NCBI GenBank assembly: GCA_963662545.2
Contig: CAXXLL010000002.1
Coordinates: 512,001 to 576,000, forward strand
Length of the DNA: 64,000 nt
Reading direction: 5' to 3'
Source of the DNA: Gammaproteobacteria bacterium
Lineage (GTDB): Bacteria > Pseudomonadota > Gammaproteobacteria > Ga0077536
This document shows positions 1 through 64,000 of the stretch, piece by piece. The notes beneath the pieces are model-generated. The model did not search any database, had not been told where the DNA came from, and was given only the letters and a program-made list of their open reading frames with translations. Numbering within the stretch: the first letter of the stretch is position 1; the number at the start of each line of letters is the position of its first letter. A program made the translations under genes and the position numbers.

Positions 1-10
1 GGTTTCTAAA

Positions 11-691
11 GTGAGCGAAGTTTCGATCGTCGTTCCGGTGTTGAACGAAGCGGTGTTTATCGCGCCATTTCTGCAGCAGCTTGCGCCGTGGCGCGAGAAG
101 GGCGACGAAATCATCGTCGTCGATGGCGGCAGTACCGATGACACGGTCGAGATCGCAGCACCCCATTGCGATCAATTGATATCTGCCCCGCGCGGACGAG
201 CGCTGCAGTTGAATGCGGGTGCACGCATTGCGCGCGGTGCCATCCTATGGTTTCTGCACGCCGATACAACGCTTGCCAACGGCGTTCGCGATGCCTTGCT
301 GGAAGCCTGCCGACATGCGCGGACCTGGGGCCGTTTCGACCTGCGCATCGATGACGATGGCACTGTATTCCGCGTGATTGAGTCATCGATGAATCTGCGT
401 TCGCGGCTGACCGGGATCGCGACCGGCGATCAAGGCATTTTCGTACGCCGCGAATTGTTCAACGTCGTGGGCGGCTTTCGACCGATCGCGTTGATGGAGG
501 ACGTCGATTTGAGCAAAGCCTTGCGTCGCAAGGCGTGGCCGCGTTGTCTTGGTCGCATGCTTGCGACCTCGCCGCGCCGTTGGCGCGCGAACGGCGTGTT
601 GAAAACGGTGCTGACGATGTGGGGCTTACGGGTGGCGTGGAACGTCGGCGTATCCGCGGACCGACTCGCGCGGATCTACGGTTACCGCTGA
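11..691 (+). CDS. GT2-family glycosyltransferase, TIGR04283-like (rSAM/selenodomain-associated)
   Basis: SIVVPVLNE, VVDGGSTD, GRALQLNAGA, LWFLHADT, GDQGIFVRR, LMEDV and TSPRRW motifs. Confidence 0.85.
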   Translation: MSEVSIVVPVLNEAVFIAPFLQQLAPWREKGDEIIVVDGGSTDDTVEIAAPHCDQLISAPRGRALQLNAGARIARGAILWFLHADTTLANGVRDALLEACRHARTWGRFDLRIDDDGTVFRVIESSMNLRSRLTGIATGDQGIFVRRELFNVVGGFRPIALMEDVDLSKALRRKAWPRCLGRMLATSPRRWRANGVLKTVLTMWGLRVAWNVGVSADRLARIYGYR

Positions 692-705
692 CGGTCGGCG
701 GCCGG

Positions 706-1404
706 ATGTCGTCGAATGACACCATCGCCGAAGAGGTCGCCATCATCGTGTTTGCGCGCCGGCCATCTACCGGTCGGGTCAAGACCCGGCTCGCGCGCTC
801 GATCGGAAAGCGCCGCGCCGCCGCCGTCTATGCCGGACTTCTCGGCCGTACTATCGAGATGGTCGAGGATGCGGCATTCCAACGGCGTTGGCTGATGACG
901 GCAAGCGCGGATGAGGCGCACTATTTCCGCTCGCGTTTCGCGCATCGCGGGTGGCGGGTTCGGACACAGTGCCGTGGTCATCTCGGACGCCGTATGGAAC
1001 GGGCGCTGAAATCAGTGCTGTGCGAAGGGGGTGCGGCCATGCTCATTGGGTCCGACATCGCCGACTTCATCGCTGAGGATCTCGTCGAGGCGCGGTACGC
1101 GCTCGCCGCAGGGGCCGATGCGGTTATTGGCCCCGTGCGGGACGGCGGTTACTGGCTCATTGGCGCATCGCGCGTCATCCACGATGCGTTTTGTCACATT
1201 CCCTGGAGTACGGCGCGTGTATTCGAGCGAACTATCGACCGCTTCAAGCGCCATCGTCTCGAGTGGGTCACGCTCGCTGAGCGGCACGACGTCGATACGC
1301 CCGGCGATCTCCGTTACCTCCTGCCGGGATGCCGCGGTGCTACCACGTTTCAACGCAGCCGATTGTGTTCCCGTTCGAGCCGAGCCACCCAGCGCTCGAT
1401 CTGA
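706..1404 (+). CDS. TIGR04282/DUF2064-like glycosyltransferase (CofC-like fold)
   Basis: IIVFARRP..GRVKTRLA, Q..G.LG.RM, LIGSD, GP..DGGYWLIG, IPWST and DVDTPGDL motifs; ATG at 706 chosen; usual partner of the upstream gene. Confidence 0.8.
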   Translation: MSSNDTIAEEVAIIVFARRPSTGRVKTRLARSIGKRRAAAVYAGLLGRTIEMVEDAAFQRRWLMTASADEAHYFRSRFAHRGWRVRTQCRGHLGRRMERALKSVLCEGGAAMLIGSDIADFIAEDLVEARYALAAGADAVIGPVRDGGYWLIGASRVIHDAFCHIPWSTARVFERTIDRFKRHRLEWVTLAERHDVDTPGDLRYLLPGCRGATTFQRSRLCSRSSRATQRSI

Positions 1405-2102
1405 CGTTCGCTACGCGGATCGAGATCCAGGAAACGTACGCCGACCCTCGGCGCCGCGCGCCGGCGGCTGGGGAAAATGTGGCAGATTTCGATCGCGGCT
1501 TTAACGATGCCGTTGCCGGGAAGTTCGATTTCGCACGTCGCATTGCGCGCATCGTCCGGTTGAAAGACGTTGACCTCGCCGATCAGAAGGCGTGCGGAGA
1601 AACCGCTTGGACAGAGGTCGCGGACTTCGCCGCGGATGGCGGCGCCGTCGCCGCCGTGAATCCGAACCACGACGCACCTGTCCAGGGGCACCGTCACCCG
1701 GTGTTCGCTACGCCGCTGCGGATAATCAATGACGACGGGATAGGGGACTTTATAAAAGGGCAGGCTGTCGACGATGCCTCGCTGGACGATTACGCTGGCG
1801 AACTTGAGATCCATCCGGTTCAAGCGGGTGCGCACCCGAATCCCCGGCAGCGCGGCCGCCTGTTCATCACCATCGTGGGGCGTCAACGCATCCAGCACCA
1901 TGTAGCCGGCTGCGGGCATGAGTTCGACGATGGCCGTCTGGTAGGCTTCCGCGCCACGCTTGAACCGCAGCTCCAACAGGCAATGCCGTTCAAACACCTT
2001 CTTGAGCAGGATGTGGCGGGCGTCGGCGTGACCGATAACGGGTGCTTCGTCAACGGTTACCGCGCCGTCGATCACCTCGAGGTCGCTCAGGCGGTGCAAC
2101 AT
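1350..2102 (-). CDS. ycgR: YcgR-type flagellar brake, PilZ-domain c-di-GMP receptor
   Basis: QRRSEHRV (RxxxR) and DLCPSG (DxSxxG variant); directly downstream of flgN. Confidence 0.8.
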   Translation of the reverse strand: MLHRLSDLEVIDGAVTVDEAPVIGHADARHILLKKVFERHCLLELRFKRGAEAYQTAIVELMPAAGYMVLDALTPHDGDEQAAALPGIRVRTRLNRMDLKFASVIVQRGIVDSLPFYKVPYPVVIDYPQRRSEHRVTVPLDRCVVVRIHGGDGAAIRGEVRDLCPSGFSARLLIGEVNVFQPDDARNATCEIELPGNGIVKAAIEICHIFPSRRRAAPRVGVRFLDLDPRSERQIERWVARLEREHNRLR

Positions 2103-2142
2103 GTGAAGGAGATCGCGGCGGGGTTGGGCTAAGGCGGGAGTT

Positions 2143-2568
2143 TCAGGCCTGACCGACGCTGCGTACGGCTTCTACCTGGTCGAGGCGGCCACCGGCGTCA
2201 TAAGTGCGTTGCTCTCGCGACACGCCGTAGAGGGTGTCAAGCAGGTTTGAGACCAGGCGTCGGTTCAATGCGATGGCACCACCGTTCGCGCGATTTGCCA
2301 TCTGGCAGTCGCGGGCAAGTGCTTGCAGTTCGGGCCAATCGCCAGCGATATCCGCGCCTTCTTCCGCGTCACGCGAGCGACGAATTGAATGCGCTGCGGA
2401 TTCGAGCGCTGCGACAATTGTCGATTTGTGCGCGGCTGTCGCTTCGAGGCGCTCGACGTCACGCGTGCGCAACGCGTCGAACTCTTCGGACAGTACGCCG
2501 GACATCTCCGCCATAAGGGCCTCGACGGTTTCCTTCGAAGGCGCAAGCCCGTTCGATTTCGGCGTCAC
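2143..2568 (-). CDS. flgN: Flagellar export chaperone FlgN
   Basis: Helical protein with C..AN.ANG and TY.A.G motifs; overlaps the flgM stop. Confidence 0.85.
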   Translation of the reverse strand: MTPKSNGLAPSKETVEALMAEMSGVLSEEFDALRTRDVERLEATAAHKSTIVAALESAAHSIRRSRDAEEGADIAGDWPELQALARDCQMANRANGGAIALNRRLVSNLLDTLYGVSREQRTYDAGGRLDQVEAVRSVGQA

Positions 2569-2882
2569 GGCTCGCGGCCCTTGGCGCTTATCAGCGCTTC
2601 GAAGGCGGTGAGTTTGTCGGCGATCACCCGTTCATCGATACCATAGCTGCCGCTTTCGATGGATTTTCTGAGTTCGGCCACCTTGGCCTGGTCGACGATG
2701 GGCAGCTTGTCGAGCGAATCGGTAAGGCGCTTCAGGCGGGCGGAGAGGTCGGTCAAGCTGACGACCTCCGATGTTTGCGCGGCTCCGCCTTGCGGTAATT
2801 CGTCGGCTCTACCGACGTTGCGTAAAGTCGGTTTGGGCGGTGTGATCGAATGTGATCCCGGACCTTTTACCTCTGTAACCAT
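2565..2882 (-). CDS. flgM: Anti-sigma28 factor FlgM
   Basis: VSLT...VDQAKVAELRKSIESGSY.ID..IADKL signature. Confidence 0.92.
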   Translation of the reverse strand: MVTEVKGPGSHSITPPKPTLRNVGRADELPQGGAAQTSEVVSLTDLSARLKRLTDSLDKLPIVDQAKVAELRKSIESGSYGIDERVIADKLTAFEALISAKGREP

Positions 2883-2913
2883 GTGTATCGTATCCTGATT
2901 TTTCCTGGTACGT

Positions 2914-2940
2914 TTAGCGGATTGGTCTTCATAAACTTTA
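2914..2940 (-). promoter_or_regulatory. sigma28 (FliA) promoter of flgM-flgN-ycgR
   Basis: Minus strand TAAAGTTT-N11-TCCGCTAA versus consensus TAAAGTTT-N11-GCCGATAA. Confidence 0.75.
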
Positions 2941-2969
2941 GTCTAGCGTATTAATTCGTGACCCGTGTC

Positions 2970-3707
2970 TCAGTTTCCGGCCCGCGCGGTTTGCTGCGGG
3001 GCGAATTGTATGGCGCCACCGGTATTGACGACGACCATGCCACGCGCCGAAACGACGCCCTCGACGATCCGATCGGAATTAAGGTTTCTGACCGATATCC
3101 AGTCGCCCTCGGCACCGTCTTCCAATGCTTTGCCGCTCATCCGGACGCTGATTGCCCGGTTGCCGCTGGACAGTACGACGCGCTGTCCCCGCCGGACGAG
3201 CTGCGGCCGCTCGAGGAGGTGAGATTGCAGCGCCTGGCCTGCGGGAATGATGCGCAGCGCGATCTGCCCCGTTACCCGATCGGGTTCGGTGAGATAGTCC
3301 TGGTGTGCTGCCGACAGTTTGCGGCGTTCGAGCTTCAGATCGGATGCGTCGATCACCACACCTCTCGCAATGGGCCGTGTAGCGACGACAATCTCAGCAT
3401 AGCGTGCGAGGTTAACAGAGACGTAAAGCGACCAAGGTTTCGTGCCCTCGCACCGCACCTCCACGGAGTTCGCGCCTGAATTGCGCCGATCGTGGGTGAA
3501 GCGCGCGCCGAGAGGCTGCTCGCACGCGGGCAGCCGCAGTCTGGGGTCGAGTCGGCCGACGGCGATTTCAACGTCTTCGTCCATTGGCATCGTCGCCGCG
3601 ACGTATTCTCTGACGGTCTTGTCGATCGCTTGGAGGGACTGCACAGCTGCTAGCGCGTCGCCGGCCAGGATCGCGATGAAGATGAACAGCGCAATACGGG
3701 GGGTTAT
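2970..3707 (-). CDS. flgA: P-ring assembly chaperone FlgA (apparent ATA start)
   Basis: LDPRLRLPAC, V.C.G..PW.LYV, SAF domain, V.RGQ.V and G.ALEDG..G..I.VRN..S motifs; signal peptide begins at an in-frame ATA (3707) 8 nt after GGAG. Confidence 0.88.
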   Translation of the reverse strand: MTPRIALFIFIAILAGDALAAVQSLQAIDKTVREYVAATMPMDEDVEIAVGRLDPRLRLPACEQPLGARFTHDRRNSGANSVEVRCEGTKPWSLYVSVNLARYAEIVVATRPIARGVVIDASDLKLERRKLSAAHQDYLTEPDRVTGQIALRIIPAGQALQSHLLERPQLVRRGQRVVLSSGNRAISVRMSGKALEDGAEGDWISVRNLNSDRIVEGVVSARGMVVVNTGGAIQFAPQQTARAGN

Positions 3708-3745
3708 AGTGGGTGCTCCGCAACGTGAATGACGCCGTAGTCATA

Positions 3746-3761
3746 TGCAAGCAGCATGCCG
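3746..3761 (-). promoter_or_regulatory. sigma54 promoter of flgA
   Basis: Minus strand CGGCATGCTGCTTGCA, GG-N10-GC. Confidence 0.65.
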
Positions 3762-3928
3762 AGTCCAAAGCGCTGGCTGGCCTCTGGATTCGTGCGAATC
3801 GTAGCGGGCGCAATCATGCCGCTCCCACGACAGGATTGCCGCTTTTACCGGCAGCGCCTTGCCGCATGGAACGGTGCGGCCACTCATTTTTTCGTGCAAA
3901 GCCCTAAATATCAGCTCCTCGACGCGGT

Positions 3929-3944
3929 TGGCACAACTTTCGCA
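3929..3944 (+). promoter_or_regulatory. sigma54 promoter of the flgB operon
   Basis: TGGCACAACTTTCGCA, GG-N10-GC, ~40 nt upstream of flgB. Confidence 0.7.
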
Positions 3945-3981
3945 GGCAAGCGGGTGAATTTATCGATTGGAGATCCGACGT

Positions 3982-4371
3982 ATGCCGTCTTTCGCCGATG
4001 CCATGGGTATTCATCTGCAAGCTGTCACCCTGCGCGCACAGCGCGCCGAAATCCTGGCGACCAATCTCGCCAACGCGGATACGCCGGGTTATCAGGCGCG
4101 TGATATCGATTTCCGTCAGATCTTGAACCGCTACGCCGATCCGACAGGTCTACGCGTGAGTCACCCGCGTCATCTCGATGGCGTGACCGATGGTGATGGC
4201 CGTTACGCACTGCGTTATCGGCAGCCGTCCCAGGCCTCACTCGATCAAAACACTGTTGACGTGCAGGCGGAACGCGCCGCCTTCCTCGACAACTCGCTCA
4301 GGTACCAGGCCAGTATCACCTTTCTCAACGGTCGACTCACGGGTCTCGTGTCGGCACTGCGCGGAGAATAA
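3982..4371 (+). CDS. flgB: Basal-body rod protein FlgB
   Basis: RAEILATNLANADTPGYQARDIDF, DQNTVD. Confidence 0.95.
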   Translation: MPSFADAMGIHLQAVTLRAQRAEILATNLANADTPGYQARDIDFRQILNRYADPTGLRVSHPRHLDGVTDGDGRYALRYRQPSQASLDQNTVDVQAERAAFLDNSLRYQASITFLNGRLTGLVSALRGE

Positions 4372-4374
4372 TCC

Positions 4375-4794
4375 ATGTCTCTATTTCGCGTATTCGACAT
4401 CGCCGCGACGGCGCTGAACGCACAGTCCGTGCGTATGAACACGACCGCGAGCAACATGGCGAATGCCAACAGCGCGAGCAGCAGCAGCGGCGCGACCTAT
4501 CGCGCCCGCAATCCGATCTTCACGCCGCTGCTCATCGACGAGTTCGGCATGCAGGGGACGACAGTCGGTGGCGTCAAAATCGACGGCATCGTCGAGAGTG
4601 AAGCACCGCTCAAGCGCGAATACCACCCGCAACATCCGATGGCCGATCAGGAAGGATATGTTTTCCTGCCCAACGTCAATGTCATCGAGGAAATGGCCAA
4701 TATGATTTCGGCCTCGCGCAGTTACCAGACCAATATCGAAGTCATCGAAGCATCCAAACGCATGCTTCAGCAGACCCTGGCGCTCGGCCAGTAA
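4375..4794 (+). CDS. flgC: Basal-body rod protein FlgC
   Basis: AQSVRMNTTASNMANA, HPMAD..GYV..PNVN..EEM.NMISASRSYQ. Confidence 0.96.
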   Translation: MSLFRVFDIAATALNAQSVRMNTTASNMANANSASSSSGATYRARNPIFTPLLIDEFGMQGTTVGGVKIDGIVESEAPLKREYHPQHPMADQEGYVFLPNVNVIEEMANMISASRSYQTNIEVIEASKRMLQQTLALGQ

Positions 4795-4810
4795 CAGGGG
4801 GATAGACGCA

Positions 4811-5482
4811 ATGGATAAACCTTCCGGCATTCTGCCCTCGGGATTGGACCAGTTCCGCCTCACCGAAACCGAACCGGCCAAATCGAAAGAATTGGGCCAG
4901 GATCAATTTTTCAAATTGATGGTGACGCAATTACAGAACCAGGATCCTTTCAAGCCGATGGAAAGCGGCGATTTCCTGGGTCAGATAGCCCAGTTCAGCA
5001 CCGTCAGTGGGATCAGCGCACTACAGCAGTCATTTGCGACACTGGCTTCGACCTTGCAATCCAGCCAGGCCTTGCAGGCATCGACCATGGTGGGACGCGA
5101 AGTGGTGGTGCCGCGCGACACGGTGCAATTCAGTGGCGAGGACGTAGCCCTTGCGGCGATGCTTCCGTCCGCTGCCACCTACGTCAAGCTCACCGTTACC
5201 GACGGCGCCGGTCAAGTGGTCCGACAAGTGCTGCTCGGACCGCAAGACGCCGGCACCCTGGGCTACGTGTGGGACGGATCGAATGATCAAGGCGGTGCCG
5301 CCGCGTCCGGTGCCTATATGGTCCGCTTCGAAGCGACCATCGACGGCCGGATCCAGGCCCTGGACACCGCCGTGCGCGCCCGCGTCGACAGCGTCACCCT
5401 GTCCAAGAGCGGGCTTGCGCCGACACTGAATCTCGATGGTCTGGGTGCCGTCGAAATGAGCGAAGTCATCGAAATCCTGTAG
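4811..5482 (+). CDS. flgD: Hook-capping protein FlgD
   Basis: LGQDQFFKLMVTQLQNQDP..PM...F..Q.AQFS; WDG in Ig domain. Confidence 0.95.
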   Translation: MDKPSGILPSGLDQFRLTETEPAKSKELGQDQFFKLMVTQLQNQDPFKPMESGDFLGQIAQFSTVSGISALQQSFATLASTLQSSQALQASTMVGREVVVPRDTVQFSGEDVALAAMLPSAATYVKLTVTDGAGQVVRQVLLGPQDAGTLGYVWDGSNDQGGAAASGAYMVRFEATIDGRIQALDTAVRARVDSVTLSKSGLAPTLNLDGLGAVEMSEVIEIL

Positions 5483-5509
5483 ATAAAATCAGAATCAGGA
5501 GAGTGAGTT

Positions 5510-6724
5510 ATGCCTTTCAAGACAGCCATTAGCGGACTTCAGGCGGCGCAAATCGACCTGAATGTCATCGGTAACAACGTTGCCAATTCCAACACCACGG
5601 GTTTCAAACGATCCCGTGCAGAGTTCCGCGACGTGTATGCCGTGTCGAACCTTGGCACGTCCACCAACGACGCAGGACGCGGTGTCGATACCTCGCGTAT
5701 CGCCCAGCAGTTCGATCAGGGCAATATCACTTTTACCGACAACCCGCTCGACCTTGCGGTCAGCGGTCAGGGTCTCTTTATGCTCGATGATAACGGCGTG
5801 CGGTCGTATACGCGCGACGGTACCTTTGGACTCAATCGGGACGGCTACATCGTGGATGCGTCCGATCGGCGCCTGGTCACCTACGGCGTTGACGCCTCGG
5901 GTAACATCACCGGGGCGCTCGGCCCGCTGCAGTTATCGCAGGCGAACAATCCACCGCAAGCATCCTCCGCAGTGGACGTCGGCGCGAATTTCGATGCCAA
6001 CGCCACGCCTCCCGCCATCGCCGTGTTCGATCCCACCGATGCCAATAGTTTCAACGATACGACGGCGATGAGTATTTTCGATTCGCAGGGTGGTTCGCAT
6101 CTCATGCAGATGTATTTTATACGCGACGCGGCGGTCAATACCTGGCAGATGCACAGCTACGTGGACGGTACGGCCGTCGCCGGCCCGGACACGCTCGTCT
6201 TCGACGGTGCCGGCCTGCTGACGACGCCGGCCTCCGGCAGTTTCACCTTGCCGGCGTTTACCCCGACGCCCGGCGTCAATCCGATCAATCTCACCGTGTC
6301 GGTTGGCACCTCGACCATGTTCGGTGCGCCATTTGGCGTGAGCCTGCTGACGCAGGACGGCTACACCACCGGGCGTCTCGCGGGCCTCGATATCGATAGC
6401 GAGGGCATTGTGCTCGCGCGTTTCCCCAACGGACAATCAGAAGTACAGGGGCAGGTTGCGCTGGCGAATTTTCCAAACCAACAGGGCCTCCAATCGATGG
6501 GCGACAATGCGTGGGCCGCGACCTTCAGCGCCGGGCTCGTGCTCGAAGGCAAACCCGGCACCTCGAGCCTCGGCCTTATCCAGGGCGGTGCGCTCGAGGA
6601 CTCGAACGTCGACCTATCTGAGGAATTGGTCGGCCTCATCATCGCGCAGCGTAATTTTCAGGCCAATACCGAAGTGATTTCAACGGCGGATGCCATCATC
6701 CAGGCGGTGATGAACATCCGTTAA
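5510..6724 (+). CDS. flgE: Hook protein FlgE
   Basis: SGL.AA..L.VIGNNVANSNT.GFK, LE.SNVDL.EELV.LI.AQRNFQAN. Confidence 0.96.
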   Translation: MPFKTAISGLQAAQIDLNVIGNNVANSNTTGFKRSRAEFRDVYAVSNLGTSTNDAGRGVDTSRIAQQFDQGNITFTDNPLDLAVSGQGLFMLDDNGVRSYTRDGTFGLNRDGYIVDASDRRLVTYGVDASGNITGALGPLQLSQANNPPQASSAVDVGANFDANATPPAIAVFDPTDANSFNDTTAMSIFDSQGGSHLMQMYFIRDAAVNTWQMHSYVDGTAVAGPDTLVFDGAGLLTTPASGSFTLPAFTPTPGVNPINLTVSVGTSTMFGAPFGVSLLTQDGYTTGRLAGLDIDSEGIVLARFPNGQSEVQGQVALANFPNQQGLQSMGDNAWAATFSAGLVLEGKPGTSSLGLIQGGALEDSNVDLSEELVGLIIAQRNFQANTEVISTADAIIQAVMNIR

Positions 6725-6764
6725 CGCCCGCCGTTGAACGAATCGCCAATACGAGGAACCCTTA

Positions 6765-6923
6765 GTGCGCCGTCCCGCAAATATCTTTCATAATCCGCCG
6801 GTCTTTTTCGCTCCTGGCGGCGTTGCTCGTCCTTGTGTAGAGCCTGCCACACGGCGTCCTCGCGCCTTGCCAGGAACGAAAAATCCGGCGCAACTTACGC
6901 AAGCTATTTGCGGGACGGCACAC
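6765..6923. mobile_element. ~160-bp MITE with ISNCY-like ends inserted upstream of flgF
   Basis: Terminal inverted repeats (TTA)GTGCGCCGTCCCGCAAATA ... TATTTGCGGGACGGCACAC(TAA), internal inverted repeat, TA on both flanks. Confidence 0.7.
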
Positions 6924-6926
6924 TAA

Positions 6927-7670
6927 ATGGATCGCATGATTTATCTCGCCATGTCTGCGGCCAAGCAGACGATGACTGCGCAGGCCTTGGCCACGCACAA
7001 TCTGGCGAATGCGAACACGACCGGGTTCAAGGCGGATTTCGAGGCGTTTCGAGCCATGCCTATGGCCGGCCCCGGATACGCATCGCGCGCCTTTGCCCTA
7101 ATCGAACGCCCCGGAACGAATTTTGCGCCGGGCTCGATCGAGACCACGGGTAACGAACTCGACGTCGCGATCAACGGCGACGGGTTCATCGCCGTGCTTG
7201 CGGCCGATGGAACTGAGGCCTATACCCGGGCCGGGGACCTGCAGCTGACCGTCAACGGGCAATTGCAGACCGGCACCGGCTTGCCCGTACTCGGCAACGG
7301 CGGACCCATCGCCCTGCCGCAGTCGGAAACCATCGCCATCGGGGTCGACGGTACGATCTCGATAAGGCCGCTCGGCCAGGAGGCGAATACGCTGGCGCAG
7401 ATCGACCGCATCAAGCTGGTCAAGCCCGATCTCCGGCAATTGATCAAGAGCGGCGACGGCCTGCTGCGTTTACGTGACGGCGCCAACCTGCCTGCCGACG
7501 GCAGTGTGCGCCTGACGGCCGGTGCACTGGAGGGCAGCAATGTCAACGTGGTACAGCAGATGGTGAACATGATCAAACATGCACGCGCCTATGAAATGGC
7601 CGTCAAGGCCATGAACACGGCGCAGCAAATGGATGCGGCGGGCGCGCGCTTACTTAACCTCGGCGGCTGA
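6927..7670 (+). CDS. flgF: Basal-body rod protein FlgF
   Basis: MDRMIYLAMS.AKQ...NLANANT.GFKAD, YTRAG, LEGSNVN. Confidence 0.95.
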   Translation: MDRMIYLAMSAAKQTMTAQALATHNLANANTTGFKADFEAFRAMPMAGPGYASRAFALIERPGTNFAPGSIETTGNELDVAINGDGFIAVLAADGTEAYTRAGDLQLTVNGQLQTGTGLPVLGNGGPIALPQSETIAIGVDGTISIRPLGQEANTLAQIDRIKLVKPDLRQLIKSGDGLLRLRDGANLPADGSVRLTAGALEGSNVNVVQQMVNMIKHARAYEMAVKAMNTAQQMDAAGARLLNLGG

Positions 7671-7704
7671 CCACAAACTTTCCAACTTTCGCTAGGACTT
7701 GCAC

Positions 7705-8490
7705 ATGTCATCAGCACTGGATATTGCACAATCGGGACTCGACGCGCAGCAAACGCGCCTCTCGGTCATTTCAAACAATCTCGCCAATGTCGCAACCACC
7801 GGCTTCAAAAAAGGCCGTGCGGTGTTCGAAGACCTGCTGTACGAAACGATCACGCAACCGGGTGCGGATTCCTCGGAGAGCACGGAGCTACCGTCGGGCC
7901 TGATGCTTGGCACGGGCGTGCGTACGGTGGCGACCTCGAAGATCTTTACCCAGGGAACCCTTTCCCAAACCGACAACACCCTCGACGTCGCGATACAAGG
8001 GCGCGGATTTCTGCAGATCCTGATGCCGGATGGCTCGACCGCTTATACCCGCGACGGATCCCTGTCGATGAATTCGCAGGGCCAGGTGGTCACGTCGACG
8101 GGGTATGAAATTGACCCGGGCATCACCATTCCGACCGAAACGCTGTCGGTAACCATTGGCACCGACGGCACGATTTCAGCGTTGACGGCGGGCAGCAACG
8201 CCCCCACCCAGATAGGCAACCTCCAGCTCGCGGATTTCATCAATCCACAAGGGTTGCAGCCGATCGGACAAAACCTGTTCAAGGAAACCGTCGCGAGCGG
8301 CACGCCGCAGACCGGGAATCCCGGACTCAACGGTCTGGGAACCCTGATTCAGGGCTCGGTGGAATCGTCCAACGTCAACGTGGTCGAGGAATTGGTGAAC
8401 ATGATCGAGACGCAGCGCGCCTATGAAATGAATGCAAAGGCGATCCAGACAATCGACGAAATGCTGCAGTTCGTGACTCAGACACTATAG
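7705..8490 (+). CDS. flgG: Distal rod protein FlgG
   Basis: [51 protein letters not shown]. Confidence 0.96.
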
Positions 8491-8510
8491 ATTGAACCGA
8501 GGAACCAGGC

Positions 8511-9236
8511 GTGACCATGTACGATAGGGCAGCGGGCTTTTTTCTTCTGGCAGCGTGCGTCGCAGCACTGAGTGCCTGCAATTCGACACCGCGACGCGAT
8601 CCGGAATTCGCCGCCTCTTATCCCGCGGCTCACGAAGATCCGGTGCGTGCGCAGGCAGCATCCGGATCGATTTTCCAGACCGGCTATGACATTGCGCTTT
8701 TTGAGGACATAAAAGCGCGGCGGATTGGTGATATTTTAACCATTGTCCTGACCGAATCGACTAACGCGCAGAAGTCCTCTGATACGACCATCAGACGTGA
8801 ACACAGCTCCTCCATCACCAACCCGACGCTCCTCGGCACGACGCCACAGTTCGATCTGCCCGGCTTGTTACCGCTCGCCAACACCGAGAACAACTCGCTC
8901 GAAACGAGCCTCGCAGCGGAGCATGATTTCGGCGGTGAATCGGAGTCCGGTCTCAGCAATTCGCTCACCGGACAAATTACCGTCACCGTCGCCGATGTGT
9001 TGCCTAACGGAAATCTCGTGGTGCGCGGCGAGAAACGACTCAACATCAACCAGGGCAACGAGTACGTGAAGATCGTAGGCATCGTACGCCCCGTGGATAT
9101 CGCGGCCGACAACACGGTACCGTCGACCAGGGTTGCCGACGCCACCATCGTCTATAACGGCGACGGCGCGACGGCGGATGCGAATCGCATGGGTTGGCTT
9201 TCACGCTTCTTCGTCAGCGCCGTTTTTCCCTTCTGA
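8511..9236 (+). CDS. flgH: L-ring lipoprotein FlgH
   Basis: Lipobox [37 protein letters not shown]. Confidence 0.95.
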
Positions 9237-9289
9237 ATCAATCCAAGCAAACGCGTCCGCACCATCGCGCGCATTATGGAGCTACGAAG

Positions 9290-10393
9290 ATGCATAGCTT
9301 AAGAACACTGATATTCATCACTCTCCTCGGCGCCTCTCTCGTCGCATCCGCGGAGCGCATTAAGGACCTCGCGCGGGTCGCCGGCGTGCGCGACAACCAG
9401 CTCGCCGGATACGGCGTGGTCTTCGGATTAGACGGTACGGGCGATCAGACTTCGCAGACGCAGTTCACGGTGCAAAGCATCCGGAACATGTTGAACCGGC
9501 TGGGCATCACCCTGCCGCCGACGGCCAATCCGCAGCTCAAGAATGTCGCGGCCGTGGTGGTGCATGCGACCTTGCCGCCTTTTGCCAAACCGGGCGCGAC
9601 TATCGACGTCACGGTATCGTCGATCGGCAACGCCAAAAGCCTGCGTGGCGGCAGCCTCTTGATGACACCCTTGAAGGGCGCGGACGGCCGTGTCTATGCG
9701 ATGGCGCAGGGCAATCTCGTCGTCGGCGGCTTCGGTGCTTCCTCCGACGACGGCTCGAGCATCACCGTCAACGTGCCGAGCGTTGGGCGAATTCCGAATG
9801 GCGCCACCGTTGAGCGTGAAGTCGTGACGCCGTTTTTGAGCGGCGACTCCCTGACGCTCAACCTGCATCGCACCGACTTCACCACGGCTACGCGGGTCGT
9901 ACAAGCGATCGACGATGCGCTCGGATCGAATTCGGCGGTCGCGATCGACGGCAACTCCGTGCGCGTCGTGGCGCCGGCCGATCCTGCGCAGCGCGTCGCT
10001 TTCGTGGCGATAGTCGAGAACATCGAGGTCAATCCGGGCGACGCGCCGGCCAGAATCGTGGTCAATTCGCGCACTGGAACCATCGTGATCGGCGCCCGAG
10101 TGCTGGTCTCGCCTGCCGCCGTCACCCACGGCAGCCTGTCCGTCACGATCAGCAACAACCCCATCGTAAGCCAGCCGGCGCCGCTGGCAGGCGGCCAGAC
10201 GGTGGTCGTGCCAAGGCAGGACATCGACGTCGAGCAGGAAGCTAACCGTATGTTCCTGTTCAATCCCGGCGTCTCGTTGGAGGAAATCGTGCAGGCGGTC
10301 AACGGCGTCGGCGCGGCGCCCGGTGATCTCGTCGCGATCCTCGAAGCCCTCAAGGAAGCCGGCGCGCTGCACGCCGAACTCATCATCATTTGA
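9290..10393 (+). CDS. flgI: P-ring protein FlgI
   Basis: ERIKDLA...[30 protein letters not shown]-terminal AGALHAEL; ATG at 9290 gives a signal peptide. Confidence 0.96.
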
Positions 10394-10499
10394 CGCCGCG
10401 GTTGCCCGTCGTCTGGTGGCTGCCGCTTTTTCGGCAGGATTTGCCGCCTCGCTAAGCCGTCGCGTCGTGAATCCCGCAACAACGGCGATGCGCCGGATC

Positions 10500-10515
10500 T
10501 GGCACCGCTTATGCA
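10500..10515 (+). promoter_or_regulatory. sigma54 promoter upstream of flgJKL
   Basis: TGGCACCGCTTATGCA, GG-N10-GC, followed by RBS AGGAG. Confidence 0.65.
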
Positions 10516-10547
10516 TTGGTTCCGGCAGGCACCGTAGGAGACCTCGA

Positions 10548-11384
10548 ATGCAATCCACACTGCCCGGCGGCAGTATCGGTTTTCCCCGCTTCGCGGATCT
10601 GCGCGGGCGCTCGCGCGAGGACGCGGCCGGCGCCCTGGCGGAGGTTGCCGACGAGTTCGAGGCCTTGTTCGTCGAAATCATGCTCAAAGCGGCGCGCGAC
10701 GCGCAGATGGAGGATGGATTATTCGATTCGAACGAGCTCGATACCTACCGTGAAATGCTCGACCAGCAGATCGCCATCACGATGGCGCGCAATCATGATC
10801 TCGGTATCGGCGATATCTTGATGCAGCAGTTCGATGGATTCGTGGCCCCGCAAAAAGCCGCTACGGCTGGCACGGGCGCGCTCCCCCGTGAGGGTGACAA
10901 AGACGGATTCGTCGCGTTGCTCGCACCGCTGGCAGTGGATGCCGCGCGTAAACTCGGCGTGTCGCCGCGCGGACTGATCGCGCAGGCCGCGCTCGAATCG
11001 GGCTGGGGACGCCACGTCATACGCCATCCCGACGGGCGCAGCTCGCATAATTATTTTGGCGTCAAGGCGGATGCGCGTTGGGCGGGCGAGGTCGTGCACG
11101 TGCCGACCACGGAATTCATCGACGGCCGCGCCGTCACGGTCAAAGCCGCATTTCGTTCCTACGACAGCGCCGCTGCCGCATTCGACGACTACGTTGATTT
11201 CATGCAGGACAATCCGCGCTATCAACGCGTACTGGCGGAAGGTCGGGACGCGGGACGGTTCGCCGCGCAGCTGGCCAGCGCGGGTTACGCCACGGACCCT
11301 AACTACGCCGAGAAAATAGTCGCGATCCTCGATACCGGTGACTGGGCTCGATATGACGGGCTCGAGCACAACAGCAGAAACTGA
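10548..11384 (+). CDS. flgJ: Rod-capping peptidoglycan hydrolase FlgJ
   Basis: FEALF..MLK rod-binding domain plus AQAALESGWG, N.FG.KA, FRSY and GYATDPNYA glucosaminidase motifs. Confidence 0.93.
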   Translation: MQSTLPGGSIGFPRFADLRGRSREDAAGALAEVADEFEALFVEIMLKAARDAQMEDGLFDSNELDTYREMLDQQIAITMARNHDLGIGDILMQQFDGFVAPQKAATAGTGALPREGDKDGFVALLAPLAVDAARKLGVSPRGLIAQAALESGWGRHVIRHPDGRSSHNYFGVKADARWAGEVVHVPTTEFIDGRAVTVKAAFRSYDSAAAAFDDYVDFMQDNPRYQRVLAEGRDAGRFAAQLASAGYATDPNYAEKIVAILDTGDWARYDGLEHNSRN

Positions 11385-11385
11385 A

Positions 11386-13269
11386 ATGACCGCGAGCACT
11401 TTCAATATCGGTTTGTCCGCCCTGCGGGCCTTTCAACAGGGGCTTGCGACCACCGGCCACAACATCGCCAACGTCAATACCGAGGGATTCAGCCGTCAGC
11501 GCGTCACTTTCGAATCACGTGAACCGCAGTTCATCGGTATTGGCTTCGTCGGTAAAGGCGTCGATACCCAGGGCATTCGTCGGCTTGCCAATCAGTTTCT
11601 GATCGATCAACTGCGATCGACCACGTCCAGCCAGGTCAATGCGGCGATGATGACCGATCTCATCGACCAGGTAGATCGACAGATCGGCGATGGCCTGGTG
11701 GCGAACAGCATGGCGAGTTTCTTCAACGCTCTCAACGACGCCAATGACGATCCGCGGCTGATGGCGACACGACAGGTACTGATGGAAAACGCACAAGCCA
11801 TGGTCGCGCGGTTTGCGGAGCAGGAAGATCTGCTGAACGGACTGTCACGCAGCGTCAACCAGCAAATCACCGGAAAGATCGCCGAGATCAACACGTTCAC
11901 CGAAGCCATCGCTGCGATCAATATCGATATTGCGCGGAGCGCAGGCCTCGCCCAGGGTGAAGCGCCTAGCGACCTGTTGGACATGCGCGACAAAATGCTG
12001 CTCGATCTGTCCCGCCTGATCGGGATAACTACGCAGCCAGGCAACGACGGCATGATCAACGTACTCGCCGGCAGCGGAAATTTACTCGTTACGGGCGGCA
12101 CCCAGGCCAAGCTTCGAGCCATACCCAATGCGCTCGACGCCTCCCGTATTGAAGTCGCCTACGACGTCGCCGGAACCCTGGCGCAGATTACCTCATCCAT
12201 CGATGGGGGTGAGCTCGGTGCACTGATCGAATTCCGCGATGCAGTGCTCGAACCTACCCGCAATGCGATCGGCCGGCTGGCAGTGGGCATCGCCTTGTCG
12301 GTGAACGAGCAGCACCGCGAAGGGATGGACCTGAACGGCGCGCTCGGCGGTGACCTGTTTTCCTTACCTGCGCCCAACGTGAATTCACTCGCGACCAACG
12401 TGGGATCGATAAGCGTCGTCTTCGATCAGAATGATGTCGGTGGCCTCACTACTTCCGATTACCGGTTGCGGCACGACGGTACGGATTTCATCCTGACGCG
12501 CTTGTCCGATAACTCGATGCAGACCTTGTCTGGTGCCGGGCCGTTCAGCGTCGACGGCATCACGATATCGATCACCGGGGCGCCGGCCGCCGGTGACGAA
12601 TACTTGATAAATCCGACCAAACTCGTGCCCCGAGCAATGCAGCTCGCGACTACCGACCCTGCCGAACTCGCCCTGGCGCTGCCGATCCGCACGCAAAGCG
12701 AGTTTGCGAACCTGGGCGACGCCATCGTGTCGATTGGCGAAATTCTGGATCCGACCGATCCGTCGCTCCTCGCGACCACGCAAATAGTGTTCAACGATCC
12801 GCCGACGACATACCAGATCAACGGCGCCGGTCCAACGCTCGCCTACACTAGTGGGGGCAATATCGATGTCAACGGCTGGCGCATACAGGTGACGGGCGCC
12901 CCCGTCGCAGGCGATGTGTTCACCATCGAGAGCAATGCCGGCGGTATCGGCGACAACGGTAACGGGCTCGTCTTAAGTGGCCTGCAATTCACGCCGATAC
13001 TTCAGGGTGGGACCGCCAGTTACCAGGAGGCCTACGGCATTCTCATCGGCGAAGTCGGCTCGGCGGCTCAGCAATCTCGCATCAGCCGCGATGCCCTGAG
13101 CGCGCTTCAGGAAAATGCCCAAATCGCGCGCGATGGGCTTTCCGGCGTCAACCTCGATGAGGAAGCTGCCAACCTGTTGCGCTTCCAGCAGGCTTACCAG
13201 GCCGCGGCGCAGATCATCATCGCCGCGAACGAAGCATTCGAAGCATTGCTCTCGGCGGTGCGGAGGTAG
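11386..13269 (+). CDS. flgK: Hook-associated protein FlgK
   Basis: TTGHNIANVNTEGFSRQ, SGVNLDEEAANL..FQQAYQA. Confidence 0.96.
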   Translation: MTASTFNIGLSALRAFQQGLATTGHNIANVNTEGFSRQRVTFESREPQFIGIGFVGKGVDTQGIRRLANQFLIDQLRSTTSSQVNAAMMTDLIDQVDRQIGDGLVANSMASFFNALNDANDDPRLMATRQVLMENAQAMVARFAEQEDLLNGLSRSVNQQITGKIAEINTFTEAIAAINIDIARSAGLAQGEAPSDLLDMRDKMLLDLSRLIGITTQPGNDGMINVLAGSGNLLVTGGTQAKLRAIPNALDASRIEVAYDVAGTLAQITSSIDGGELGALIEFRDAVLEPTRNAIGRLAVGIALSVNEQHREGMDLNGALGGDLFSLPAPNVNSLATNVGSISVVFDQNDVGGLTTSDYRLRHDGTDFILTRLSDNSMQTLSGAGPFSVDGITISITGAPAAGDEYLINPTKLVPRAMQLATTDPAELALALPIRTQSEFANLGDAIVSIGEILDPTDPSLLATTQIVFNDPPTTYQINGAGPTLAYTSGGNIDVNGWRIQVTGAPVAGDVFTIESNAGGIGDNGNGLVLSGLQFTPILQGGTASYQEAYGILIGEVGSAAQQSRISRDALSALQENAQIARDGLSGVNLDEEAANLLRFQQAYQAAAQIIIAANEAFEALLSAVRR

Positions 13270-13274
13270 GCGAT

Positions 13275-14477
13275 ATGCGGGTCAGCTATAACCAGCTTTT
13301 TCAACAACCGCTCAATCGCATTCTGGAATTGCAACGGCATATATACGACGTCCAGCAGCAGATCGCGAGCGGGCGGCGGGTCGTGCAACCCGCTGACGAT
13401 CCGGTCGCGGCGGCGACCGTCATGCAGGTGAACGAGCGCATCCAGGCAGCCGCGCAGTTCGATCGCAACGGCGCCCAGGCTGAACAACGCCTCGCGCTCG
13501 CCGAGGACGTCATGCGCGGTGTGAGCAACGCGCTGCAGCGGGTCCACGAACTCGTGCTGCAGGGGCGCAACGAAACGCTGGGAGCTGCCGACCGGCGCGC
13601 GCTGGCACTCGAAGTGCGCGCGCAGCTCGATGTGCTGGCCGATCTCGGCAACACGCGTAATGCCTCCGGCGAGTACATTTTTGCCGGCGCTCAGGCAACG
13701 ACGCGGCCGTTTACCCGCGACTTCGCCGGCAATGTCAGCTTTAACGGCGACCAGGTCGTCAGGCAGATTCAGATCTCGGAAACCCGTGCCGTCGGAGAAA
13801 GTTTTTCGGGTGACGAAGCGCTGATGTCGATACGCAACGGCAACGGGATATTTTTTACGAGCATGGCGCTCGGCAATACCGGCACCGCGCAGATCAGCGA
13901 CAACATCGTATCTGATCCGAGCGCGTTTCTAACACATGATTTCCGCATCAGTTTTACCAGCCCCACGACTTTCGACGTGATCGACGATACGCTCGGCATG
14001 ACCGTATTGGCGGCGCAGCCGTACACGGAAGGCAACGCCGTCGCATTCTCCGGCATGCAAGTGACGCTATTCGGCCTTCCCGACGCGGGTGACGAGTTCT
14101 TGTTACGCCCGAGCCGCAATCAGTCGATGTTCGATACCCTCAACACGATCGCCGGCACCATGGAAACGGATTTTGCCAACCCGGCCAGCGCCACCCGCTT
14201 CGGCTTCGACATGGACCGTTCGATTGAAGATCTCAACCAGGCCATCGAGCATGTTGCGCAGATCCGGGCTACCGCGGGGGCACGGCTGAATACCATCGAA
14301 GGACAGCGCGAGGTTCATGCAGATGTGGCACTCAACCTGCAGATCCTGCGTTCCAAGCTGGAGGACGTGGACCTCGCGGAGGCGATCAGCCTGCTGGTGC
14401 AGGAGACGACGGCGCTCGAGGCGGCTCAGGCATCTTTTGTCCGGGTGCAGGGGCTGACCTTGTTCAATTTCCTCTAA
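13275..14477 (+). CDS. flgL: Hook-associated protein FlgL
   Basis: QQIASGRRV..PADDP, G.YIFAG, C-terminal V.GL.LFNFL. Confidence 0.95.
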   Translation: MRVSYNQLFQQPLNRILELQRHIYDVQQQIASGRRVVQPADDPVAAATVMQVNERIQAAAQFDRNGAQAEQRLALAEDVMRGVSNALQRVHELVLQGRNETLGAADRRALALEVRAQLDVLADLGNTRNASGEYIFAGAQATTRPFTRDFAGNVSFNGDQVVRQIQISETRAVGESFSGDEALMSIRNGNGIFFTSMALGNTGTAQISDNIVSDPSAFLTHDFRISFTSPTTFDVIDDTLGMTVLAAQPYTEGNAVAFSGMQVTLFGLPDAGDEFLLRPSRNQSMFDTLNTIAGTMETDFANPASATRFGFDMDRSIEDLNQAIEHVAQIRATAGARLNTIEGQREVHADVALNLQILRSKLEDVDLAEAISLLVQETTALEAAQASFVRVQGLTLFNFL

Positions 14478-14545
14478 CGCCGCTGCATAGGCAGGATCTT
14501 AGGCGTTGAACTGAAACGCCGAGGCATTACCGAGCGGCACAATAA

Positions 14546-14644
14546 AACCACAGAGACCACTGAGTACACAGAGAAAACCATTGTTTTGTGACCTGTAAAC
14601 GGTCTTTTTTCCTTTTCTCCGTGTACTCCGTGACCTCTGTGGTT
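14546..14644. repeat. Palindromic REP-like element, 32-bp arms with ~9-nt periodicity
   Basis: AACCACAGAGACCACTGAGTACACAGAGAAAA (14546-14577) is the near-perfect reverse complement (28/32) of 14613-14644. Confidence 0.75.
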
Positions 14645-14699
14645 CGTTAAGACGGTATTTTGGAGTTACGGACTCAAGAACCAACTTATGAGCGCCACT

Positions 14700-14726
14700 T
14701 AAAGGCCGGGCCACCGTGGCCGATAA
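14700..14726 (+). promoter_or_regulatory. Perfect sigma28 promoter
   Basis: TAAA-N15-GCCGATAA exact consensus; RBS GGAGG at 14756-14760. Confidence 0.85.
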
Positions 14727-14767
14727 AGATTCCGGACCCCTTTCGATTCGGTCCCGGAGGCGCTGCC

Positions 14768-14974
14768 ATGCAAGTGCACGAAGATGCTCGAATCGAGCGA
14801 CTCTACTGCGAAATTCGTACCTTGACGGCGATGCGTCTGCAGGCCGTAGCTGTGGCCGATTGGGCCTGGGTCGACGTCCTGGAATGGAAACGCGGCGCCT
14901 GTCGTGACGAACTCGCAAGCGCATGCGCTGCCGCAATGGAGGGCCACCACGGCCATTTGTTGAGCGCTGCCTGA
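14768..14974 (+). CDS. Short FliT-like protein (68 aa)
   Basis: LT.M.L.A....DW..V..LE..R pattern resembles FliT; good RBS; position immediately before fleQ matches fliT. Confidence 0.55.
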   Translation: MQVHEDARIERLYCEIRTLTAMRLQAVAVADWAWVDVLEWKRGACRDELASACAAAMEGHHGHLLSAA

Positions 14975-15181
14975 GGCACGCGCCCTCTGACCGGCCCGAG
15001 TGGTCGCCGTTGATTCTATCGGCGTCGAAAACCTGTCGCTGAACACGGGTTCCGATCGTGGCTTACAGTCACTTATGCCACCAATGGAAGTAACACGGTA
15101 AGGATCGATCCCTAAAGTCCATTTGGATGCCTCAGTAGATCGCCAGAATTGTGTCATTTCGCGATTCAAGCTCACGATTTC

Positions 15182-15210
15182 TTGACACTTCCTCCGCGTA
15201 CCGGTTAAAT
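15182..15210 (+). promoter_or_regulatory. sigma70-type promoter of fleQ
   Basis: TTGACA-N17-TTAAAT. Confidence 0.55.
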
Positions 15211-15321
15211 CCGTCTCAGGCCGTTCGCCGCCGCGTAGAAAATGCGGCGCGGGCGATCGCCGTCCACCGGCTAGCGGGGCCTGCCCCGGCCGGCGGAGAC
15301 AATCAAGAGGGAATTACAAAA

Positions 15322-16764
15322 ATGCCCAGAACGTCGCCGGTGCTTATCATCGAGCGCGACGACGAGGCCGCGCGCCACGTCGAAGCGATTTTGAGCTACC
15401 TCGAAATGACGCCGCTGGTGGTCGATCCCGAAGGCGATTTCTTAGGGCCCCTGGAACAGGAGCCAACGCCCTACATGATATTGCTCGGTGAATGCGGCGA
15501 CGGTAAAACGCTCACCGATGTTTTCAAACGTATCAAGGCGGCTGATCCGTATACGCCCGTCCTGTTGATGACCGGCTCTGGATCCACATCGGTCAGCGCG
15601 GATCTCGAACACGATGCATTGGCCCGCGTGCCACTGCCCCTGCGCCAGACCGATCTCGAATCCGCGCTGCAAAAAGTCAAAACCTACCGCGAAAACCGCC
15701 ACCAGGAAGGTTCACCGCGCTCGGTCGAGTTGTTCCGCAGCCTCGTTGGCGGCAGTCCCGGGATCCAACGCGTACGCAACATGATCGAAATGGTTGCCAC
15801 TAGTGACGCGAACGTCCTCATCGTCGGCGATTCCGGCACCGGGAAGGAGGTCGTTGCACGCCACGTGCATCACCACTCCAACCGCCGCAGTAAACCCTTC
15901 GTGCCTTTAAACTGTGGTGCGATTCCGGCGGATTTGCTCGAAAGCGAATTGTTCGGCCATGAAAAAGGAGCTTTTACCGGGGCCATTACCAGCCGGCAGG
16001 GCCGCTTCGAGATGGCGGACGGCGGCACGCTGTTCCTCGATGAAATCGGCGACATGAGCCTACCCATGCAGGTCAAGCTGCTGCGGGTTCTGCAAGATCG
16101 CAGTTTCGAGCGCGTCGGCAGCAGCCGCAGCGTCACGGTTAATGTCCGCATCATCGCGGCGACCCACGTTAACCTCGAACGGGCGATTCAGGAAGGCCGC
16201 TTTCGTGAAGATCTCTTTTACCGCCTAAACGTATTTCCGATCGAAACTCCACCGCTTAGGGAACGCACCGACGATTTGCCGCTGTTGGTCAACGATATCG
16301 TGGAGCGGCTCGAACACGAAGGTCGCGGGACCATCCGCATGACCTCCTCGTGCGTTGAATCGCTCACATCGTACCACTGGCCCGGCAACGTACGCGAATT
16401 GGCGAACCTGGTCGAACGCCTGTCGATCCTCTACCCAAACGGGGTCGTCGACGTTCACGATTTGCCGGAAAAGTATCGCTCTGCGGAAGTCGTCACGCGA
16501 GCGCCGGCAAAGCCGTCGCTCGCCGTCCTGCCCGATATCGCGGCGAGCCCCGATGACAGCGGGATAGCGCGGCTGCCGCGCTCGGGTCTGGATCTGAAAA
16601 TCCACTTGACTGGTATCGAGCGGGATTTGATCCGCCAGGCTCTGGATAACACGGACTGGGTCGTTGCGCACGCGGCGAAACGACTGCGCATGGGTCGCAC
16701 GACACTGGTCGAAAAAATGCGTAAATTCGACCTCTCGCGGAGCGATCAAGTGACGGTTCTTTGA
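15322..16764 (+). CDS. fleQ: Flagellar master regulator FleQ/FlrA (sigma54 enhancer-binding protein)
   Basis: FleQ-like N-domain, ELFRSLVG, GDSGTGKE, GAFTGA, HTH VVAHAAKRL...RTTLVEKMRK. Confidence 0.93.
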   Translation: MPRTSPVLIIERDDEAARHVEAILSYLEMTPLVVDPEGDFLGPLEQEPTPYMILLGECGDGKTLTDVFKRIKAADPYTPVLLMTGSGSTSVSADLEHDALARVPLPLRQTDLESALQKVKTYRENRHQEGSPRSVELFRSLVGGSPGIQRVRNMIEMVATSDANVLIVGDSGTGKEVVARHVHHHSNRRSKPFVPLNCGAIPADLLESELFGHEKGAFTGAITSRQGRFEMADGGTLFLDEIGDMSLPMQVKLLRVLQDRSFERVGSSRSVTVNVRIIAATHVNLERAIQEGRFREDLFYRLNVFPIETPPLRERTDDLPLLVNDIVERLEHEGRGTIRMTSSCVESLTSYHWPGNVRELANLVERLSILYPNGVVDVHDLPEKYRSAEVVTRAPAKPSLAVLPDIAASPDDSGIARLPRSGLDLKIHLTGIERDLIRQALDNTDWVVAHAAKRLRMGRTTLVEKMRKFDLSRSDQVTVL

Positions 16765-16828
16765 CACGCGTTGACGCCGGCGAACCTCGCTATTCTCCAA
16801 CTCACTGATAATCAAGCCCTGATCTCGG

Positions 16829-16844
16829 TGGCACGGTCCTTGCT
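16829..16844 (+). promoter_or_regulatory. sigma54 promoter of fleSR
   Basis: TGGCACGGTCCTTGCT, near-perfect consensus. Confidence 0.8.
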
Positions 16845-16903
16845 CATGCTCTGTCGCGCAGACGTCGATCTGACGCGCAAAATTTGTGAAGCCAACATCG
16901 AGC

Positions 16904-18142
16904 ATGAACTCGCAAGCTACGAATACTGCCGAACAGCTCTGCGACGCATTCGCAGAATTCGAAGACGCTTCGCAAACACTGTCCGCCTTCTACCGTGAAC
17001 TGGAACATCAAGTAGCGAGCCTCACCGCAGAACTTTCCGCCTCGCGCGCGGAACAGGTTCGCGAGTTTGCCGAGAAGGAACGCCTGGCGGCGCGCCTCGA
17101 AAATCTTCTCGAAGCCTTGCCGGGCGGAGTCGTCGTCCTCGATCAGCACGGCCGCGTGCAGGAGTTCAACCCGGCGGCGACCGATCTCCTGGGTGACTTG
17201 GTCCCGGGGGAATCCTGGAACCTGGTCGTGGCACGGGCGTTCGCGCCGCGTTGGGACGATGGTCACGATATTTCGCTCAAGGACGGTCGCGGAGTCAACA
17301 TCGCCACCCAGGCACTGAGCGGCGAACCCGGTCAAATTCTGCTGCTCAAGGACGTCACGGAAACGCGGCGCCTGCAGGAACAACTAGCCCACTCCAAGCG
17401 GATCTCGGCGAAGACGGAAATGGCGGCCGCGATGGCGCATCAGATCCGAACGCCGCTCGCCGCAGCCCTGCTCAATACGGGTAACCTCAAGCGCCGCGGG
17501 GTCGCCGATGCCGAGCGGGATCGCACCGTTGAACGCGCACTGAAGTCGTTGCGCAAACTCGAGCGACTGGTCGACGACATGCTGCTGTTTGCCCGCGGTG
17601 GCAAACTCGAGGTCGAGGAAATCACGAATACCGATCTACTCACCGCGATCGAATCAGCGGCTGCGGATGCATTCGACTACAAAGAGTTTGATATTGGCTT
17701 CGAGCCGGAAGCGCACGAAGGTGCGGTTTTCGCCAATGTTGCGGCCTTGACGAGCGTAGCGCTCAATCTGATCGACAACGCCTGGCATGCGTGCAAGGGA
17801 CGAGGTCGTATCCTCATCCGATCACGCACCTCGGCCGGCGCGCTTGAAATTATGTTCGAAGACAATGGGCCAGGGGTGAACCCCGGTGAATACGAAAAGA
17901 TTTTCGAACCCTTTCATTCGATCCGCAAGAACGGGACCGGTCTCGGCTTGTCGATCGCGCGATCCGTTGCGCGGGCGCATGCGGGCGAACTCTGCGTGAA
18001 CGTCGAGACCACCTCGGGCGCGTGTTTCATCATGCGCCTGCCGTTGATCGCGTCTATATCGTCGCCTTACGAGCCGCATCGGCCACCCGGCGGCGCGCAC
18101 GCGGATGTTCCCCAAACCATCCGGTTCCAACAAGCGGGGTAA
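16904..18142 (+). CDS. fleS: PAS sensor histidine kinase FleS/FlrB
   Basis: N-terminal coiled coil, PAS, AHQIRTPL H-box, NLIDNA, DNGPG, GTGLGL. Confidence 0.92.
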   Translation: MNSQATNTAEQLCDAFAEFEDASQTLSAFYRELEHQVASLTAELSASRAEQVREFAEKERLAARLENLLEALPGGVVVLDQHGRVQEFNPAATDLLGDLVPGESWNLVVARAFAPRWDDGHDISLKDGRGVNIATQALSGEPGQILLLKDVTETRRLQEQLAHSKRISAKTEMAAAMAHQIRTPLAAALLNTGNLKRRGVADAERDRTVERALKSLRKLERLVDDMLLFARGGKLEVEEITNTDLLTAIESAAADAFDYKEFDIGFEPEAHEGAVFANVAALTSVALNLIDNAWHACKGRGRILIRSRTSAGALEIMFEDNGPGVNPGEYEKIFEPFHSIRKNGTGLGLSIARSVARAHAGELCVNVETTSGACFIMRLPLIASISSPYEPHRPPGGAHADVPQTIRFQQAG

Positions 18143-18145
18143 AGC

Positions 18146-19510
18146 ATGTCCGGCGGTAATACCAATATCCTGATCGTTGAAGACGACGATGCTTTACGCG
18201 ATGCCTTGATTGATACGGCGGTGATCGCGGGCCTCAAGGCATCGGGCGCGCCGCACGGTCGCGCCGCGCTCGATGCCTTGGCGCACACGCAGTTCGACCT
18301 CGTGATCAGCGACATTCAAATGGATCCCATGGATGGTCATGCCTTACTGCGCGAAATCAGGAAGCGCGATCGCAACCTGCCGGTGGTGCTCATGACCGCC
18401 TACAAATCGATTCAAAGTGCGGTCAGCGCCCTGCGCGAAGGTGCGACCGATTATTTGATCAAACCGTTCGAGGCCGAAGTGCTGCTCAGCCGCATTGACG
18501 AATGGCTACCCCGGCTTACGGCGGTGAATGACACCGATATCGTGGCCGAAGACCCAGTCAGCAAGCGCGTATTCGAGCTGGCTAGACGAATTGCAGAATC
18601 GGATGCGTCGGTGATGATCACCGGCGAGAGCGGCGTCGGTAAGGAGGTCGTCTTTCGGGCGATTCATCGCCATTCGAATCGCGCTCAAGCCACACCGGTC
18701 GCGATCAATTGTGCAGCCATTCCGGAAAACATGCTCGAAGCCATCCTGTTCGGCTACGAAAAAGGCGCGTTTACGGGCGCCTACAAGGCCTGCCTCGGAA
18801 AATTCGAACAGGCGCAGGATTCAACGCTGCTGCTGGACGAAGTTTCTGAAATGCCGCTGGGATTACAGGCCAAGCTGCTGCGCGTACTGCAGGAACGCCA
18901 GGTCGAACGCCTCGGCAGCCAGCGATTGATCGATCTCGATGTCCGCGTGGTGGCGACCTGCAACAGCGACCTGCGGGCCCAGGTATCGGGTGGCCGATTC
19001 CGCGAAGATCTCTATTACCGCCTGAACGTCATGCCGATCGACGTGCCGCCGTTGCGCGCACGCCGCGCGGACATCATCCCCTTGGCAAGGGCGATGCTTA
19101 ACCGGGCCGTGGCAAAATCGAAAAAGACGCCGCCCGAACTGACGCCGGAAGCACGCGCGCGGCTATTCGAATACGACTGGCCGGGTAACGTGCGCGAACT
19201 CGACAACGTCATGCAGCGCGCTCTCATCATGCGCCAGGCCACCGAGATCGGTGAGTGCGATCTCATTTTCGAGGGCGTCGCCGTCACGAATTCAAGTGAA
19301 GGCGCGCCTTTCCGCGAGGCCGGTTGTGACGAAGCTGAATCGCTCGGTACCGATCTTAAGGATCATGAACGGCGATTGATCCTCGGCGCACTTGAGGAGG
19401 GCCGCGGCAGTCGCAAGTTCGCTTCGGACAAATTGGGGATTAGCCCGCGCACCTTGCGCTACAAGATTGCGCGCATGCGTGAGGCGGGTATTACGATTCC
19501 GGGACACTGA
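18146..19510 (+). CDS. fleR: sigma54-dependent response regulator FleR/FlrC
   Basis: REC domain, GESGVGKE, GAFTGA, LGISPRTLRYK HTH. Confidence 0.93.
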   Translation: MSGGNTNILIVEDDDALRDALIDTAVIAGLKASGAPHGRAALDALAHTQFDLVISDIQMDPMDGHALLREIRKRDRNLPVVLMTAYKSIQSAVSALREGATDYLIKPFEAEVLLSRIDEWLPRLTAVNDTDIVAEDPVSKRVFELARRIAESDASVMITGESGVGKEVVFRAIHRHSNRAQATPVAINCAAIPENMLEAILFGYEKGAFTGAYKACLGKFEQAQDSTLLLDEVSEMPLGLQAKLLRVLQERQVERLGSQRLIDLDVRVVATCNSDLRAQVSGGRFREDLYYRLNVMPIDVPPLRARRADIIPLARAMLNRAVAKSKKTPPELTPEARARLFEYDWPGNVRELDNVMQRALIMRQATEIGECDLIFEGVAVTNSSEGAPFREAGCDEAESLGTDLKDHERRLILGALEEGRGSRKFASDKLGISPRTLRYKIARMREAGITIPGH

Positions 19511-19579
19511 GTAGAAACCGCGGCCGCGGGCGGGACGGATGCAGCCTTCCCCCGGGTCGTTGGTCATCGAGGAGGAAAC

Positions 19580-19906
19580 ATGTCGATAGGTGCGATTGAT
19601 TCACAAGCATTGCTTGAGCAGATGCGCGCGTTCGCCAACGAGGCCCGCGGAACAGAAATCAAACGGTCCGCCGAGGTTTCAGGTACGGATTTCGACCAGG
19701 TGTTGAAACAAGCGCTCGACGCCGTCAATGCCAATCAAACCGAAGCGGGCCGGATGACGCAGAGTTTCGAACGCGGTGAGCCGGGCATGGATCTGGCCGC
19801 GGTGATGGTGGCGATACAAAAGGCCAACGTTTCGTTCCAGGCCGCGACCCAAGTGCGCAACCGCCTCGTTGCGGCTTACCAGGACATCATGAATATGCCG
19901 ATTTAA
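19580..19906 (+). CDS. fliE: Hook-basal body protein FliE
   Basis: VMVA.QKA.VSF...QVRN.LV.AYQDIMNM. Confidence 0.95.
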   Translation: MSIGAIDSQALLEQMRAFANEARGTEIKRSAEVSGTDFDQVLKQALDAVNANQTEAGRMTQSFERGEPGMDLAAVMVAIQKANVSFQAATQVRNRLVAAYQDIMNMPI

Positions 19907-19943
19907 TCGGCGCCAAGGCATTTTAAAGGCACGAATCGAATCC

Positions 19944-21626
19944 ATGGCTGAAGTAGTCGCCGCTGACCCTCAAACCCACGTCATGGTCCTGTTGCGGCAG
20001 GCCGGCGTGATGATCGGCCTCGCGGCGAGTGTCGCGCTGGGCTTTTACGTTGTTACGTGGGCGCGCACGCCGAACTTCGCGGTGCTCTATACCGATCTGC
20101 CCGATCGCGACCTGAGCCAGGTGGTCGAAGCGCTGCAAAGCCACGATATTGCGTATCGCATGGACCACCGCGGCGGCGTGATACTCGTCGATTCTGCGCG
20201 TGTGCACGATGCTCGTCTCAAACTGGCATCGGCCGGTCTACCAAAGAGCGCGGACATGGGATTCGAGATGCTGCAGGAGAATCAGGGTTTCGGCACCAGC
20301 CAGTTCCTCGAACAAGCGCGTTATCAACACGCCGTCGAAGGCGAGCTATCGCGTTCGATCTCCCACATCAATAATGTGCGCTCAGCGCGCGTGCATCTGG
20401 CAATACCCAAGCAATCCGCGTTCGCTCGCACCCGCCGCGATCCCTCCGCTTCAGTTATCGTCGATCTGTACAACGGGCGACGGCTCGAACCGCACCAGAG
20501 TGCTGCCATCGTGCATATGGTGTCGGCCGCCGTCCCCGGATTGTCGACGCGAGGCGTTACCGTCATCGATCAGCGCGGTAATCTGTTGACCGATGCTCAC
20601 GGCGGTACCGACGATCTCGCCCTGACGGCGAAGCGATTTGAATACACGCGCCGGCTGGAGAAATCGTACATCAACCGCGTCGAAGCGATCCTTGCGCCGC
20701 TGGTAGGCACTGATGGCGTACATGCCGAGGTGACGGCCGACCTCGATTTTACAGCTACCGAGCAGACGCGGGAAAGCTTCAACCCGGATCTACCGGCCGT
20801 GCGCAGCGAAAGCCTGCTCGTAGAAGAACGTCAAGGCAGCGCGGTTGGGGGTGTTCCCGGCGCATTGACCAATGAGCCCCCAAGTGTCGCTGCAGCCCCG
20901 GAAGTGACGACCGACGTGGAAGAAGGCACCGGCGCTCCGCCCCCGATGCCCAGCAACCGCCGTAACCAGACCACGCGTAATTACGAACTGGATCGCACCA
21001 TCAGCCATACCAAGCCGGCCGTTGGTAGCCTGCGACGCTTGTCGGTCGCGGTCGTTGTTCGGAATCCGACGCCGCCGCCCGCCGCAGGCACGGCAGCGGC
21101 CCAGAGTGCGTCGCCGGAGAGCGAGCCCTTGAGCGAGGCGCAACTCGCACGCATGACCCATCTGGTTAAGGAAGCGATCGGTTTCGATGCGACACGCGGT
21201 GACTCGGTCAGCGTTACCAGCGCCGATTTTCTGAGGCCTGAAACGCCGGAGCCATTACCGGAGCTGCCCATTTGGAAACAGGATTGGGTCTTGAGTGCCG
21301 GCAAGCAGGCCCTCGGCGGCGCATTCGCTCTGTTCATCCTGTTGGGCGTGATTCGCCCGGCGATGAAATCTCTCCTGGCCAAACCGATGCACGTGACGGC
21401 GCTTGCCGGTGGTGCGGGGGCAGGCCTTACCGCTCTCACGCAAGGTGGCGATGCACAAGCCGCCCAACCGATGAAGCCGGCGCTATCGTATGCGGAGCAA
21501 GCGAGCAGTGGTCAGGCGCTACTGCCGTCGGGAGCGGGCGAACCGAGCCTCGATCAGGTCAAGCAATATGTCTCCCAGGATCCCAAGGTGGCAGCACAAG
21601 TAGTCAAGGGCTGGGTTGGAGACTGA
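19944..21626 (+). CDS. fliF: MS-ring protein FliF
   Basis: GFE...FGTSQF.E, EGEL.RSI, ARVHLAIP, NYELDRTI; two TM segments. Confidence 0.96.
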   Translation: MAEVVAADPQTHVMVLLRQAGVMIGLAASVALGFYVVTWARTPNFAVLYTDLPDRDLSQVVEALQSHDIAYRMDHRGGVILVDSARVHDARLKLASAGLPKSADMGFEMLQENQGFGTSQFLEQARYQHAVEGELSRSISHINNVRSARVHLAIPKQSAFARTRRDPSASVIVDLYNGRRLEPHQSAAIVHMVSAAVPGLSTRGVTVIDQRGNLLTDAHGGTDDLALTAKRFEYTRRLEKSYINRVEAILAPLVGTDGVHAEVTADLDFTATEQTRESFNPDLPAVRSESLLVEERQGSAVGGVPGALTNEPPSVAAAPEVTTDVEEGTGAPPPMPSNRRNQTTRNYELDRTISHTKPAVGSLRRLSVAVVVRNPTPPPAAGTAAAQSASPESEPLSEAQLARMTHLVKEAIGFDATRGDSVSVTSADFLRPETPEPLPELPIWKQDWVLSAGKQALGGAFALFILLGVIRPAMKSLLAKPMHVTALAGGAGAGLTALTQGGDAQAAQPMKPALSYAEQASSGQALLPSGAGEPSLDQVKQYVSQDPKVAAQVVKGWVGD

Positions 21627-21651
21627 ACATTCATTCACGAAAGGAAGATTA

Positions 21652-22656
21652 ATGGCTGAACAATCCAAGGGGCTGGACGGCGCGCAGAAAGCGGCCATTT
21701 TCCTGATGACAGTCGGCGAGGGAGCCGCAGCCGAGGTTATGAGGCATCTCGGTCCGCGCGAAGTGCAGAAAATCGGTACGGCAATGTCCGGGCTCGAAGT
21801 CGTGTCTCCACAGAACGTCGACAGCGCCATGATCGATTTTATGAAGTCAGTAAAGCAAAGTACCGGTATCGGTATCGGCACGGAGGACTACATCCGTAAC
21901 GTACTGACGAACGCGCTCGGCGAAGACAAAGCCGGCGGCATGATCGATCGCATCCTGCTCGGCGGCCATACCAAGGGTTTTGAGTCGCTCAAGTGGATGG
22001 ATGCTCGGACTATCGTTGATTTGATTAACTTTGAGCACCCGCAAATAATCGCCATCGTCTTCAGCTATCTCGACAGCGATCAGGCGGCCGAGGTCCTAAG
22101 CTTACTTTCCGAAAGCGTGCGTTCAGACCTACTCTTGCGGGTCGCGACGATGGACGGCGTCCAACCTGCGGCAATGAAGGAATTGAACGACGTGCTCGAA
22201 TCTCAGCTACGCGGCGGAGCGGCCAGCGGTCAATCAACGCTCGGCGGCGTCAAATGCGCGGCAGAGATCCTGAACTATGTCGAGCGCGACGTCGAAGCGA
22301 AGATCAACGATCACATCGTCGGAGTCGACGCCGATCTCGCAGAGCGAATTCAAGATCTCATGTTCACTTTCGAAAACATCGTGGACATCGACGACCGCGG
22401 TGTCCAGGCGCTGCTGCGCGAGGTCTCAACCGAGAATCTCGTACTCGCGCTCAAGGGCACCGACGATTCCATTCAGGAAAAAATATTCGCCAACATGTCC
22501 CAGCGCGCAGGCGATATGCTGCGCGACGATCTTGAGGCAAAGGGGCCGGTGAAGGTGTCCGAAGTTGAGGCGGCGCAGAAGGAAATCCTGGGTATTGCCC
22601 GGCGGCTTGCCGATGAAGGCCAGATCAGTCTCGGCGGCGGCGAGGAAATGATCTAG
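21652..22656 (+). CDS. fliG: Motor switch protein FliG
   Basis: KAAI.L, EHPQIIA, MF.FE, NMS.RA, GPVK.SEVE.AQKEI. Confidence 0.96.
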   Translation: MAEQSKGLDGAQKAAIFLMTVGEGAAAEVMRHLGPREVQKIGTAMSGLEVVSPQNVDSAMIDFMKSVKQSTGIGIGTEDYIRNVLTNALGEDKAGGMIDRILLGGHTKGFESLKWMDARTIVDLINFEHPQIIAIVFSYLDSDQAAEVLSLLSESVRSDLLLRVATMDGVQPAAMKELNDVLESQLRGGAASGQSTLGGVKCAAEILNYVERDVEAKINDHIVGVDADLAERIQDLMFTFENIVDIDDRGVQALLREVSTENLVLALKGTDDSIQEKIFANMSQRAGDMLRDDLEAKGPVKVSEVEAAQKEILGIARRLADEGQISLGGGEEMI

Positions 22657-22738
22657 TGTGCCGACCGTCCGCGCCGGCTCTGCGCCGACCGTGTGGACCG
22701 CCTGACATCCGTTCGTCACTTACTCCAGAGCCCAGCGA

Positions 22739-23386
22739 ATGATTGACGAGGCGGAGAGCTCAGGCATCGATGAGGTGACGGCGTACGAACTGCCAAACGT
22801 CGAGGGCATGATCCAAGGTGAGTTCGAAGGCAGCGCGAGTATGCCGACGGCGCGGCAACTGGAGGCCATGCACCGGCACGCCTATGCGGAAGGCTTCGCC
22901 GCCGGAGAAAAGGACGGCTGCGCCGCCGGCGAGCAGCGGGCGGCGGCCGACGTCGAACAGCGCATCGCCGTACTCGACGGCATCCTGCAGGATCTGTCCG
23001 CGCCGCTGGCCATACTCGATCACGAGTTGGTGGAATCCGTTGCGAACCTGGCGCTCTTGATCGCGCGGCATCTCGTGCGCCGTGAACTCAAGGCCAAACC
23101 CGGAGAAGTGATCGCCGTCGTGCGCGAGACCATCAAGCATCTGCCGGTCGCCAGCCGGGGTACGACCCTGCATCTCAATCCAGAGGATGTGAAGCTGGTG
23201 CGCGAAGCCCTGGCACTTGGCAACGATGCACTCGACTGGCGTCTCGAGGCCGATCCCCTCATCGCGCGCGGGGGTTGTATTGTCGAGACGGAGACATCAC
23301 GCATCGACGCCTCGGTGGAAACCCGCCTGGCGGCGATAGCATCGAAGATGTTCGGCGGCGAACGCGAAAGTGATCGCGAAGCATAA
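22739..23386 (+). CDS. fliH: Export apparatus protein FliH
   Basis: AY.EGF..G...G repeats, LNPED, RGGC.VET....IDAS.E.R. Confidence 0.93.
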   Translation: MIDEAESSGIDEVTAYELPNVEGMIQGEFEGSASMPTARQLEAMHRHAYAEGFAAGEKDGCAAGEQRAAADVEQRIAVLDGILQDLSAPLAILDHELVESVANLALLIARHLVRRELKAKPGEVIAVVRETIKHLPVASRGTTLHLNPEDVKLVREALALGNDALDWRLEADPLIARGGCIVETETSRIDASVETRLAAIASKMFGGERESDREA

Positions 23387-23387
23387 A

Positions 23388-23549
23388 GGAACCTCTGAAT
23401 AAGTCATGGCCCATCTGCCTTGCCCATGAAATCGCGGCGCCTTACGTTACGGACCTTGCCCATAGTCCCCGCTGTGGCCGGCGCTTCGTGTCTTGATCTG
23501 TACCATTGCATGAACCATTCAGATGCACCATGACTTATTCAGAGGTGCC
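23388..23549. mobile_element. 162-bp MITE, copy 1 (IS5-like ends)
   Basis: IRs GGAACCTCTGAATAAGTCATGG ... CCATGACTTATTCAGAGGTGCC; 4-bp duplication TAAA overlapping the fliH stop. Confidence 0.85.
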
Positions 23550-23591
23550 TAAAGCTCCTTGCCCGCAAGAGAACAAAGTCGAATCGAACTC

Positions 23592-24968
23592 GTGACCAAT
23601 CAACCAAGCAACGCGCAGCGCTGGACCGCACCGCTCAAGACCTATTTCGAGCGTCTGAGCGAACCGCCGGCCTTGATCGTCGAAGGTAAGTTGTCGCGCA
23701 TGATTGGACTGACCCTGGAAGCCGTTGGCTGCCAGGCGGCCATCGGTGATCGCTGCCGGGTGTTCAATCCCAACGGCACCGATGTCGATGCCGAAGTCGT
23801 CGGCTTTTCCGGAGAGAGGTTGTTCTTGATGCCCACGGGTTCGCCGCACGGGCTCGCTCCAAATGCACGCGTGATCCCGATCGGCGGAGCCGGTGAAATC
23901 GGGGTCGGCGAAGCGCTTTTGGGTCGGGTGCTGGATGGCTCGGGCCAACCGCTAGACGGCCGCGGCGCCCTCGAGTTCGATCACAAGCGCCCGCTCTACG
24001 GCGAGACGATGAACCCGCTGGAGCGCGAGCTGATCACCGATTGCCTGGACGTGGGTGTGCGATCCATCAACGCTCTGCTCACTGTGGGACGTGGCCAGCG
24101 CCTGGGGCTATTCGCGCCGAGCGGCGTCGGCAAGAGCGTCTTGCTTGGCATGATGACGCGATTCACCGATGCCGACGTCATCGTCGTCGGTCTCGTCGGC
24201 GAGCGTGGCCGGGAGGTCAAGGAGTTCATCGATCAGATCTTGGGACCCGCAGGGCTCGCGCGGTCGGTCGTGGTCGCGACGCCGGCCGACAATCCGCCGC
24301 TGATGCGCCTCCACTGCGCCGCTATCGCCACGAGTATCGCGGAATATTTCAGAGACACCGGACGCCACGTGCTGTTGCTCATGGATTCGCTCACCCGTTA
24401 CGCCCAGGCGCAACGTGAAATTGCTCTGACCATCGGTGAACCACCAGCGACACGCGGTTTTCCACCATCGGTCTTTGCCCGCTTGCCACAGTTGGTGGAA
24501 CGCGCCGGTACCGGACTCGCCGGCCAAGGATCGATCACGGCCATCTACACGGTATTGACCGAGGCGGACGACCCGAACGACCCCATCGCCGAAGCCGCCC
24601 GCGCGATACTAGACGGGCACATCGTACTATCGCAACGCCTGGCCGAACGCGGGATCTATCCCGCGATCGACATCGAAGCGTCCATCAGCCGCACGATGCC
24701 GCAGATTACAGGAGAATCCCATCAGAAATACGCCAAGGCGTTGCGCTATTTCCATGCGCTTTACGAACAAAACGCAGATCTGTTCAGCGTCGGCGCGTAC
24801 CAGCACGGTACCAGCGTGGAACTCGATACTGCGGTGGACATGCGCCCTGCGATCATGGAATTTCTGAGCCAGGATATGCGAGTAGCGGTGGATTACGATA
24901 CCGCAGTGGCAGCACTTGCGAGCGTGACCGGGGGCGACGTCATCGACGCCGCTGCTACTGTCTCGTGA
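23592..24968 (+). CDS. fliI: Flagellar export ATPase FliI
   Basis: FAPSGVGKS P-loop, GERGREV, DSLTRYA.AQREI, ILDGHIVLS. Confidence 0.96.
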   Translation: MTNQPSNAQRWTAPLKTYFERLSEPPALIVEGKLSRMIGLTLEAVGCQAAIGDRCRVFNPNGTDVDAEVVGFSGERLFLMPTGSPHGLAPNARVIPIGGAGEIGVGEALLGRVLDGSGQPLDGRGALEFDHKRPLYGETMNPLERELITDCLDVGVRSINALLTVGRGQRLGLFAPSGVGKSVLLGMMTRFTDADVIVVGLVGERGREVKEFIDQILGPAGLARSVVVATPADNPPLMRLHCAAIATSIAEYFRDTGRHVLLLMDSLTRYAQAQREIALTIGEPPATRGFPPSVFARLPQLVERAGTGLAGQGSITAIYTVLTEADDPNDPIAEAARAILDGHIVLSQRLAERGIYPAIDIEASISRTMPQITGESHQKYAKALRYFHALYEQNADLFSVGAYQHGTSVELDTAVDMRPAIMEFLSQDMRVAVDYDTAVAALASVTGGDVIDAAATVS

Positions 24969-25396
24969 CGCGCTCGCAACGTCTCAAACGGATCACGAAG
25001 CTGGCCGTTCTCGCCGAGCAGACCGCGTCACAAAGGCTGTCGAACTCGGTCCGCAAACACGACGAAGATCTGCAGCGCCTCGAAGAGTTCCGGAACTATC
25101 AACGTGAATACAACGAAACGCTGGGTCATAAAGCCGCGATAATGAGCGCTCATTCGGCGCGTGAGCTGAAACGGTTCATCGGCCAGCTCGAGCGGACCAT
25201 CTCCGCGCTCGAGGAACATGTCACTCGGTCCGGGGGAGAATGCGATTCGGATCAGACAGTATGGCGCGAGAAATCACGTCGGGCCCGCGCGCTTGCCGAC
25301 GTCTTCGATCGATCCCGACGCCAAGACGATCGGCGCGAGAATCACGTGACACAACATGAAATGGACGACCGCGCGGCGTCGAAACGTAAAGAATGA
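24965..25396 (+). CDS. fliJ: Export protein FliJ
   Basis: Coiled coil, coupled to fliI, C-terminal Q.EMDD.A. Confidence 0.85.
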   Translation: MTRSQRLKRITKLAVLAEQTASQRLSNSVRKHDEDLQRLEEFRNYQREYNETLGHKAAIMSAHSARELKRFIGQLERTISALEEHVTRSGGECDSDQTVWREKSRRARALADVFDRSRRQDDRRENHVTQHEMDDRAASKRKE

Positions 25397-25461
25397 CGCG
25401 TAATTTCCGTCGGGCTGTTGGCCCGCCAATTGCAAAGGCGACGGCGGTTGCTCAGGGAAGT

Positions 25462-26466
25462 TCAGTTTCTGGCGACGCCGATAGACGACACGCCCGATCG
25501 TGAGATCAGATCCTCGAAGTACTGAATGGTTCGGGCAAGACCCTCGCGCAGTTCGACCCGCGGTGTCCAGTCAAGTATTTCTTTTGCGCGGGTGATGTCC
25601 GGCTGGCGTTGTTTGGGATCGTCCGTTGGCAGCGATTCGTTGATAATCTTGGTTTTCGATCCAGTCATCTCAACGATCATATCGGCAAGTTCGATTATCG
25701 TGAATTCGTGTGGATTACCGAGGTTGACCGGACCCGTGATCTCGGGGCCCGATTCCATCAGACTGGTCAGCCCCGCTATCAAGTCGTCAACAAAACAGAA
25801 CGAGCGCGTCTGAGAACCGTCACCGTAAATTGTAATCGGTTGATTCGTCAGAGCTTGAACGATGAAATTCGAAACCACGCGCCCGTCATTCGGATGCATG
25901 CGCGGGCCGTAGGTGTTGAAGATCCGTGCTACCTTGATTTGGACTGAATGCTGGCGGTGGTAGTCAAAGAACAGCGTCTCCGCGCAGCGCTTTCCTTCGT
26001 CATAGCAGGCCCGCGGCCCGATCGGATTCGTGTGACCCCAGTAGCTTTCCGGTTGCGGATGAACAGCCGGGTCACCATAAATCTCGCTGGTAGACGCCTG
26101 TAGAATTCGTGCCTTGATCCGTTTTGCGAGCCCCAGCATGTTGATGGCGCCGTGCACGCTGGTCTTGGTCGTTTGCACGGGATCGAATTGATAATGTACG
26201 GGCGATGCCGGACACGCGAGGTTATATATCTCATCAGCCTCGACGTATAGTGGGAACGTGATGTCTTGGCGCATCAACTCGAAAAACGGGTTGTTGAGCA
26301 AATGAATCAGGTTGTCCTTGGATCCCGTATAGAAATTGTCCACGCACAGCACGTCATGCCCGCGTGCGATCAGCTTATCGCACAGGTGTGATCCGAGAAA
26401 ACCGGCGCCGCCGGTCACCAGAATGCGTTTACGCGTGGCCGTGGGGAGGTGCGAAGATTGATTCAG
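25462..26466 (-). CDS. UDP-glucuronate decarboxylase (UDP-xylose synthase, extended SDR)
   Basis: [47 protein letters not shown]; apparent CTG start at 26466 after GAGGAG. Confidence 0.92.
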
Positions 26467-26574
26467 CGTAATTCTCCTCGTTGAGTGTCACGCTTGGAGC
26501 GTGACGTCACGATTTTACGTCGGGACGCAGAATTCTCCACACGCCCTACGGGATTCGATTGAATCTCGACAATC

Positions 26575-26590
26575 TGGCACGACGATTGCT
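26575..26590 (+). promoter_or_regulatory. sigma54 promoter of fliK
   Basis: TGGCACGACGATTGCT. Confidence 0.75.
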
Positions 26591-26637
26591 CTCTCCCGGT
26601 AACCATCGGCAAAACTCCGCTGGTTATCGAATTCATT

Positions 26638-27651
26638 ATGGAACAAATACCCATCGTCATACCGGGCCTAAACGACGTGCAGGGGCTGCATTCCGGCTCG
26701 CTATCGGTTGCGCAAGGCATTGAAATCAATGAATTTGGCGTCTTCATTGCTGAATTTTCCTCGATCGCGGCCGAAATTGATGTAGCGGGCCGTCCGCACA
26801 GCGATACGCCGCTCGCAAGGGATGGTCCCGACGAGCACGGCGGTGACGTCTTGCCGCCCGTGCGGCCGGCTCTTGCCTTTTTGCTACCGGCGGCACTCGG
26901 CGCGATAAGGCCACCGACGGAGGTCGTCGCGGTCGACCACACAAATTCGACGCGCGGCGCCCACTCGACATCTTTATCTTCGATCGATCGGGCAAATAAA
27001 GAGATGGCTGGAAAGCGTCTGGGCGCGTCGCGTAGTTCAGGTCTGAACATCATCGTGCCCCTGACGGAACCGGGCAGTGGCCGCGACCGCGAAGACTTGG
27101 TCGAGATCAAGACGGGAGGTGAAAACGGCCGTGTTGCCACGACCTACCATACGTCTTCGGATCCGACCTCGCCCGCGTCGCTGCATAAGCCCCTGGACTT
27201 TCTGAGCACGATGAATGGAACAACGGCCAAACTTCCGTCCCTGCCCCTTGAACAGCCCGCGGTATTTGCCGAACGCCTGAGTCAGAGTATCTCTGTGATG
27301 CTGACCCACAATGCGCAGCATGCACGGATCGCAGTAACACCGCCCGAACTCGGACCGGTGGACGTGCACGTTACGGTGACCGGGGAAGAAGCGACCGTGC
27401 GGTTGATTTCACCGCTCGCGGCGACGCGCGAAGCGCTCGAAGATGCCCTGCCGCGCCTGCGAATTTTGTTTGCCGACAGCGGCCTCTCGCTGGGTCACGC
27501 CGGCGTTTTCGCCGAGACGCCGGGGCGCGGACACACCGTGCCTGCAGACGGAGACGACGACCCGATGTCCGGCACGACGGGGGCTGCATCGCTCGACGAT
27601 GCCCGCGGGCGTATCCGCATGAAACTCGGCTTGATCGACCAGTTCGTCTAA
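26638..27651 (+). CDS. fliK: Hook-length control protein FliK
   Basis: C-terminal T3S4 domain A.I...PPELG.V.V...TREALE..LPRLR..F...GL.L; ends GLIDQFV. Confidence 0.88.
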   Translation: MEQIPIVIPGLNDVQGLHSGSLSVAQGIEINEFGVFIAEFSSIAAEIDVAGRPHSDTPLARDGPDEHGGDVLPPVRPALAFLLPAALGAIRPPTEVVAVDHTNSTRGAHSTSLSSIDRANKEMAGKRLGASRSSGLNIIVPLTEPGSGRDREDLVEIKTGGENGRVATTYHTSSDPTSPASLHKPLDFLSTMNGTTAKLPSLPLEQPAVFAERLSQSISVMLTHNAQHARIAVTPPELGPVDVHVTVTGEEATVRLISPLAATREALEDALPRLRILFADSGLSLGHAGVFAETPGRGHTVPADGDDDPMSGTTGAASLDDARGRIRMKLGLIDQFV

Positions 27652-27927
27652 CATTAAGAACTGACGGAAAGCTGTCACCGTGATGCCGTACAGGGCTCTA
27701 TTCTGTCAAGAACTTGGCATGACTATCCGCAGGCGCTCTTCCTGACTCGGCTGAAAAACAAGGATTCGCGCACCGGTTTTTCTGACTCCAGATTTCGTGT
27801 TGCACCCGAAGGCGGTGCGATTGAGTCACGAAATCAACAACCTAGCAGCACGAATTTCACGACCCGTCTGTGCCGCGCCGGTACATCACCCACATCGCTC
27901 GTCGTTTCTACCGTCAATGCTCGACAC

Positions 27928-27943
27928 TGGCATGCCGTTTGCA
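27928..27943 (+). promoter_or_regulatory. sigma54 promoter of the fliL operon
   Basis: TGGCATGCCGTTTGCA followed by RBS GAGGAG. Confidence 0.8.
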
Positions 27944-27977
27944 CTTCTCGACACGGACAGTTTTGAGGAGTCTTTCC

Positions 27978-28475
27978 ATGGCCGAGGAGATCGTCGAACA
28001 AGCCCCGCAAACTGGCGGCGGCAAAAAAAAGCTCATCATCATTATCGCGGCATCCACCCTGATCATCATCGCCGCCGCCGTCGGCGTCTCGATGGCGCTC
28101 AGCGGCGGTGACGAGAATACCGAAGCCGGAGCGCAGGACGAACCCAAGCAACCCGAGTTCATTTACGTCGATATCAATCCGGAGTTCGTCATCAACCTGG
28201 TTGATAAGAACAACCGGCCGAAATTTCTGAAGGCTGAAATGTCGGTGGCGACGACGGATCCGGATGTGGAGGAAGCCGTCGCGCTGCACATGCCAGCCAT
28301 CCGCAACAGCCTGGTACTGCTCCTCAGCCGGCAGGTCTATGACAACCTCATACCCCACGAGGGCAAGGAGCAACTCCGCGCGCAGGCGCTCGCCGAGGTC
28401 CAGGCCGTACTTGAGGCCCGCATCGGAAGCTCCGGTGTCGACGAGCTCTACTTTTCCAACTTCGTCATGCACTAG
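27978..28475 (+). CDS. fliL: FliL
   Basis: KKKLIII TM segment, FVINL, H.P.IR, EGKE.LR, F..FV. Confidence 0.92.
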   Translation: MAEEIVEQAPQTGGGKKKLIIIIAASTLIIIAAAVGVSMALSGGDENTEAGAQDEPKQPEFIYVDINPEFVINLVDKNNRPKFLKAEMSVATTDPDVEEAVALHMPAIRNSLVLLLSRQVYDNLIPHEGKEQLRAQALAEVQAVLEARIGSSGVDELYFSNFVMH

Positions 28476-28486
28476 GCGTCGAGTCG

Positions 28487-29473
28487 ATGGCGGACACAGA
28501 TCTCTTATCGCAGGATGAAATCGACGCGCTTCTATCGGGGGTCGACAGCGGCGATGTCGGCGCCGAAATAGAGGCGCCAGTCGACGCCGGAGACGCGCAG
28601 ACATACGACTTCACCAGTCAGGACCGTATCGTGCGCGGGCGCATGCCCAACCTCGAGATGATTAACGAACGTTTCGCGCGGGATCTACGCCAGAGCTTGA
28701 TGAACATGGTACGACGTTCGCCTAGCATATCGTTCGAAGGGCTGCAATTCAGTAAGTTCGGGGAATATGTTCAGACCCTGGTAGTGCCCTCCAACCTGAA
28801 TCTCTTTCACATGAAGCCGTTGAAGGGGCCCGGCCTGATCGTCTGCAACCCCAAACTCGTATTCTCGATTGTCGACTGCTTTTTCGGTGGTGAGGGACGC
28901 TTCAGCGGCCGTGCAGAAGGTCGTGATTTCACGATCACCGAAATGCGTATCATCCGCAAGTTCATCGACATCGTGTTCCGGGACCTCGTCGAGGCTTGGG
29001 AGCCGATCATGCCGGTCGAATTCGAGTACGTCGATTCCGAGGTCAATCCCCAGTTCACGAACATCGTTACGTCGAGTGAGATCGTACTCGTTTCAAACTT
29101 TCACATCGATCTCGAAGGCGGCTCGGGTTTCATGCATATCGTCTTGCCTTACTCCATGGTCGAACCAATACGCGATCTGCTCGATTCGGGTGCGCACAAC
29201 GACGGGATCGAGAAAGACGAACTTTGGAGCGAGATCCTGTGCGAAGAGATCAAGTCCGCTAAGGTCAACCTCAATGCAACCCTGACTCATGCGGAACTAA
29301 CCTTGGCCGAAGTTCTAAACTTTAAGCCCGGCGATATCTTCCCGATCGAACTTCCTCAAACCGTCGTCGCGTGCGTTGACGACATCCCGGTATTTCGAGC
29401 TACGTACGGCGCAGCACGCGGCAACGTCGCGCTGAAAGTCGTCGAACCCATTCTCCACGGTGAACTACTGTGA
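28487..29473 (+). CDS. fliM: Motor switch protein FliM
   Basis: LLSQDEIDALL CheY-binding peptide, YDF..QDRIVRGRMP.LEMINERFAR, FGG.G. Confidence 0.96.
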   Translation: MADTDLLSQDEIDALLSGVDSGDVGAEIEAPVDAGDAQTYDFTSQDRIVRGRMPNLEMINERFARDLRQSLMNMVRRSPSISFEGLQFSKFGEYVQTLVVPSNLNLFHMKPLKGPGLIVCNPKLVFSIVDCFFGGEGRFSGRAEGRDFTITEMRIIRKFIDIVFRDLVEAWEPIMPVEFEYVDSEVNPQFTNIVTSSEIVLVSNFHIDLEGGSGFMHIVLPYSMVEPIRDLLDSGAHNDGIEKDELWSEILCEEIKSAKVNLNATLTHAELTLAEVLNFKPGDIFPIELPQTVVACVDDIPVFRATYGAARGNVALKVVEPILHGELL

Positions 29474-29497
29474 GAATAATGCCTACGGAGCAATCAA

Positions 29498-29941
29498 ATG
29501 AGTGAATCAGAAGTGGCAACCATCGATGAACAGGTCGATGACGCGGTGCCCCCTGCGCCCGATGATGATGGCCTCGACAGTGCCCCAAAGGCAGCGGAGG
29601 GAGCCGCGGTCGATGACGAAGCGGCCGCTGTTGCGCCCGCCGCCATGGACGATCTCGTGCCTGACGACGTCCCTCAGCAAGACGGCGCCCTCGACAATAT
29701 TCTCGATATCTCGGTTACCCTCGCCGTCGAGATTGGAAGTACGCTGATTCCAATTCGAAATCTCCTTCAATTTAATCGGGGTTCGGTCGTCGAACTCGAT
29801 CGGCTGGCTGGCGAACCGCTGGACGTGCTCGTCAACGGTACGCTCATTGCTCACGGCGAGGTCGTGGTGGTCAACGAGAAGTTCGGTATCCGCTTGACGG
29901 ACGTCGTAAGCGCACGGGAACGCGTGCGCAAACTCCAGTGA
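29498..29941 (+). CDS. fliN: Motor switch protein FliN
   Basis: GSVVELDRLAGEPLDVLVNG.LIAHGEVVVVN.KFGIR. Confidence 0.96.
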   Translation: MSESEVATIDEQVDDAVPPAPDDDGLDSAPKAAEGAAVDDEAAAVAPAAMDDLVPDDVPQQDGALDNILDISVTLAVEIGSTLIPIRNLLQFNRGSVVELDRLAGEPLDVLVNGTLIAHGEVVVVNEKFGIRLTDVVSARERVRKLQ

Positions 29942-29953
29942 CCGGCGATCGTT

Positions 29954-30370
29954 GTGTGCGTAACCTCACGGCATAAAGCGGCCCGCTCCTGGTCGCTCGT
30001 GATTGCCACTGCGCAAGCGTCGCCATGCGCGTGGGCTGATGGCGGCATTCGGCTGGGGTCCGATCAGGCGCTGCAGGTTTTGGCGGGGCTCGCGATCGTC
30101 CTAGCGCTGATTGCCGCCGTCGCCTGGCTGACCCGGCGCCTGCATCGCCTGAGGTCGCCGGGCAGCGGCCATATTCGCATCATCGAAGGTTTGTCGCTCG
30201 GCGCGCGCGAAAAGCTATTACTGATCCAGGTCGACGACCGCCGCGTACTGATCGGGATGTGCCCCGGCCGCATCGCGACCTTGCACGCGTTTCCCGCCGA
30301 TGAACAGCCATTGAATTTCGGGCAAACGCTGGCCGGAGTCGAGCGCGGCGATACGGACGCGGCCGCATGA
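29954..30370 (+). CDS. fliO: FliO
   Basis: TM segment plus [14 protein letters not shown]. Confidence 0.88.
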
Positions 30371-31104
30371 CGCGAACCATCGTTTTGATCCTGTGTCTCA
30401 GCCTGCCCGGGCTCGTCGCGGCGCAAAGTGGATTCGACGCGGTATCCGTGACGACCAACGGCGACGGCTCGCAGACCTACACGCTGACTCTGCAGGTCCT
30501 CATTCTGATGACCGCCTTGACACTGCTGCCGGCGATCGTTCTCGCCATGACTTCGTTCACACGCATCATCATCGTGCTTGCGATCCTGCGCCAGGCGCTG
30601 GGCACGACGCAAACGCCGTCCAACCAGGTACTCCTCGGCCTCGCCATGTTCATGACCTTCTTCATCATGGCGCCGGTGCTCGACCAGGTGCATCGCGACG
30701 CGGTGACTCCGTACCTAGAGGACGAGCTCAAAGTCGGCGAGGCGCTTGCTCGCGCAGCAGTACCTGTTCGGAATTTCATGACCGAACAAACACGTGAATC
30801 CGATCTGGCGCTCTTTGCCGAACTGGCCGGCGACGAACCTTACCAGGGCCCGGACGACGTGCCGTTCTCGGTGCTCGCGCCGTCGTTCATCACGAGTGAA
30901 CTCAAGACGGCGTTTCAAATTGGATTCTTGATCTTTCTTCCTTTTCTCATCATCGACCTGGTGGTCGCAAGCGTGCTGATGTCGATGGGCATGATGATGC
31001 TCTCGCCGCTGATCATCTCGCTGCCGTTCAAGATCATGCTGTTCGTGCTGGTCGACGGCTGGGCCTTGATCGTGGGCATGCTCGCAGCGAGTTTCTATGC
31101 ATGA
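30367..31104 (+). CDS. fliP: FliP
   Basis: [38 protein letters not shown]. Confidence 0.97.
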
Positions 31105-31370
31105 CGCCTGAAACCGTCATCACCGTCGGTCACCGGGCGCTCGAGCTGACGATCGTCCTCATGGGCTTGCTGCTCGGTCCGGCACTCGCAGTCGGCCTTT
31201 TGATCAGCTTGTTTCAGGCGGCCACCCAGATCAACGAGATGACACTGAGCTTTATCCCCAAGCTCCTGGTCACGGTCGGCGTACTGATGTTCGGCGGCCC
31301 TTTCATCATAAAGGTGTTGACCGATTACACGGTTAGGCTCTACCAGTCGATCCCGGGGCTCATCGGATGA
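31101..31370 (+). CDS. fliQ: FliQ
   Basis: [17 protein letters not shown]. Confidence 0.96.
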
Positions 31371-31389
31371 TGGCAATGGAGCGGGGAGC

Positions 31390-32169
31390 TTGATCGCCGT
31401 CACTGAAGCCACCGTGTTGCAACTGCTCGCAAGCTGGATGTGGCCGTTCATGCGCATCGCCGGATTCGCCATGACCGCGCCCGTCATTGGCACGCGCGCG
31501 GTGCCTATGCGCATACGACTGATCTTCGCGCTATCGTTGACCGGCGTGCTGGCGCCGGTGGTCGCGCCCACCGCAGGGATCGATCCGCTGGCCGCGGAAG
31601 GCCTGTTGACCGGCGCGCACCAGATCGTCGTCGGTGCCACCATCGGGCTCGTCATGCGCCTGTTGTTTTTCGTGTTCGAATTTGCGGGCCAGGTCGTGGC
31701 GCAGCAAATGGGCCTCGGCTTTGCCTCGCTGATCGATCCGCAGACCGGCGCGCAGGTCCCGGTGCTCGCCCAGTTCTATATCATCCTGGCGACCTTGCTA
31801 TTCTTCGTGATGGACGCACATTTGGCGCTGATCGCCCTGCTGGCCGAGAGCTTCGAGGTACTGCCGATTGGGCCGGCCGGGATCACCCAGGCCGGCGCGG
31901 GGATCGTCATCGAGTGGTCGGCTGATCTGATCGCCACAGCGTTGCTGCTCGGGCTCCCGATTCTGGTCGCACTGCTGGCGATCAATTTCGGACTCGGGGT
32001 CATGGCCCGCGCTGCACCGCAGCTCAATATCTTCGCCGTAGGTTTCCCCGTCATGATCTTTTTTGGGGTGATACTCGTCTTCCTTTCGCTCGATTCACTG
32101 CCCGGAGTAGCGCGTTCATTGTTCGTTTCGGCGCTCGAGACTATCCGCCTGGTACTGGCAGCACCGTGA
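31390..32169 (+). CDS. fliR: FliR
   Basis: QMGLGFA..DP, RAAPQLNIFAVGFP. Confidence 0.95.
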   Translation: MIAVTEATVLQLLASWMWPFMRIAGFAMTAPVIGTRAVPMRIRLIFALSLTGVLAPVVAPTAGIDPLAAEGLLTGAHQIVVGATIGLVMRLLFFVFEFAGQVVAQQMGLGFASLIDPQTGAQVPVLAQFYIILATLLFFVMDAHLALIALLAESFEVLPIGPAGITQAGAGIVIEWSADLIATALLLGLPILVALLAINFGLGVMARAAPQLNIFAVGFPVMIFFGVILVFLSLDSLPGVARSLFVSALETIRLVLAAP

Positions 32170-32170
32170 C

Positions 32171-33289
32171 ATGGCAGAAAACCAGGACAGCCAGGAACGC
32201 ACCGAGCAACCGACACCGAAACGGTTGGAGGATGCCCGCAAGAAGGGGCAGATCGCCCGCTCGCGAGAACTCTCGACCATGTTCATCCTGCTGGGTGGCG
32301 CGCTCGCACTTTTTTTCAGCGGCGGACACCTCCTGACCGGCTTGAGCGACGTCATGACCGCAAGCTTTCAGTTGTCGCACGAGGAAGTCTTCGCGCCGCA
32401 CCTGTTGCCGAGGCGCCTGGTCGAACTGATCCAGACCGCATTGATCGCGATTGGGCCGCTGCTGGCAATGGCGGCGGCGGTTTCACTCACCGCGCCGCTG
32501 GCTCTCGGCGGGTGGACTCTGAGCGCAGAGGCCATGCAGCCCAAATTCGAGCGCCTCGATCCGATCAAGGGATTGAAGAGGGTGTTTGGGCCCAAAGGAT
32601 TGATGGAAGGCATCAAGGCATTTGCCAAATTCGTTCTGATTCTCGGTTTCGCGGTGCTCGTACTCTACGTGAAACGGGATGCCATTCTCGGCCTCAGTCG
32701 CGGCGACGTGTCTTCGAGCCTGGCGGCGGGCGCGCAGATCCTGTTTATGACTTTCGTGATCGTCAGCTCCGCAACCATCTTCATTGCGCTCGTCGACGTG
32801 CCGTTTCAATTGTGGCAGCACAACAAACAGATGCGCATGTCGCGCCAGCAGCTCAAGGACGAATTAAAGGAAACGGATGGCGCGCCGGAACTCAAGGCGC
32901 GGGTGCGTGCTCTCCAGCAGGAAATCGCACGCCGCCGCATGATGGAAGACGTGCCGAACGCCGATGTGGTGGTGACCAACCCGGAGCATTTCGCGGTGGC
33001 GCTCAAATTCGATGTCGATACCATGCGCGCGCCTGTCGTTGTCGCCAAGGGGGTGGAAGAAGTCGCGCAGAACATTCGCGACGTTGCGCAGGCACACGAT
33101 GTGACCATCATGTCGGCTCCACCACTCGCGCGAGCGCTCTATCACACGACGAAGATCAATCGCGAGATCCCTGCGGGGCTCTACCTGGCCGTCGCCAGGG
33201 TGCTTGCCTACGTGTTTCAGCTGCGTGCCGGTGTCGTGGATCGGTCCTTACCCGAGGATCTGCCGATCCCGGCGGACTTTGAATACTAA
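32171..33289 (+). CDS. flhB: Export switch protein FlhB
   Basis: ERTE.PT.KRL..AR.KGQ, NPEH autocleavage motif, PPLARALY. Confidence 0.96.
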   Translation: MAENQDSQERTEQPTPKRLEDARKKGQIARSRELSTMFILLGGALALFFSGGHLLTGLSDVMTASFQLSHEEVFAPHLLPRRLVELIQTALIAIGPLLAMAAAVSLTAPLALGGWTLSAEAMQPKFERLDPIKGLKRVFGPKGLMEGIKAFAKFVLILGFAVLVLYVKRDAILGLSRGDVSSSLAAGAQILFMTFVIVSSATIFIALVDVPFQLWQHNKQMRMSRQQLKDELKETDGAPELKARVRALQQEIARRRMMEDVPNADVVVTNPEHFAVALKFDVDTMRAPVVVAKGVEEVAQNIRDVAQAHDVTIMSAPPLARALYHTTKINREIPAGLYLAVARVLAYVFQLRAGVVDRSLPEDLPIPADFEY

Positions 33290-33451
33290 GGAACCTCTGA
33301 ATAAGTCATGGCCCATCTGCCTTGCCCATGAAATCGCGCAGCTCGGCGTTACGAACCTTGTCCATAGTCCCCGCTATGGCCGGCGATTCGTGCCTTGATC
33401 TGCACAATTTCACGAACCATTCAGACGCACCATGACTTATTCAGAGGTTCC
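33290..33451. mobile_element. 162-bp MITE, copy 2 (IS5-like ends)
   Basis: Same IRs as 23388-23549; 4-bp duplication CTAA overlapping the flhB stop. Confidence 0.85.
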
Positions 33452-33466
33452 CTAAACGGCAGCGAC

Positions 33467-35597
33467 ATGGCCACCACCCTTGTGAACAACGGACCGGTAA
33501 TCAATTTGCTGAGCAATATTCAGCGCTGGGGTGTCGGTGCGCCGCTCCTGCTGATGGCCATGCTGGCCATGATGGTGATCCCGCTGCCGCCGTTTCTGCT
33601 GGACATCTTGTTCACTTTCAATATCTCGCTTGCGCTGGTGGTGCTGCTGGCTGGCATCTACAGCAAGCGGCCGCTCGATTTCGCCGTGTTCCCGACCCTG
33701 CTCCTGATCGCCACCTTGTTGCGCCTGTCGCTCAACGTCGCTTCGACGCGGATCGTCCTGCTGAACGGCCACACCGGCACCGACGCCGCGGGGCAGGTGA
33801 TCCGCGCCTTTGGCGACTTCGTCGTCGGCGGTAACTACGCGGTCGGTTTCGTCGTTTTCGCGATCCTGGTGATCATCAATTTCGTGGTGGTCACCAAGGG
33901 CGCGGGCCGTATTGCGGAAGTCAGTGCGCGATTCACTCTGGACTCGATGCCGGGCAAGCAGATGGCGATCGACGCGGATCTCAACGCCGGCATCGTCAAC
34001 CAGGAAGAAGCGAAGCTGCGCCGGCAGGAAGTGGCGCAAGAGGCCGATTTCTACGGCGCCATGGACGGGGCCAGCAAGTTCGTCCGTGGCGACGCCATTG
34101 CCGGCATCCTCATCCTGTTCATCAACATCTTGGGCGGCCTCGTGATCGGCACCGTGCAGCACGGGATGCCGCTGGGAGAAGCCGTTCGCGTCTTTACTCT
34201 ACTCACCATCGGCGACGGCTTGGTCGCTCAGATCCCTTCGCTGCTGCTGGCGACGGCCGCGGCGATCATGCTCACACGCGTATCGACCGAACACGACGTC
34301 GGCGAGCAGGTTCTCACCCAGCTTTTCGACCGTCCCAAGGGCCTGGCAGTAACCGGCGGCGTGCTCGGGGTCATGGGGGTCATTCCGGGCATGCCCAACG
34401 TTCCCTTTCTACTCATGGCCGTCGGCGCTCTCGCGGGCGCCTGGTGGATAAACGAACGCAACAAGGAGCGCGCCGTCGCGGCCGAACTGCAGCCGCCCGC
34501 GCCGCCGTTGCCGGAGACGATCGAGCTTAGCTGGGACGACGTACTGCCGACCGATGTCATCGGCTACGTTCGGCCTCGAAGTCGGCTACCGCCTCATTCC
34601 GCTGGTCGATCGCGAGCAAAACGGTCAATTACTCGGGCGGCTTCGCGGCGTGCGCAAGAAACTGTCACAGGAACTCGGCTTTCTCATTCCGGCGGTGCAT
34701 ATTCGGGACAACCTGGATCTCGAGCCGAGCACCTATCGCTTGTCGATTCACGGCGCGGTGATCGGTCAGTCGGTGGTGCAGATGGACAAGGAACTCGCGA
34801 TCAACCCCGGTGAGGTCTACGGCGAACTCAAGGGCACGGTAACACGCGACCCCGTGTTTGATCTCGACGCCGTCTGGATCGGGGAGGACCAGCGCGAGCA
34901 GGCGCAGTCGCTGGGCTACACCGTGGTCGACGCGAGTACCGTTATTGCGACCCATTTGAGCCAGATCATCCAGGAACACGCCTGCGCGTTACTTGGACAC
35001 GACGAGGCGCAGAAACTGCTCGATGGGCTCACCCGTACGAATCCGAAACTGGTCGAAGATCTGGTGCCTAAGGTGCTGCCTTTGAGCGTTGTCGTGAAAG
35101 TGCTGCAAAACCTGCTGGCCGAGCAAATCCCGGTGCGCGACATCCGCACCATTCTCGAAGTGCTGGCCGAACACGGACCGCAGACCACCGACACCATCAC
35201 CCTGACCGGACTCGTACGCGCGTCACTGGGCCGGCTTATCGTGCAGCAGATCAACGGCCTCGGCGGCGAACTGCCCGTGATCACGCTCGATTTTTCACTG
35301 GAGCGGCTCTTGCAGCAGTCGATGGAAACGATGACGAGCGGGGCCATGGCCGTCGAGCCCAACCTCGCGAACCGGCTGCTCACCGCCCTGCGCGAAGCGC
35401 ACGAAGCACGCGAACTTGCCGGACAGCCCTCCGTTTTGTTGGTTGCCGATGGCCTGCGCGAATTTCTCGCACGGTTTACGCGTGCCGCGATCAAGAGCTT
35501 AAACGTCGTCGGGTTCAATGAGATCCCGAGCGACACACAGATTCGGATCGTCGCGACCGTCGGCGATGCGGCGTTGAGCGACGAAGGGGCGGCTTGA
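33467..35597 (+). pseudogene. flhA: FlhA frameshifted by a 10-bp insertion at 34565-34574
   Basis: TM half (EVSARFTLD.MPGKQMAIDADL, FYGAMDGASKFV) and cytoplasmic half (LEVGYRLIP...) are in different frames; deleting TACGTTCGGC restores DVIGLEVGYRLIP. Confidence 0.9.
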
Positions 35598-35672
35598 GGC
35601 CGGTGGGCCGATGGCGCATATCGTCATTAAAGCCATGAAGATGGAGCATTTCCGACAAAGGGAGAGCAAGGG

Positions 35673-36893
35673 ATGAAGGTCAAACGCTATTTTGCCTCGA
35701 ACATGCGCTCCGCGCTCGACATGATCAAGCAAGCGCAGGGCGCGGACGTATTGATCCTGTCGAACCGCAAGGTCGACGGTGGCGTCGAACTTATCACCGG
35801 CGACGAGCTGACGGAGCAGGAAGCCGCGCGCCTGGCCGAACAGCCCGGCACCCGTACGCGCGGGAGTGATGTGGCCGACACCGCGGTCCTGCCGCAAGAA
35901 GCCGGTGAAAAAGCCCAGGAGGCCATACCGTTGTTGCCGCCGGACGCCGACACCCGTGATTATCTGTGGACGGATGCCGGTACGGTCGAGCAAATGCGTG
36001 TTGAACTCAACAATCTGAAGGGCCTGCTCGAGACGCAATTGTCCGGCCTCGCATGGTCGGAATTTGGTAATCGACACCCCTTGCGGGCCCGCTTGCTGCG
36101 CGTACTGATTCAGTTGGGAATCTGTCCGCACCTCGCGCGTTCGCTGGTGGCGGAAGTACCGGACGAAATTGATTACCGCGCCGGCTGGCACCGCGTACTC
36201 GCCACACTGATCGTTCGTATGAAAGCGCTCGATGATCCGATCATCCGTCACGGCGGCAAGATCGCCCTGCTCGGACCGACAGGTGTCGGCAAGAGCACCA
36301 TCGCCACCAAACTCGCGGCGCGATACGCCATTGAATACGGTGCGGCAAACGTCGCACTGATTTCGATGGACGATCGGCGACTCGGCGCCCATCAGCAGCT
36401 CAAGGCCTTTGGTCGGTTGATCGGCACTGCGGTTTACTTTGCGCGCGATACCGACGAACTCGCGACACTTTTGAGCGATCTCGAACGCCGCAGACTGGTC
36501 CTGATCGATACGCCCGGCGCTGCGCCGGACGATGCGCGCTACACCGGCCTCGCGGCCAATCTGGAAGGTCTCGATGCGGGAATTCACCTTTACAAGGTGT
36601 TGTCTGCGACGACCGACTATCTGGCCGCGACGAAACTGTTGAGGGCGACAGAGAACCACCTGCTGTCGGGATGTATTCTGACCAAGATCGACGAAGCCGC
36701 AACCCTCGGTCCGCCGCTCTCGGCCATCGTTGAATCCGGCCTGCCGCTGGCCTATACGAGTGCGGGTCAACGCGTCCCGGATGATCTCGATATCGCCGAT
36801 AGCCACGGGCTGCTGAAACGCGCGGTCGAGTTGGCCAAGACAGCGCCGGTACCGCGCGACCGGACCGTACTCGAACAGGCGTTTTCCGAATGA
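35673..36893 (+). CDS. flhF: SRP-family GTPase FlhF
   Basis: MKVKRYFA, GPTGVGKST..KLAA, LIDTPG, TKIDE, GQRVPDD. Confidence 0.95.
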   Translation: MKVKRYFASNMRSALDMIKQAQGADVLILSNRKVDGGVELITGDELTEQEAARLAEQPGTRTRGSDVADTAVLPQEAGEKAQEAIPLLPPDADTRDYLWTDAGTVEQMRVELNNLKGLLETQLSGLAWSEFGNRHPLRARLLRVLIQLGICPHLARSLVAEVPDEIDYRAGWHRVLATLIVRMKALDDPIIRHGGKIALLGPTGVGKSTIATKLAARYAIEYGAANVALISMDDRRLGAHQQLKAFGRLIGTAVYFARDTDELATLLSDLERRRLVLIDTPGAAPDDARYTGLAANLEGLDAGIHLYKVLSATTDYLAATKLLRATENHLLSGCILTKIDEAATLGPPLSAIVESGLPLAYTSAGQRVPDDLDIADSHGLLKRAVELAKTAPVPRDRTVLEQAFSE

Positions 36894-37753
36894 CGCGCGA
36901 TCATCCCCACCGGCACGGCAGCGCTACGCCGACCCGCGTGATCGCAGTCACCAGTGGTAAGGGCGGCGTCGGCAAGACCACGGTTTCGATCAACCTCGCC
37001 GTCGCGCTCGGCGAATTAGGCCATGAAGTCATGTTGCTCGACGCCGATCTCGGTCTTGCCAACGTCGACGTACTGCTCGGCCTGTCGCCCCAGCGGACAC
37101 TCTCGGATGTTATCGAAGGCAAGTGCGCACTCGCTGATATCATCGTTTATGGTCCCGAGGGCATCGGTATCGTTCCTGCGGCGTCGGGCATACAACGCAT
37201 GGCGGAACTGACGGATTTCGAACGCGCCGGCCTGTTGGGCGCCTTCGGACAGCTCGAACAGACGGCCGATTTCATGATTGTCGATACAGCTGCGGGGATT
37301 GCCTCGAACACTTTGCAATTTTGCGACGCTTCGCAGGAAGTGCTGGTCGTGGTGTGTGACGACCCGGCGTCGATCACCGACGCCTACGCCACGATCAAGG
37401 TCCTGAACCAGCGGACCGGGCGGCAGCGGTTTCGCGTCCTCGTGAACATGGCACGCCACGAAGCCGTGGCGATGCAGCTCTATCAGCGATTGGTCGAAGT
37501 GACCGATCGCTATCTCGACGTGAGCCTGGATTTTGCCGGCCGGATACCCTTTGACGCTGTGGTCGGAGCAGCCATGCGCCGCCGTCAGTGCGTGATCAAG
37601 GCGTATCCAGCCAGCAAATCGGCGCTCGCATTCAAGAATCTGGCAAGCACGACCGATAACTGGCCTATACCTCGCGGGGCGAGCGGCCACCTGGAGTTCT
37701 TCGTGGAACGGGTAGTCCGCTCGGAATCGCGTGGGAGGGTGGCCCAGGTATGA
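36890..37753 (+). CDS. fleN: Flagellar number regulator FleN/FlhG (MinD-like ATPase)
   Basis: SGKGGVGKT, DADLGLANVD, DTAAG, P.SITDAYA. Confidence 0.94.
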   Translation: MTRDHPHRHGSATPTRVIAVTSGKGGVGKTTVSINLAVALGELGHEVMLLDADLGLANVDVLLGLSPQRTLSDVIEGKCALADIIVYGPEGIGIVPAASGIQRMAELTDFERAGLLGAFGQLEQTADFMIVDTAAGIASNTLQFCDASQEVLVVVCDDPASITDAYATIKVLNQRTGRQRFRVLVNMARHEAVAMQLYQRLVEVTDRYLDVSLDFAGRIPFDAVVGAAMRRRQCVIKAYPASKSALAFKNLASTTDNWPIPRGASGHLEFFVERVVRSESRGRVAQV

Positions 37754-38490
37754 AAGACATCGCGGCCTATAAGAGGACAGCGAATTCCGACATCTCATCG
37801 CGTAGCCAGAATGAGGTGGTGGATGAGTATGCGCCGCTGGTCAAGCGCATTGCCTATCATCTGATGACCCGTTTGCCGCCGACGGTGCAGGTGGACGACT
37901 TGATCCAATCCGGCATGATCGGGCTGCTTGAAGCCGCGCGAAACTATGATCCGACCCAGGGCGCCAGCTTCGAGACCTACGCCGGTATTCGTATCCGCGG
38001 CGCCATGTTGGACGAGATCCGTAAAGGAGACTGGGCGCCCCGTTCGCTACACCGCAAGGTCCGCGCGATCACCAAGGCAGTCGCCGACATCGAAGCCCAG
38101 TTCGGGCGCGACGCCCGCGACGCTGAAGTGGCGGAGCACGTTGGCATGTCGCTCGATGACTATTACCACACGCTCCAGGACGCGACGGGCTATCGTGTGT
38201 TCAGTTTTGAAAACCTGCCTGCGGGTGAGGAGGGTATGACCGAAAGCCTGACCGTGAAGTTTCCCGAGCCCTTGGAGAACGTGCAGAACGATCTCTTCAA
38301 GGAGGCGCTGGCCGAGGCGATTGCAGGACTACCCGAGCGAGAACGCCTGGTGATGTCGCTTTACTACAAGGAAGAACTGAATTTGCGGGAGACCGGCGAC
38401 GTACTGGGCGTCAGCGAATCGCGCGTGTGCCAGATCCATTCACAGGCGCTGATCCGGCTCAAATCGCGCATGGTCGAATGGACGCGTTGA
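37750..38490 (+). CDS. fliA: RNA polymerase sigma28 FliA
   Basis: DDLIQ.GMIGL.EA, RIRGAMLDE.R..DW.PRS, VSESRVCQIH. Confidence 0.96.
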   Translation: MKDIAAYKRTANSDISSRSQNEVVDEYAPLVKRIAYHLMTRLPPTVQVDDLIQSGMIGLLEAARNYDPTQGASFETYAGIRIRGAMLDEIRKGDWAPRSLHRKVRAITKAVADIEAQFGRDARDAEVAEHVGMSLDDYYHTLQDATGYRVFSFENLPAGEEGMTESLTVKFPEPLENVQNDLFKEALAEAIAGLPERERLVMSLYYKEELNLRETGDVLGVSESRVCQIHSQALIRLKSRMVEWTR

Positions 38491-38546
38491 GATGACGGGC
38501 GGCGACGGCGCTTAGGGCCATCCCATCGTTGACAGGCGAGGTGTTC

Positions 38547-38939
38547 GTGAACAAAGGCATACGAATTCTTCTGGTCGACGATTCACTGATAATGCGCATG
38601 CGCGTGGAAGACCTGTTGCGTGACCTGGGATTTTTCCATATCAAGCTGGCCGACGACGGCCGATCGGCCCTCGCCGAACTGAGCCATGCCCGCTTCGATA
38701 TTGTCATCACCGATTCCATCATGCCGCAGGTGGGCGGCATTGAACTAATTCGAAGAATGCGTTCGGATCCGAACACCGCCAATGTGCCTGCCCTCATGAT
38801 GACGGGCGAAGCGGGCGGCGAACAGTCGCGTTTGGCGAGAAAAATAGGTGCGAACGCATGCATTGACAAGCCATTCTCCGCTAGCGAACTCGGACGGAAG
38901 ATCGAAGCGATCTTTTCCCCGCTCGAATGCGCGGTTTGA
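38547..38939 (+). CDS. cheY: CheY-like single-domain response regulator
   Basis: ILLVDD, ITD..MP..G, M.T.E and KPF motifs; cheY position after fliA; divergent sequence. Confidence 0.7.
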   Translation: MNKGIRILLVDDSLIMRMRVEDLLRDLGFFHIKLADDGRSALAELSHARFDIVITDSIMPQVGGIELIRRMRSDPNTANVPALMMTGEAGGEQSRLARKIGANACIDKPFSASELGRKIEAIFSPLECAV

Positions 38940-39088
38940 AGCTGCGCCGGCTCACCGAGCCGGCTACGTCACCCGTCAGTTTTCCTGTAATCGGCCGCTA
39001 TACCTACCAGGGATAGGCAGTGTGCCCGGGCTGGTACGGCCGGGAGCCGGTGCCGGCCGGGACCCGTGTCAACTCGGCGCGAACAACG

Positions 39089-39847
39089 ATGATACGCATG
39101 CACAGGATCGACACACTCAGCTTGACGGGCATCATGATTGCCTTCTGCGCCGTATTGATCGGTCAGCACCTCGAGGGCGGTCAGATTTCGACGCTGGTCA
39201 ACGGACCGGCGGGCTTGATCGTCGTCGGCGGTAGCCTCGGCGCAACGATGCTGCAATCGCCCATGCCCATCTTCGTACGCGCGTTGATGATGCTGGCTTG
39301 GATCGTGCATCCTCCCGCACTCCGGCCCGAGGCGATGCTGCGGGAAATTGTGGACTGGGCGCGCCTCGCCCGCCGCGAAGGCCTGCTCGGTCTCGAGAAC
39401 ATCGTCGAATCCGTCGGTGACGACTATGCGCGCAAGGGCCTGCAGCTTGTAATCGACGGCAATGAGCCCGATATCATTCGCGACACGCTCGAACTCGACA
39501 GCCTGGCGCGCGAGCGCCGCGATCTGGACTCGGCGAAAGTGCTCGATGGCATCGGCGGCTACGCGCCCACGTTCGGGATCCTCGGCGCCGTCATGGGCCT
39601 GATCCAGGTCATGGACAATCTTGCTGATCCTTCGATGCTGGGCGAGGGTATCGCGGTCGCGTTCGTCGCGACCGTCTACGGCGTCGGCCTCGCCAACCTC
39701 GTGTTCATCCCCGCCGCTAACAAACTCAAGGCCATCGTTCGTGAAGAGTCGCGCCTGCAGGAACTCATTGCCATCGGAATCTGCGCGATCGCCGATGGCG
39801 AAAACCCACGCGTCGTCGAAGCACGCTTGCAGGGGTTGGTGGTTTAG
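39089..39847 (+). CDS. motC: Stator subunit MotA/MotC
   Basis: ARREGLLGLE, GGYAPT.GI.GAVMGLI, AFVAT.YG. Confidence 0.9.
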   Translation: MIRMHRIDTLSLTGIMIAFCAVLIGQHLEGGQISTLVNGPAGLIVVGGSLGATMLQSPMPIFVRALMMLAWIVHPPALRPEAMLREIVDWARLARREGLLGLENIVESVGDDYARKGLQLVIDGNEPDIIRDTLELDSLARERRDLDSAKVLDGIGGYAPTFGILGAVMGLIQVMDNLADPSMLGEGIAVAFVATVYGVGLANLVFIPAANKLKAIVREESRLQELIAIGICAIADGENPRVVEARLQGLVV

Positions 39848-40773
39848 TGAGTCTGCACGCGAGACGAGTGCGTAGGCGTCTCTCAGCGGCCGCGATTGAC
39901 GAAGGAGAAATTTCGGACCGCTGGATCCTGTCGTACGCAGACTTCATCACACTCCTATTCGCGTTCTTCGTCGTCATGTACTCCATTTCCTCGGTCAACG
40001 ACGGCAAGTTCAGGGTGCTGTCGGAATCGATGGCCACGGTTTTCCACGACGAATCTCCATTGCCCGCGCCCGTCGACCTGGGTGGCGGTATGCCCGGCCT
40101 CTATCGGTATCCCGGAGCGGACGAGGGAGGGTCGCCGTCGCGCATGCAGGAGTTTGTGGCACTGGACGACTTTCCCGTGCCGGTGGCCGAGATCGACTCC
40201 CGGGATCTGCGCTCCGATCAGCTCGCGCGCAAAGTCGAGCAGATCCTGAAGGGCGCGATCGAAATGAAGCAGGTCAACGTTCGGGACAGTGAAAACTGGA
40301 CGGAGGTCGAGCTTGATAGTGAGTTCATGTTCGAAACCGGTCAGGGGCGGCTCAGTCGCGAGGCAGCGGAACTGATCAAGCAGGTCGCGGACTTGATCCA
40401 GGCGACCGATACGCCCGTGCGAGTCGAAGGTTTCACCGACGACATCTCGTTGACCGGCGGTATTTACGGCTCCAACTGGGAATTGTCGGCCGCACGCGCC
40501 GCGAATGTGGTGGCAGCGTTCGCGCAGGCTGGCGTCGAGCCGCAACGCATGTCCGCGACTGGTTTTGGTGAGTTGCACCCGGTCGCCGACAACGCGACCC
40601 GCGATGGTCGCCGCAAAAATCGACGGGTAGTCATCGCCATTGCCAAGCACAAGCAGGTACCTGATGCGAGCGCCACGCTTGCCGCCGCGCGCCGCGACGC
40701 CGTGGAAGAATTGCCGCTCAGGACGCTGCAGCGGGTGACGGGATTGCCCGGGCCCGAAGCGATCTCGCTGTGA
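39847..40773 (+). CDS. motD: Stator subunit MotB/MotD
   Basis: RW..SYADFITLLFAFFVVMY, OmpA-like VEG.TD, NWELS.ARA, NRRV. Confidence 0.92.
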   Translation: MSLHARRVRRRLSAAAIDEGEISDRWILSYADFITLLFAFFVVMYSISSVNDGKFRVLSESMATVFHDESPLPAPVDLGGGMPGLYRYPGADEGGSPSRMQEFVALDDFPVPVAEIDSRDLRSDQLARKVEQILKGAIEMKQVNVRDSENWTEVELDSEFMFETGQGRLSREAAELIKQVADLIQATDTPVRVEGFTDDISLTGGIYGSNWELSAARAANVVAAFAQAGVEPQRMSATGFGELHPVADNATRDGRRKNRRVVIAIAKHKQVPDASATLAAARRDAVEELPLRTLQRVTGLPGPEAISL

Positions 40774-40803
40774 GGCGGGCGGTCGACCGTGGATTCTCCA
40801 AGC

Positions 40804-40819
40804 TGGCACGGAGAATGCC
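40804..40819 (+). promoter_or_regulatory. sigma54 promoter downstream of motD
   Basis: TGGCACGGAGAATGCC, GG-N10-GC. Confidence 0.55.
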
Positions 40820-40975
40820 TTGGTAACATTCAAGCCGGGGTGCATGACCGGATTTTGACGCCTCGCCCATTTCGTCGAGGCCGCATATGAACGTCGAATC
40901 TGTGAGCAAACAGCAAGACTGCTTAGGCGAATTCAACGCAATCGGGGTGGCGTGATCGGAGCATCGCAGATCGCC

Positions 40976-41134
40976 ATGGAGATCAAGCCCACTAATCCCA
41001 TGCCGCCCGTCGCTCCCGCCAGGAAGGTCGAACGGCAGGACAGTCAGCGGCGAGATGAAGCCCCCAAGCGCCGCAGGCGCGAAGACCGTGACGGTCGCGA
41101 AGACAACGAGCCTGGAATCGATACCTACGCCTGA
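40976..41134 (+). CDS. Small charged hypothetical protein (52 aa) ending GIDTYA
   Basis: GGAG upstream of the ATG; ends 2 nt before the next gene. Confidence 0.5.
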   Translation: MEIKPTNPMPPVAPARKVERQDSQRRDEAPKRRRREDRDGREDNEPGIDTYA

Positions 41135-41136
41135 AT

Positions 41137-41544
41137 ATGATCTACACGCTCCCGGAAATTCTCGTGTCCACAGTCGCACTCGCCGTGGCAGTACTTGCCG
41201 TATGGCAGATCCGTCAATCGCGCCTCATGCGGCGGCTCGAAGCCGCAATGACCGAGCAGCGCAAAAACAGCCAGAGATTGAACCAACATCTGACGGCACT
41301 CCTCGAATGCTCCCGCCGGATTGGCGAGCGCCTGGGCGAAAACGAACGCGCGCAACGTGCCATGCAGAAACAAATCGATAGCGCGCCAGCGGGCGACGAA
41401 AACGAGGTCGCCATCAAACACGCCTTGAAGCTCCTCGAAAACGGCTGGGCTTTATCAGAGGTCACCGAAATCTGCGACCTCACCCAAGGCGAAGTCGAAA
41501 TCCTGCAAAATCTCACCCGCCACCAGAACCAAGACGCCGCCTGA
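41137..41544 (+). CDS. DUF2802-like membrane-anchored coiled-coil protein
   Basis: N-terminal TM, coiled coil, C-terminal A.KL..G....E....C.L..GE.E.L; typical end of flagellar/che clusters. Confidence 0.7.
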   Translation: MIYTLPEILVSTVALAVAVLAVWQIRQSRLMRRLEAAMTEQRKNSQRLNQHLTALLECSRRIGERLGENERAQRAMQKQIDSAPAGDENEVAIKHALKLLENGWALSEVTEICDLTQGEVEILQNLTRHQNQDAA

Positions 41545-41677
41545 CAGTGGCCGTCCGTTCCTCTAAGAACCTGTAAAGCAGTACAATCCGATCCCGTTCG
41601 GTCGCGTACTGGCTGGGGTTAAACTCTGGGTATAAGAGTATCGGCCATGGATGGCAGGCACGAGACCAAGCAGATAC

Positions 41678-41768
41678 GGAGAGGTGGCCGAGTGGTTGAA
41701 GGCGCACGCCTGGAAAGTGTGTATACGTTAAAAGCGTATCGAGGGTTCGAATCCCTCTCTCTCCGCCA
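41678..41768 (+). tRNA. tRNA-Ser (anticodon GGA)
   Basis: GGAGAGGTGGCCGAGTGG...CCTGGAAA...long variable arm...GGTTCGAATCC...CCA. Confidence 0.96.
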
Positions 41769-42752
41769 AACTTAAAAGTTAACATATTGATTAATAGATC
41801 ATTTACTCATTTAAATAATTATTGGTCCCCCGATTAGCCCCCGATTTGATCGTTGCCGCGGTCCTATCCGCCCGCTTCCTGACGGTCGTGCGTGACGGCA
41901 ACACCCCCGCCACGTAGGCCTCAATAAGTATGTCCAATCATTGCAGCCGACCAAACATCCTTGAAGCGGCCAGCGACGGTCCGGCTTTGAAAGCGCATCC
42001 CGACGGGCCTGGGAATTAAGATTCACCTGGTGTCTCTGTTCGCAACGCTTCCTTCACCATCAAGTCGCGGTGCGCGTGCGTCGGATCCCGCAGGCAGCGC
42101 TACGCTGTGAGGTTGCTTTACCGCAGGCGGGTGCAAGAGGCGTGCTCAAACGCGCATTCGTGTTCAAATTTCCGTGATGAAAAGGAATAGGTCTTGTCCA
42201 GCGCGGTGCGGATGAGGTCGTACATGGACTGGGCGTCGTTTGACTCCCTGAACTCAGGCATCAAACAAGAACTGTACTGGGTCTTAGCCACCCACGTATC
42301 GTGATTGACGCAGCCACCAATGAGATCAATAGGCTTCAGCCTCATCGAAGCTGTAGCGCGATTGCGGCGCTCGATAGCCCCATCCGCAGATTCTGTGGTG
42401 ATGTGGTACATCACCCAGTCCGAGGCCGGGCAAATTGCTTGCGCTTCGCCGTCGCTACGCGCACATCCGGCTCCGACCCATCGAAGGAGTCAGTCTATGC
42501 AATATCACAATGGCGACTGATACCCAGGTTGCCTAGCAAGCCAGTGGTAAAACCGCTTTATGGACACCGGGTCGAGGTCACGGGTGCTGTGCTCAACTGC
42601 TTGCCAGCAGCTGGTTCGTCTGGTCGGCAAGCCTGTTACTGATGGCTTTTTGCCGTGACACTTTCGGCGACCGCCCCGTTCGTAACCGGCAAAACCGATG
42701 AAACCGACACCACCCGCCATGAAGCTGCTCTCGTGACGCCCAAACCACCATC

Positions 42753-44001
42753 TGGAGTTGCCCCGTTTCCGTGGACGGTATAGCGCTTGGGTTTCAAGCA
42801 GCCTGTTGATAATTATTTTCATAGTTTAGCGGTGATTGCTGACCGAGGGATGAGTGACGACGGTGCGGGTTGTACCAGCCTTCGATGAACTCGAAGATCG
42901 CCATCTTCGCTTCGGCCTGCGTCTTGAAACTGTGGCGGTCGATGAGTTCGCATTCGAGCGTCGCGAAGAAGCTCTCGGCCATCGCGTTATCGTAGCAATC
43001 GCCGACCGATCCCATCGACGGTTGTACACCCATTAACCGGCAGCGCTTGCCGAAGGCGAACGAAGTGTACTGACAGCCCTGGTCACTGTGATGGATCACA
43101 TTCTTCGGTCGACGCTGCCATAGCGCCATATTGAGCGCCTCGAGCACGAGCTCAGTGCGCAGATGCGTCGCCATCGACCAGCCTACGACGCGCCGACTGA
43201 ATGCATCGACGACAACCGCCAGATACACGAACCCCGCCCACGTCGGCACGTAGGTCACGTCAGCAACCCACAGTGCGTCCGGCCGCGAAGCCACGAAGTG
43301 ACGCTCGACCAGATCCGGCGCCGGGTGGGCATCGTGATCGCGGCGTGTCGTGCGCGTCCTTTTGCGTCGACTCACCCCGGCCAAACCCAATTCACGCAGC
43401 AGCCTGGCGACGCGCTTGCGACCCACGTGCGCCCCCTCATCCGCGAGCTCGGCGTGAATACGCGGTGCCCCATAGGTGCCTCGACTCCAGCTGTGGATGG
43501 CCTGGATACGTGCCTTGAGTTGCGCGTCGCGCTTCGACCGCGCTGAGGGTTCACGTGTCCGACACGCGTAGTAGCCACTCGGGGAGACACCGAGTAGCCG
43601 GCACATCGGCGCGATCCGGTAGGTGGCCTGATTCACTTTCATGAACTCGAAGATTTCCTCGAATCGGTCTCCCGAGCGAACCAGGCCGTGGCTTTTGAAA
43701 GGATCTCCCGTTCCTCACGTAGCCGCCGATTCTCCCGACGCAGACGCCGCAGTTCTTCGCGTTCGACGGTGGTCAGACCGTCGTTGCGGCGACCTTCATC
43801 ACGGTCGGCCTGCGCGACCCAGTTGCGTACGGTCTGTGCGGTCGGCTCAAACTCGCGTGCAAGGTCTTCCGGGCTGCGGCCCGCCCGTACCAGTTCGATC
43901 ATCTGTTGCCGGAAGGCCGGTGGATAGGCAGTTCGTGTTTTGGGCATCGTGGAATCCTCCTTCTAAAAGGGTCAGGTATCCACGAAAGCGGGTCAACTCC
44001 A
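42753..44001 (-). mobile_element. IS3-family element, apparently intact (orfA 43639-43947, orfB 42794-43642)
   Basis: IRs TGGAGTTGCCCCGTTTCCGTGGA / TCCACGAAAGCGGGTCAACTCCA; W.AD.T, HHSDQG.QY and DNA..ESFF DDE motifs; no matching target duplication. Confidence 0.93.
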
Positions 44002-46331
44002 GTCGCCGCCTACCGCGACTTCGTCCAGCATGTTCTTACCGTAGATCCGGCCGGTCCATTGCTGCGCGCTGGAGTACCTCCAGTCCGGTGAGGACAGCGA
44101 CACACCGAAGTCGAGGCGGTCCATGTCCCGGAGCTGGCCAATATTGTTGTCCGTGAAAGCCGCTTCGTCGCGGTGCGAAAAATCCAAGCGCACCGAAGCG
44201 ATGCCAAGCGGAGTCTGCCGCGTGTACACGAAGCCCGCACCGTAGCTCCACGGAGGAAGCCCGCACCGTAGCTCCACGGAGAGAGCCGCGGAATGTCGAG
44301 ATCTTCGTCGCGTCGGTCGAGCACGCCATCGCCGTTAAGATCGAAGCGGACTTTGTCATACTGACCGTCCGTGTAGCCGACGAAGAAATTGATGGCGACG
44401 TTTTCCGAGGTGGAAAACAGGGCGTCGACCTCGAAACCCCGGATCGTTGCCTCGGCCGTATTGCGGATCACCTGGACGACACCCGCCAGCCCTGGCGTAT
44501 TGATTTCGCGCTGCATGTCATCAATGTCGTTCCAGTAAAGCGCGATGTTTGAGTTGACCCGGCCATCGGGGGTGCGGTACTTGATCCCAGCTTCGTAGGC
44601 ATCCTGTTCTTCCTGATCGAAGGGGCCGGGGCCAATGCTGGGATCGGTGTTGCGCACGTTGTAACCGCCGGATCGAAAGCCTTTCGTCCAGTGCGCGTAG
44701 GCCTGGATAGCGTCGTTCGGCCGCCATTGGAGGCCGACCTTCGGTGTGAACGAGTCCCAGTTGTCCTCATCGACGAAGTCGAAGGGGCACGCGTCACCGA
44801 TTACGTCGCAGGCCACGAAGGGTCTCACGGCTCTACCCGATGCGAGGTTATCCGCCGGCAGTGGCACAACGTTCGCGTTCAGCGACGCTATCTGCACGGA
44901 CTTGTCTTCTTCGGTGTAACGTCCGCCGAAGGTCAGGGTGAAGGCATCCGTGAAATCATAGTCGAACGTAAGGAATACGCCCCAGGTGTCGTGATCTTGC
45001 ACGCCCCCGCCTTCAAATACCGTCGCGAAACCCAATGAAGCCAGCGTCGCCGGCAAGGAGCGCGTTTCCTGGTAAGCAATATCCTGGGTGAAATAATAGA
45101 CACCACCCGTGAGCGCTAAAACGCCCCCGAAACGGCCCGCATAGCGGAATTCGTTGCTGTACTGTTCCTGCTCGCTTCGCGCCGTGGCGTGAAACAGAAA
45201 AGTTGGCGTCCCGTCGACATCCACAAGCCCACTGAATTCAGAATCGCGCCAGCCAAAAATGTTTGTCAGGGTGCCGTCGCCGAAAGCGACGTCCCAGTTT
45301 GCTTCGACGATGACCTGGTCCCAGCCGTTATCAGAGAATCCTCGCTCATCGATCGAGAAGTCGAATTCGCCGGTATCGAACAAGACCGTATTTTGAGCCG
45401 CCGGGCCGTCCGCATCGAGCTTGCCGTGTTCGTATTTGACCAACAGCTCGATAGCCTGTGTTGGCGTCCATCGTAGCGAGGGACGGGCAATATAGTTCTC
45501 CACTTCGCCGAAATCGCGCCCGTCAAACAGGTTCTCGTGCCAGCCTTCATCGATGTTCATGTACATTGAAAGCCTCGCTGAGAGATCTTCCACCACGGGG
45601 CCGGTCACCGATGTCATCGCGTAATAACTCGCACCGGTTCGCTCCTCGAGGCGGCCTTCGATCCCGGTCTTAACCGAAAATGCGAACGCGTCGACAGGAT
45701 CCTTGGTATTGATCACGACCGCGCCGCCTGTAACGTTACGGCCAAACAGCAGTCCCTGCGGTCCGCGCAGCACTTCGACACTTTCGAGGTCGAACATGTC
45801 CATCAACACACCGGAGGTAACACCCATATACATGCCGTCGACGAACACGCCGACCGTCGGATCGATCGATGGGATAGAGCTGTTGATACCAAGCCCGCGT
45901 ATGGAGAAATTAGCGACACCTTTGAACGTGGCGATATCGTCGAGCTGAACGTTCGGCATGGAAAACGAAAGATCGGCGAGATCGCGTACGTGCAGCGCGT
46001 TGAGCTGATCGGCCCCATAGGCCGTAAGCGCGAGCGGTACGTCGTGGACGGTTTCTTCGATGTTTTTCTTCGTCGCCGTGACGACGACTTCTTCCAGGAT
46101 TGAAGAAGACAATTGCTGGGCTGCGGCAGGCGCTATCAGCAATGCCGCACCGATACCGAGGTACGTCGCGAGCGAGACGGTCCAACCCGGCAATCGCGTG
46201 TGCTCTATATCAACCAGAGAATTCGTCGCTCCCCCTCGGACCTGTTGTTCACGAGCAGGCCATCGAGCCGATCCCGTTTGTGACGCTGTTACTGTGATCT
46301 TGGTTTTACCAAAGGGTGCGGCGCCCTTCAA
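44002..46331 (-). pseudogene. TonB-dependent receptor, frameshifted and 3'-truncated
   Basis: LEEVVVTA TonB box, IRG and VEVLRGPQG..FGRN..GGA plug motifs; 26-bp tandem duplication at 44230-44281; C-terminus cut by IS3; true start uncertain. Confidence 0.88.
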
Positions 46332-46342
46332 AGCTTACATCC

Positions 46343-46820
46343 CATCCGGTATCAAAACATTTGGGCCGTCTGGGGCTGTTTCCTAAGGGAGGCTTTGGGT
46401 CACCTTTGGTTGATGTTAAGCGGCGTGTCGCTGAGGGTTCAAGCGTCGGTTATTGAATGTCGGTTTCTTGATCGTTTTCGGCCGGTCGAAGAGGGCTGTG
46501 TCGCGCCGTGTCCCCGGCCAAGCGCCGCTTGCCCGCTTCCAAACACCCTTCGACCCGCTGTCATACAGGCTCTGGGCAATCCCTTCCTTCCGACATAACT
46601 CGGCAATCGACTGTTCGCCGCGCAGCCCTTCCAGAACAGTCCGGATCTTCGCCTCCGCCGCATACTGCTTGCGGGTCGCACGGCGGATCGCTTTGACGTG
46701 CTGCTCAGCGGTTTCCTTCGTTTTATCGCTCGTCTTCGCTCTCTTTCAGAGCTTCGACGAGCCGCATTTACTCCATTAACTTTTCGCCGTAACTTGTCTC
46801 ATAGGCGCTGACGGGGAGCA
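46343..46820 (-). mobile_element. Internally deleted IS3-family remnant related to 50830-52341
   Basis: Both ends resemble those of the 50.8-52.3 kb IS; orfA fragment (IRRATRKQY..E.KIR.VL.GLRGE.SIAELCR.EGI) joined to the orfB 3' end. Confidence 0.75.
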
Positions 46821-46860
46821 TGAGTCAACGCAGCACCGGATCATTTGATAGGATACTCCT

Positions 46861-47131
46861 ATGCCGATATACCGCATCGATGACAACAAGATCATCCCCA
46901 TAGAAAGGACGACGTTCGAGCAACAGGGCTTGAGAGAGCGCCCAGACCTACAGCGTATTCTCAAAGCTTCGATTGGCGTGATCTTGCCCGATACGCTTGT
47001 GGTCGCCGAGGAGTTCGGGGGTTGGGAAGACAGCAGACGACGGATCGACCTCCTTGGCATAGACAAGCGTGCCAACCTGGTGGTCATCGAACTCAAGCGC
47101 ACTGAAGAAGGTGGTCATATGGAGCTACAAG
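46861..47131 (+). pseudogene. 5' half of a NucS-like PD-(D/E)xK endonuclease gene
   Basis: ER.DLQ, EEF..W.DSRRRIDLLG.D....LVVIELKR; interrupted at GCTACAAG. Confidence 0.82.
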
Positions 47132-49486
47132 GTAACCGGTCAATCCAGGCCGTTATTCACGGTCTCGGGCAGATGGTTTAGTTTGCCAGGTTTCCCAGTC
47201 AATCGGGAGCTTGGTAAATGAATGATCACGGAAAACCTCGGAACAAACGACGTAGTGCGGATGAGTGGCGTGGCCTATTAGCGGAGCAGGCACAAAGCGG
47301 TTCATCGATCCGCGCATTCTGTGCTGAGCGAGGAATTGGATATTCGACGTTCAGTAAAAGGAAGTCGAGGTCAGCGAGGGACGCTCAGATAGGGAAGGCG
47401 GAAACACGTTTCGTCGAGTTGGCCCCGTTACAACCATTAACCAATGCACAATGGGATATCGAGTTAGCGCTCGGTGATGACATCGTGCTACGTGTGTCAC
47501 GGCACTGATGTGGTCGCCCCCATCGGGTTTGCGTATATGGTTATGTCGGGCACCGACTGATATGCGTCAATCGTTCCATGGTTTATCGGCGTTGGTGCGG
47601 CAGGCGTTACACGAGGAGCCCCTCGATGGGGCACTGTACGTTTTCGTCAATCGCCGGCGTACGTTATTAAAAGCGCTGTACTTTGAGTCGGACGGATATT
47701 GTCTGTGGAGTAAGAAACTCGAACGCGGTCAGTTCCAGGTTCGGTGGAATAGCGAGGTCAAACAGCGGCTGCAACGCAGCGAATGGCAGTGCATTATTGA
47801 AGGGATCGATCTACGCTCAGTGCGTCGATTAAAACGGTTTCGATTACCGGAAAACGATCGACGGTCAGCAGTGTAAACGGTACAATACGTACCCATGAAT
47901 GGGGGTTATGCAACGCCGGAAATATCACTTGATGCGGCGGTGTTACAAGCGGAAAACACAGCCCTCAAAACGCAGGTCGCCACACTCACCCAACAACTCG
48001 ACTGGTTCAAACGCCAACTGTTCGGTCGCAAGTCTGAACGGCGGCTGATTGATCCCAATCCCGATCAACGGTTACTCAATGGCTTCGAGGATGAGTCGTC
48101 ATCGACGGCGGCGGTTGAGAAAGAAACGATCACTTATCAGCGGCGCAAAGGAAAGCGCCGTGGCGATGATTGTGTGACTGATCAAGGGTTACGTTTCGAT
48201 GACTCGGTGCCGATTGAATGCATCCAATTGTCGGTACCTGAAGATGTCGCGGATGCGTTTGAAGCGAGCAGTGAAAAGATCACCTATCGTTTAGCGCAAC
48301 GGCCGGCGGCCTATGTGGTCTTGAAGTACATCCAACCGGTAGTGAAGCGCAAAAGCGACGGTCAGATCTTCACGATCCCGGCGCCCGATGGTCTGTGGTC
48401 CGGCTCATTGGCGGATGTGAGTGTGGTTGCGGGGATGCTGGTTGATAAGTTCGCTTATCACCTGCCGCTGTACCGTCAACATCAACGAATGGGGCTGAAC
48501 GGCATTACCGTGGCGCGGTCGAGTCTGACGCACTGGGTGCAGAAGGCAAGTGACCTGTTGAAGCCGATTTATCTGGCGCAGTTGCGGCATATCTTGTTAT
48601 CGAAGACGCTGGCGATGGATGAAACGCCGATTAAGGCGGGTCGCTCGGGCAAGGGCAAGATGAACGCGGCGTGGTATTGGCCAATTTATGGCGAAGCGGA
48701 TGAGATTGCGTTCACGTTTGCGCGAACCAAGGCGCGGTCGCACATCGACAAAACGTTGGTGGACTTTAAAGGCACCTTACTAACCGATGGCGCCGCGGCT
48801 TATGCGCGTTTTGCCGCCGATCGCGGCGATGAAGTCGTGCATGCGCAATGCTGGGCGCACACGCGTCGTCAGTTCGAAAGGGCATTATCCGATAGGCCAC
48901 AAAGTGCGGCGCAGGCACTTGATTTGATCGCGGCACTGTATGCCGTTGAGGCCACCATCCGTGACCAGGCAATGGATGAAGCGGCGACCCAGACCTACCG
49001 CAGCCGGTACGCCTTGCCTGCGGTTGATGCATTTTTTGCCTGGCTTGACGAGCAACGCCAGTGCATGGGTTTATTACCGAGTCAGCCGTTTACGAAGGCG
49101 CTGGCCTATGCAGCCGAGCGTGAGGGCGCGTTACGTGTTTACTTATCGGATGCGAGCGTCGCGATCGACACGAATCATTTAGAGCGCGCTCTGAGACCCA
49201 TTCCGATGGGCCGAAAGAATTGGATGTTCTGTTGGACTGAGGTGGGCGCTGAACACGTTGGGATCATACAAAGTTTGATCTGTACTTGCCGAATACACGG
49301 CATTAATCCGTACACCTACCTGGTTGATGTACTCCAGAGGATCGCGATCCATCCGGATAGCGCAGTGGAACAACTCACGCCTCGGGTGTGGAAGACATTG
49401 TTCGCTACCCAACCGCTGCGTTCTAACTTGGCCGTCGTTACCGCAACACGAGATCAATTACCAGACGCCGCCGTTTGACCGGTTAC
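47132..49486 (+). mobile_element. IS66-family element A (tnpA 47218-47508, tnpB 47508-47876, tnpC 47895-49478)
   Basis: GTAACCGG...CCGGTTAC termini; TnpB TDMR.SF.GL; TnpC LFGRKSE, HLPLYRQ, DETP, CWAH.RR, N..ERALR. Confidence 0.95.
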
Positions 49487-49509
49487 TCTTGTAAGGCAGT
49501 CGCTTACCC

Positions 49510-50400
49510 GCCATCTTATCTTGTCAACCGTGTCGAGCTCGCGGACGGACGTCCCGAGAATTCATTGATGTAGCGGCCTAGGTGCTTCGAGTTCATGTGA
49601 TGGTAGGTGCCGTGGTAACCGCGCTTCAAGAGCACCCAGAAGCTTTCTATGCCGTTGGTGTGGACCTGCTCGCGGACGTACTCACTGATGGAGTGTTTGA
49701 TGGCCTCATGCTCGAAGGGCAGGCCATGATAGCCCGCGTGGTCGTCGGTATAGATAGTGGTAGAAGTCATTGCAGCGGCCACCACGAAGCCCTGCGCGTA
49801 GCCTTGTCGGTTTCCTTGATAACCTTGGCCTTGACTCGATTGGTCTTTCGATCCTTGGCGCCGACGACCGTGGCCTTGCCGACGGTACCACGGCCAGCCT
49901 TGCGTTTCTTTGATCCGTGCTTGTTGCGCTCGGGCCCGCCGATGTAGATCTCATCGATTTCGAGCGGGCCGGCGATTAGCGGATCTTTGCTTTCCCACGC
50001 CTTACGGATTCGCTGGAGCATGTACCACGCCGATATCCCGGTGCAGTTTCATGCTGGAGACACCCTTGAGGCTCGTCAGTTGCAGGCGGATGGCAATCGC
50101 CCACCTGCGCAGCGAGATATGGGACTTATGCATGACGGTCCCCGTTTTGACCTAGAAGTACGCGCGGCAGTCCGTGCAGCGGTAGGGCATATTGTTGTGG
50201 CCCGCATCGTGCGTGCGGGTGCTGCCGCAGATCGGACAACAACGACCTTCCATAGACGGGACTTGAACCACGTGCGCGCTCTGTCCTCGGTGGGGAACAG
50301 GTCCTTGAGTTGCACCAGCGTGATGCCGTCTCGATGGTCCTTTCCGGGCGCTTTGTGGGCCATGATCTCGTCCTTACCCCTTGTTTTAATTGCAGAATAA
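49510..50400 (-). mobile_element. Degraded IS1595-family transposase, multiple frameshifts
   Basis: EIDE.YIGG, GRG..GK..VVG, IYTD, HTNGIESFW..LKRG..GTYH motifs split over several frames; boundaries approximate. Confidence 0.82.
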
Positions 50401-50474
50401 GGAAATGAAAAGTCAATATTTAGTTAAAATTCCCTTAATTTTAATCGGAATTTCCTAGATTAAGACCTTAATTC

Positions 50475-50804
50475 CTATTGGCTGAGAGGGCCTCCGTTCA
50501 GGCACCTTACGACATTCCACCATGTGTCTGCCGTCACGCGGTCAATGACCTCTGCTGATTCGTTTCTAGGTGCGTCTCCGATATAAACAGTCCCGGCTCC
50601 CATCTGCGGGTACACCTTCATAACCTTGATATTATCTTTGGGCACAGAAACCCAAGCAGGTCGATCGTTGGGAAGCCAATGCGGGAATGTTACGTTAGCT
50701 TCCCCGCACCTAACCGGGGGATCTTTAGCTAACGTTTGACCGCATAGAAGGGCGCAGAGAAGTGCGCCGAATGCTTGTCTACTGGTGAGTAGCATCCTCA
50801 TCAT
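50475..50804 (-). CDS. Hypothetical secreted protein (~110 aa)
   Basis: Signal-peptide-like N-terminus (AFGALLCALLCGQTLA), lower GC, two Cys in the mature part. Confidence 0.45.
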   Translation of the reverse strand: MMRMLLTSRQAFGALLCALLCGQTLAKDPPVRCGEANVTFPHWLPNDRPAWVSVPKDNIKVMKVYPQMGAGTVYIGDAPRNESAEVIDRVTADTWWNVVRCLNGGPLSQ

Positions 50805-50829
50805 ACTTGTGGCTGTTGTATTCAACGGG

Positions 50830-52341
50830 TGTCCGTCATCAAAACAAATGGGACTGTTGAGCGTGTTTCATAAGGGAGGATCTGGCTCATCTTTGTTTGA
50901 TGTTAAGCCGCTTGGCTTTGATGGTTCAAGCGGCGGTTTTGGGTGGTCAGTTTTTTGATCTTTTTTCTCTTTTCGATGATGGCGGTGTGGCGTCCAAAGT
51001 AGGCGTCAGCTGGAGTTACGTTGCCGATGCTCTGGTGGTAGCGTTGGGTGTTGTAGTGATCGACGAAGGCGCTGATCTGGTTTTCGAGAGCGCCGGGTAG
51101 ATAATAATTTTCAAGCAGGATGCGGTTCTTCAGCGTTTGATGCCAGCGCTCGATCTTGCCCTGGGTTTGCGGGTGATACGGTGCGCCCCGAACGTGATCC
51201 ATACCGTGGTCCTCGAGCCATTCAGCCACATCGCTGGAGATATAGGACGAGCCGTTGTCGCTGAGCAGCCTCGGCTTGTGGACGACATTGGCGCGATTGC
51301 AGCCTGAGGCTTCTAGCGCCAACTTCAGTGTTGCCGTCACATCGTCCGCCGTCATGTTGGTGCAGAGCTTCCAAGCAATGATGGTGCGGGAATAGTCGTC
51401 CAGGATGCTCGACAGGTAAAACCAGCCCCAGCCGATGACCTTGAGATAGGTGAAGTCGGTCTGCCACAGCGGGTTCGGCGCCGTGGTCTTGTTGCGGAAC
51501 TCATCGGCTGCCTTGATGACCACGAAAGCGGGGCTGGTGATCAGGTCGTGGGCCTTGAGAAACCGGTCAACCGAGGCTTCCGAGACAAAGTAGCCCCTGG
51601 TGTGCGTAAACCTGACGGCCCGTTCCCGGGGCGACAGTTGCGTCTCCTCCAGGGCAAGATCGATGCTCTGCCCCCGGACATCATCCGGGATACGGTTCCA
51701 CACCCGGCCTGGGCTGCTGTTGCGATCCTCAAGACCGGCGTCGCCAAAGGCCAGAAAGCGATCGTAGCAGCGATAAAAGGTGGTCTTCGGAATGCCCAGC
51801 TTGTCCAAAGTGGACCCGACGCCCAGGTGGGACTGCTCGACCCGGCGGATGATCTCCAGCTTCTCGGATGCGGGATACCTCATTGCTCGCCGCCCCCATG
51901 CCCGATCATGTTTTTTTTGAGAAGACGGTTCTCCAGCGAAAGTTCGGCGACCCACTCCTTCAAGTCGCGCATCTCCTGGCGCAGGCCTTTAACCTCACCC
52001 GAGGTCGCTTGGCGCCCGGTGTCGCCGGCGAGCCGCTTCTTGCCCGCTTCCAAAAACTCTTTCGACCCGCTGTAATACAGACCCTCGGCGATGCCCTCGC
52101 GGCGGCACAAGGCGGCGATGCTCTCCTCGCCGCGCAGGCCCGACACCACGATCCGGATCTTCTCCTCAGCCGTATACTGCTTGCGTGTCTTGCGGCGAAT
52201 ATCCCGAACCGTTCTCTCCGCCGGGTCGTTCTTGCTCATTGATTTCTGTCTCATCTTCGTTCCCTTCGGTTACTACGATGAGCCAGAAATCCTCCGTTAT
52301 GCAATTACCTCAATTTGTCCCAAAGGCGCTGACGTCAGACA
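50830..52341 (-). mobile_element. IS3-family element (orfA 51880-52254, orfB 50903-51883)
   Basis: TG...CA imperfect IRs, WQTDFTY, LLSDNG, TQGKIERWH; A8 run near the orfA end. Confidence 0.9.
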
Positions 52342-53075
52342 CACTCAGCCAGGGCAGCGGCTCGGGCTTGTTTGAAAATAGCGCGGCGGTTGAGGTGGCG
52401 TTGGTGGTTGAAATGGTTATAGATCGAGGCATGGACAGAGGCGAATTTCTGTAGGGTCTTGATGTCTCTGAAGCGCGCCATTGCCCCTTCCCGCCTTCGA
52501 AAGGGCTGATGTGAGTTTTCTGCCCGGTTGTTCAGCCAACGCCCGGTCTCTTGGCAACCTTCGTTGCCGATCACCTTCATCGCAGCACGATATGACGGTA
52601 GCCTATCCGTGACCATCGAAGCCGGCCGGCCATAACGCTTCATCGTGCCCTTCAGGAACTCAAGCGCAGCCTTGCGGTCCCGCCGTTTCGTCACAAAACC
52701 CTCAAGGACTTCGCCTTCATGGTCAACGGCACGCCATAGGTAATGTGTCTTGCCGTTGATGCGGACAAACACTTCATCAAGGTGCCAGCGCCAGTTCGAA
52801 TAGGATCCATGATGAACACGGCGTGTCCGGATCTCCGCGGCAAACAGCGGACCAAAGCGGTTCCACCCATACCGCACGGTCTCATGGCAGATCTCGATGC
52901 CGCGCTCGAACAGGAGATCTTCGACCTGTCTCAGCGACAAAGGGTATCGGACATACAACATCACCGCGAAGCGGATCACTTCGGGCGAACTGTTGAAATA
53001 ACGGAAAGGATTGTGCATCACCGGAGGCTACGAGGCCTTACTTTTCAGCTCAAGCCCATTTACTCTGACAATGCC
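52342..53075 (-). mobile_element. IS6-family element, 3' end truncated by IS3
   Basis: GGCATTGTCA IR at 53075; W.LDE.FV.ING..YLWRAVD.EG, VTD, NNRAE.SH. Confidence 0.92.
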
Positions 53076-53380
53076 GATTAAGAACCAGTAGTTGATGTTT
53101 GATCAGGAGCGATTCTGCGACCACAGATCGGACGCCGCCAGGCCCCAGCAATTTAGCGACCGTCACAATGAAGTGGATAAATAGGAAAACCCCGTCTCGC
53201 ATCCCACTATCGTATCCAGCAGGGCGATACTGACAAGACTAGGAAATTGCACGCTTTCTGTTCAGAATTGGAATTCGCCACCCACAGGTTCCGAGTCACG
53301 ATCAACTCGCCGATGAGGTGTCCAAATGGGAAATCTCGGGTAACATGTTCCAGTCTATGACTGTGAGAAGGAGCGGTTGG

Positions 53381-54136
53381 GTGAGCATGTATGAGAAGCT
53401 TTCTGAAAGACTGATGGCTGCTCTGCATTTGGCGGTACCGCCGGTAGCGGTCAGTTTTCCAAGCCGAGCACCGTCGGCGATGGCCAGGCCGGCAACCCCG
53501 GTAGCGGCTGGCTGTGCATTCTGGGAGCAAGGGGCAAATCGAGCGGTAACTACTACCGCGAGTGACCATCGCTTCTGCTCTATCGGGATACACACCCATA
53601 ACATCGCTGGAGCACCCGACTCCCAAGCGGGCGAACTGCAGGATGCGCTCGCGGCCATGCAGGGCTTGGACTATGTGCGGCCCGACGAGGTTGCAGCCCT
53701 TCCGGTTATGAAGAATTCGGTATCCTATGTTGTCTATTGCCCCTTGGGAGAGATGGCAGAGCAACCCCAGGTAGTGCTGCTGTTTGCACATTCCGCCCAG
53801 GGCTTGGTGTTATCCGAGGCATTGGCGCGGGTGGACGGCGCCGTGCCAATCGCCATGGGGAGACCTGCCTGTGCACTGATTCCCCAGGTTGTAAACAGTG
53901 CACGCTCGGCCGCGAGCTTGGGCTGCTGCGGCGCCCGAGCGTATCTCGACGTACTGAGTGATGATGTGGCAATGTGGGGTTTGCATGGTGGAAAGATCGA
54001 GCAGTATGTCTCGGAGATCGAGACCCTAGCCAAGGCTAACGCGATACTCACTCAGTTCCACGAACGACGGCGCAGCGACATAGAGTCAGGCGAGTTGCCA
54101 AGTGTCGCCGAGTCCTTGTCCCGCCTGCCCGGTTAG
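53381..54136 (+). CDS. DUF169-like Cys-containing protein
   Basis: PVAV.F, GC.FW, C..G, Y.PL, P.VV, RPAC..IP and SLGC.GAR pattern; RBS AAGGAG. Confidence 0.7.
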   Translation: MSMYEKLSERLMAALHLAVPPVAVSFPSRAPSAMARPATPVAAGCAFWEQGANRAVTTTASDHRFCSIGIHTHNIAGAPDSQAGELQDALAAMQGLDYVRPDEVAALPVMKNSVSYVVYCPLGEMAEQPQVVLLFAHSAQGLVLSEALARVDGAVPIAMGRPACALIPQVVNSARSAASLGCCGARAYLDVLSDDVAMWGLHGGKIEQYVSEIETLAKANAILTQFHERRRSDIESGELPSVAESLSRLPG

Positions 54137-54172
54137 CCTCTTCTAAAGCGGATACGCGAGGCCATCCCCGTT

Positions 54173-54280
54173 ATGAAGGTTGTCCTGATCAACCCGTATG
54201 AGCTGGGCCGCCAACCCTTCGCCCTCGCGCAGCCGGCAGCGTGGCTCAAGGAAGCGGATCACCAGGTGTGCTGCCTCGAG
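54173..54280 (+). pseudogene. 5' fragment of a B12-binding radical SAM gene (CUAEP/CCAEP-tail-like N-terminus)
   Basis: MKVVLINPYELGRQPFALAQPAAWLKEADHQVCCL, cut by an IS6 end. Confidence 0.6.
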
Positions 54281-54369
54281 GGCATTGTCAGACTAACTTG
54301 CTCGGAGCGGTAGAGCCAACAATCGAGGTCTCTCAGGCTGCAAGTCGACGCCACCCGGCCAAAGCGGCG
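54281..54369 (-). mobile_element. 3' end fragment of a second IS6
   Basis: GGCATTGTCA IR plus transposase C-terminus AALAGWRRLAA*. Confidence 0.75.
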
Positions 54370-55306
54370 TGTAAATCGGCGTGCAAAAATGACCCACTTA
54401 CGGGGGTGATCGGTGTGCAAAATTGACCCACCTTCAACCATGCTGTCTGACCTATTTTAGTCAGGGAGCATATGAAGGAGATGTTGACGGTGGAGACGAT
54501 CAGGAAGATTCGATTAGCAGCACGTGATGGCAAGAAGTCTATTCGCCAGATAACAAAGGATTTCAACGTATCGCGCAATACGGTGCGTAAAGTTCTAAGG
54601 AGTGATCAGACGCACTTCGAGTATCACCGAGATACGGTGCACCGACCCAAGCTCGGTCCGTTTATCGATACATTGACGACGTTGTTGAAGCACGATCAGC
54701 CTCTGCCGTTGAAGCAACGGCGTACAGCGCAAGGTTACTACGAGGCACTGCAGGCCGAAGGTTACCGCGGTGCTTACGATAGCGTGCGTCGTTTTGTGAA
54801 GAACTGGCGGGCAGAACATCAGGGAAGTCCTACCGACGCCTACATCCCACTCGTATTCGAGCCCGGCGAGGCCTTCCAGTTTGACTGGAGCCACGAGAAG
54901 ATCGTCATTGCCGGGGCCATGACCGACGTGAAGATTGCCCACATCCGCTTGTGTCACAGCCGACTGTTCCTGACCGTCGCTTATCTTCGCGAGTCACAGG
55001 AGATGGTGTTCGATGCCCATCGCAGAGCCTTCGAGTTTTTCGGTGGCGTCACCCGGCGCGGCATTTACGACAACATGAAGACGGCCGTGTGCCGCATCCT
55101 GCGAGGCAAGGAACGCGACTTCAACCGCCGCTTCGAGGAACTGGCCAGTCATTACCTTTTTGAGCCGGTGGCCTGTACGCCGGCCGCGGGCTGGGAGAAA
55201 GGTCAGGTGGAGAACCAGGTGCGCACGGTCCGACGGCGATTGTTCACGCCCACGCGCAAAGCCGCGAGCCTCGATGATCTCAACCACGCACTACGGGCGG
55301 AGTGCC
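54370..55306 (+). mobile_element. IS21-family element, istA (from 54472) truncated by IS66; no istB
   Basis: TG terminus with repeated TGCAAAA(A/T)TGACCCAC; PGEAFQFDW, YDNMKTAV, GWEKGQVE. Confidence 0.92.
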
Positions 55307-57658
55307 GTAAGCGGTTAAACCAGACCGTCATTCCGATTTAAATGGCAGTGAGTTAGTTTGCCAGGTTTTCCGTCCCGTTAGGAGCCTGGCACATGACACC
55401 ACAACGCAAATCCCGCTGGAAGCGCCGTACACCCGCCGCGTGGCGAGCATTGTTCGCAGAGCAAGCCCAAAGTGGGCTCTCGGTCAAAGCTTTTTGCGCG
55501 CAACGCGGCATCGGTTATTCAACCTTTGCGCGCTGGAAGTCGGCATTATCCGGGGCGGAGCAAACCGCGTCACAAACAATCCCCTTCATTGAGTTATCAC
55601 CGCCACGGTCATCGTCAAATGATGGTTGGGATGTCGAGGTCACCCTGGGCCCCGATATTGTGTTGCGGTTGGCGCGTCGCTGATGTGGTCAGCGCCTTGC
55701 GGTTTGCGCATTTGGTTGTGCCGGTCGCCGACCGACATGCGTAAATCTTTTCACGGCTTGTCGGCTTTGGTCCGCCAAGGCTTAAACGAAGACCCGCTCG
55801 ACGGTGCGTTGTACGTTTTTGTGAATCGCCGACGGACATTGCTGAAGGCGTTGTACTTTGAAGTAGATGGTTATTGTATCTGGAGTAAACGATTAGAGCG
55901 CGGTCAGTTCCAAGTACGTTGGGACAGCGACGTCAAACAGCGGCTCCAACGTAGCGAATGGCAATGCATTATTGAAGGCATCGACTTACGTTCAGTGCGT
56001 CGATTAAGGCGTTTTAATTTACCTGAAAACGATCGACGTTCAAGCGTGCAAACGTTATAATTCACGCTCATGAAAGAGGGCTGCGTCACACTGCAAACTC
56101 CCCTCGATGCGACGATGTTACAAGCAGAAATCACCGCCCTTAAATCGCAAGTCGCACAACTCACCCATCAACTCGACTGGTTCAAACGCCAACTGTTCGG
56201 CCGCAAGTCTGAACGGCGTTTAATCGAGCCCAATCCGGACCAACCGCAACTGGATGGCTTTAACGTAGCGCGGCCTGAGGCAGCGCAAGTTGAGAAAGAA
56301 ACCATTACGTATCAACGGCGCAAAGGTAAGCGTCGTGATGCGGATTGTGTGACCGAGCAAGGCTTGCGGTTTGATGACTCGGTGCCGATCCAAACCATCC
56401 GCTTATCGGTACCGGCAGACCTGGCGGGTGACTTTGAATCGATTAGCGAGAAGGTGACCTATCGGTTAGCGCAACGGCCGGGGGCGTATGTGGTATTGAA
56501 GTACATCCGGCCGGTGGTGAAGCGCAAGCGCGATGGTCAAATCGTTACCCTTGCGGCGCCGGAAGGTCTGTGGCCCGGCAGCATGGTGGATGTGAGTGTG
56601 GTCGCTGGGATGCTGGTCGACAAATTCGCCTATCACTTACCGTTGTATCGCCAACATCAGCGACTGGCGATGAATGGCATTACGGTATCGCGTGCTAGCT
56701 TGACGCAATGGGTGAAGAAAGCGAGCGGCTTACTGCAACCGATTTATCTGGCGCTGTTACGGCATATCTTGCAATCGAAGACGCTGGCGATGGACGAGAC
56801 GCCGGTCAAGGCGGGCCGCGCAGGTAAAGGCAAGATGAGAACGGCCTGGTATTGGCCGATCTATGGCGAGGCGGATGAAATCGCATTTACCTTTGCGCCG
56901 AGTAAAGCGCGCACGCATATCGAGAAGACCTTGTTGGACTTTAAGGGCACGCTGTTAACGGATGGTGCGGCGGCTTATGCCCGCTATGCGATTGAACACG
57001 AGGATGTGGTGCACGCGCAATGCTGGGCCCATACAAGACGCCAATTCGAACGGGCGTTGTCAGATGACCCACCAGGCGCCCATGCCGCGCTTGAACTGAT
57101 AGGTCAGCTGTATACGGTTGAGGCCACTATCCGCAAGCAACAAATGGAGGCAGTGGCGACGCAGGCGACTCGCGGTTTACATGCTTTGCCGGCGGTGGAT
57201 GCGTTCTTTGCTTGGTTGCATGGGCAACGCCAGCGGCTGGACTTATTACCCAGCCAACCGTTTACTAAAGCTGTCGGTTATGCGAGTGAGCGTGAGGGCG
57301 CATTGCGGATTTATCTATCAGATCCGAGTGTCGCCATTGATACCAATCACTTAGAGCGTGCACTTCGGCCTATCCCGATGGGGCGCAAGGCGTGGTTGTT
57401 TTGCTGGACGGAGGTGGGTGCCGAGCATGTTGGGATCATCCAGAGTTTGCTCTGCACGTGTCGCTTGCACGGTATCAACCCGTATACCTACCTGGTCGAT
57501 GTGCTGCAACGGATCGCGATCCATCCGGATAGTGCGGTGGAGCAGTTGACGCCGCGGGTATGGAAATCGATGTTCAGTGATAACCCGCTACGGTCTGATT
57601 TGGCCGTGACCAACACACCGCAGAAACGAATTCAAGACGTCGCCGTTTAACCGGTTAC
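55307..57658 (+). mobile_element. IS66-family element B (tnpA 55393-55683, tnpB 55683-56060, tnpC 56070-57650)
   Basis: GTAAGCGG...CCGGTTAC termini; related to element A but clearly diverged. Confidence 0.95.
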
Positions 57659-58373
57659 GCTACAAGGCATCAGATATGCCGCGATGATCTCGACTCTCAC
57701 ATTTGACAAGCTGGTCACCATATATGAGCGCTACCTCGATGATAACGATATCGAACGGGACGCGACCGAGAGCCTACTGAAATTTCTGGATTGGAATGAA
57801 GTCGATGAGGAGCAATTCGGACAGGAGGTCAAAATAGTTCTTGCCTCTGCTGAGTTCTCCAAAGAGTTAACGACCTCGGTTATGTGGTTAAACGATTACG
57901 GGCTGGATATCCGCTGTGTACGGATGAACCCTTATACAAGTGACGGACAGATTTTCGTGGATGTTCAAACGGTCATTCCGATCCCGGAAGTGGCCGACTA
58001 CCAGGTACGCATTCGCGAGAAAAGGCAGAGGGCGCGCGAGTCTAGAAAAAGCTCGAGAGATTTCATGTACCCGAAGTACGCTGATATAGAGAACCCTTTA
58101 CTCTGTTACATCCACCAACATGGTGGAGCCAGCTACGAAGTTAGCGCAGACGAGACCTATGAGCCGTTAGCTGACCACTTCAGTCTCACCGAAGAAGAAA
58201 GACGGCGTACTCTGGATGAATATCAAGGGCACGGTGGCGCCCGTCCTGTTTGGAGTAATAGGATTCAGTGGGCGAAAAAAGCACTTAAAGACAAAGGCTA
58301 TCTCGCGCCTTCGGCGCGCGGTAGATGGCGTCTCTCAGAAAAAGGAGTGGAAACTGCCGATAGGCTTTCCTGA
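57659..58373 (+). pseudogene. 3' half of the NucS-like endonuclease with a C-terminal Mrr_N-like winged helix
   Basis: Resumes LQGIRYAAMIS after the duplicated GCTACAAG; C-terminus P.Y...PLL, LA..F.LTEEER, NRI.WA...L...G.L....RG.W.L.E.G. Confidence 0.82.
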
Positions 58374-58389
58374 GTGTCAATCCCTTTAG

Positions 58390-60092
58390 CTGGTGTCCGT
58401 CCATAAACAGGCATTTTCTTCGATGGGCACGGAGAAATCGAGGTGTTGAAAGTAGGTTGTTGGAGCGGTAGCGGCGGTTCGGTGGGGGTCGAAGGGCTCT
58501 TCGAGCGTAATTGTGAGTACGTTCGCCGGCCGCAGAGCGCTGCAACCCAAAGTCGCCCGTTCGACGATATCGAGGAGGTCAGTTAGTGCGAGTGAACGTC
58601 GCTATTCGAGTTGATAGCGCGCGAGCAGGCTGAGGTTGTAGGCGACCACAGAAGACCACACGTAGGCTTCGAAGTGCGGCAGGCTCTTCCAGGTGCAACG
58701 TGCCAATCCGTATGCACGCTTCAGGCAGGAGATACCGGCCTCGATGCCGGCGCGGAAGTTGCGCAAGCGTCGATAGACCCACTGACTCTTGACCATGTCG
58801 GCGATCGCGAGCCCGCGCTTCTTGTGGAAGGCAACGTCTTCGATGCCTTCTGCTTTCGCCGCCCGGAGATTGTCGAGGCTCGCATAGCCGCCATCGGCGG
58901 CGACCTGTCGTGGCATCGTCCCGTAGTGTGTTCGATGCCGTTCGAGCATCGGCATGAAGCGCTGACTATCGACCGGATTGCCTCGCTCGATGACCACGTC
59001 GAGGATGAGGCCACTGCGCCCCGAAGCCAGATTGATTTTGTGTCCGTACTGAACGTCGCGCGCACCCTTTATGATGATGTCGGTATGCGGCTCGAACAAG
59101 CTCACGCACTTCTCGCTCGCGGGGACCTTCTCACCGCCGAACACCCGCCGCTCAGTTTGCGAAATCACCTGCAGAACAAGTGTTTCGTAGTGCGCTACCT
59201 GCGCTAGCCAGTCCGGCAGTTCAACGCCGGTGACGCCCGGGCTCAGCAGCTGCTCACGTACCCTCGCTACCGCTTCCAAGGTTGAACGCGTCGCCCCAAT
59301 CAAATCGCGATACAGACGTTGGCGTTGCTTCGCACCACGCGCATACCACAGCGCCCGCGCACGCTTCTTCGCCAATCGAGTGTGGTTCACGAAGCACAAC
59401 TCCGGCGCGCCAGGCAACTCGCGCGCCTGTGCGAGCAGACGAACCACAACACGCACGCCATCCCACAGCAGATGACTGTCGCTCGGCGCGTGGATGGCAC
59501 TGTCCGTTACCGTGCTATCAATCCGTACACGCTGTGCCGGCTCAATGCGCGTCTCTTTCGCCGTCGCCAGCAGGGCGCGATGAATAGACTCCCACGTCGA
59601 TACCTGGATCGCCGAGACCACCCGCTGTAAGGCAGACTTCTTCGGACGTTCATTACCCGGCAACCGGGCGAAGGCCTGAAAGCTCGCCGAGTCCTGCAGG
59701 TGAAAGGCCAGCTCCTCGTAACTCAATTGCCGGTGCTGCTTGAGCACCGCGCAGCGCAGCACCGACTCCGCCGACAGTCCGCGTCGACCGGTGGGCTTCA
59801 AACCCCGCCGACACAGATCGTTCATGACCGGCGTGAGGACCTTGGGGTGAGCATCGAGCCACTCGGACATGCCCTGCAGCTCTCGCCCCAGGTCATGGTC
59901 AGCAAACAGCTCGTATATACTCGCTTGGGCCGTGCGTTTCTGACGCATTCCCCCTCCTGTGGTGTCGATGATTGTGTGGAAAATCAGAGGTTTGAAGTTC
60001 CATTAGATCACGACCCACCGGAGGTTTCGATCCCTTAAGCGACAAATTTTCCTTTTTATTTCAACCGCATCGCGTTTAGGGATGCACACTAG
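58390..60092 (-). mobile_element. ISNCY-family element, tandem copy 1 (transposase 58602-59948)
   Basis: 1703-bp unit, IRs CT(G/A)GTGTCCGTCC / GGATGCACACTAG; R.DST, SLFE.HT, ADGGY, FRAGIEA.IS.LKR. Confidence 0.88.
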
Positions 60093-61795
60093 CTAGTGTC
60101 CGTCCATAAACAGGCATTTTCTTCGATGGGCACGGAGAAATCGAGGTGTTGAAAGTAGGTTGTTGGAGCGGTAGCGGCGGTTCGGTGGGGGTCGAAGGGC
60201 TCTTCGAGCGTAATTGTGAGTACGTTCGCCGGCCGCAGAGCGCTGCAACCCAAAGTCGCCCGTTCGACGATATCGAGGAGGTCAGTTAGTGCGAGTGAAC
60301 GTCGCTATTCGAGTTGATAGCGCGCGAGCAGGCTGAGGTTGTAGGCGACCACAGAAGACCACACGTAGGCTTCGAAGTGCGGCAGGCTCTTCCAGGTGCA
60401 ACGTGCCAATCCGTATGCACGCTTCAGGCAGGAGATACCGGCCTCGATGCCGGCGCGGAAGTTGCGCAAGCGTCGATAGACCCACTGACTCTTGACCATG
60501 TCGGCGATCGCGAGCCCGCGCTTCTTGTGGAAGGCAACGTCTTCGATGCCTTCTGCTTTCGCCGCCCGGAGATTGTCGAGGCTCGCATCGCCGCCATCGG
60601 CGGCGACCTGTCGTGGCATCGTCCCGTAGTGTGTTCGATGCCGTTCGAGCATCGGCATGAAGCGCTGACTATCGACCGGATTGCCTCGCTCGATGACCAC
60701 GTCGAGGATGAGGCCACTGCGCCCCGAAGCCAGATTGATTTTGTGTCCGTACTGAACGTCGCGCGCACCCTTTATGATGATGTCGGTATGCGGCTCGAAC
60801 AAGCTCACGCACTTCTCGCTCGCGGGGACCTTCTCACCGCCGAACACCCGCCGCTCAGTTTGCGAAATCACCTGCAGAACAAGTGTTTCGTAGTGCGCTA
60901 CCTGCGCTAGCCAGTCCGGCAGTTCAACGCCGGTGACGCCCGGGCTCAGCAGCTGCTCACGTACCCTCGCTACCGCTTCCAAGGTTGAACGCGTCGCCCC
61001 AATCAAATCGCGATACAGACGTTGGCGTTGCTTCGCACCACGCGCATACCACAGCGCCCGCGCACGCTTCTTCGCCAATCGAGTGTGGTTCACGAAGCAC
61101 AACTCCGGCGCGCCAGGCAACTCGCGCGCCTGTGCGAGCAGACGAACCACAACACGCACGCCATCCCACAGCAGATGACTGTCGCTCGGCGCGTGGATGG
61201 CACTGTCCGTTACCGTGCTATCAATCCGTACACGCTGTGCCGGCTCAATGCGCGTCTCTTTCGCCGTCGCCAGCAGGGCGCGATGAATAGACTCCCACGT
61301 CGATACCTGGATCGCCGAGACCACCCGCTGTAAGGCAGACTTCTTCGGACGTTCATTACCCGGCAACCGGGCGAAGGCCTGAAAGCTCGCCGAGTCCTGC
61401 AGGTGAAAGGCCAGCTCCTCGTAACTCAATTGCCGGTGCTGCTTGAGCACCGCGCAGCGCAGCACCGACTCCGCCGACAGTCCGCGTCGACCGGTGGGCT
61501 TCAAACCCCGCCGACACAGATCGTTCATGACCGGCGTGAGGACCTTGGGGTGAGCATCGAGCCACTCGGACATGCCCTGCAGCTCTCGCCCCAGGTCATG
61601 GTCAGCAAACAGCTCGTATATACTCGCTTGGGCCGTGCGTTTCTGACGCATTCCCCCTCCTGTGGTGTCGATGATTGTGTGGAAAATCAGAGGTTTGAAG
61701 TTCCATTAGATCACGACCCACCGGAGGTTTCGATCCCTTAAGCGACAAATTTTCCTTTTTATTTCAACCGCATCGCGTTTAGGGATGCACACTAG
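60093..61795 (-). mobile_element. ISNCY-family element, tandem copy 2 (transposase 60305-61651, Y-to-D change)
   Basis: Same unit; ADGGDAS instead of ADGGYAS (position 60589). Confidence 0.88.
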
Positions 61796-63498
61796 CTAGT
61801 GTCCGTCCATAAACAGGCATTTTCTTCGATGGGCACGGAGAAATCGAGGTGTTGAAAGTAGGTTGTTGGAGCGGTAGCGGCGGTTCGGTGGGGGTCGAAG
61901 GGCTCTTCGAGCGTAATTGTGAGTACGTTCGCCGGCCGCAGAGCGCTGCAACCCAAAGTCGCCCGTTCGACGATATCGAGGAGGTCAGTTAGTGCGAGTG
62001 AACGTCGCTATTCGAGTTGATAGCGCGCGAGCAGGCTGAGGTTGTAGGCGACCACAGAAGACCACACGTAGGCTTCGAAGTGCGGCAGGCTCTTCCAGGT
62101 GCAACGTGCCAATCCGTATGCACGCTTCAGGCAGGAGATACCGGCCTCGATGCCGGCGCGGAAGTTGCGCAAGCGTCGATAGACCCACTGACTCTTGACC
62201 ATGTCGGCGATCGCGAGCCCGCGCTTCTTGTGGAAGGCAACGTCTTCGATGCCTTCTGCTTTCGCCGCCCGGAGATTGTCGAGGCTCGCATAGCCGCCAT
62301 CGGCGGCGACCTGTCGTGGCATCGTCCCGTAGTGTGTTCGATGCCGTTCGAGCATCGGCATGAAGCGCTGACTATCGACCGGATTGCCTCGCTCGATGAC
62401 CACGTCGAGGATGAGGCCACTGCGCCCCGAAGCCAGATTGATTTTGTGTCCGTACTGAACGTCGCGCGCACCCTTTATGATGATGTCGGTATGCGGCTCG
62501 AACAAGCTCACGCACTTCTCGCTCGCGGGGACCTTCTCACCGCCGAACACCCGCCGCTCAGTTTGCGAAATCACCTGCAGAACAAGTGTTTCGTAGTGCG
62601 CTACCTGCGCTAGCCAGTCCGGCAGTTCAACGCCGGTGACGCCCGGGCTCAGCAGCTGCTCACGTACCCTCGCTACCGCTTCCAAGGTTGAACGCGTCGC
62701 CCCAATCAAATCGCGATACAGACGTTGGCGTTGCTTCGCACCACGCGCATACCACAGCGCCCGCGCACGCTTCTTCGCCAATCGAGTGTGGTTCACGAAG
62801 CACAACTCCGGCGCGCCAGGCAACTCGCGCGCCTGTGCGAGCAGACGAACCACAACACGCACGCCATCCCACAGCAGATGACTGTCGCTCGGCGCGTGGA
62901 TGGCACTGTCCGTTACCGTGCTATCAATCCGTACACGCTGTGCCGGCTCAATGCGCGTCTCTTTCGCCGTCGCCAGCAGGGCGCGATGAATAGACTCCCA
63001 CGTCGATACCTGGATCGCCGAGACCACCCGCTGTAAGGCAGACTTCTTCGGACGTTCATTACCCGGCAACCGGGCGAAGGCCTGAAAGCTCGCCGAGTCC
63101 TGCAGGTGAAAGGCCAGCTCCTCGTAACTCAATTGCCGGTGCTGCTTGAGCACCGCGCAGCGCAGCACCGACTCCGCCGACAGTCCGCGTCGACCGGTGG
63201 GCTTCAAACCCCGCCGACACAGATCGTTCATGACCGGCGTGAGGACCTTGGGGTGAGCATCGAGCCACTCGGACATGCCCTGCAGCTCTCGCCCCAGGTC
63301 ATGGTCAGCAAACAGCTCGTATATACTCGCTTGGGCCGTGCGTTTCTGACGCATTCCCCCTCCTGTGGTGTCGATGATTGTGTGGAAAATCAGAGGTTTG
63401 AAGTTCCATTAGATCACGACCCACCGGAGGTTTCGATCCCTTAAGCGACAAATTTTCCTTTTTATTTCAACCGCATCGCGTTTAGGGATGCACACTAG
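61796..63498 (-). mobile_element. ISNCY-family element, tandem copy 3 (transposase 62008-63354)
   Basis: Same unit; followed by CTAG. Confidence 0.88.
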
Positions 63499-63502
63499 CT
63501 AG

Positions 63503-63966
63503 GAAATTCCGTCGCTTGATAAGCGGCTGACTTGCGGCTGAACTTCACCAATCGACAGGCTCGACGTTGGCTCATTGAATACCTTTGCTGCAAATAGCCG
63601 ACGACAGCGCGCCGCTGTGCCGGCTTCACCACTTTTTTTGCACAACGTCCTCCAGCGCGGTCTTGTCGAGTCGCGTCTCGGCGAGCAGCCGCTTCAGCTT
63701 TGCATTCTCGGCTTCGAGTTCCCGTAATCGCTTCGCATCGGATATCTCCATGCCGCTGAACTTTTCCTTCCAGCGGTAAAACGTGCCGTTAGCGATACCG
63801 TGTTTGCGAATGACTTCCTGGGCCGGCATCCCAGCTTCGTGCTCTTTGAGGATCGAAATGATCTGTTCTTCGCTATAGCGCTTGCGCTTCATATCGAGAC
63901 CTCCCTTGGGTCAATTTTGTGGGAAATCTCCTAACGAATTTGGCTACCTTTTTGGGGGAAAGGTCA
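63503..63966 (-). mobile_element. IS3-family (IS407-like) remnant: orfA 63626-63892, orfB truncated
   Basis: MKRKRYSEEQII.ILKE.EAG, slippery A7G site, TG terminus at 63966; orfB stops at the ISNCY junction. Confidence 0.88.
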
Positions 63967-64000
63967 CCTCTTAATTCGAGTCACGTGGAATGTGGGAGAT

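What the first reader, a model, noticed from the sequence alone, without database searches (positions are those of the whole stretch)
14478..15321. Flagellin slot is empty: a perfect sigma28 promoter drives only a tiny FliT-like ORF
Seen: flgL is followed by a palindrome, an exact TAAA-N15-GCCGATAA promoter, an RBS, a 68-aa ORF, then fleQ. No fliC, flaG, fliD or fliS appears anywhere in the window. Known: in Pseudomonas/Vibrio-type clusters fliC-flaG-fliD-fliS-fliT occupy this interval. Inference: either the filament genes moved elsewhere, or this encodes a filament-less hook-basal-body machine (secretion or sensing) with stators and a brake retained.
Basis: partly seen in the sequence, partly recalled or inferred. 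Interest (0 to 1): 0.72.

Follow-up and report, generated by a model that had tools for sequence, protein, structure and literature searches.

The report
Half-size FliT gene beside fleQ
The gap after flgL is real, but the flagellar filament genes sit intact elsewhere in the same genome, and the tiny gene left in the gap is a shortened copy of the FliT chaperone kept under a late flagellar promoter.

Summary
flgL (13275-14477) is followed by a palindromic element, an exact TAAA-N15-GCCGATAA motif (14700-14726), GGAGG, a 68-aa ORF (14768-14974) and fleQ (15322-16764). The filament-less reading is refuted. An intact fliC-flaG-fliD-fliS-fliT operon with its own sigma28-type promoter lies 1.33 Mb away on the same contig.

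The 68-aa ORF is a real gene. Orthologues of 50-68 aa were found in 17 genomes of 4 genera. Where the neighbours were read (8 of 17) they sit between flgL and fleQ. 16 of 17 have a sigma28-like motif upstream, and in-frame dN/dS has a median of 0.45 against 1.2-1.5 out of frame. Profile comparison places it as the N-terminal two helices of FliT (96.4%, E 1.3e-9). Relatives with the canonical order carry a full-length FliT between fliS and fleQ.

The short form lacks helices 3-4, including the conserved Tyr that docks FliT on FlhA. It cannot be a normal export chaperone, and its function is unknown.

The palindrome is a 205-bp MITE-like repeat inserted 9 nt upstream of the promoter. This is a modest novelty: a conserved half-FliT paralogue.

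The parts
13275..14477 (+). flgL (hook-filament junction protein 3), the last gene before the interval
   Evidence: Flagellin_N 1.5e-17 plus Flagellin_C, 400 aa. It is the second Flagellin_N match of the genome.
14486..14690 (.). MITE-like dispersed palindromic repeat of 205 bp. It has terminal inverted repeats of about 17 nt (CATAGGnAGnnTCTTAG) and a long internal hairpin at about 14547-14643.
   Evidence: blastn gives 24 HSPs in the own genome, including self. There are 18 matches in G000 and 17 in same-genus G002. An alignment of 6 copies shows where similarity starts and ends. Fold -77.4 kcal/mol, z -5.5. The flgL-to-ORF gaps of G006, G014 and G019 are 98-144 nt and lack it. No Rfam family reaches its gathering score.
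14700..14726 (+). sigma28 (FliA)-type promoter motif TAAAGGCC-N11-GCCGATAA. It is an exact match to TAAA-N15-GCCGATAA and lies 9 nt after the repeat's right end.
   Evidence: A T[AC]AA-N14-17-[GC]CCG[AC]T[AG] motif lies upstream of the orthologous ORF in 16 of 17 genomes (15; L067 after its start was corrected). Background is 0.003 per 160 nt. No transcript data were obtained.
14756..14760 (+). Shine-Dalgarno GGAGG, 7 nt before the ATG
   Evidence: Read from the sequence.
14768..14974 (+). 68-aa ORF (P0001): a truncated FliT paralogue corresponding to helices 1-2 of FliT
   Evidence: alignment; invariant R17, T20, L24, A26, R42; hhalign to the full-length FliT alignment A2 gives 96.4%, E 1.3e-9 over 51 columns; the A2 profile hits this frame in 4 of 4 genomes. 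AF2 gives pLDDT 87.4 and two helices; in-frame dN/dS median 0.45.
15182..15210 (+). fleQ's own sigma70-like promoter, TTGACA-N17-TTAAAT
   Evidence: The block TTCTTGACAC...T(T/C)TAATC is conserved upstream of fleQ in all 6 genomes of 6 genera read. The tool's stricter consensus scan does not list it, because position 2 of the -10 is not A. The P. putida preprint reports a sigma70 PfleQ (passages).
15322..16764 (+). fleQ (sigma54-dependent flagellar master regulator)
   Evidence: Sigma54_activat 9.4e-75, FleQ domain 1.1e-08, HTH_8. It is 75-77% identical to 8 relatives.
2914..2940 (-). sigma28-like promoter TAAAGTTT-N11-TCCGCTAA, 32 nt upstream of flgM (2565-2882, minus strand). It serves as a within-window comparison promoter.
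   Evidence: 2 mismatches; ORF; FlgM 1.5e-12; FlgN and the YcgR-like PilZ follow downstream.

Best explanation
The flgL-fleQ interval is the scar of an old rearrangement, not evidence of a filament-less machine.

In an ancestor of at least four genera of this gammaproteobacterial family, the native filament operon (PfliC-fliC-flaG-fliD-fliS-fliT) came to lie at a distant chromosomal site. The original site kept a sigma28 promoter directly after flgL. It also kept the first half of fliT, directly before fleQ.

That half-gene has persisted as a 50-68-aa protein, a two-helix hairpin equivalent to FliT helices 1-2. It is under purifying selection and has a conserved FliA-type promoter, so it is expected to be made late, together with flagellin and FlgM.

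It lacks helices 3-4. These form the FliD-binding groove and carry the Tyr that docks FliT on the export gate FlhA. It therefore cannot work as a canonical FliD export chaperone; that role falls to the full-length FliT next to fliS.

Most likely (inferred, not shown) it is a small late-stage accessory or regulatory protein. It would act by pairing its exposed helical face with another copy of itself or with a flagellar partner. Its sigma28 transcript may also run on into fleQ.

In this genome a 205-bp MITE-like repeat has additionally been inserted between flgL and the promoter without damaging either.
For: Relocation. Intact fliC, flaG, fliD, fliS and a 95-aa FliT lie at C2 about 1.856-1.860 Mb with a TAAAGTTT...CCGATA promoter. 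In G019 the flagellin match (C1:1685861) and the FliT (C1:1689797) lie about 815 kb from flgL (C1:2504346). The relocated FliS is 47-52% identical to the FliS of relatives with the canonical order. That is similar to FlgL at 44-47%, so the operon is native and not foreign.

Shared arrangement. flgL | small ORF | fleQ was read in 8 genomes: G000, G006, G014, G019 and G076, G068, G067, G063. The small ORF is present in 17 genomes of 4 genera.

Real gene. All 17 frames are open at 50-68 aa. All 43 within-genus pairs have in-frame dN/dS below 1 (median 0.45). The +1 and +2 frames give medians of 1.19 and 1.5.

FliT kinship.
- In genera g6, g11 and g16 the homologue is a 98-137-aa ORF between fliS and fleQ.
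- 12 of 13 of these match Pfam FliT at E<=1, best 1.4e-8.
- Their profile's best PDB hit is 3h3m 'Flagellar protein FliT', E 2.2e-4.
- hhalign of the long against the short alignment gives 96.4%, E 1.3e-9 over 51 N-terminal columns.
- The long profile hits the small-ORF frame in 4 of 4 genomes at profile positions 5-76 of 117. No remnant of positions 77-117 is detectable.
- The G019 orthologue hits PF05400 directly at E 0.007.
- The protein next to fliS is a full-length FliT: hhalign 97.1%, E 6.6e-11 over 88 columns.

Structure. AF2 gives two helices, 2-28 and 32-64, at pLDDT 87.4.

Promoter. It is exact in G000. A sigma28-like motif is present in 16 of 17 orthologous upstream regions against 0.003 expected per region. 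Comparable motifs precede fliC and flgM. In G018 and G015, where fliC still follows flgL, a TAAAG/TTAAG...CCGATA/GCCGCTA motif sits 20-70 nt after the flgL stop, the same place (read by eye).

Missing chaperone parts. FliT helix alpha4 with Leu102 and Tyr106 is the FlhA-binding element, and the Tyr is conserved (PMC5932034, passages). A Tyr is invariant near the C-terminus of both full-length alignments. The short family ends before it.
Against: P0001 itself has no Pfam or NCBIfam hit. The short-family profile has no significant PDB sequence hit. The short family and the FliT next to fliS are not significantly alike (2.4%, E 0.019), so the kinship rests on the bridge through the canonical FliT alignment.

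dN/dS of 0.45 indicates fairly relaxed constraint. Two related genera (G010, G011) have flgL directly followed by fleQ with no small ORF of 45 aa or more, so the gene is dispensable for some relatives.

The family is tiny: 32 proteins at E<=0.001 among 1.84 billion representatives, 3 of them long repetitive proteins. No transcript start, protein or phenotype evidence exists. Every step about function is inference.
Confidence: 0.75

Rival explanations
1. The ORF is a functionless relic of fliT. What selection keeps is the sigma28 promoter, whose transcript reads through into fleQ-fleS-fleR and gives a FliA-to-FleQ feedback.
For: No intrinsic terminator is predicted on the plus strand between the ORF stop (14974) and fleQ. 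In P. putida, fliT, fleQ and fleS are co-transcribed by RT-PCR (passages). dN/dS is only moderately below 1. G010 and G011 lack the ORF. The part after residue about 50 is poorly conserved.
Against: All 17 orthologues keep an open frame of similar length. In-frame dN/dS is below 1 in 43 of 43 pairs, while both other frames have medians above 1. Five positions are invariant across 18 sequences from 4 genera plus a metagenome protein. 15 of 17 end in Ala-Ala. fleQ has its own conserved TTGACA promoter downstream of the ORF.
Confidence: 0.15
2. The small ORF family is unrelated to FliT. The similarity is convergent helical, Ala/Leu/Arg-rich composition.
For: There is no direct Pfam hit for P0001. 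Foldseek finds only generic helical hairpins at E above 1. The Atlas neighbours score 0.77 or less and are unrelated. The profile also pulls three long repetitive proteins.
Against: hhalign gives 96.4%, E 1.3e-9 with a collinear shared motif (LT..ML.AA...DW..V..L..R). The same motif aligns with the solved FliT 3h3m. The gene sits immediately upstream of fleQ, where canonical relatives have fliT. One orthologue hits PF05400. Among Foldseek's hits the Yersinia 'flagella protein' 3nkz ranks 5th (not significant).
Confidence: 0.07
3. One reading: the cluster encodes a filament-less hook-basal-body machine used for secretion or sensing.
For: No filament gene lies in the window. In this assembly flhA carries a 10-bp insertion, which would disable export.
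Against: An intact filament operon with a sigma28 promoter is in the same genome. flgK, flgL, flgM and flgN, which serve filament assembly, are intact. Contigs of two other public runs lack the 10-bp insertion.
Confidence: 0.02

Closest known systems
FliT, the flagellar export chaperone of FliD and anti-FlhD4C2 factor in Salmonella (Pfam PF05400; solved structures include 3h3m)
   Same: The short protein is homologous to the N-terminal helices, with a shared LT..ML.AA..DW..V..L..R motif. It lies in a flagellar cluster, late (sigma28) expression is predicted, and it occupies the position directly upstream of the master-regulator gene, as in fliS-fliT-fleQ relatives.
   Different: It is 50-68 aa with two helices, against about 95-125 aa with four. 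It lacks the groove-forming helix 3 and the FlhA-docking helix 4 with its conserved Tyr (passages). It is not next to fliD or fliS. It coexists with a full-length FliT elsewhere.
Split flagellar clusters of Pseudomonas stutzeri ('Group III' in the P. putida flagellar-cluster preprint, 10.1101/2021.08.29.457346; passages read)
   Same: The cluster is interrupted between fliC and flgL and often between fleQ and fliT, so that fliC-fliT lie in a separate chromosomal region. This is the same kind of relocation as here.
   Different: The passages read do not mention a truncated fliT copy left between flgL and fleQ. Here a half-gene with its own promoter stays behind.
fliC-flaG-fliDST-fleQSR operon of Pseudomonas putida, with internal FliA- and sigma70-dependent promoters (same preprint)
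   Same: There are FliA-type promoters in the filament region, a sigma70 promoter for fleQ, and fliT immediately upstream of fleQ with read-through into it.
   Different: Here the filament genes are gone from this site, and the promoter directly precedes the fliT remnant.
FliTX of Xanthomonas oryzae pv. oryzae (PMC5550985; abstract and section 5 read)
   Same: It is a poorly conserved FliT-like gene in a FleQ/RpoN2/FliA-type hierarchy, up-regulated by FliA and needed for normal filament length.
   Different: FliTX is co-transcribed with fliS and flgZ and is described as a FliT homologue, not a half-size paralogue beside fleQ.
MITE- or REP-type dispersed palindromic repeats of bacteria
   Same: The element is 205 bp, has terminal inverted repeats and a strong hairpin, is non-coding, occurs in many copies in the genome and in a sister species, and sits in intergenic DNA.
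   Different: No target-site duplication and no parent transposase were identified. The family was not matched to any named element.

Membership tests
FliT (PF05400) | Sequence match to the family model at or above the curated cut-off (29.5 bits) | tested here: not met
   P0001 has no hit at E<=10. The best orthologue (G019) scores 17.6 bits, E 0.007. P0001 has no NCBIfam FliT hit.
FliT (PF05400) | Homology to bona fide FliT detectable by profile methods | tested here: met
   hhalign to the alignment of fliS-fleQ intergenic proteins gives 96.4%, E 1.3e-9 over 51 columns. 12 of 13 of those proteins hit PF05400 at E<=1, best 1.4e-8. How many exceed the cut-off was not listed; the first member scores 23.4 bits. 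Their profile hits PDB 3h3m FliT at E 2.2e-4.
FliT (PF05400) | Four-helix architecture of roughly 95-125 aa | tested here: not met
   The protein is 68 aa and the AF2 model has two helices. Orthologues are 50-68 aa. No trace of the C-terminal half is found downstream in any frame.
FliT (PF05400) | C-terminal recognition helix with the conserved Tyr that binds FlhA_C (Tyr106 in Salmonella; PMC5932034 passages) | tested here: not met
   The Tyr is invariant near the C-terminus of both full-length alignments (Y94). The short family ends about 40 residues earlier.
FliT (PF05400) | Gene adjacent to fliD/fliS | tested here: not met
   fliD and fliS are 1.33 Mb away. The ORF lies between flgL and fleQ.
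FliT (PF05400) | Binds FliD (and FliI, FliJ or the master regulator) | not testable with these tools
   No binding evidence was obtained.
sigma28 (FliA) class promoter | TAAA-N15-GCCGATAA-type -35/-10 elements at a suitable distance from a start codon | tested here: met
   The match at 14700-14726 is exact, and the -10 ends 41 nt before the ATG. There are 3 exact sites in the genome against 0.30 expected. The motif is conserved in 16 of 17 orthologous regions.
sigma28 (FliA) class promoter | FliA-dependent transcription start | not testable with these tools
   Only contigs were available for the RNA runs, and none was laid on 14693-15359.
MITE-like repeat | Short non-coding element with terminal inverted repeats in many dispersed copies | tested here: met
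MITE-like repeat | Target-site duplication and a related autonomous IS | not tested
   The flanks were looked at only by eye, with no clear duplication. No search for a parent IS was made.

The most novel reading that the evidence does not exclude
The half-FliT is a dedicated late-stage feedback regulator. In enteric bacteria the regulatory (anti-master-regulator) face of FliT sits in the same protein as the chaperone function. Here the two functions would be split into two genes. The short protein would be made only once sigma28 is released, and would be short-lived because of its conserved C-terminal Ala-Ala tail, which resembles an ssrA/ClpX-type degron (recalled, not tested). It would bind FleQ, FleN or the full-length FliT to reset class II/III expression when a flagellum is finished. 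Its gene has stayed glued to fleQ for that reason.
Probability: 0.12. Interest if true: 0.6.

Novelty: new variant of a known kind. Interest (0 to 1): 0.33.

Why it matters
The practical lesson is a negative one. An 'empty flagellin slot' in a window does not mean a filament-less machine, because filament operons are relocated as a unit in several gammaproteobacterial lineages.

The positive result is small but testable. It is a lineage-restricted family of half-size FliT proteins with a conserved FliA promoter, always next to the master regulator gene and always alongside a full-length FliT elsewhere. If it has a function, it would show which activities of FliT reside in helices 1-2 alone. 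It might also reveal a feedback link between late assembly and FleQ, something not established for FleQ-type hierarchies.

The lineage is also present at near identity in contigs of public runs from 10 studies, including sponge and marine-sediment metagenomes. Two congeneric genomes lack the basal-body genes searched for.

Tried and rejected
Complex prediction of FleQ (9-row alignment) with the short protein (18-row alignment) gave no answer: score 0.00, controls not run. This is not evidence either way.

Foldseek of the two-helix model against the PDB gave no match at E<=0.001, only generic hairpins (14-3-3, ferritin, Rop) and the Yersinia flagella protein 3nkz at rank 5, E 1.3.

The ESM Atlas by features gave a best score of 0.77, with unrelated clusters.

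The short-family profile gave nothing below E 0.1 against PDB sequences.

Rfam over 13000-17000 gave nothing at gathering score. The MIR841 hit on the repeat's hairpin scores 32 bits against a cut-off of 200 and is spurious.

The 5'UTR fold of 14733-14790 is no more stable than shuffles, z +0.82.

RNA evidence was sought but not obtained. The two metatranscriptome runs (X19, X20) gave contigs inside fleQ, fliF, fliI and at 28218-28465, but none on 14693-15359. They are contigs, so no starts or strands can be read.

With FlgL it returned only three MAGs titled Gammaproteobacteria bacterium at 36-44% identity.

The other two exact sigma28 sites of the genome precede a 237-aa protein without Pfam hits and a hybrid histidine kinase. 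They are uninformative for calibration.

The antisense ORFs over the interval (158 and 145 aa) have no Pfam hit, and their extent varies from 50 to 641 aa among four genomes. They were rejected as genes.

Foreign origin of the distant operon was rejected on FliS identity. No tree was built.

Earlier notes of this scan held nothing near this place.
Full report
OBSERVATION

- flgL ends at 14477 and matches Flagellin_N/C.
- An exact TAAA-N15-GCCGATAA motif lies at 14700-14726.
- GGAGG lies at 14756-14760.
- A 68-aa ORF runs 14768-14974.
- fleQ starts at 15322 and matches Sigma54_activat, the FleQ domain and HTH_8.

The exact 12-base motif occurs three times in the 5.58-Mb genome, against 0.30 expected from composition. 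It is the only exact copy in the window.

The rest of the window is a Pseudomonas/Vibrio-type flagellar cluster:
- flgA-flgM-flgN and a YcgR-like PilZ gene;
- flgD to flgL, fleQ, fleS/fleR-like genes, fliE to fliI, fliK and fliM;
- fliP, fliR, flhB, flhA, flhF, fleN-like, fliA and motAB.

WHERE THE FILAMENT GENES ARE

I searched the whole genome with three Pfam models. Flagellin_N is found only in flgL and at C2:1859553-1859960. FliD_C is found only at C2:1856673-1857308. FliS is found only at C2:1856124-1856468.

That region (L005) encodes, on the minus strand, fliC (500 aa), flaG (130 aa), fliD (453 aa), fliS (152 aa) and a further 95-aa ORF, P0002. It is flanked by unrelated metabolic and transport genes. 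It is preceded by TAAAGTTT-N12-CCCGATAT.

The window is C2:512001-576000, so the operon is 1.33 Mb away.

The relocated FliS is 47% and 52% identical to the FliS of two family members that keep the canonical order. FlgL between the same groups is 44-47% identical. The operon is therefore native rather than imported. No tree was built.

THE ARRANGEMENT IS OLD AND SHARED

FlgL was found in 25 of 41 related genomes. I read the DNA after flgL in 15 of them, G000 included.
- In G006, G014 and G019, the closest flagellated relatives (FlgL 62-65% identical), flgL is followed by a small ORF and then fleQ, as in G000.
- In G010 and G011, flgL abuts fleQ with no ORF of 45 aa or more.
- In G004, G015 and G018, fliC follows flgL.

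In G019 the flagellin match and the P0002 homologue lie about 815 kb from flgL.

A profile of the small ORFs (A1) found matches in 35 of 81 genomes of the family. I read 17 short-type and 13 long-type loci. Six weak hits (E above 0.001) were not read.

The short type (50-68 aa) occurs in 17 genomes of 4 genera: g1 (G000 only), g5, g13 and g18, the last in 11 of 11 genomes. I confirmed flgL upstream and fleQ downstream in 8 of the 17.

WHAT THE SMALL ORF IS

It is a real coding sequence. All 17 orthologous frames are open. The 18-sequence alignment has five invariant positions: R17, T20, L24, A26 and R42.

I computed Nei-Gojobori dN/dS for the 43 within-genus pairs with dS between 0.05 and 1.5. 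Values range 0.13-0.75, the median is 0.45, and all 43 are below 1. The same alignments read in the +1 and +2 frames give medians of 1.19 (10 of 43 below 1) and 1.5 (3 of 43 below 1). The pairs are not independent.

Antisense ORFs over the region have no Pfam hit and vary widely in extent.

In genera g6, g11 and g16 the homologue of the small ORF is a 98-137-aa ORF lying between fliS and fleQ. This is the fliT position of Pseudomonas. The evidence linking the two is as follows.
- 12 of 13 of these long proteins match Pfam FliT at E<=1, best 1.4e-8.
- Their profile's best PDB sequence hit is 3h3m 'Flagellar protein FliT', E 2.2e-4.
- Profile-profile comparison of the long (A2) and short (A1) alignments gives 96.4% probability, E 1.3e-9, over 51 collinear columns covering only the N-terminal half of FliT.
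- The A2 profile run on translated flgL-fleQ intergenic DNA hits the small-ORF frame in 4 of 4 genomes, at profile positions 5-76 of 117. It finds no trace of positions 77-117 in any frame.
- The G019 orthologue hits PF05400 directly at E 0.007, below the cut-off.

P0001 itself hits nothing. AlphaFold2 with the 5-row alignment predicts two helices, 2-28 and 32-64, at pLDDT 87.4. Foldseek cannot discriminate such a hairpin.

THE SECOND FliT

P0002, the ORF after fliS in the distant operon, has homologues in 20 of 81 family genomes. In 14 of the 18 loci I read, it directly follows a FliS C-terminus. Its alignment (A3, 17 rows) matches the canonical FliT alignment over the full length: 97.1%, E 6.6e-11, 88 columns. 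4 of 17 members hit PF05400.

A3 and the short family are not significantly alike. The genomes read in full here (G000, G006, G014, G019) therefore carry two FliT-derived genes: a full-length one travelling with fliD and fliS, and a half-size one that stayed beside fleQ.

Both full-length alignments have an invariant Tyr near the C-terminus. In Salmonella FliT, helix alpha4 with Leu102 and Tyr106 is the element that docks the FliT-FliD complex on FlhA_C, and the Tyr is described as absolutely conserved (PMC5932034, passages). The short family ends before helix 3. It therefore cannot be a canonical export chaperone.

PROMOTERS

A sigma28-like motif (T[AC]AA-N14-17-[GC]CCG[AC]T[AG]) lies within 160 nt upstream of the small ORF in 16 of 17 genomes. 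One search found 15; L067 was added after its start was corrected. The remaining genome, L073, shows TTAAG...GCCGCTAG by eye. The background rate of this pattern in the G000 genome is 0.003 per 160 nt.

The organism's fliC and flgM have comparable motifs. In G018 and G015, where fliC still follows flgL, a similar motif sits 20-70 nt after the flgL stop (by eye). The small ORF's promoter is therefore positionally equivalent to PfliC. This fits a model in which the block from fliC through fliS was lost from the original site, leaving PfliC joined to fliT. That model is an inference.

fleQ keeps its own conserved TTGACA-N17-T(T/C)(T/A)AAT block (15182-15210 in the window) in all 6 genomes read. 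The P. putida preprint likewise reports a sigma70 PfleQ. No plus-strand terminator is predicted between the ORF and fleQ, so read-through is possible.

THE PALINDROME

Window 14486-14690 is one copy of a dispersed 205-bp repeat with terminal inverted repeats of about 17 nt and a long internal hairpin.
- It gives 24 blastn HSPs in the own genome.
- It gives 18 matches in G000 and 17 in the congeneric G002, but only single weak matches in 3 of the other 39 genomes.
- It begins 8 nt after the flgL stop and ends 9 nt before the -35 element.
- The orthologous gaps of G006, G014 and G019 (98-144 nt) lack it.

It is a recent MITE-like insertion that left flgL and the promoter intact.

IS THE MACHINE INTACT?

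In this assembly flhA is split: ORFs 33395-34813 and 34554-35597 carry FHIPEP positions 1-302 and 331-656. The cause is a 10-bp insertion at 34560-34569 relative to G006, G019 and G011.

Contigs of two public runs from two studies (X1, X3) match the window with 0-3 differences per piece. Both lack exactly these 10 letters, at full depth (table 4). The insertion is therefore an assembly error or a private variant, and flhA is intact in the population. The same contigs cover 14693-16053 without any difference.

FUNCTION

What is shown is identity, conservation, truncation and promoter motif. What is inferred is late expression, loss of chaperone docking, and action through helix pairing.

The C-terminus ends in Ala-Ala in 15 of 17 genomes although the preceding residues vary. 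This resembles ssrA/ClpX-type C-terminal degrons (recalled), and is offered only as a lead.

WHAT IS KNOWN

Relocation of fliC-fliT away from flgL and fleQ is described for P. stutzeri genomes (passages). Poorly conserved FliT-like genes under FliA control are described in Xanthomonas.

My two literature searches surfaced no description of a half-size FliT paralogue beside fleQ. Neither search asked for that feature specifically, and subscription journals are not covered. The supplements of the preprint were not available and may list such ORFs.

VERDICT

The filament-less interpretation is refuted. 'FliT-like' is upheld in a qualified form. Novelty is modest: a new variant of a known kind.

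Noticed in passing
window 34560-34569 (flhA, ORFs 33395-34813 and 34554-35597): The assembly has a 10-bp insertion that frameshifts flhA relative to three relatives. Contigs of two other public runs lack these 10 letters at full depth. It is probably an assembly error or a private variant, not a dead export gate.
   Followed up: yes
window 14486-14690; other copies include G000:C3:1054948-1055171 and C3:1595783-1596002: This is a family of 205-bp MITE-like palindromic repeats with about 17-nt terminal inverted repeats. It gives about two dozen hits in this genome and 17 in congeneric G002, and almost none in other relatives. Neither a parent transposase nor a target-site duplication was determined.
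   Followed up: partly
G001 and G002 (same genus): G001 (89% complete) has a flagellin gene and a FliT next to fliS, but no FlgL or FlhA match. G002 (95% complete) has neither flagellin nor FlhA, yet keeps a 28-aa open frame 92% identical to the FliT C-terminus. Filament and basal-body loci appear to be lost independently in this genus, or they lie in unassembled parts.
   Followed up: partly
window 42794-63354: Directly after motAB the window turns into an insertion-sequence field. It holds rve-type transposases (42794-43642, 50903-51955, 54472-55341), two IS66 transposases (47895-49478, 56070-57650), an IS240-type transposase (52335-53021), and three tandem copies of a 448-aa DDE_Tnp_1 transposase gene spaced 1703 bp apart (58602-59948, 60305-61651, 62008-63354).
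   Followed up: no
short-family proteins, C-termini: 15 of 17 orthologues end in Ala-Ala (for example LLSAA, RLTAA, VATAA, RRIAA) although the 10-15 residues before it are variable. The two exceptions (G014, G064) end in HG. This may be a C-terminal degron, but it was not tested.
   Followed up: partly
L032 (G011) and L033 (G010): In two further genera flgL is followed directly by fleQ (gaps of about 170 nt) with no small ORF of 45 aa or more. Neither the short FliT nor the P0002-type FliT was found in these genomes with my queries. Where their filament genes lie was not examined.
   Followed up: no
window 25462-26418 (minus strand): A GDP-mannose 4,6-dehydratase/epimerase-family gene sits on the opposite strand inside the flagellar cluster, between fliI and fliK. 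It may relate to flagellin or surface glycosylation.
   Followed up: no
window 16131-16830, 20504-20664, 24433-24693, 28218-28465: Short contigs from two metatranscriptome runs (X19, X20) match fleQ, fliF, fliI and one further stretch with 0-2 differences. The tool warns that DNA can be present in such libraries, so this is only a hint that the cluster is expressed in that setting.
   Followed up: partly
loci L089, L092, L093, L096, L097, L100 (genus g18), downstream of the FliT next to fliS: In g18 the relocated filament operon is followed by a gene whose product begins with a Rossmann-type VLVVGAGFAGAV...HIGGNA motif. From memory this looks like UDP-galactopyranose mutase. In G000 the downstream neighbour differs, so the operon's surroundings are not the same in all genera.
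   Followed up: no
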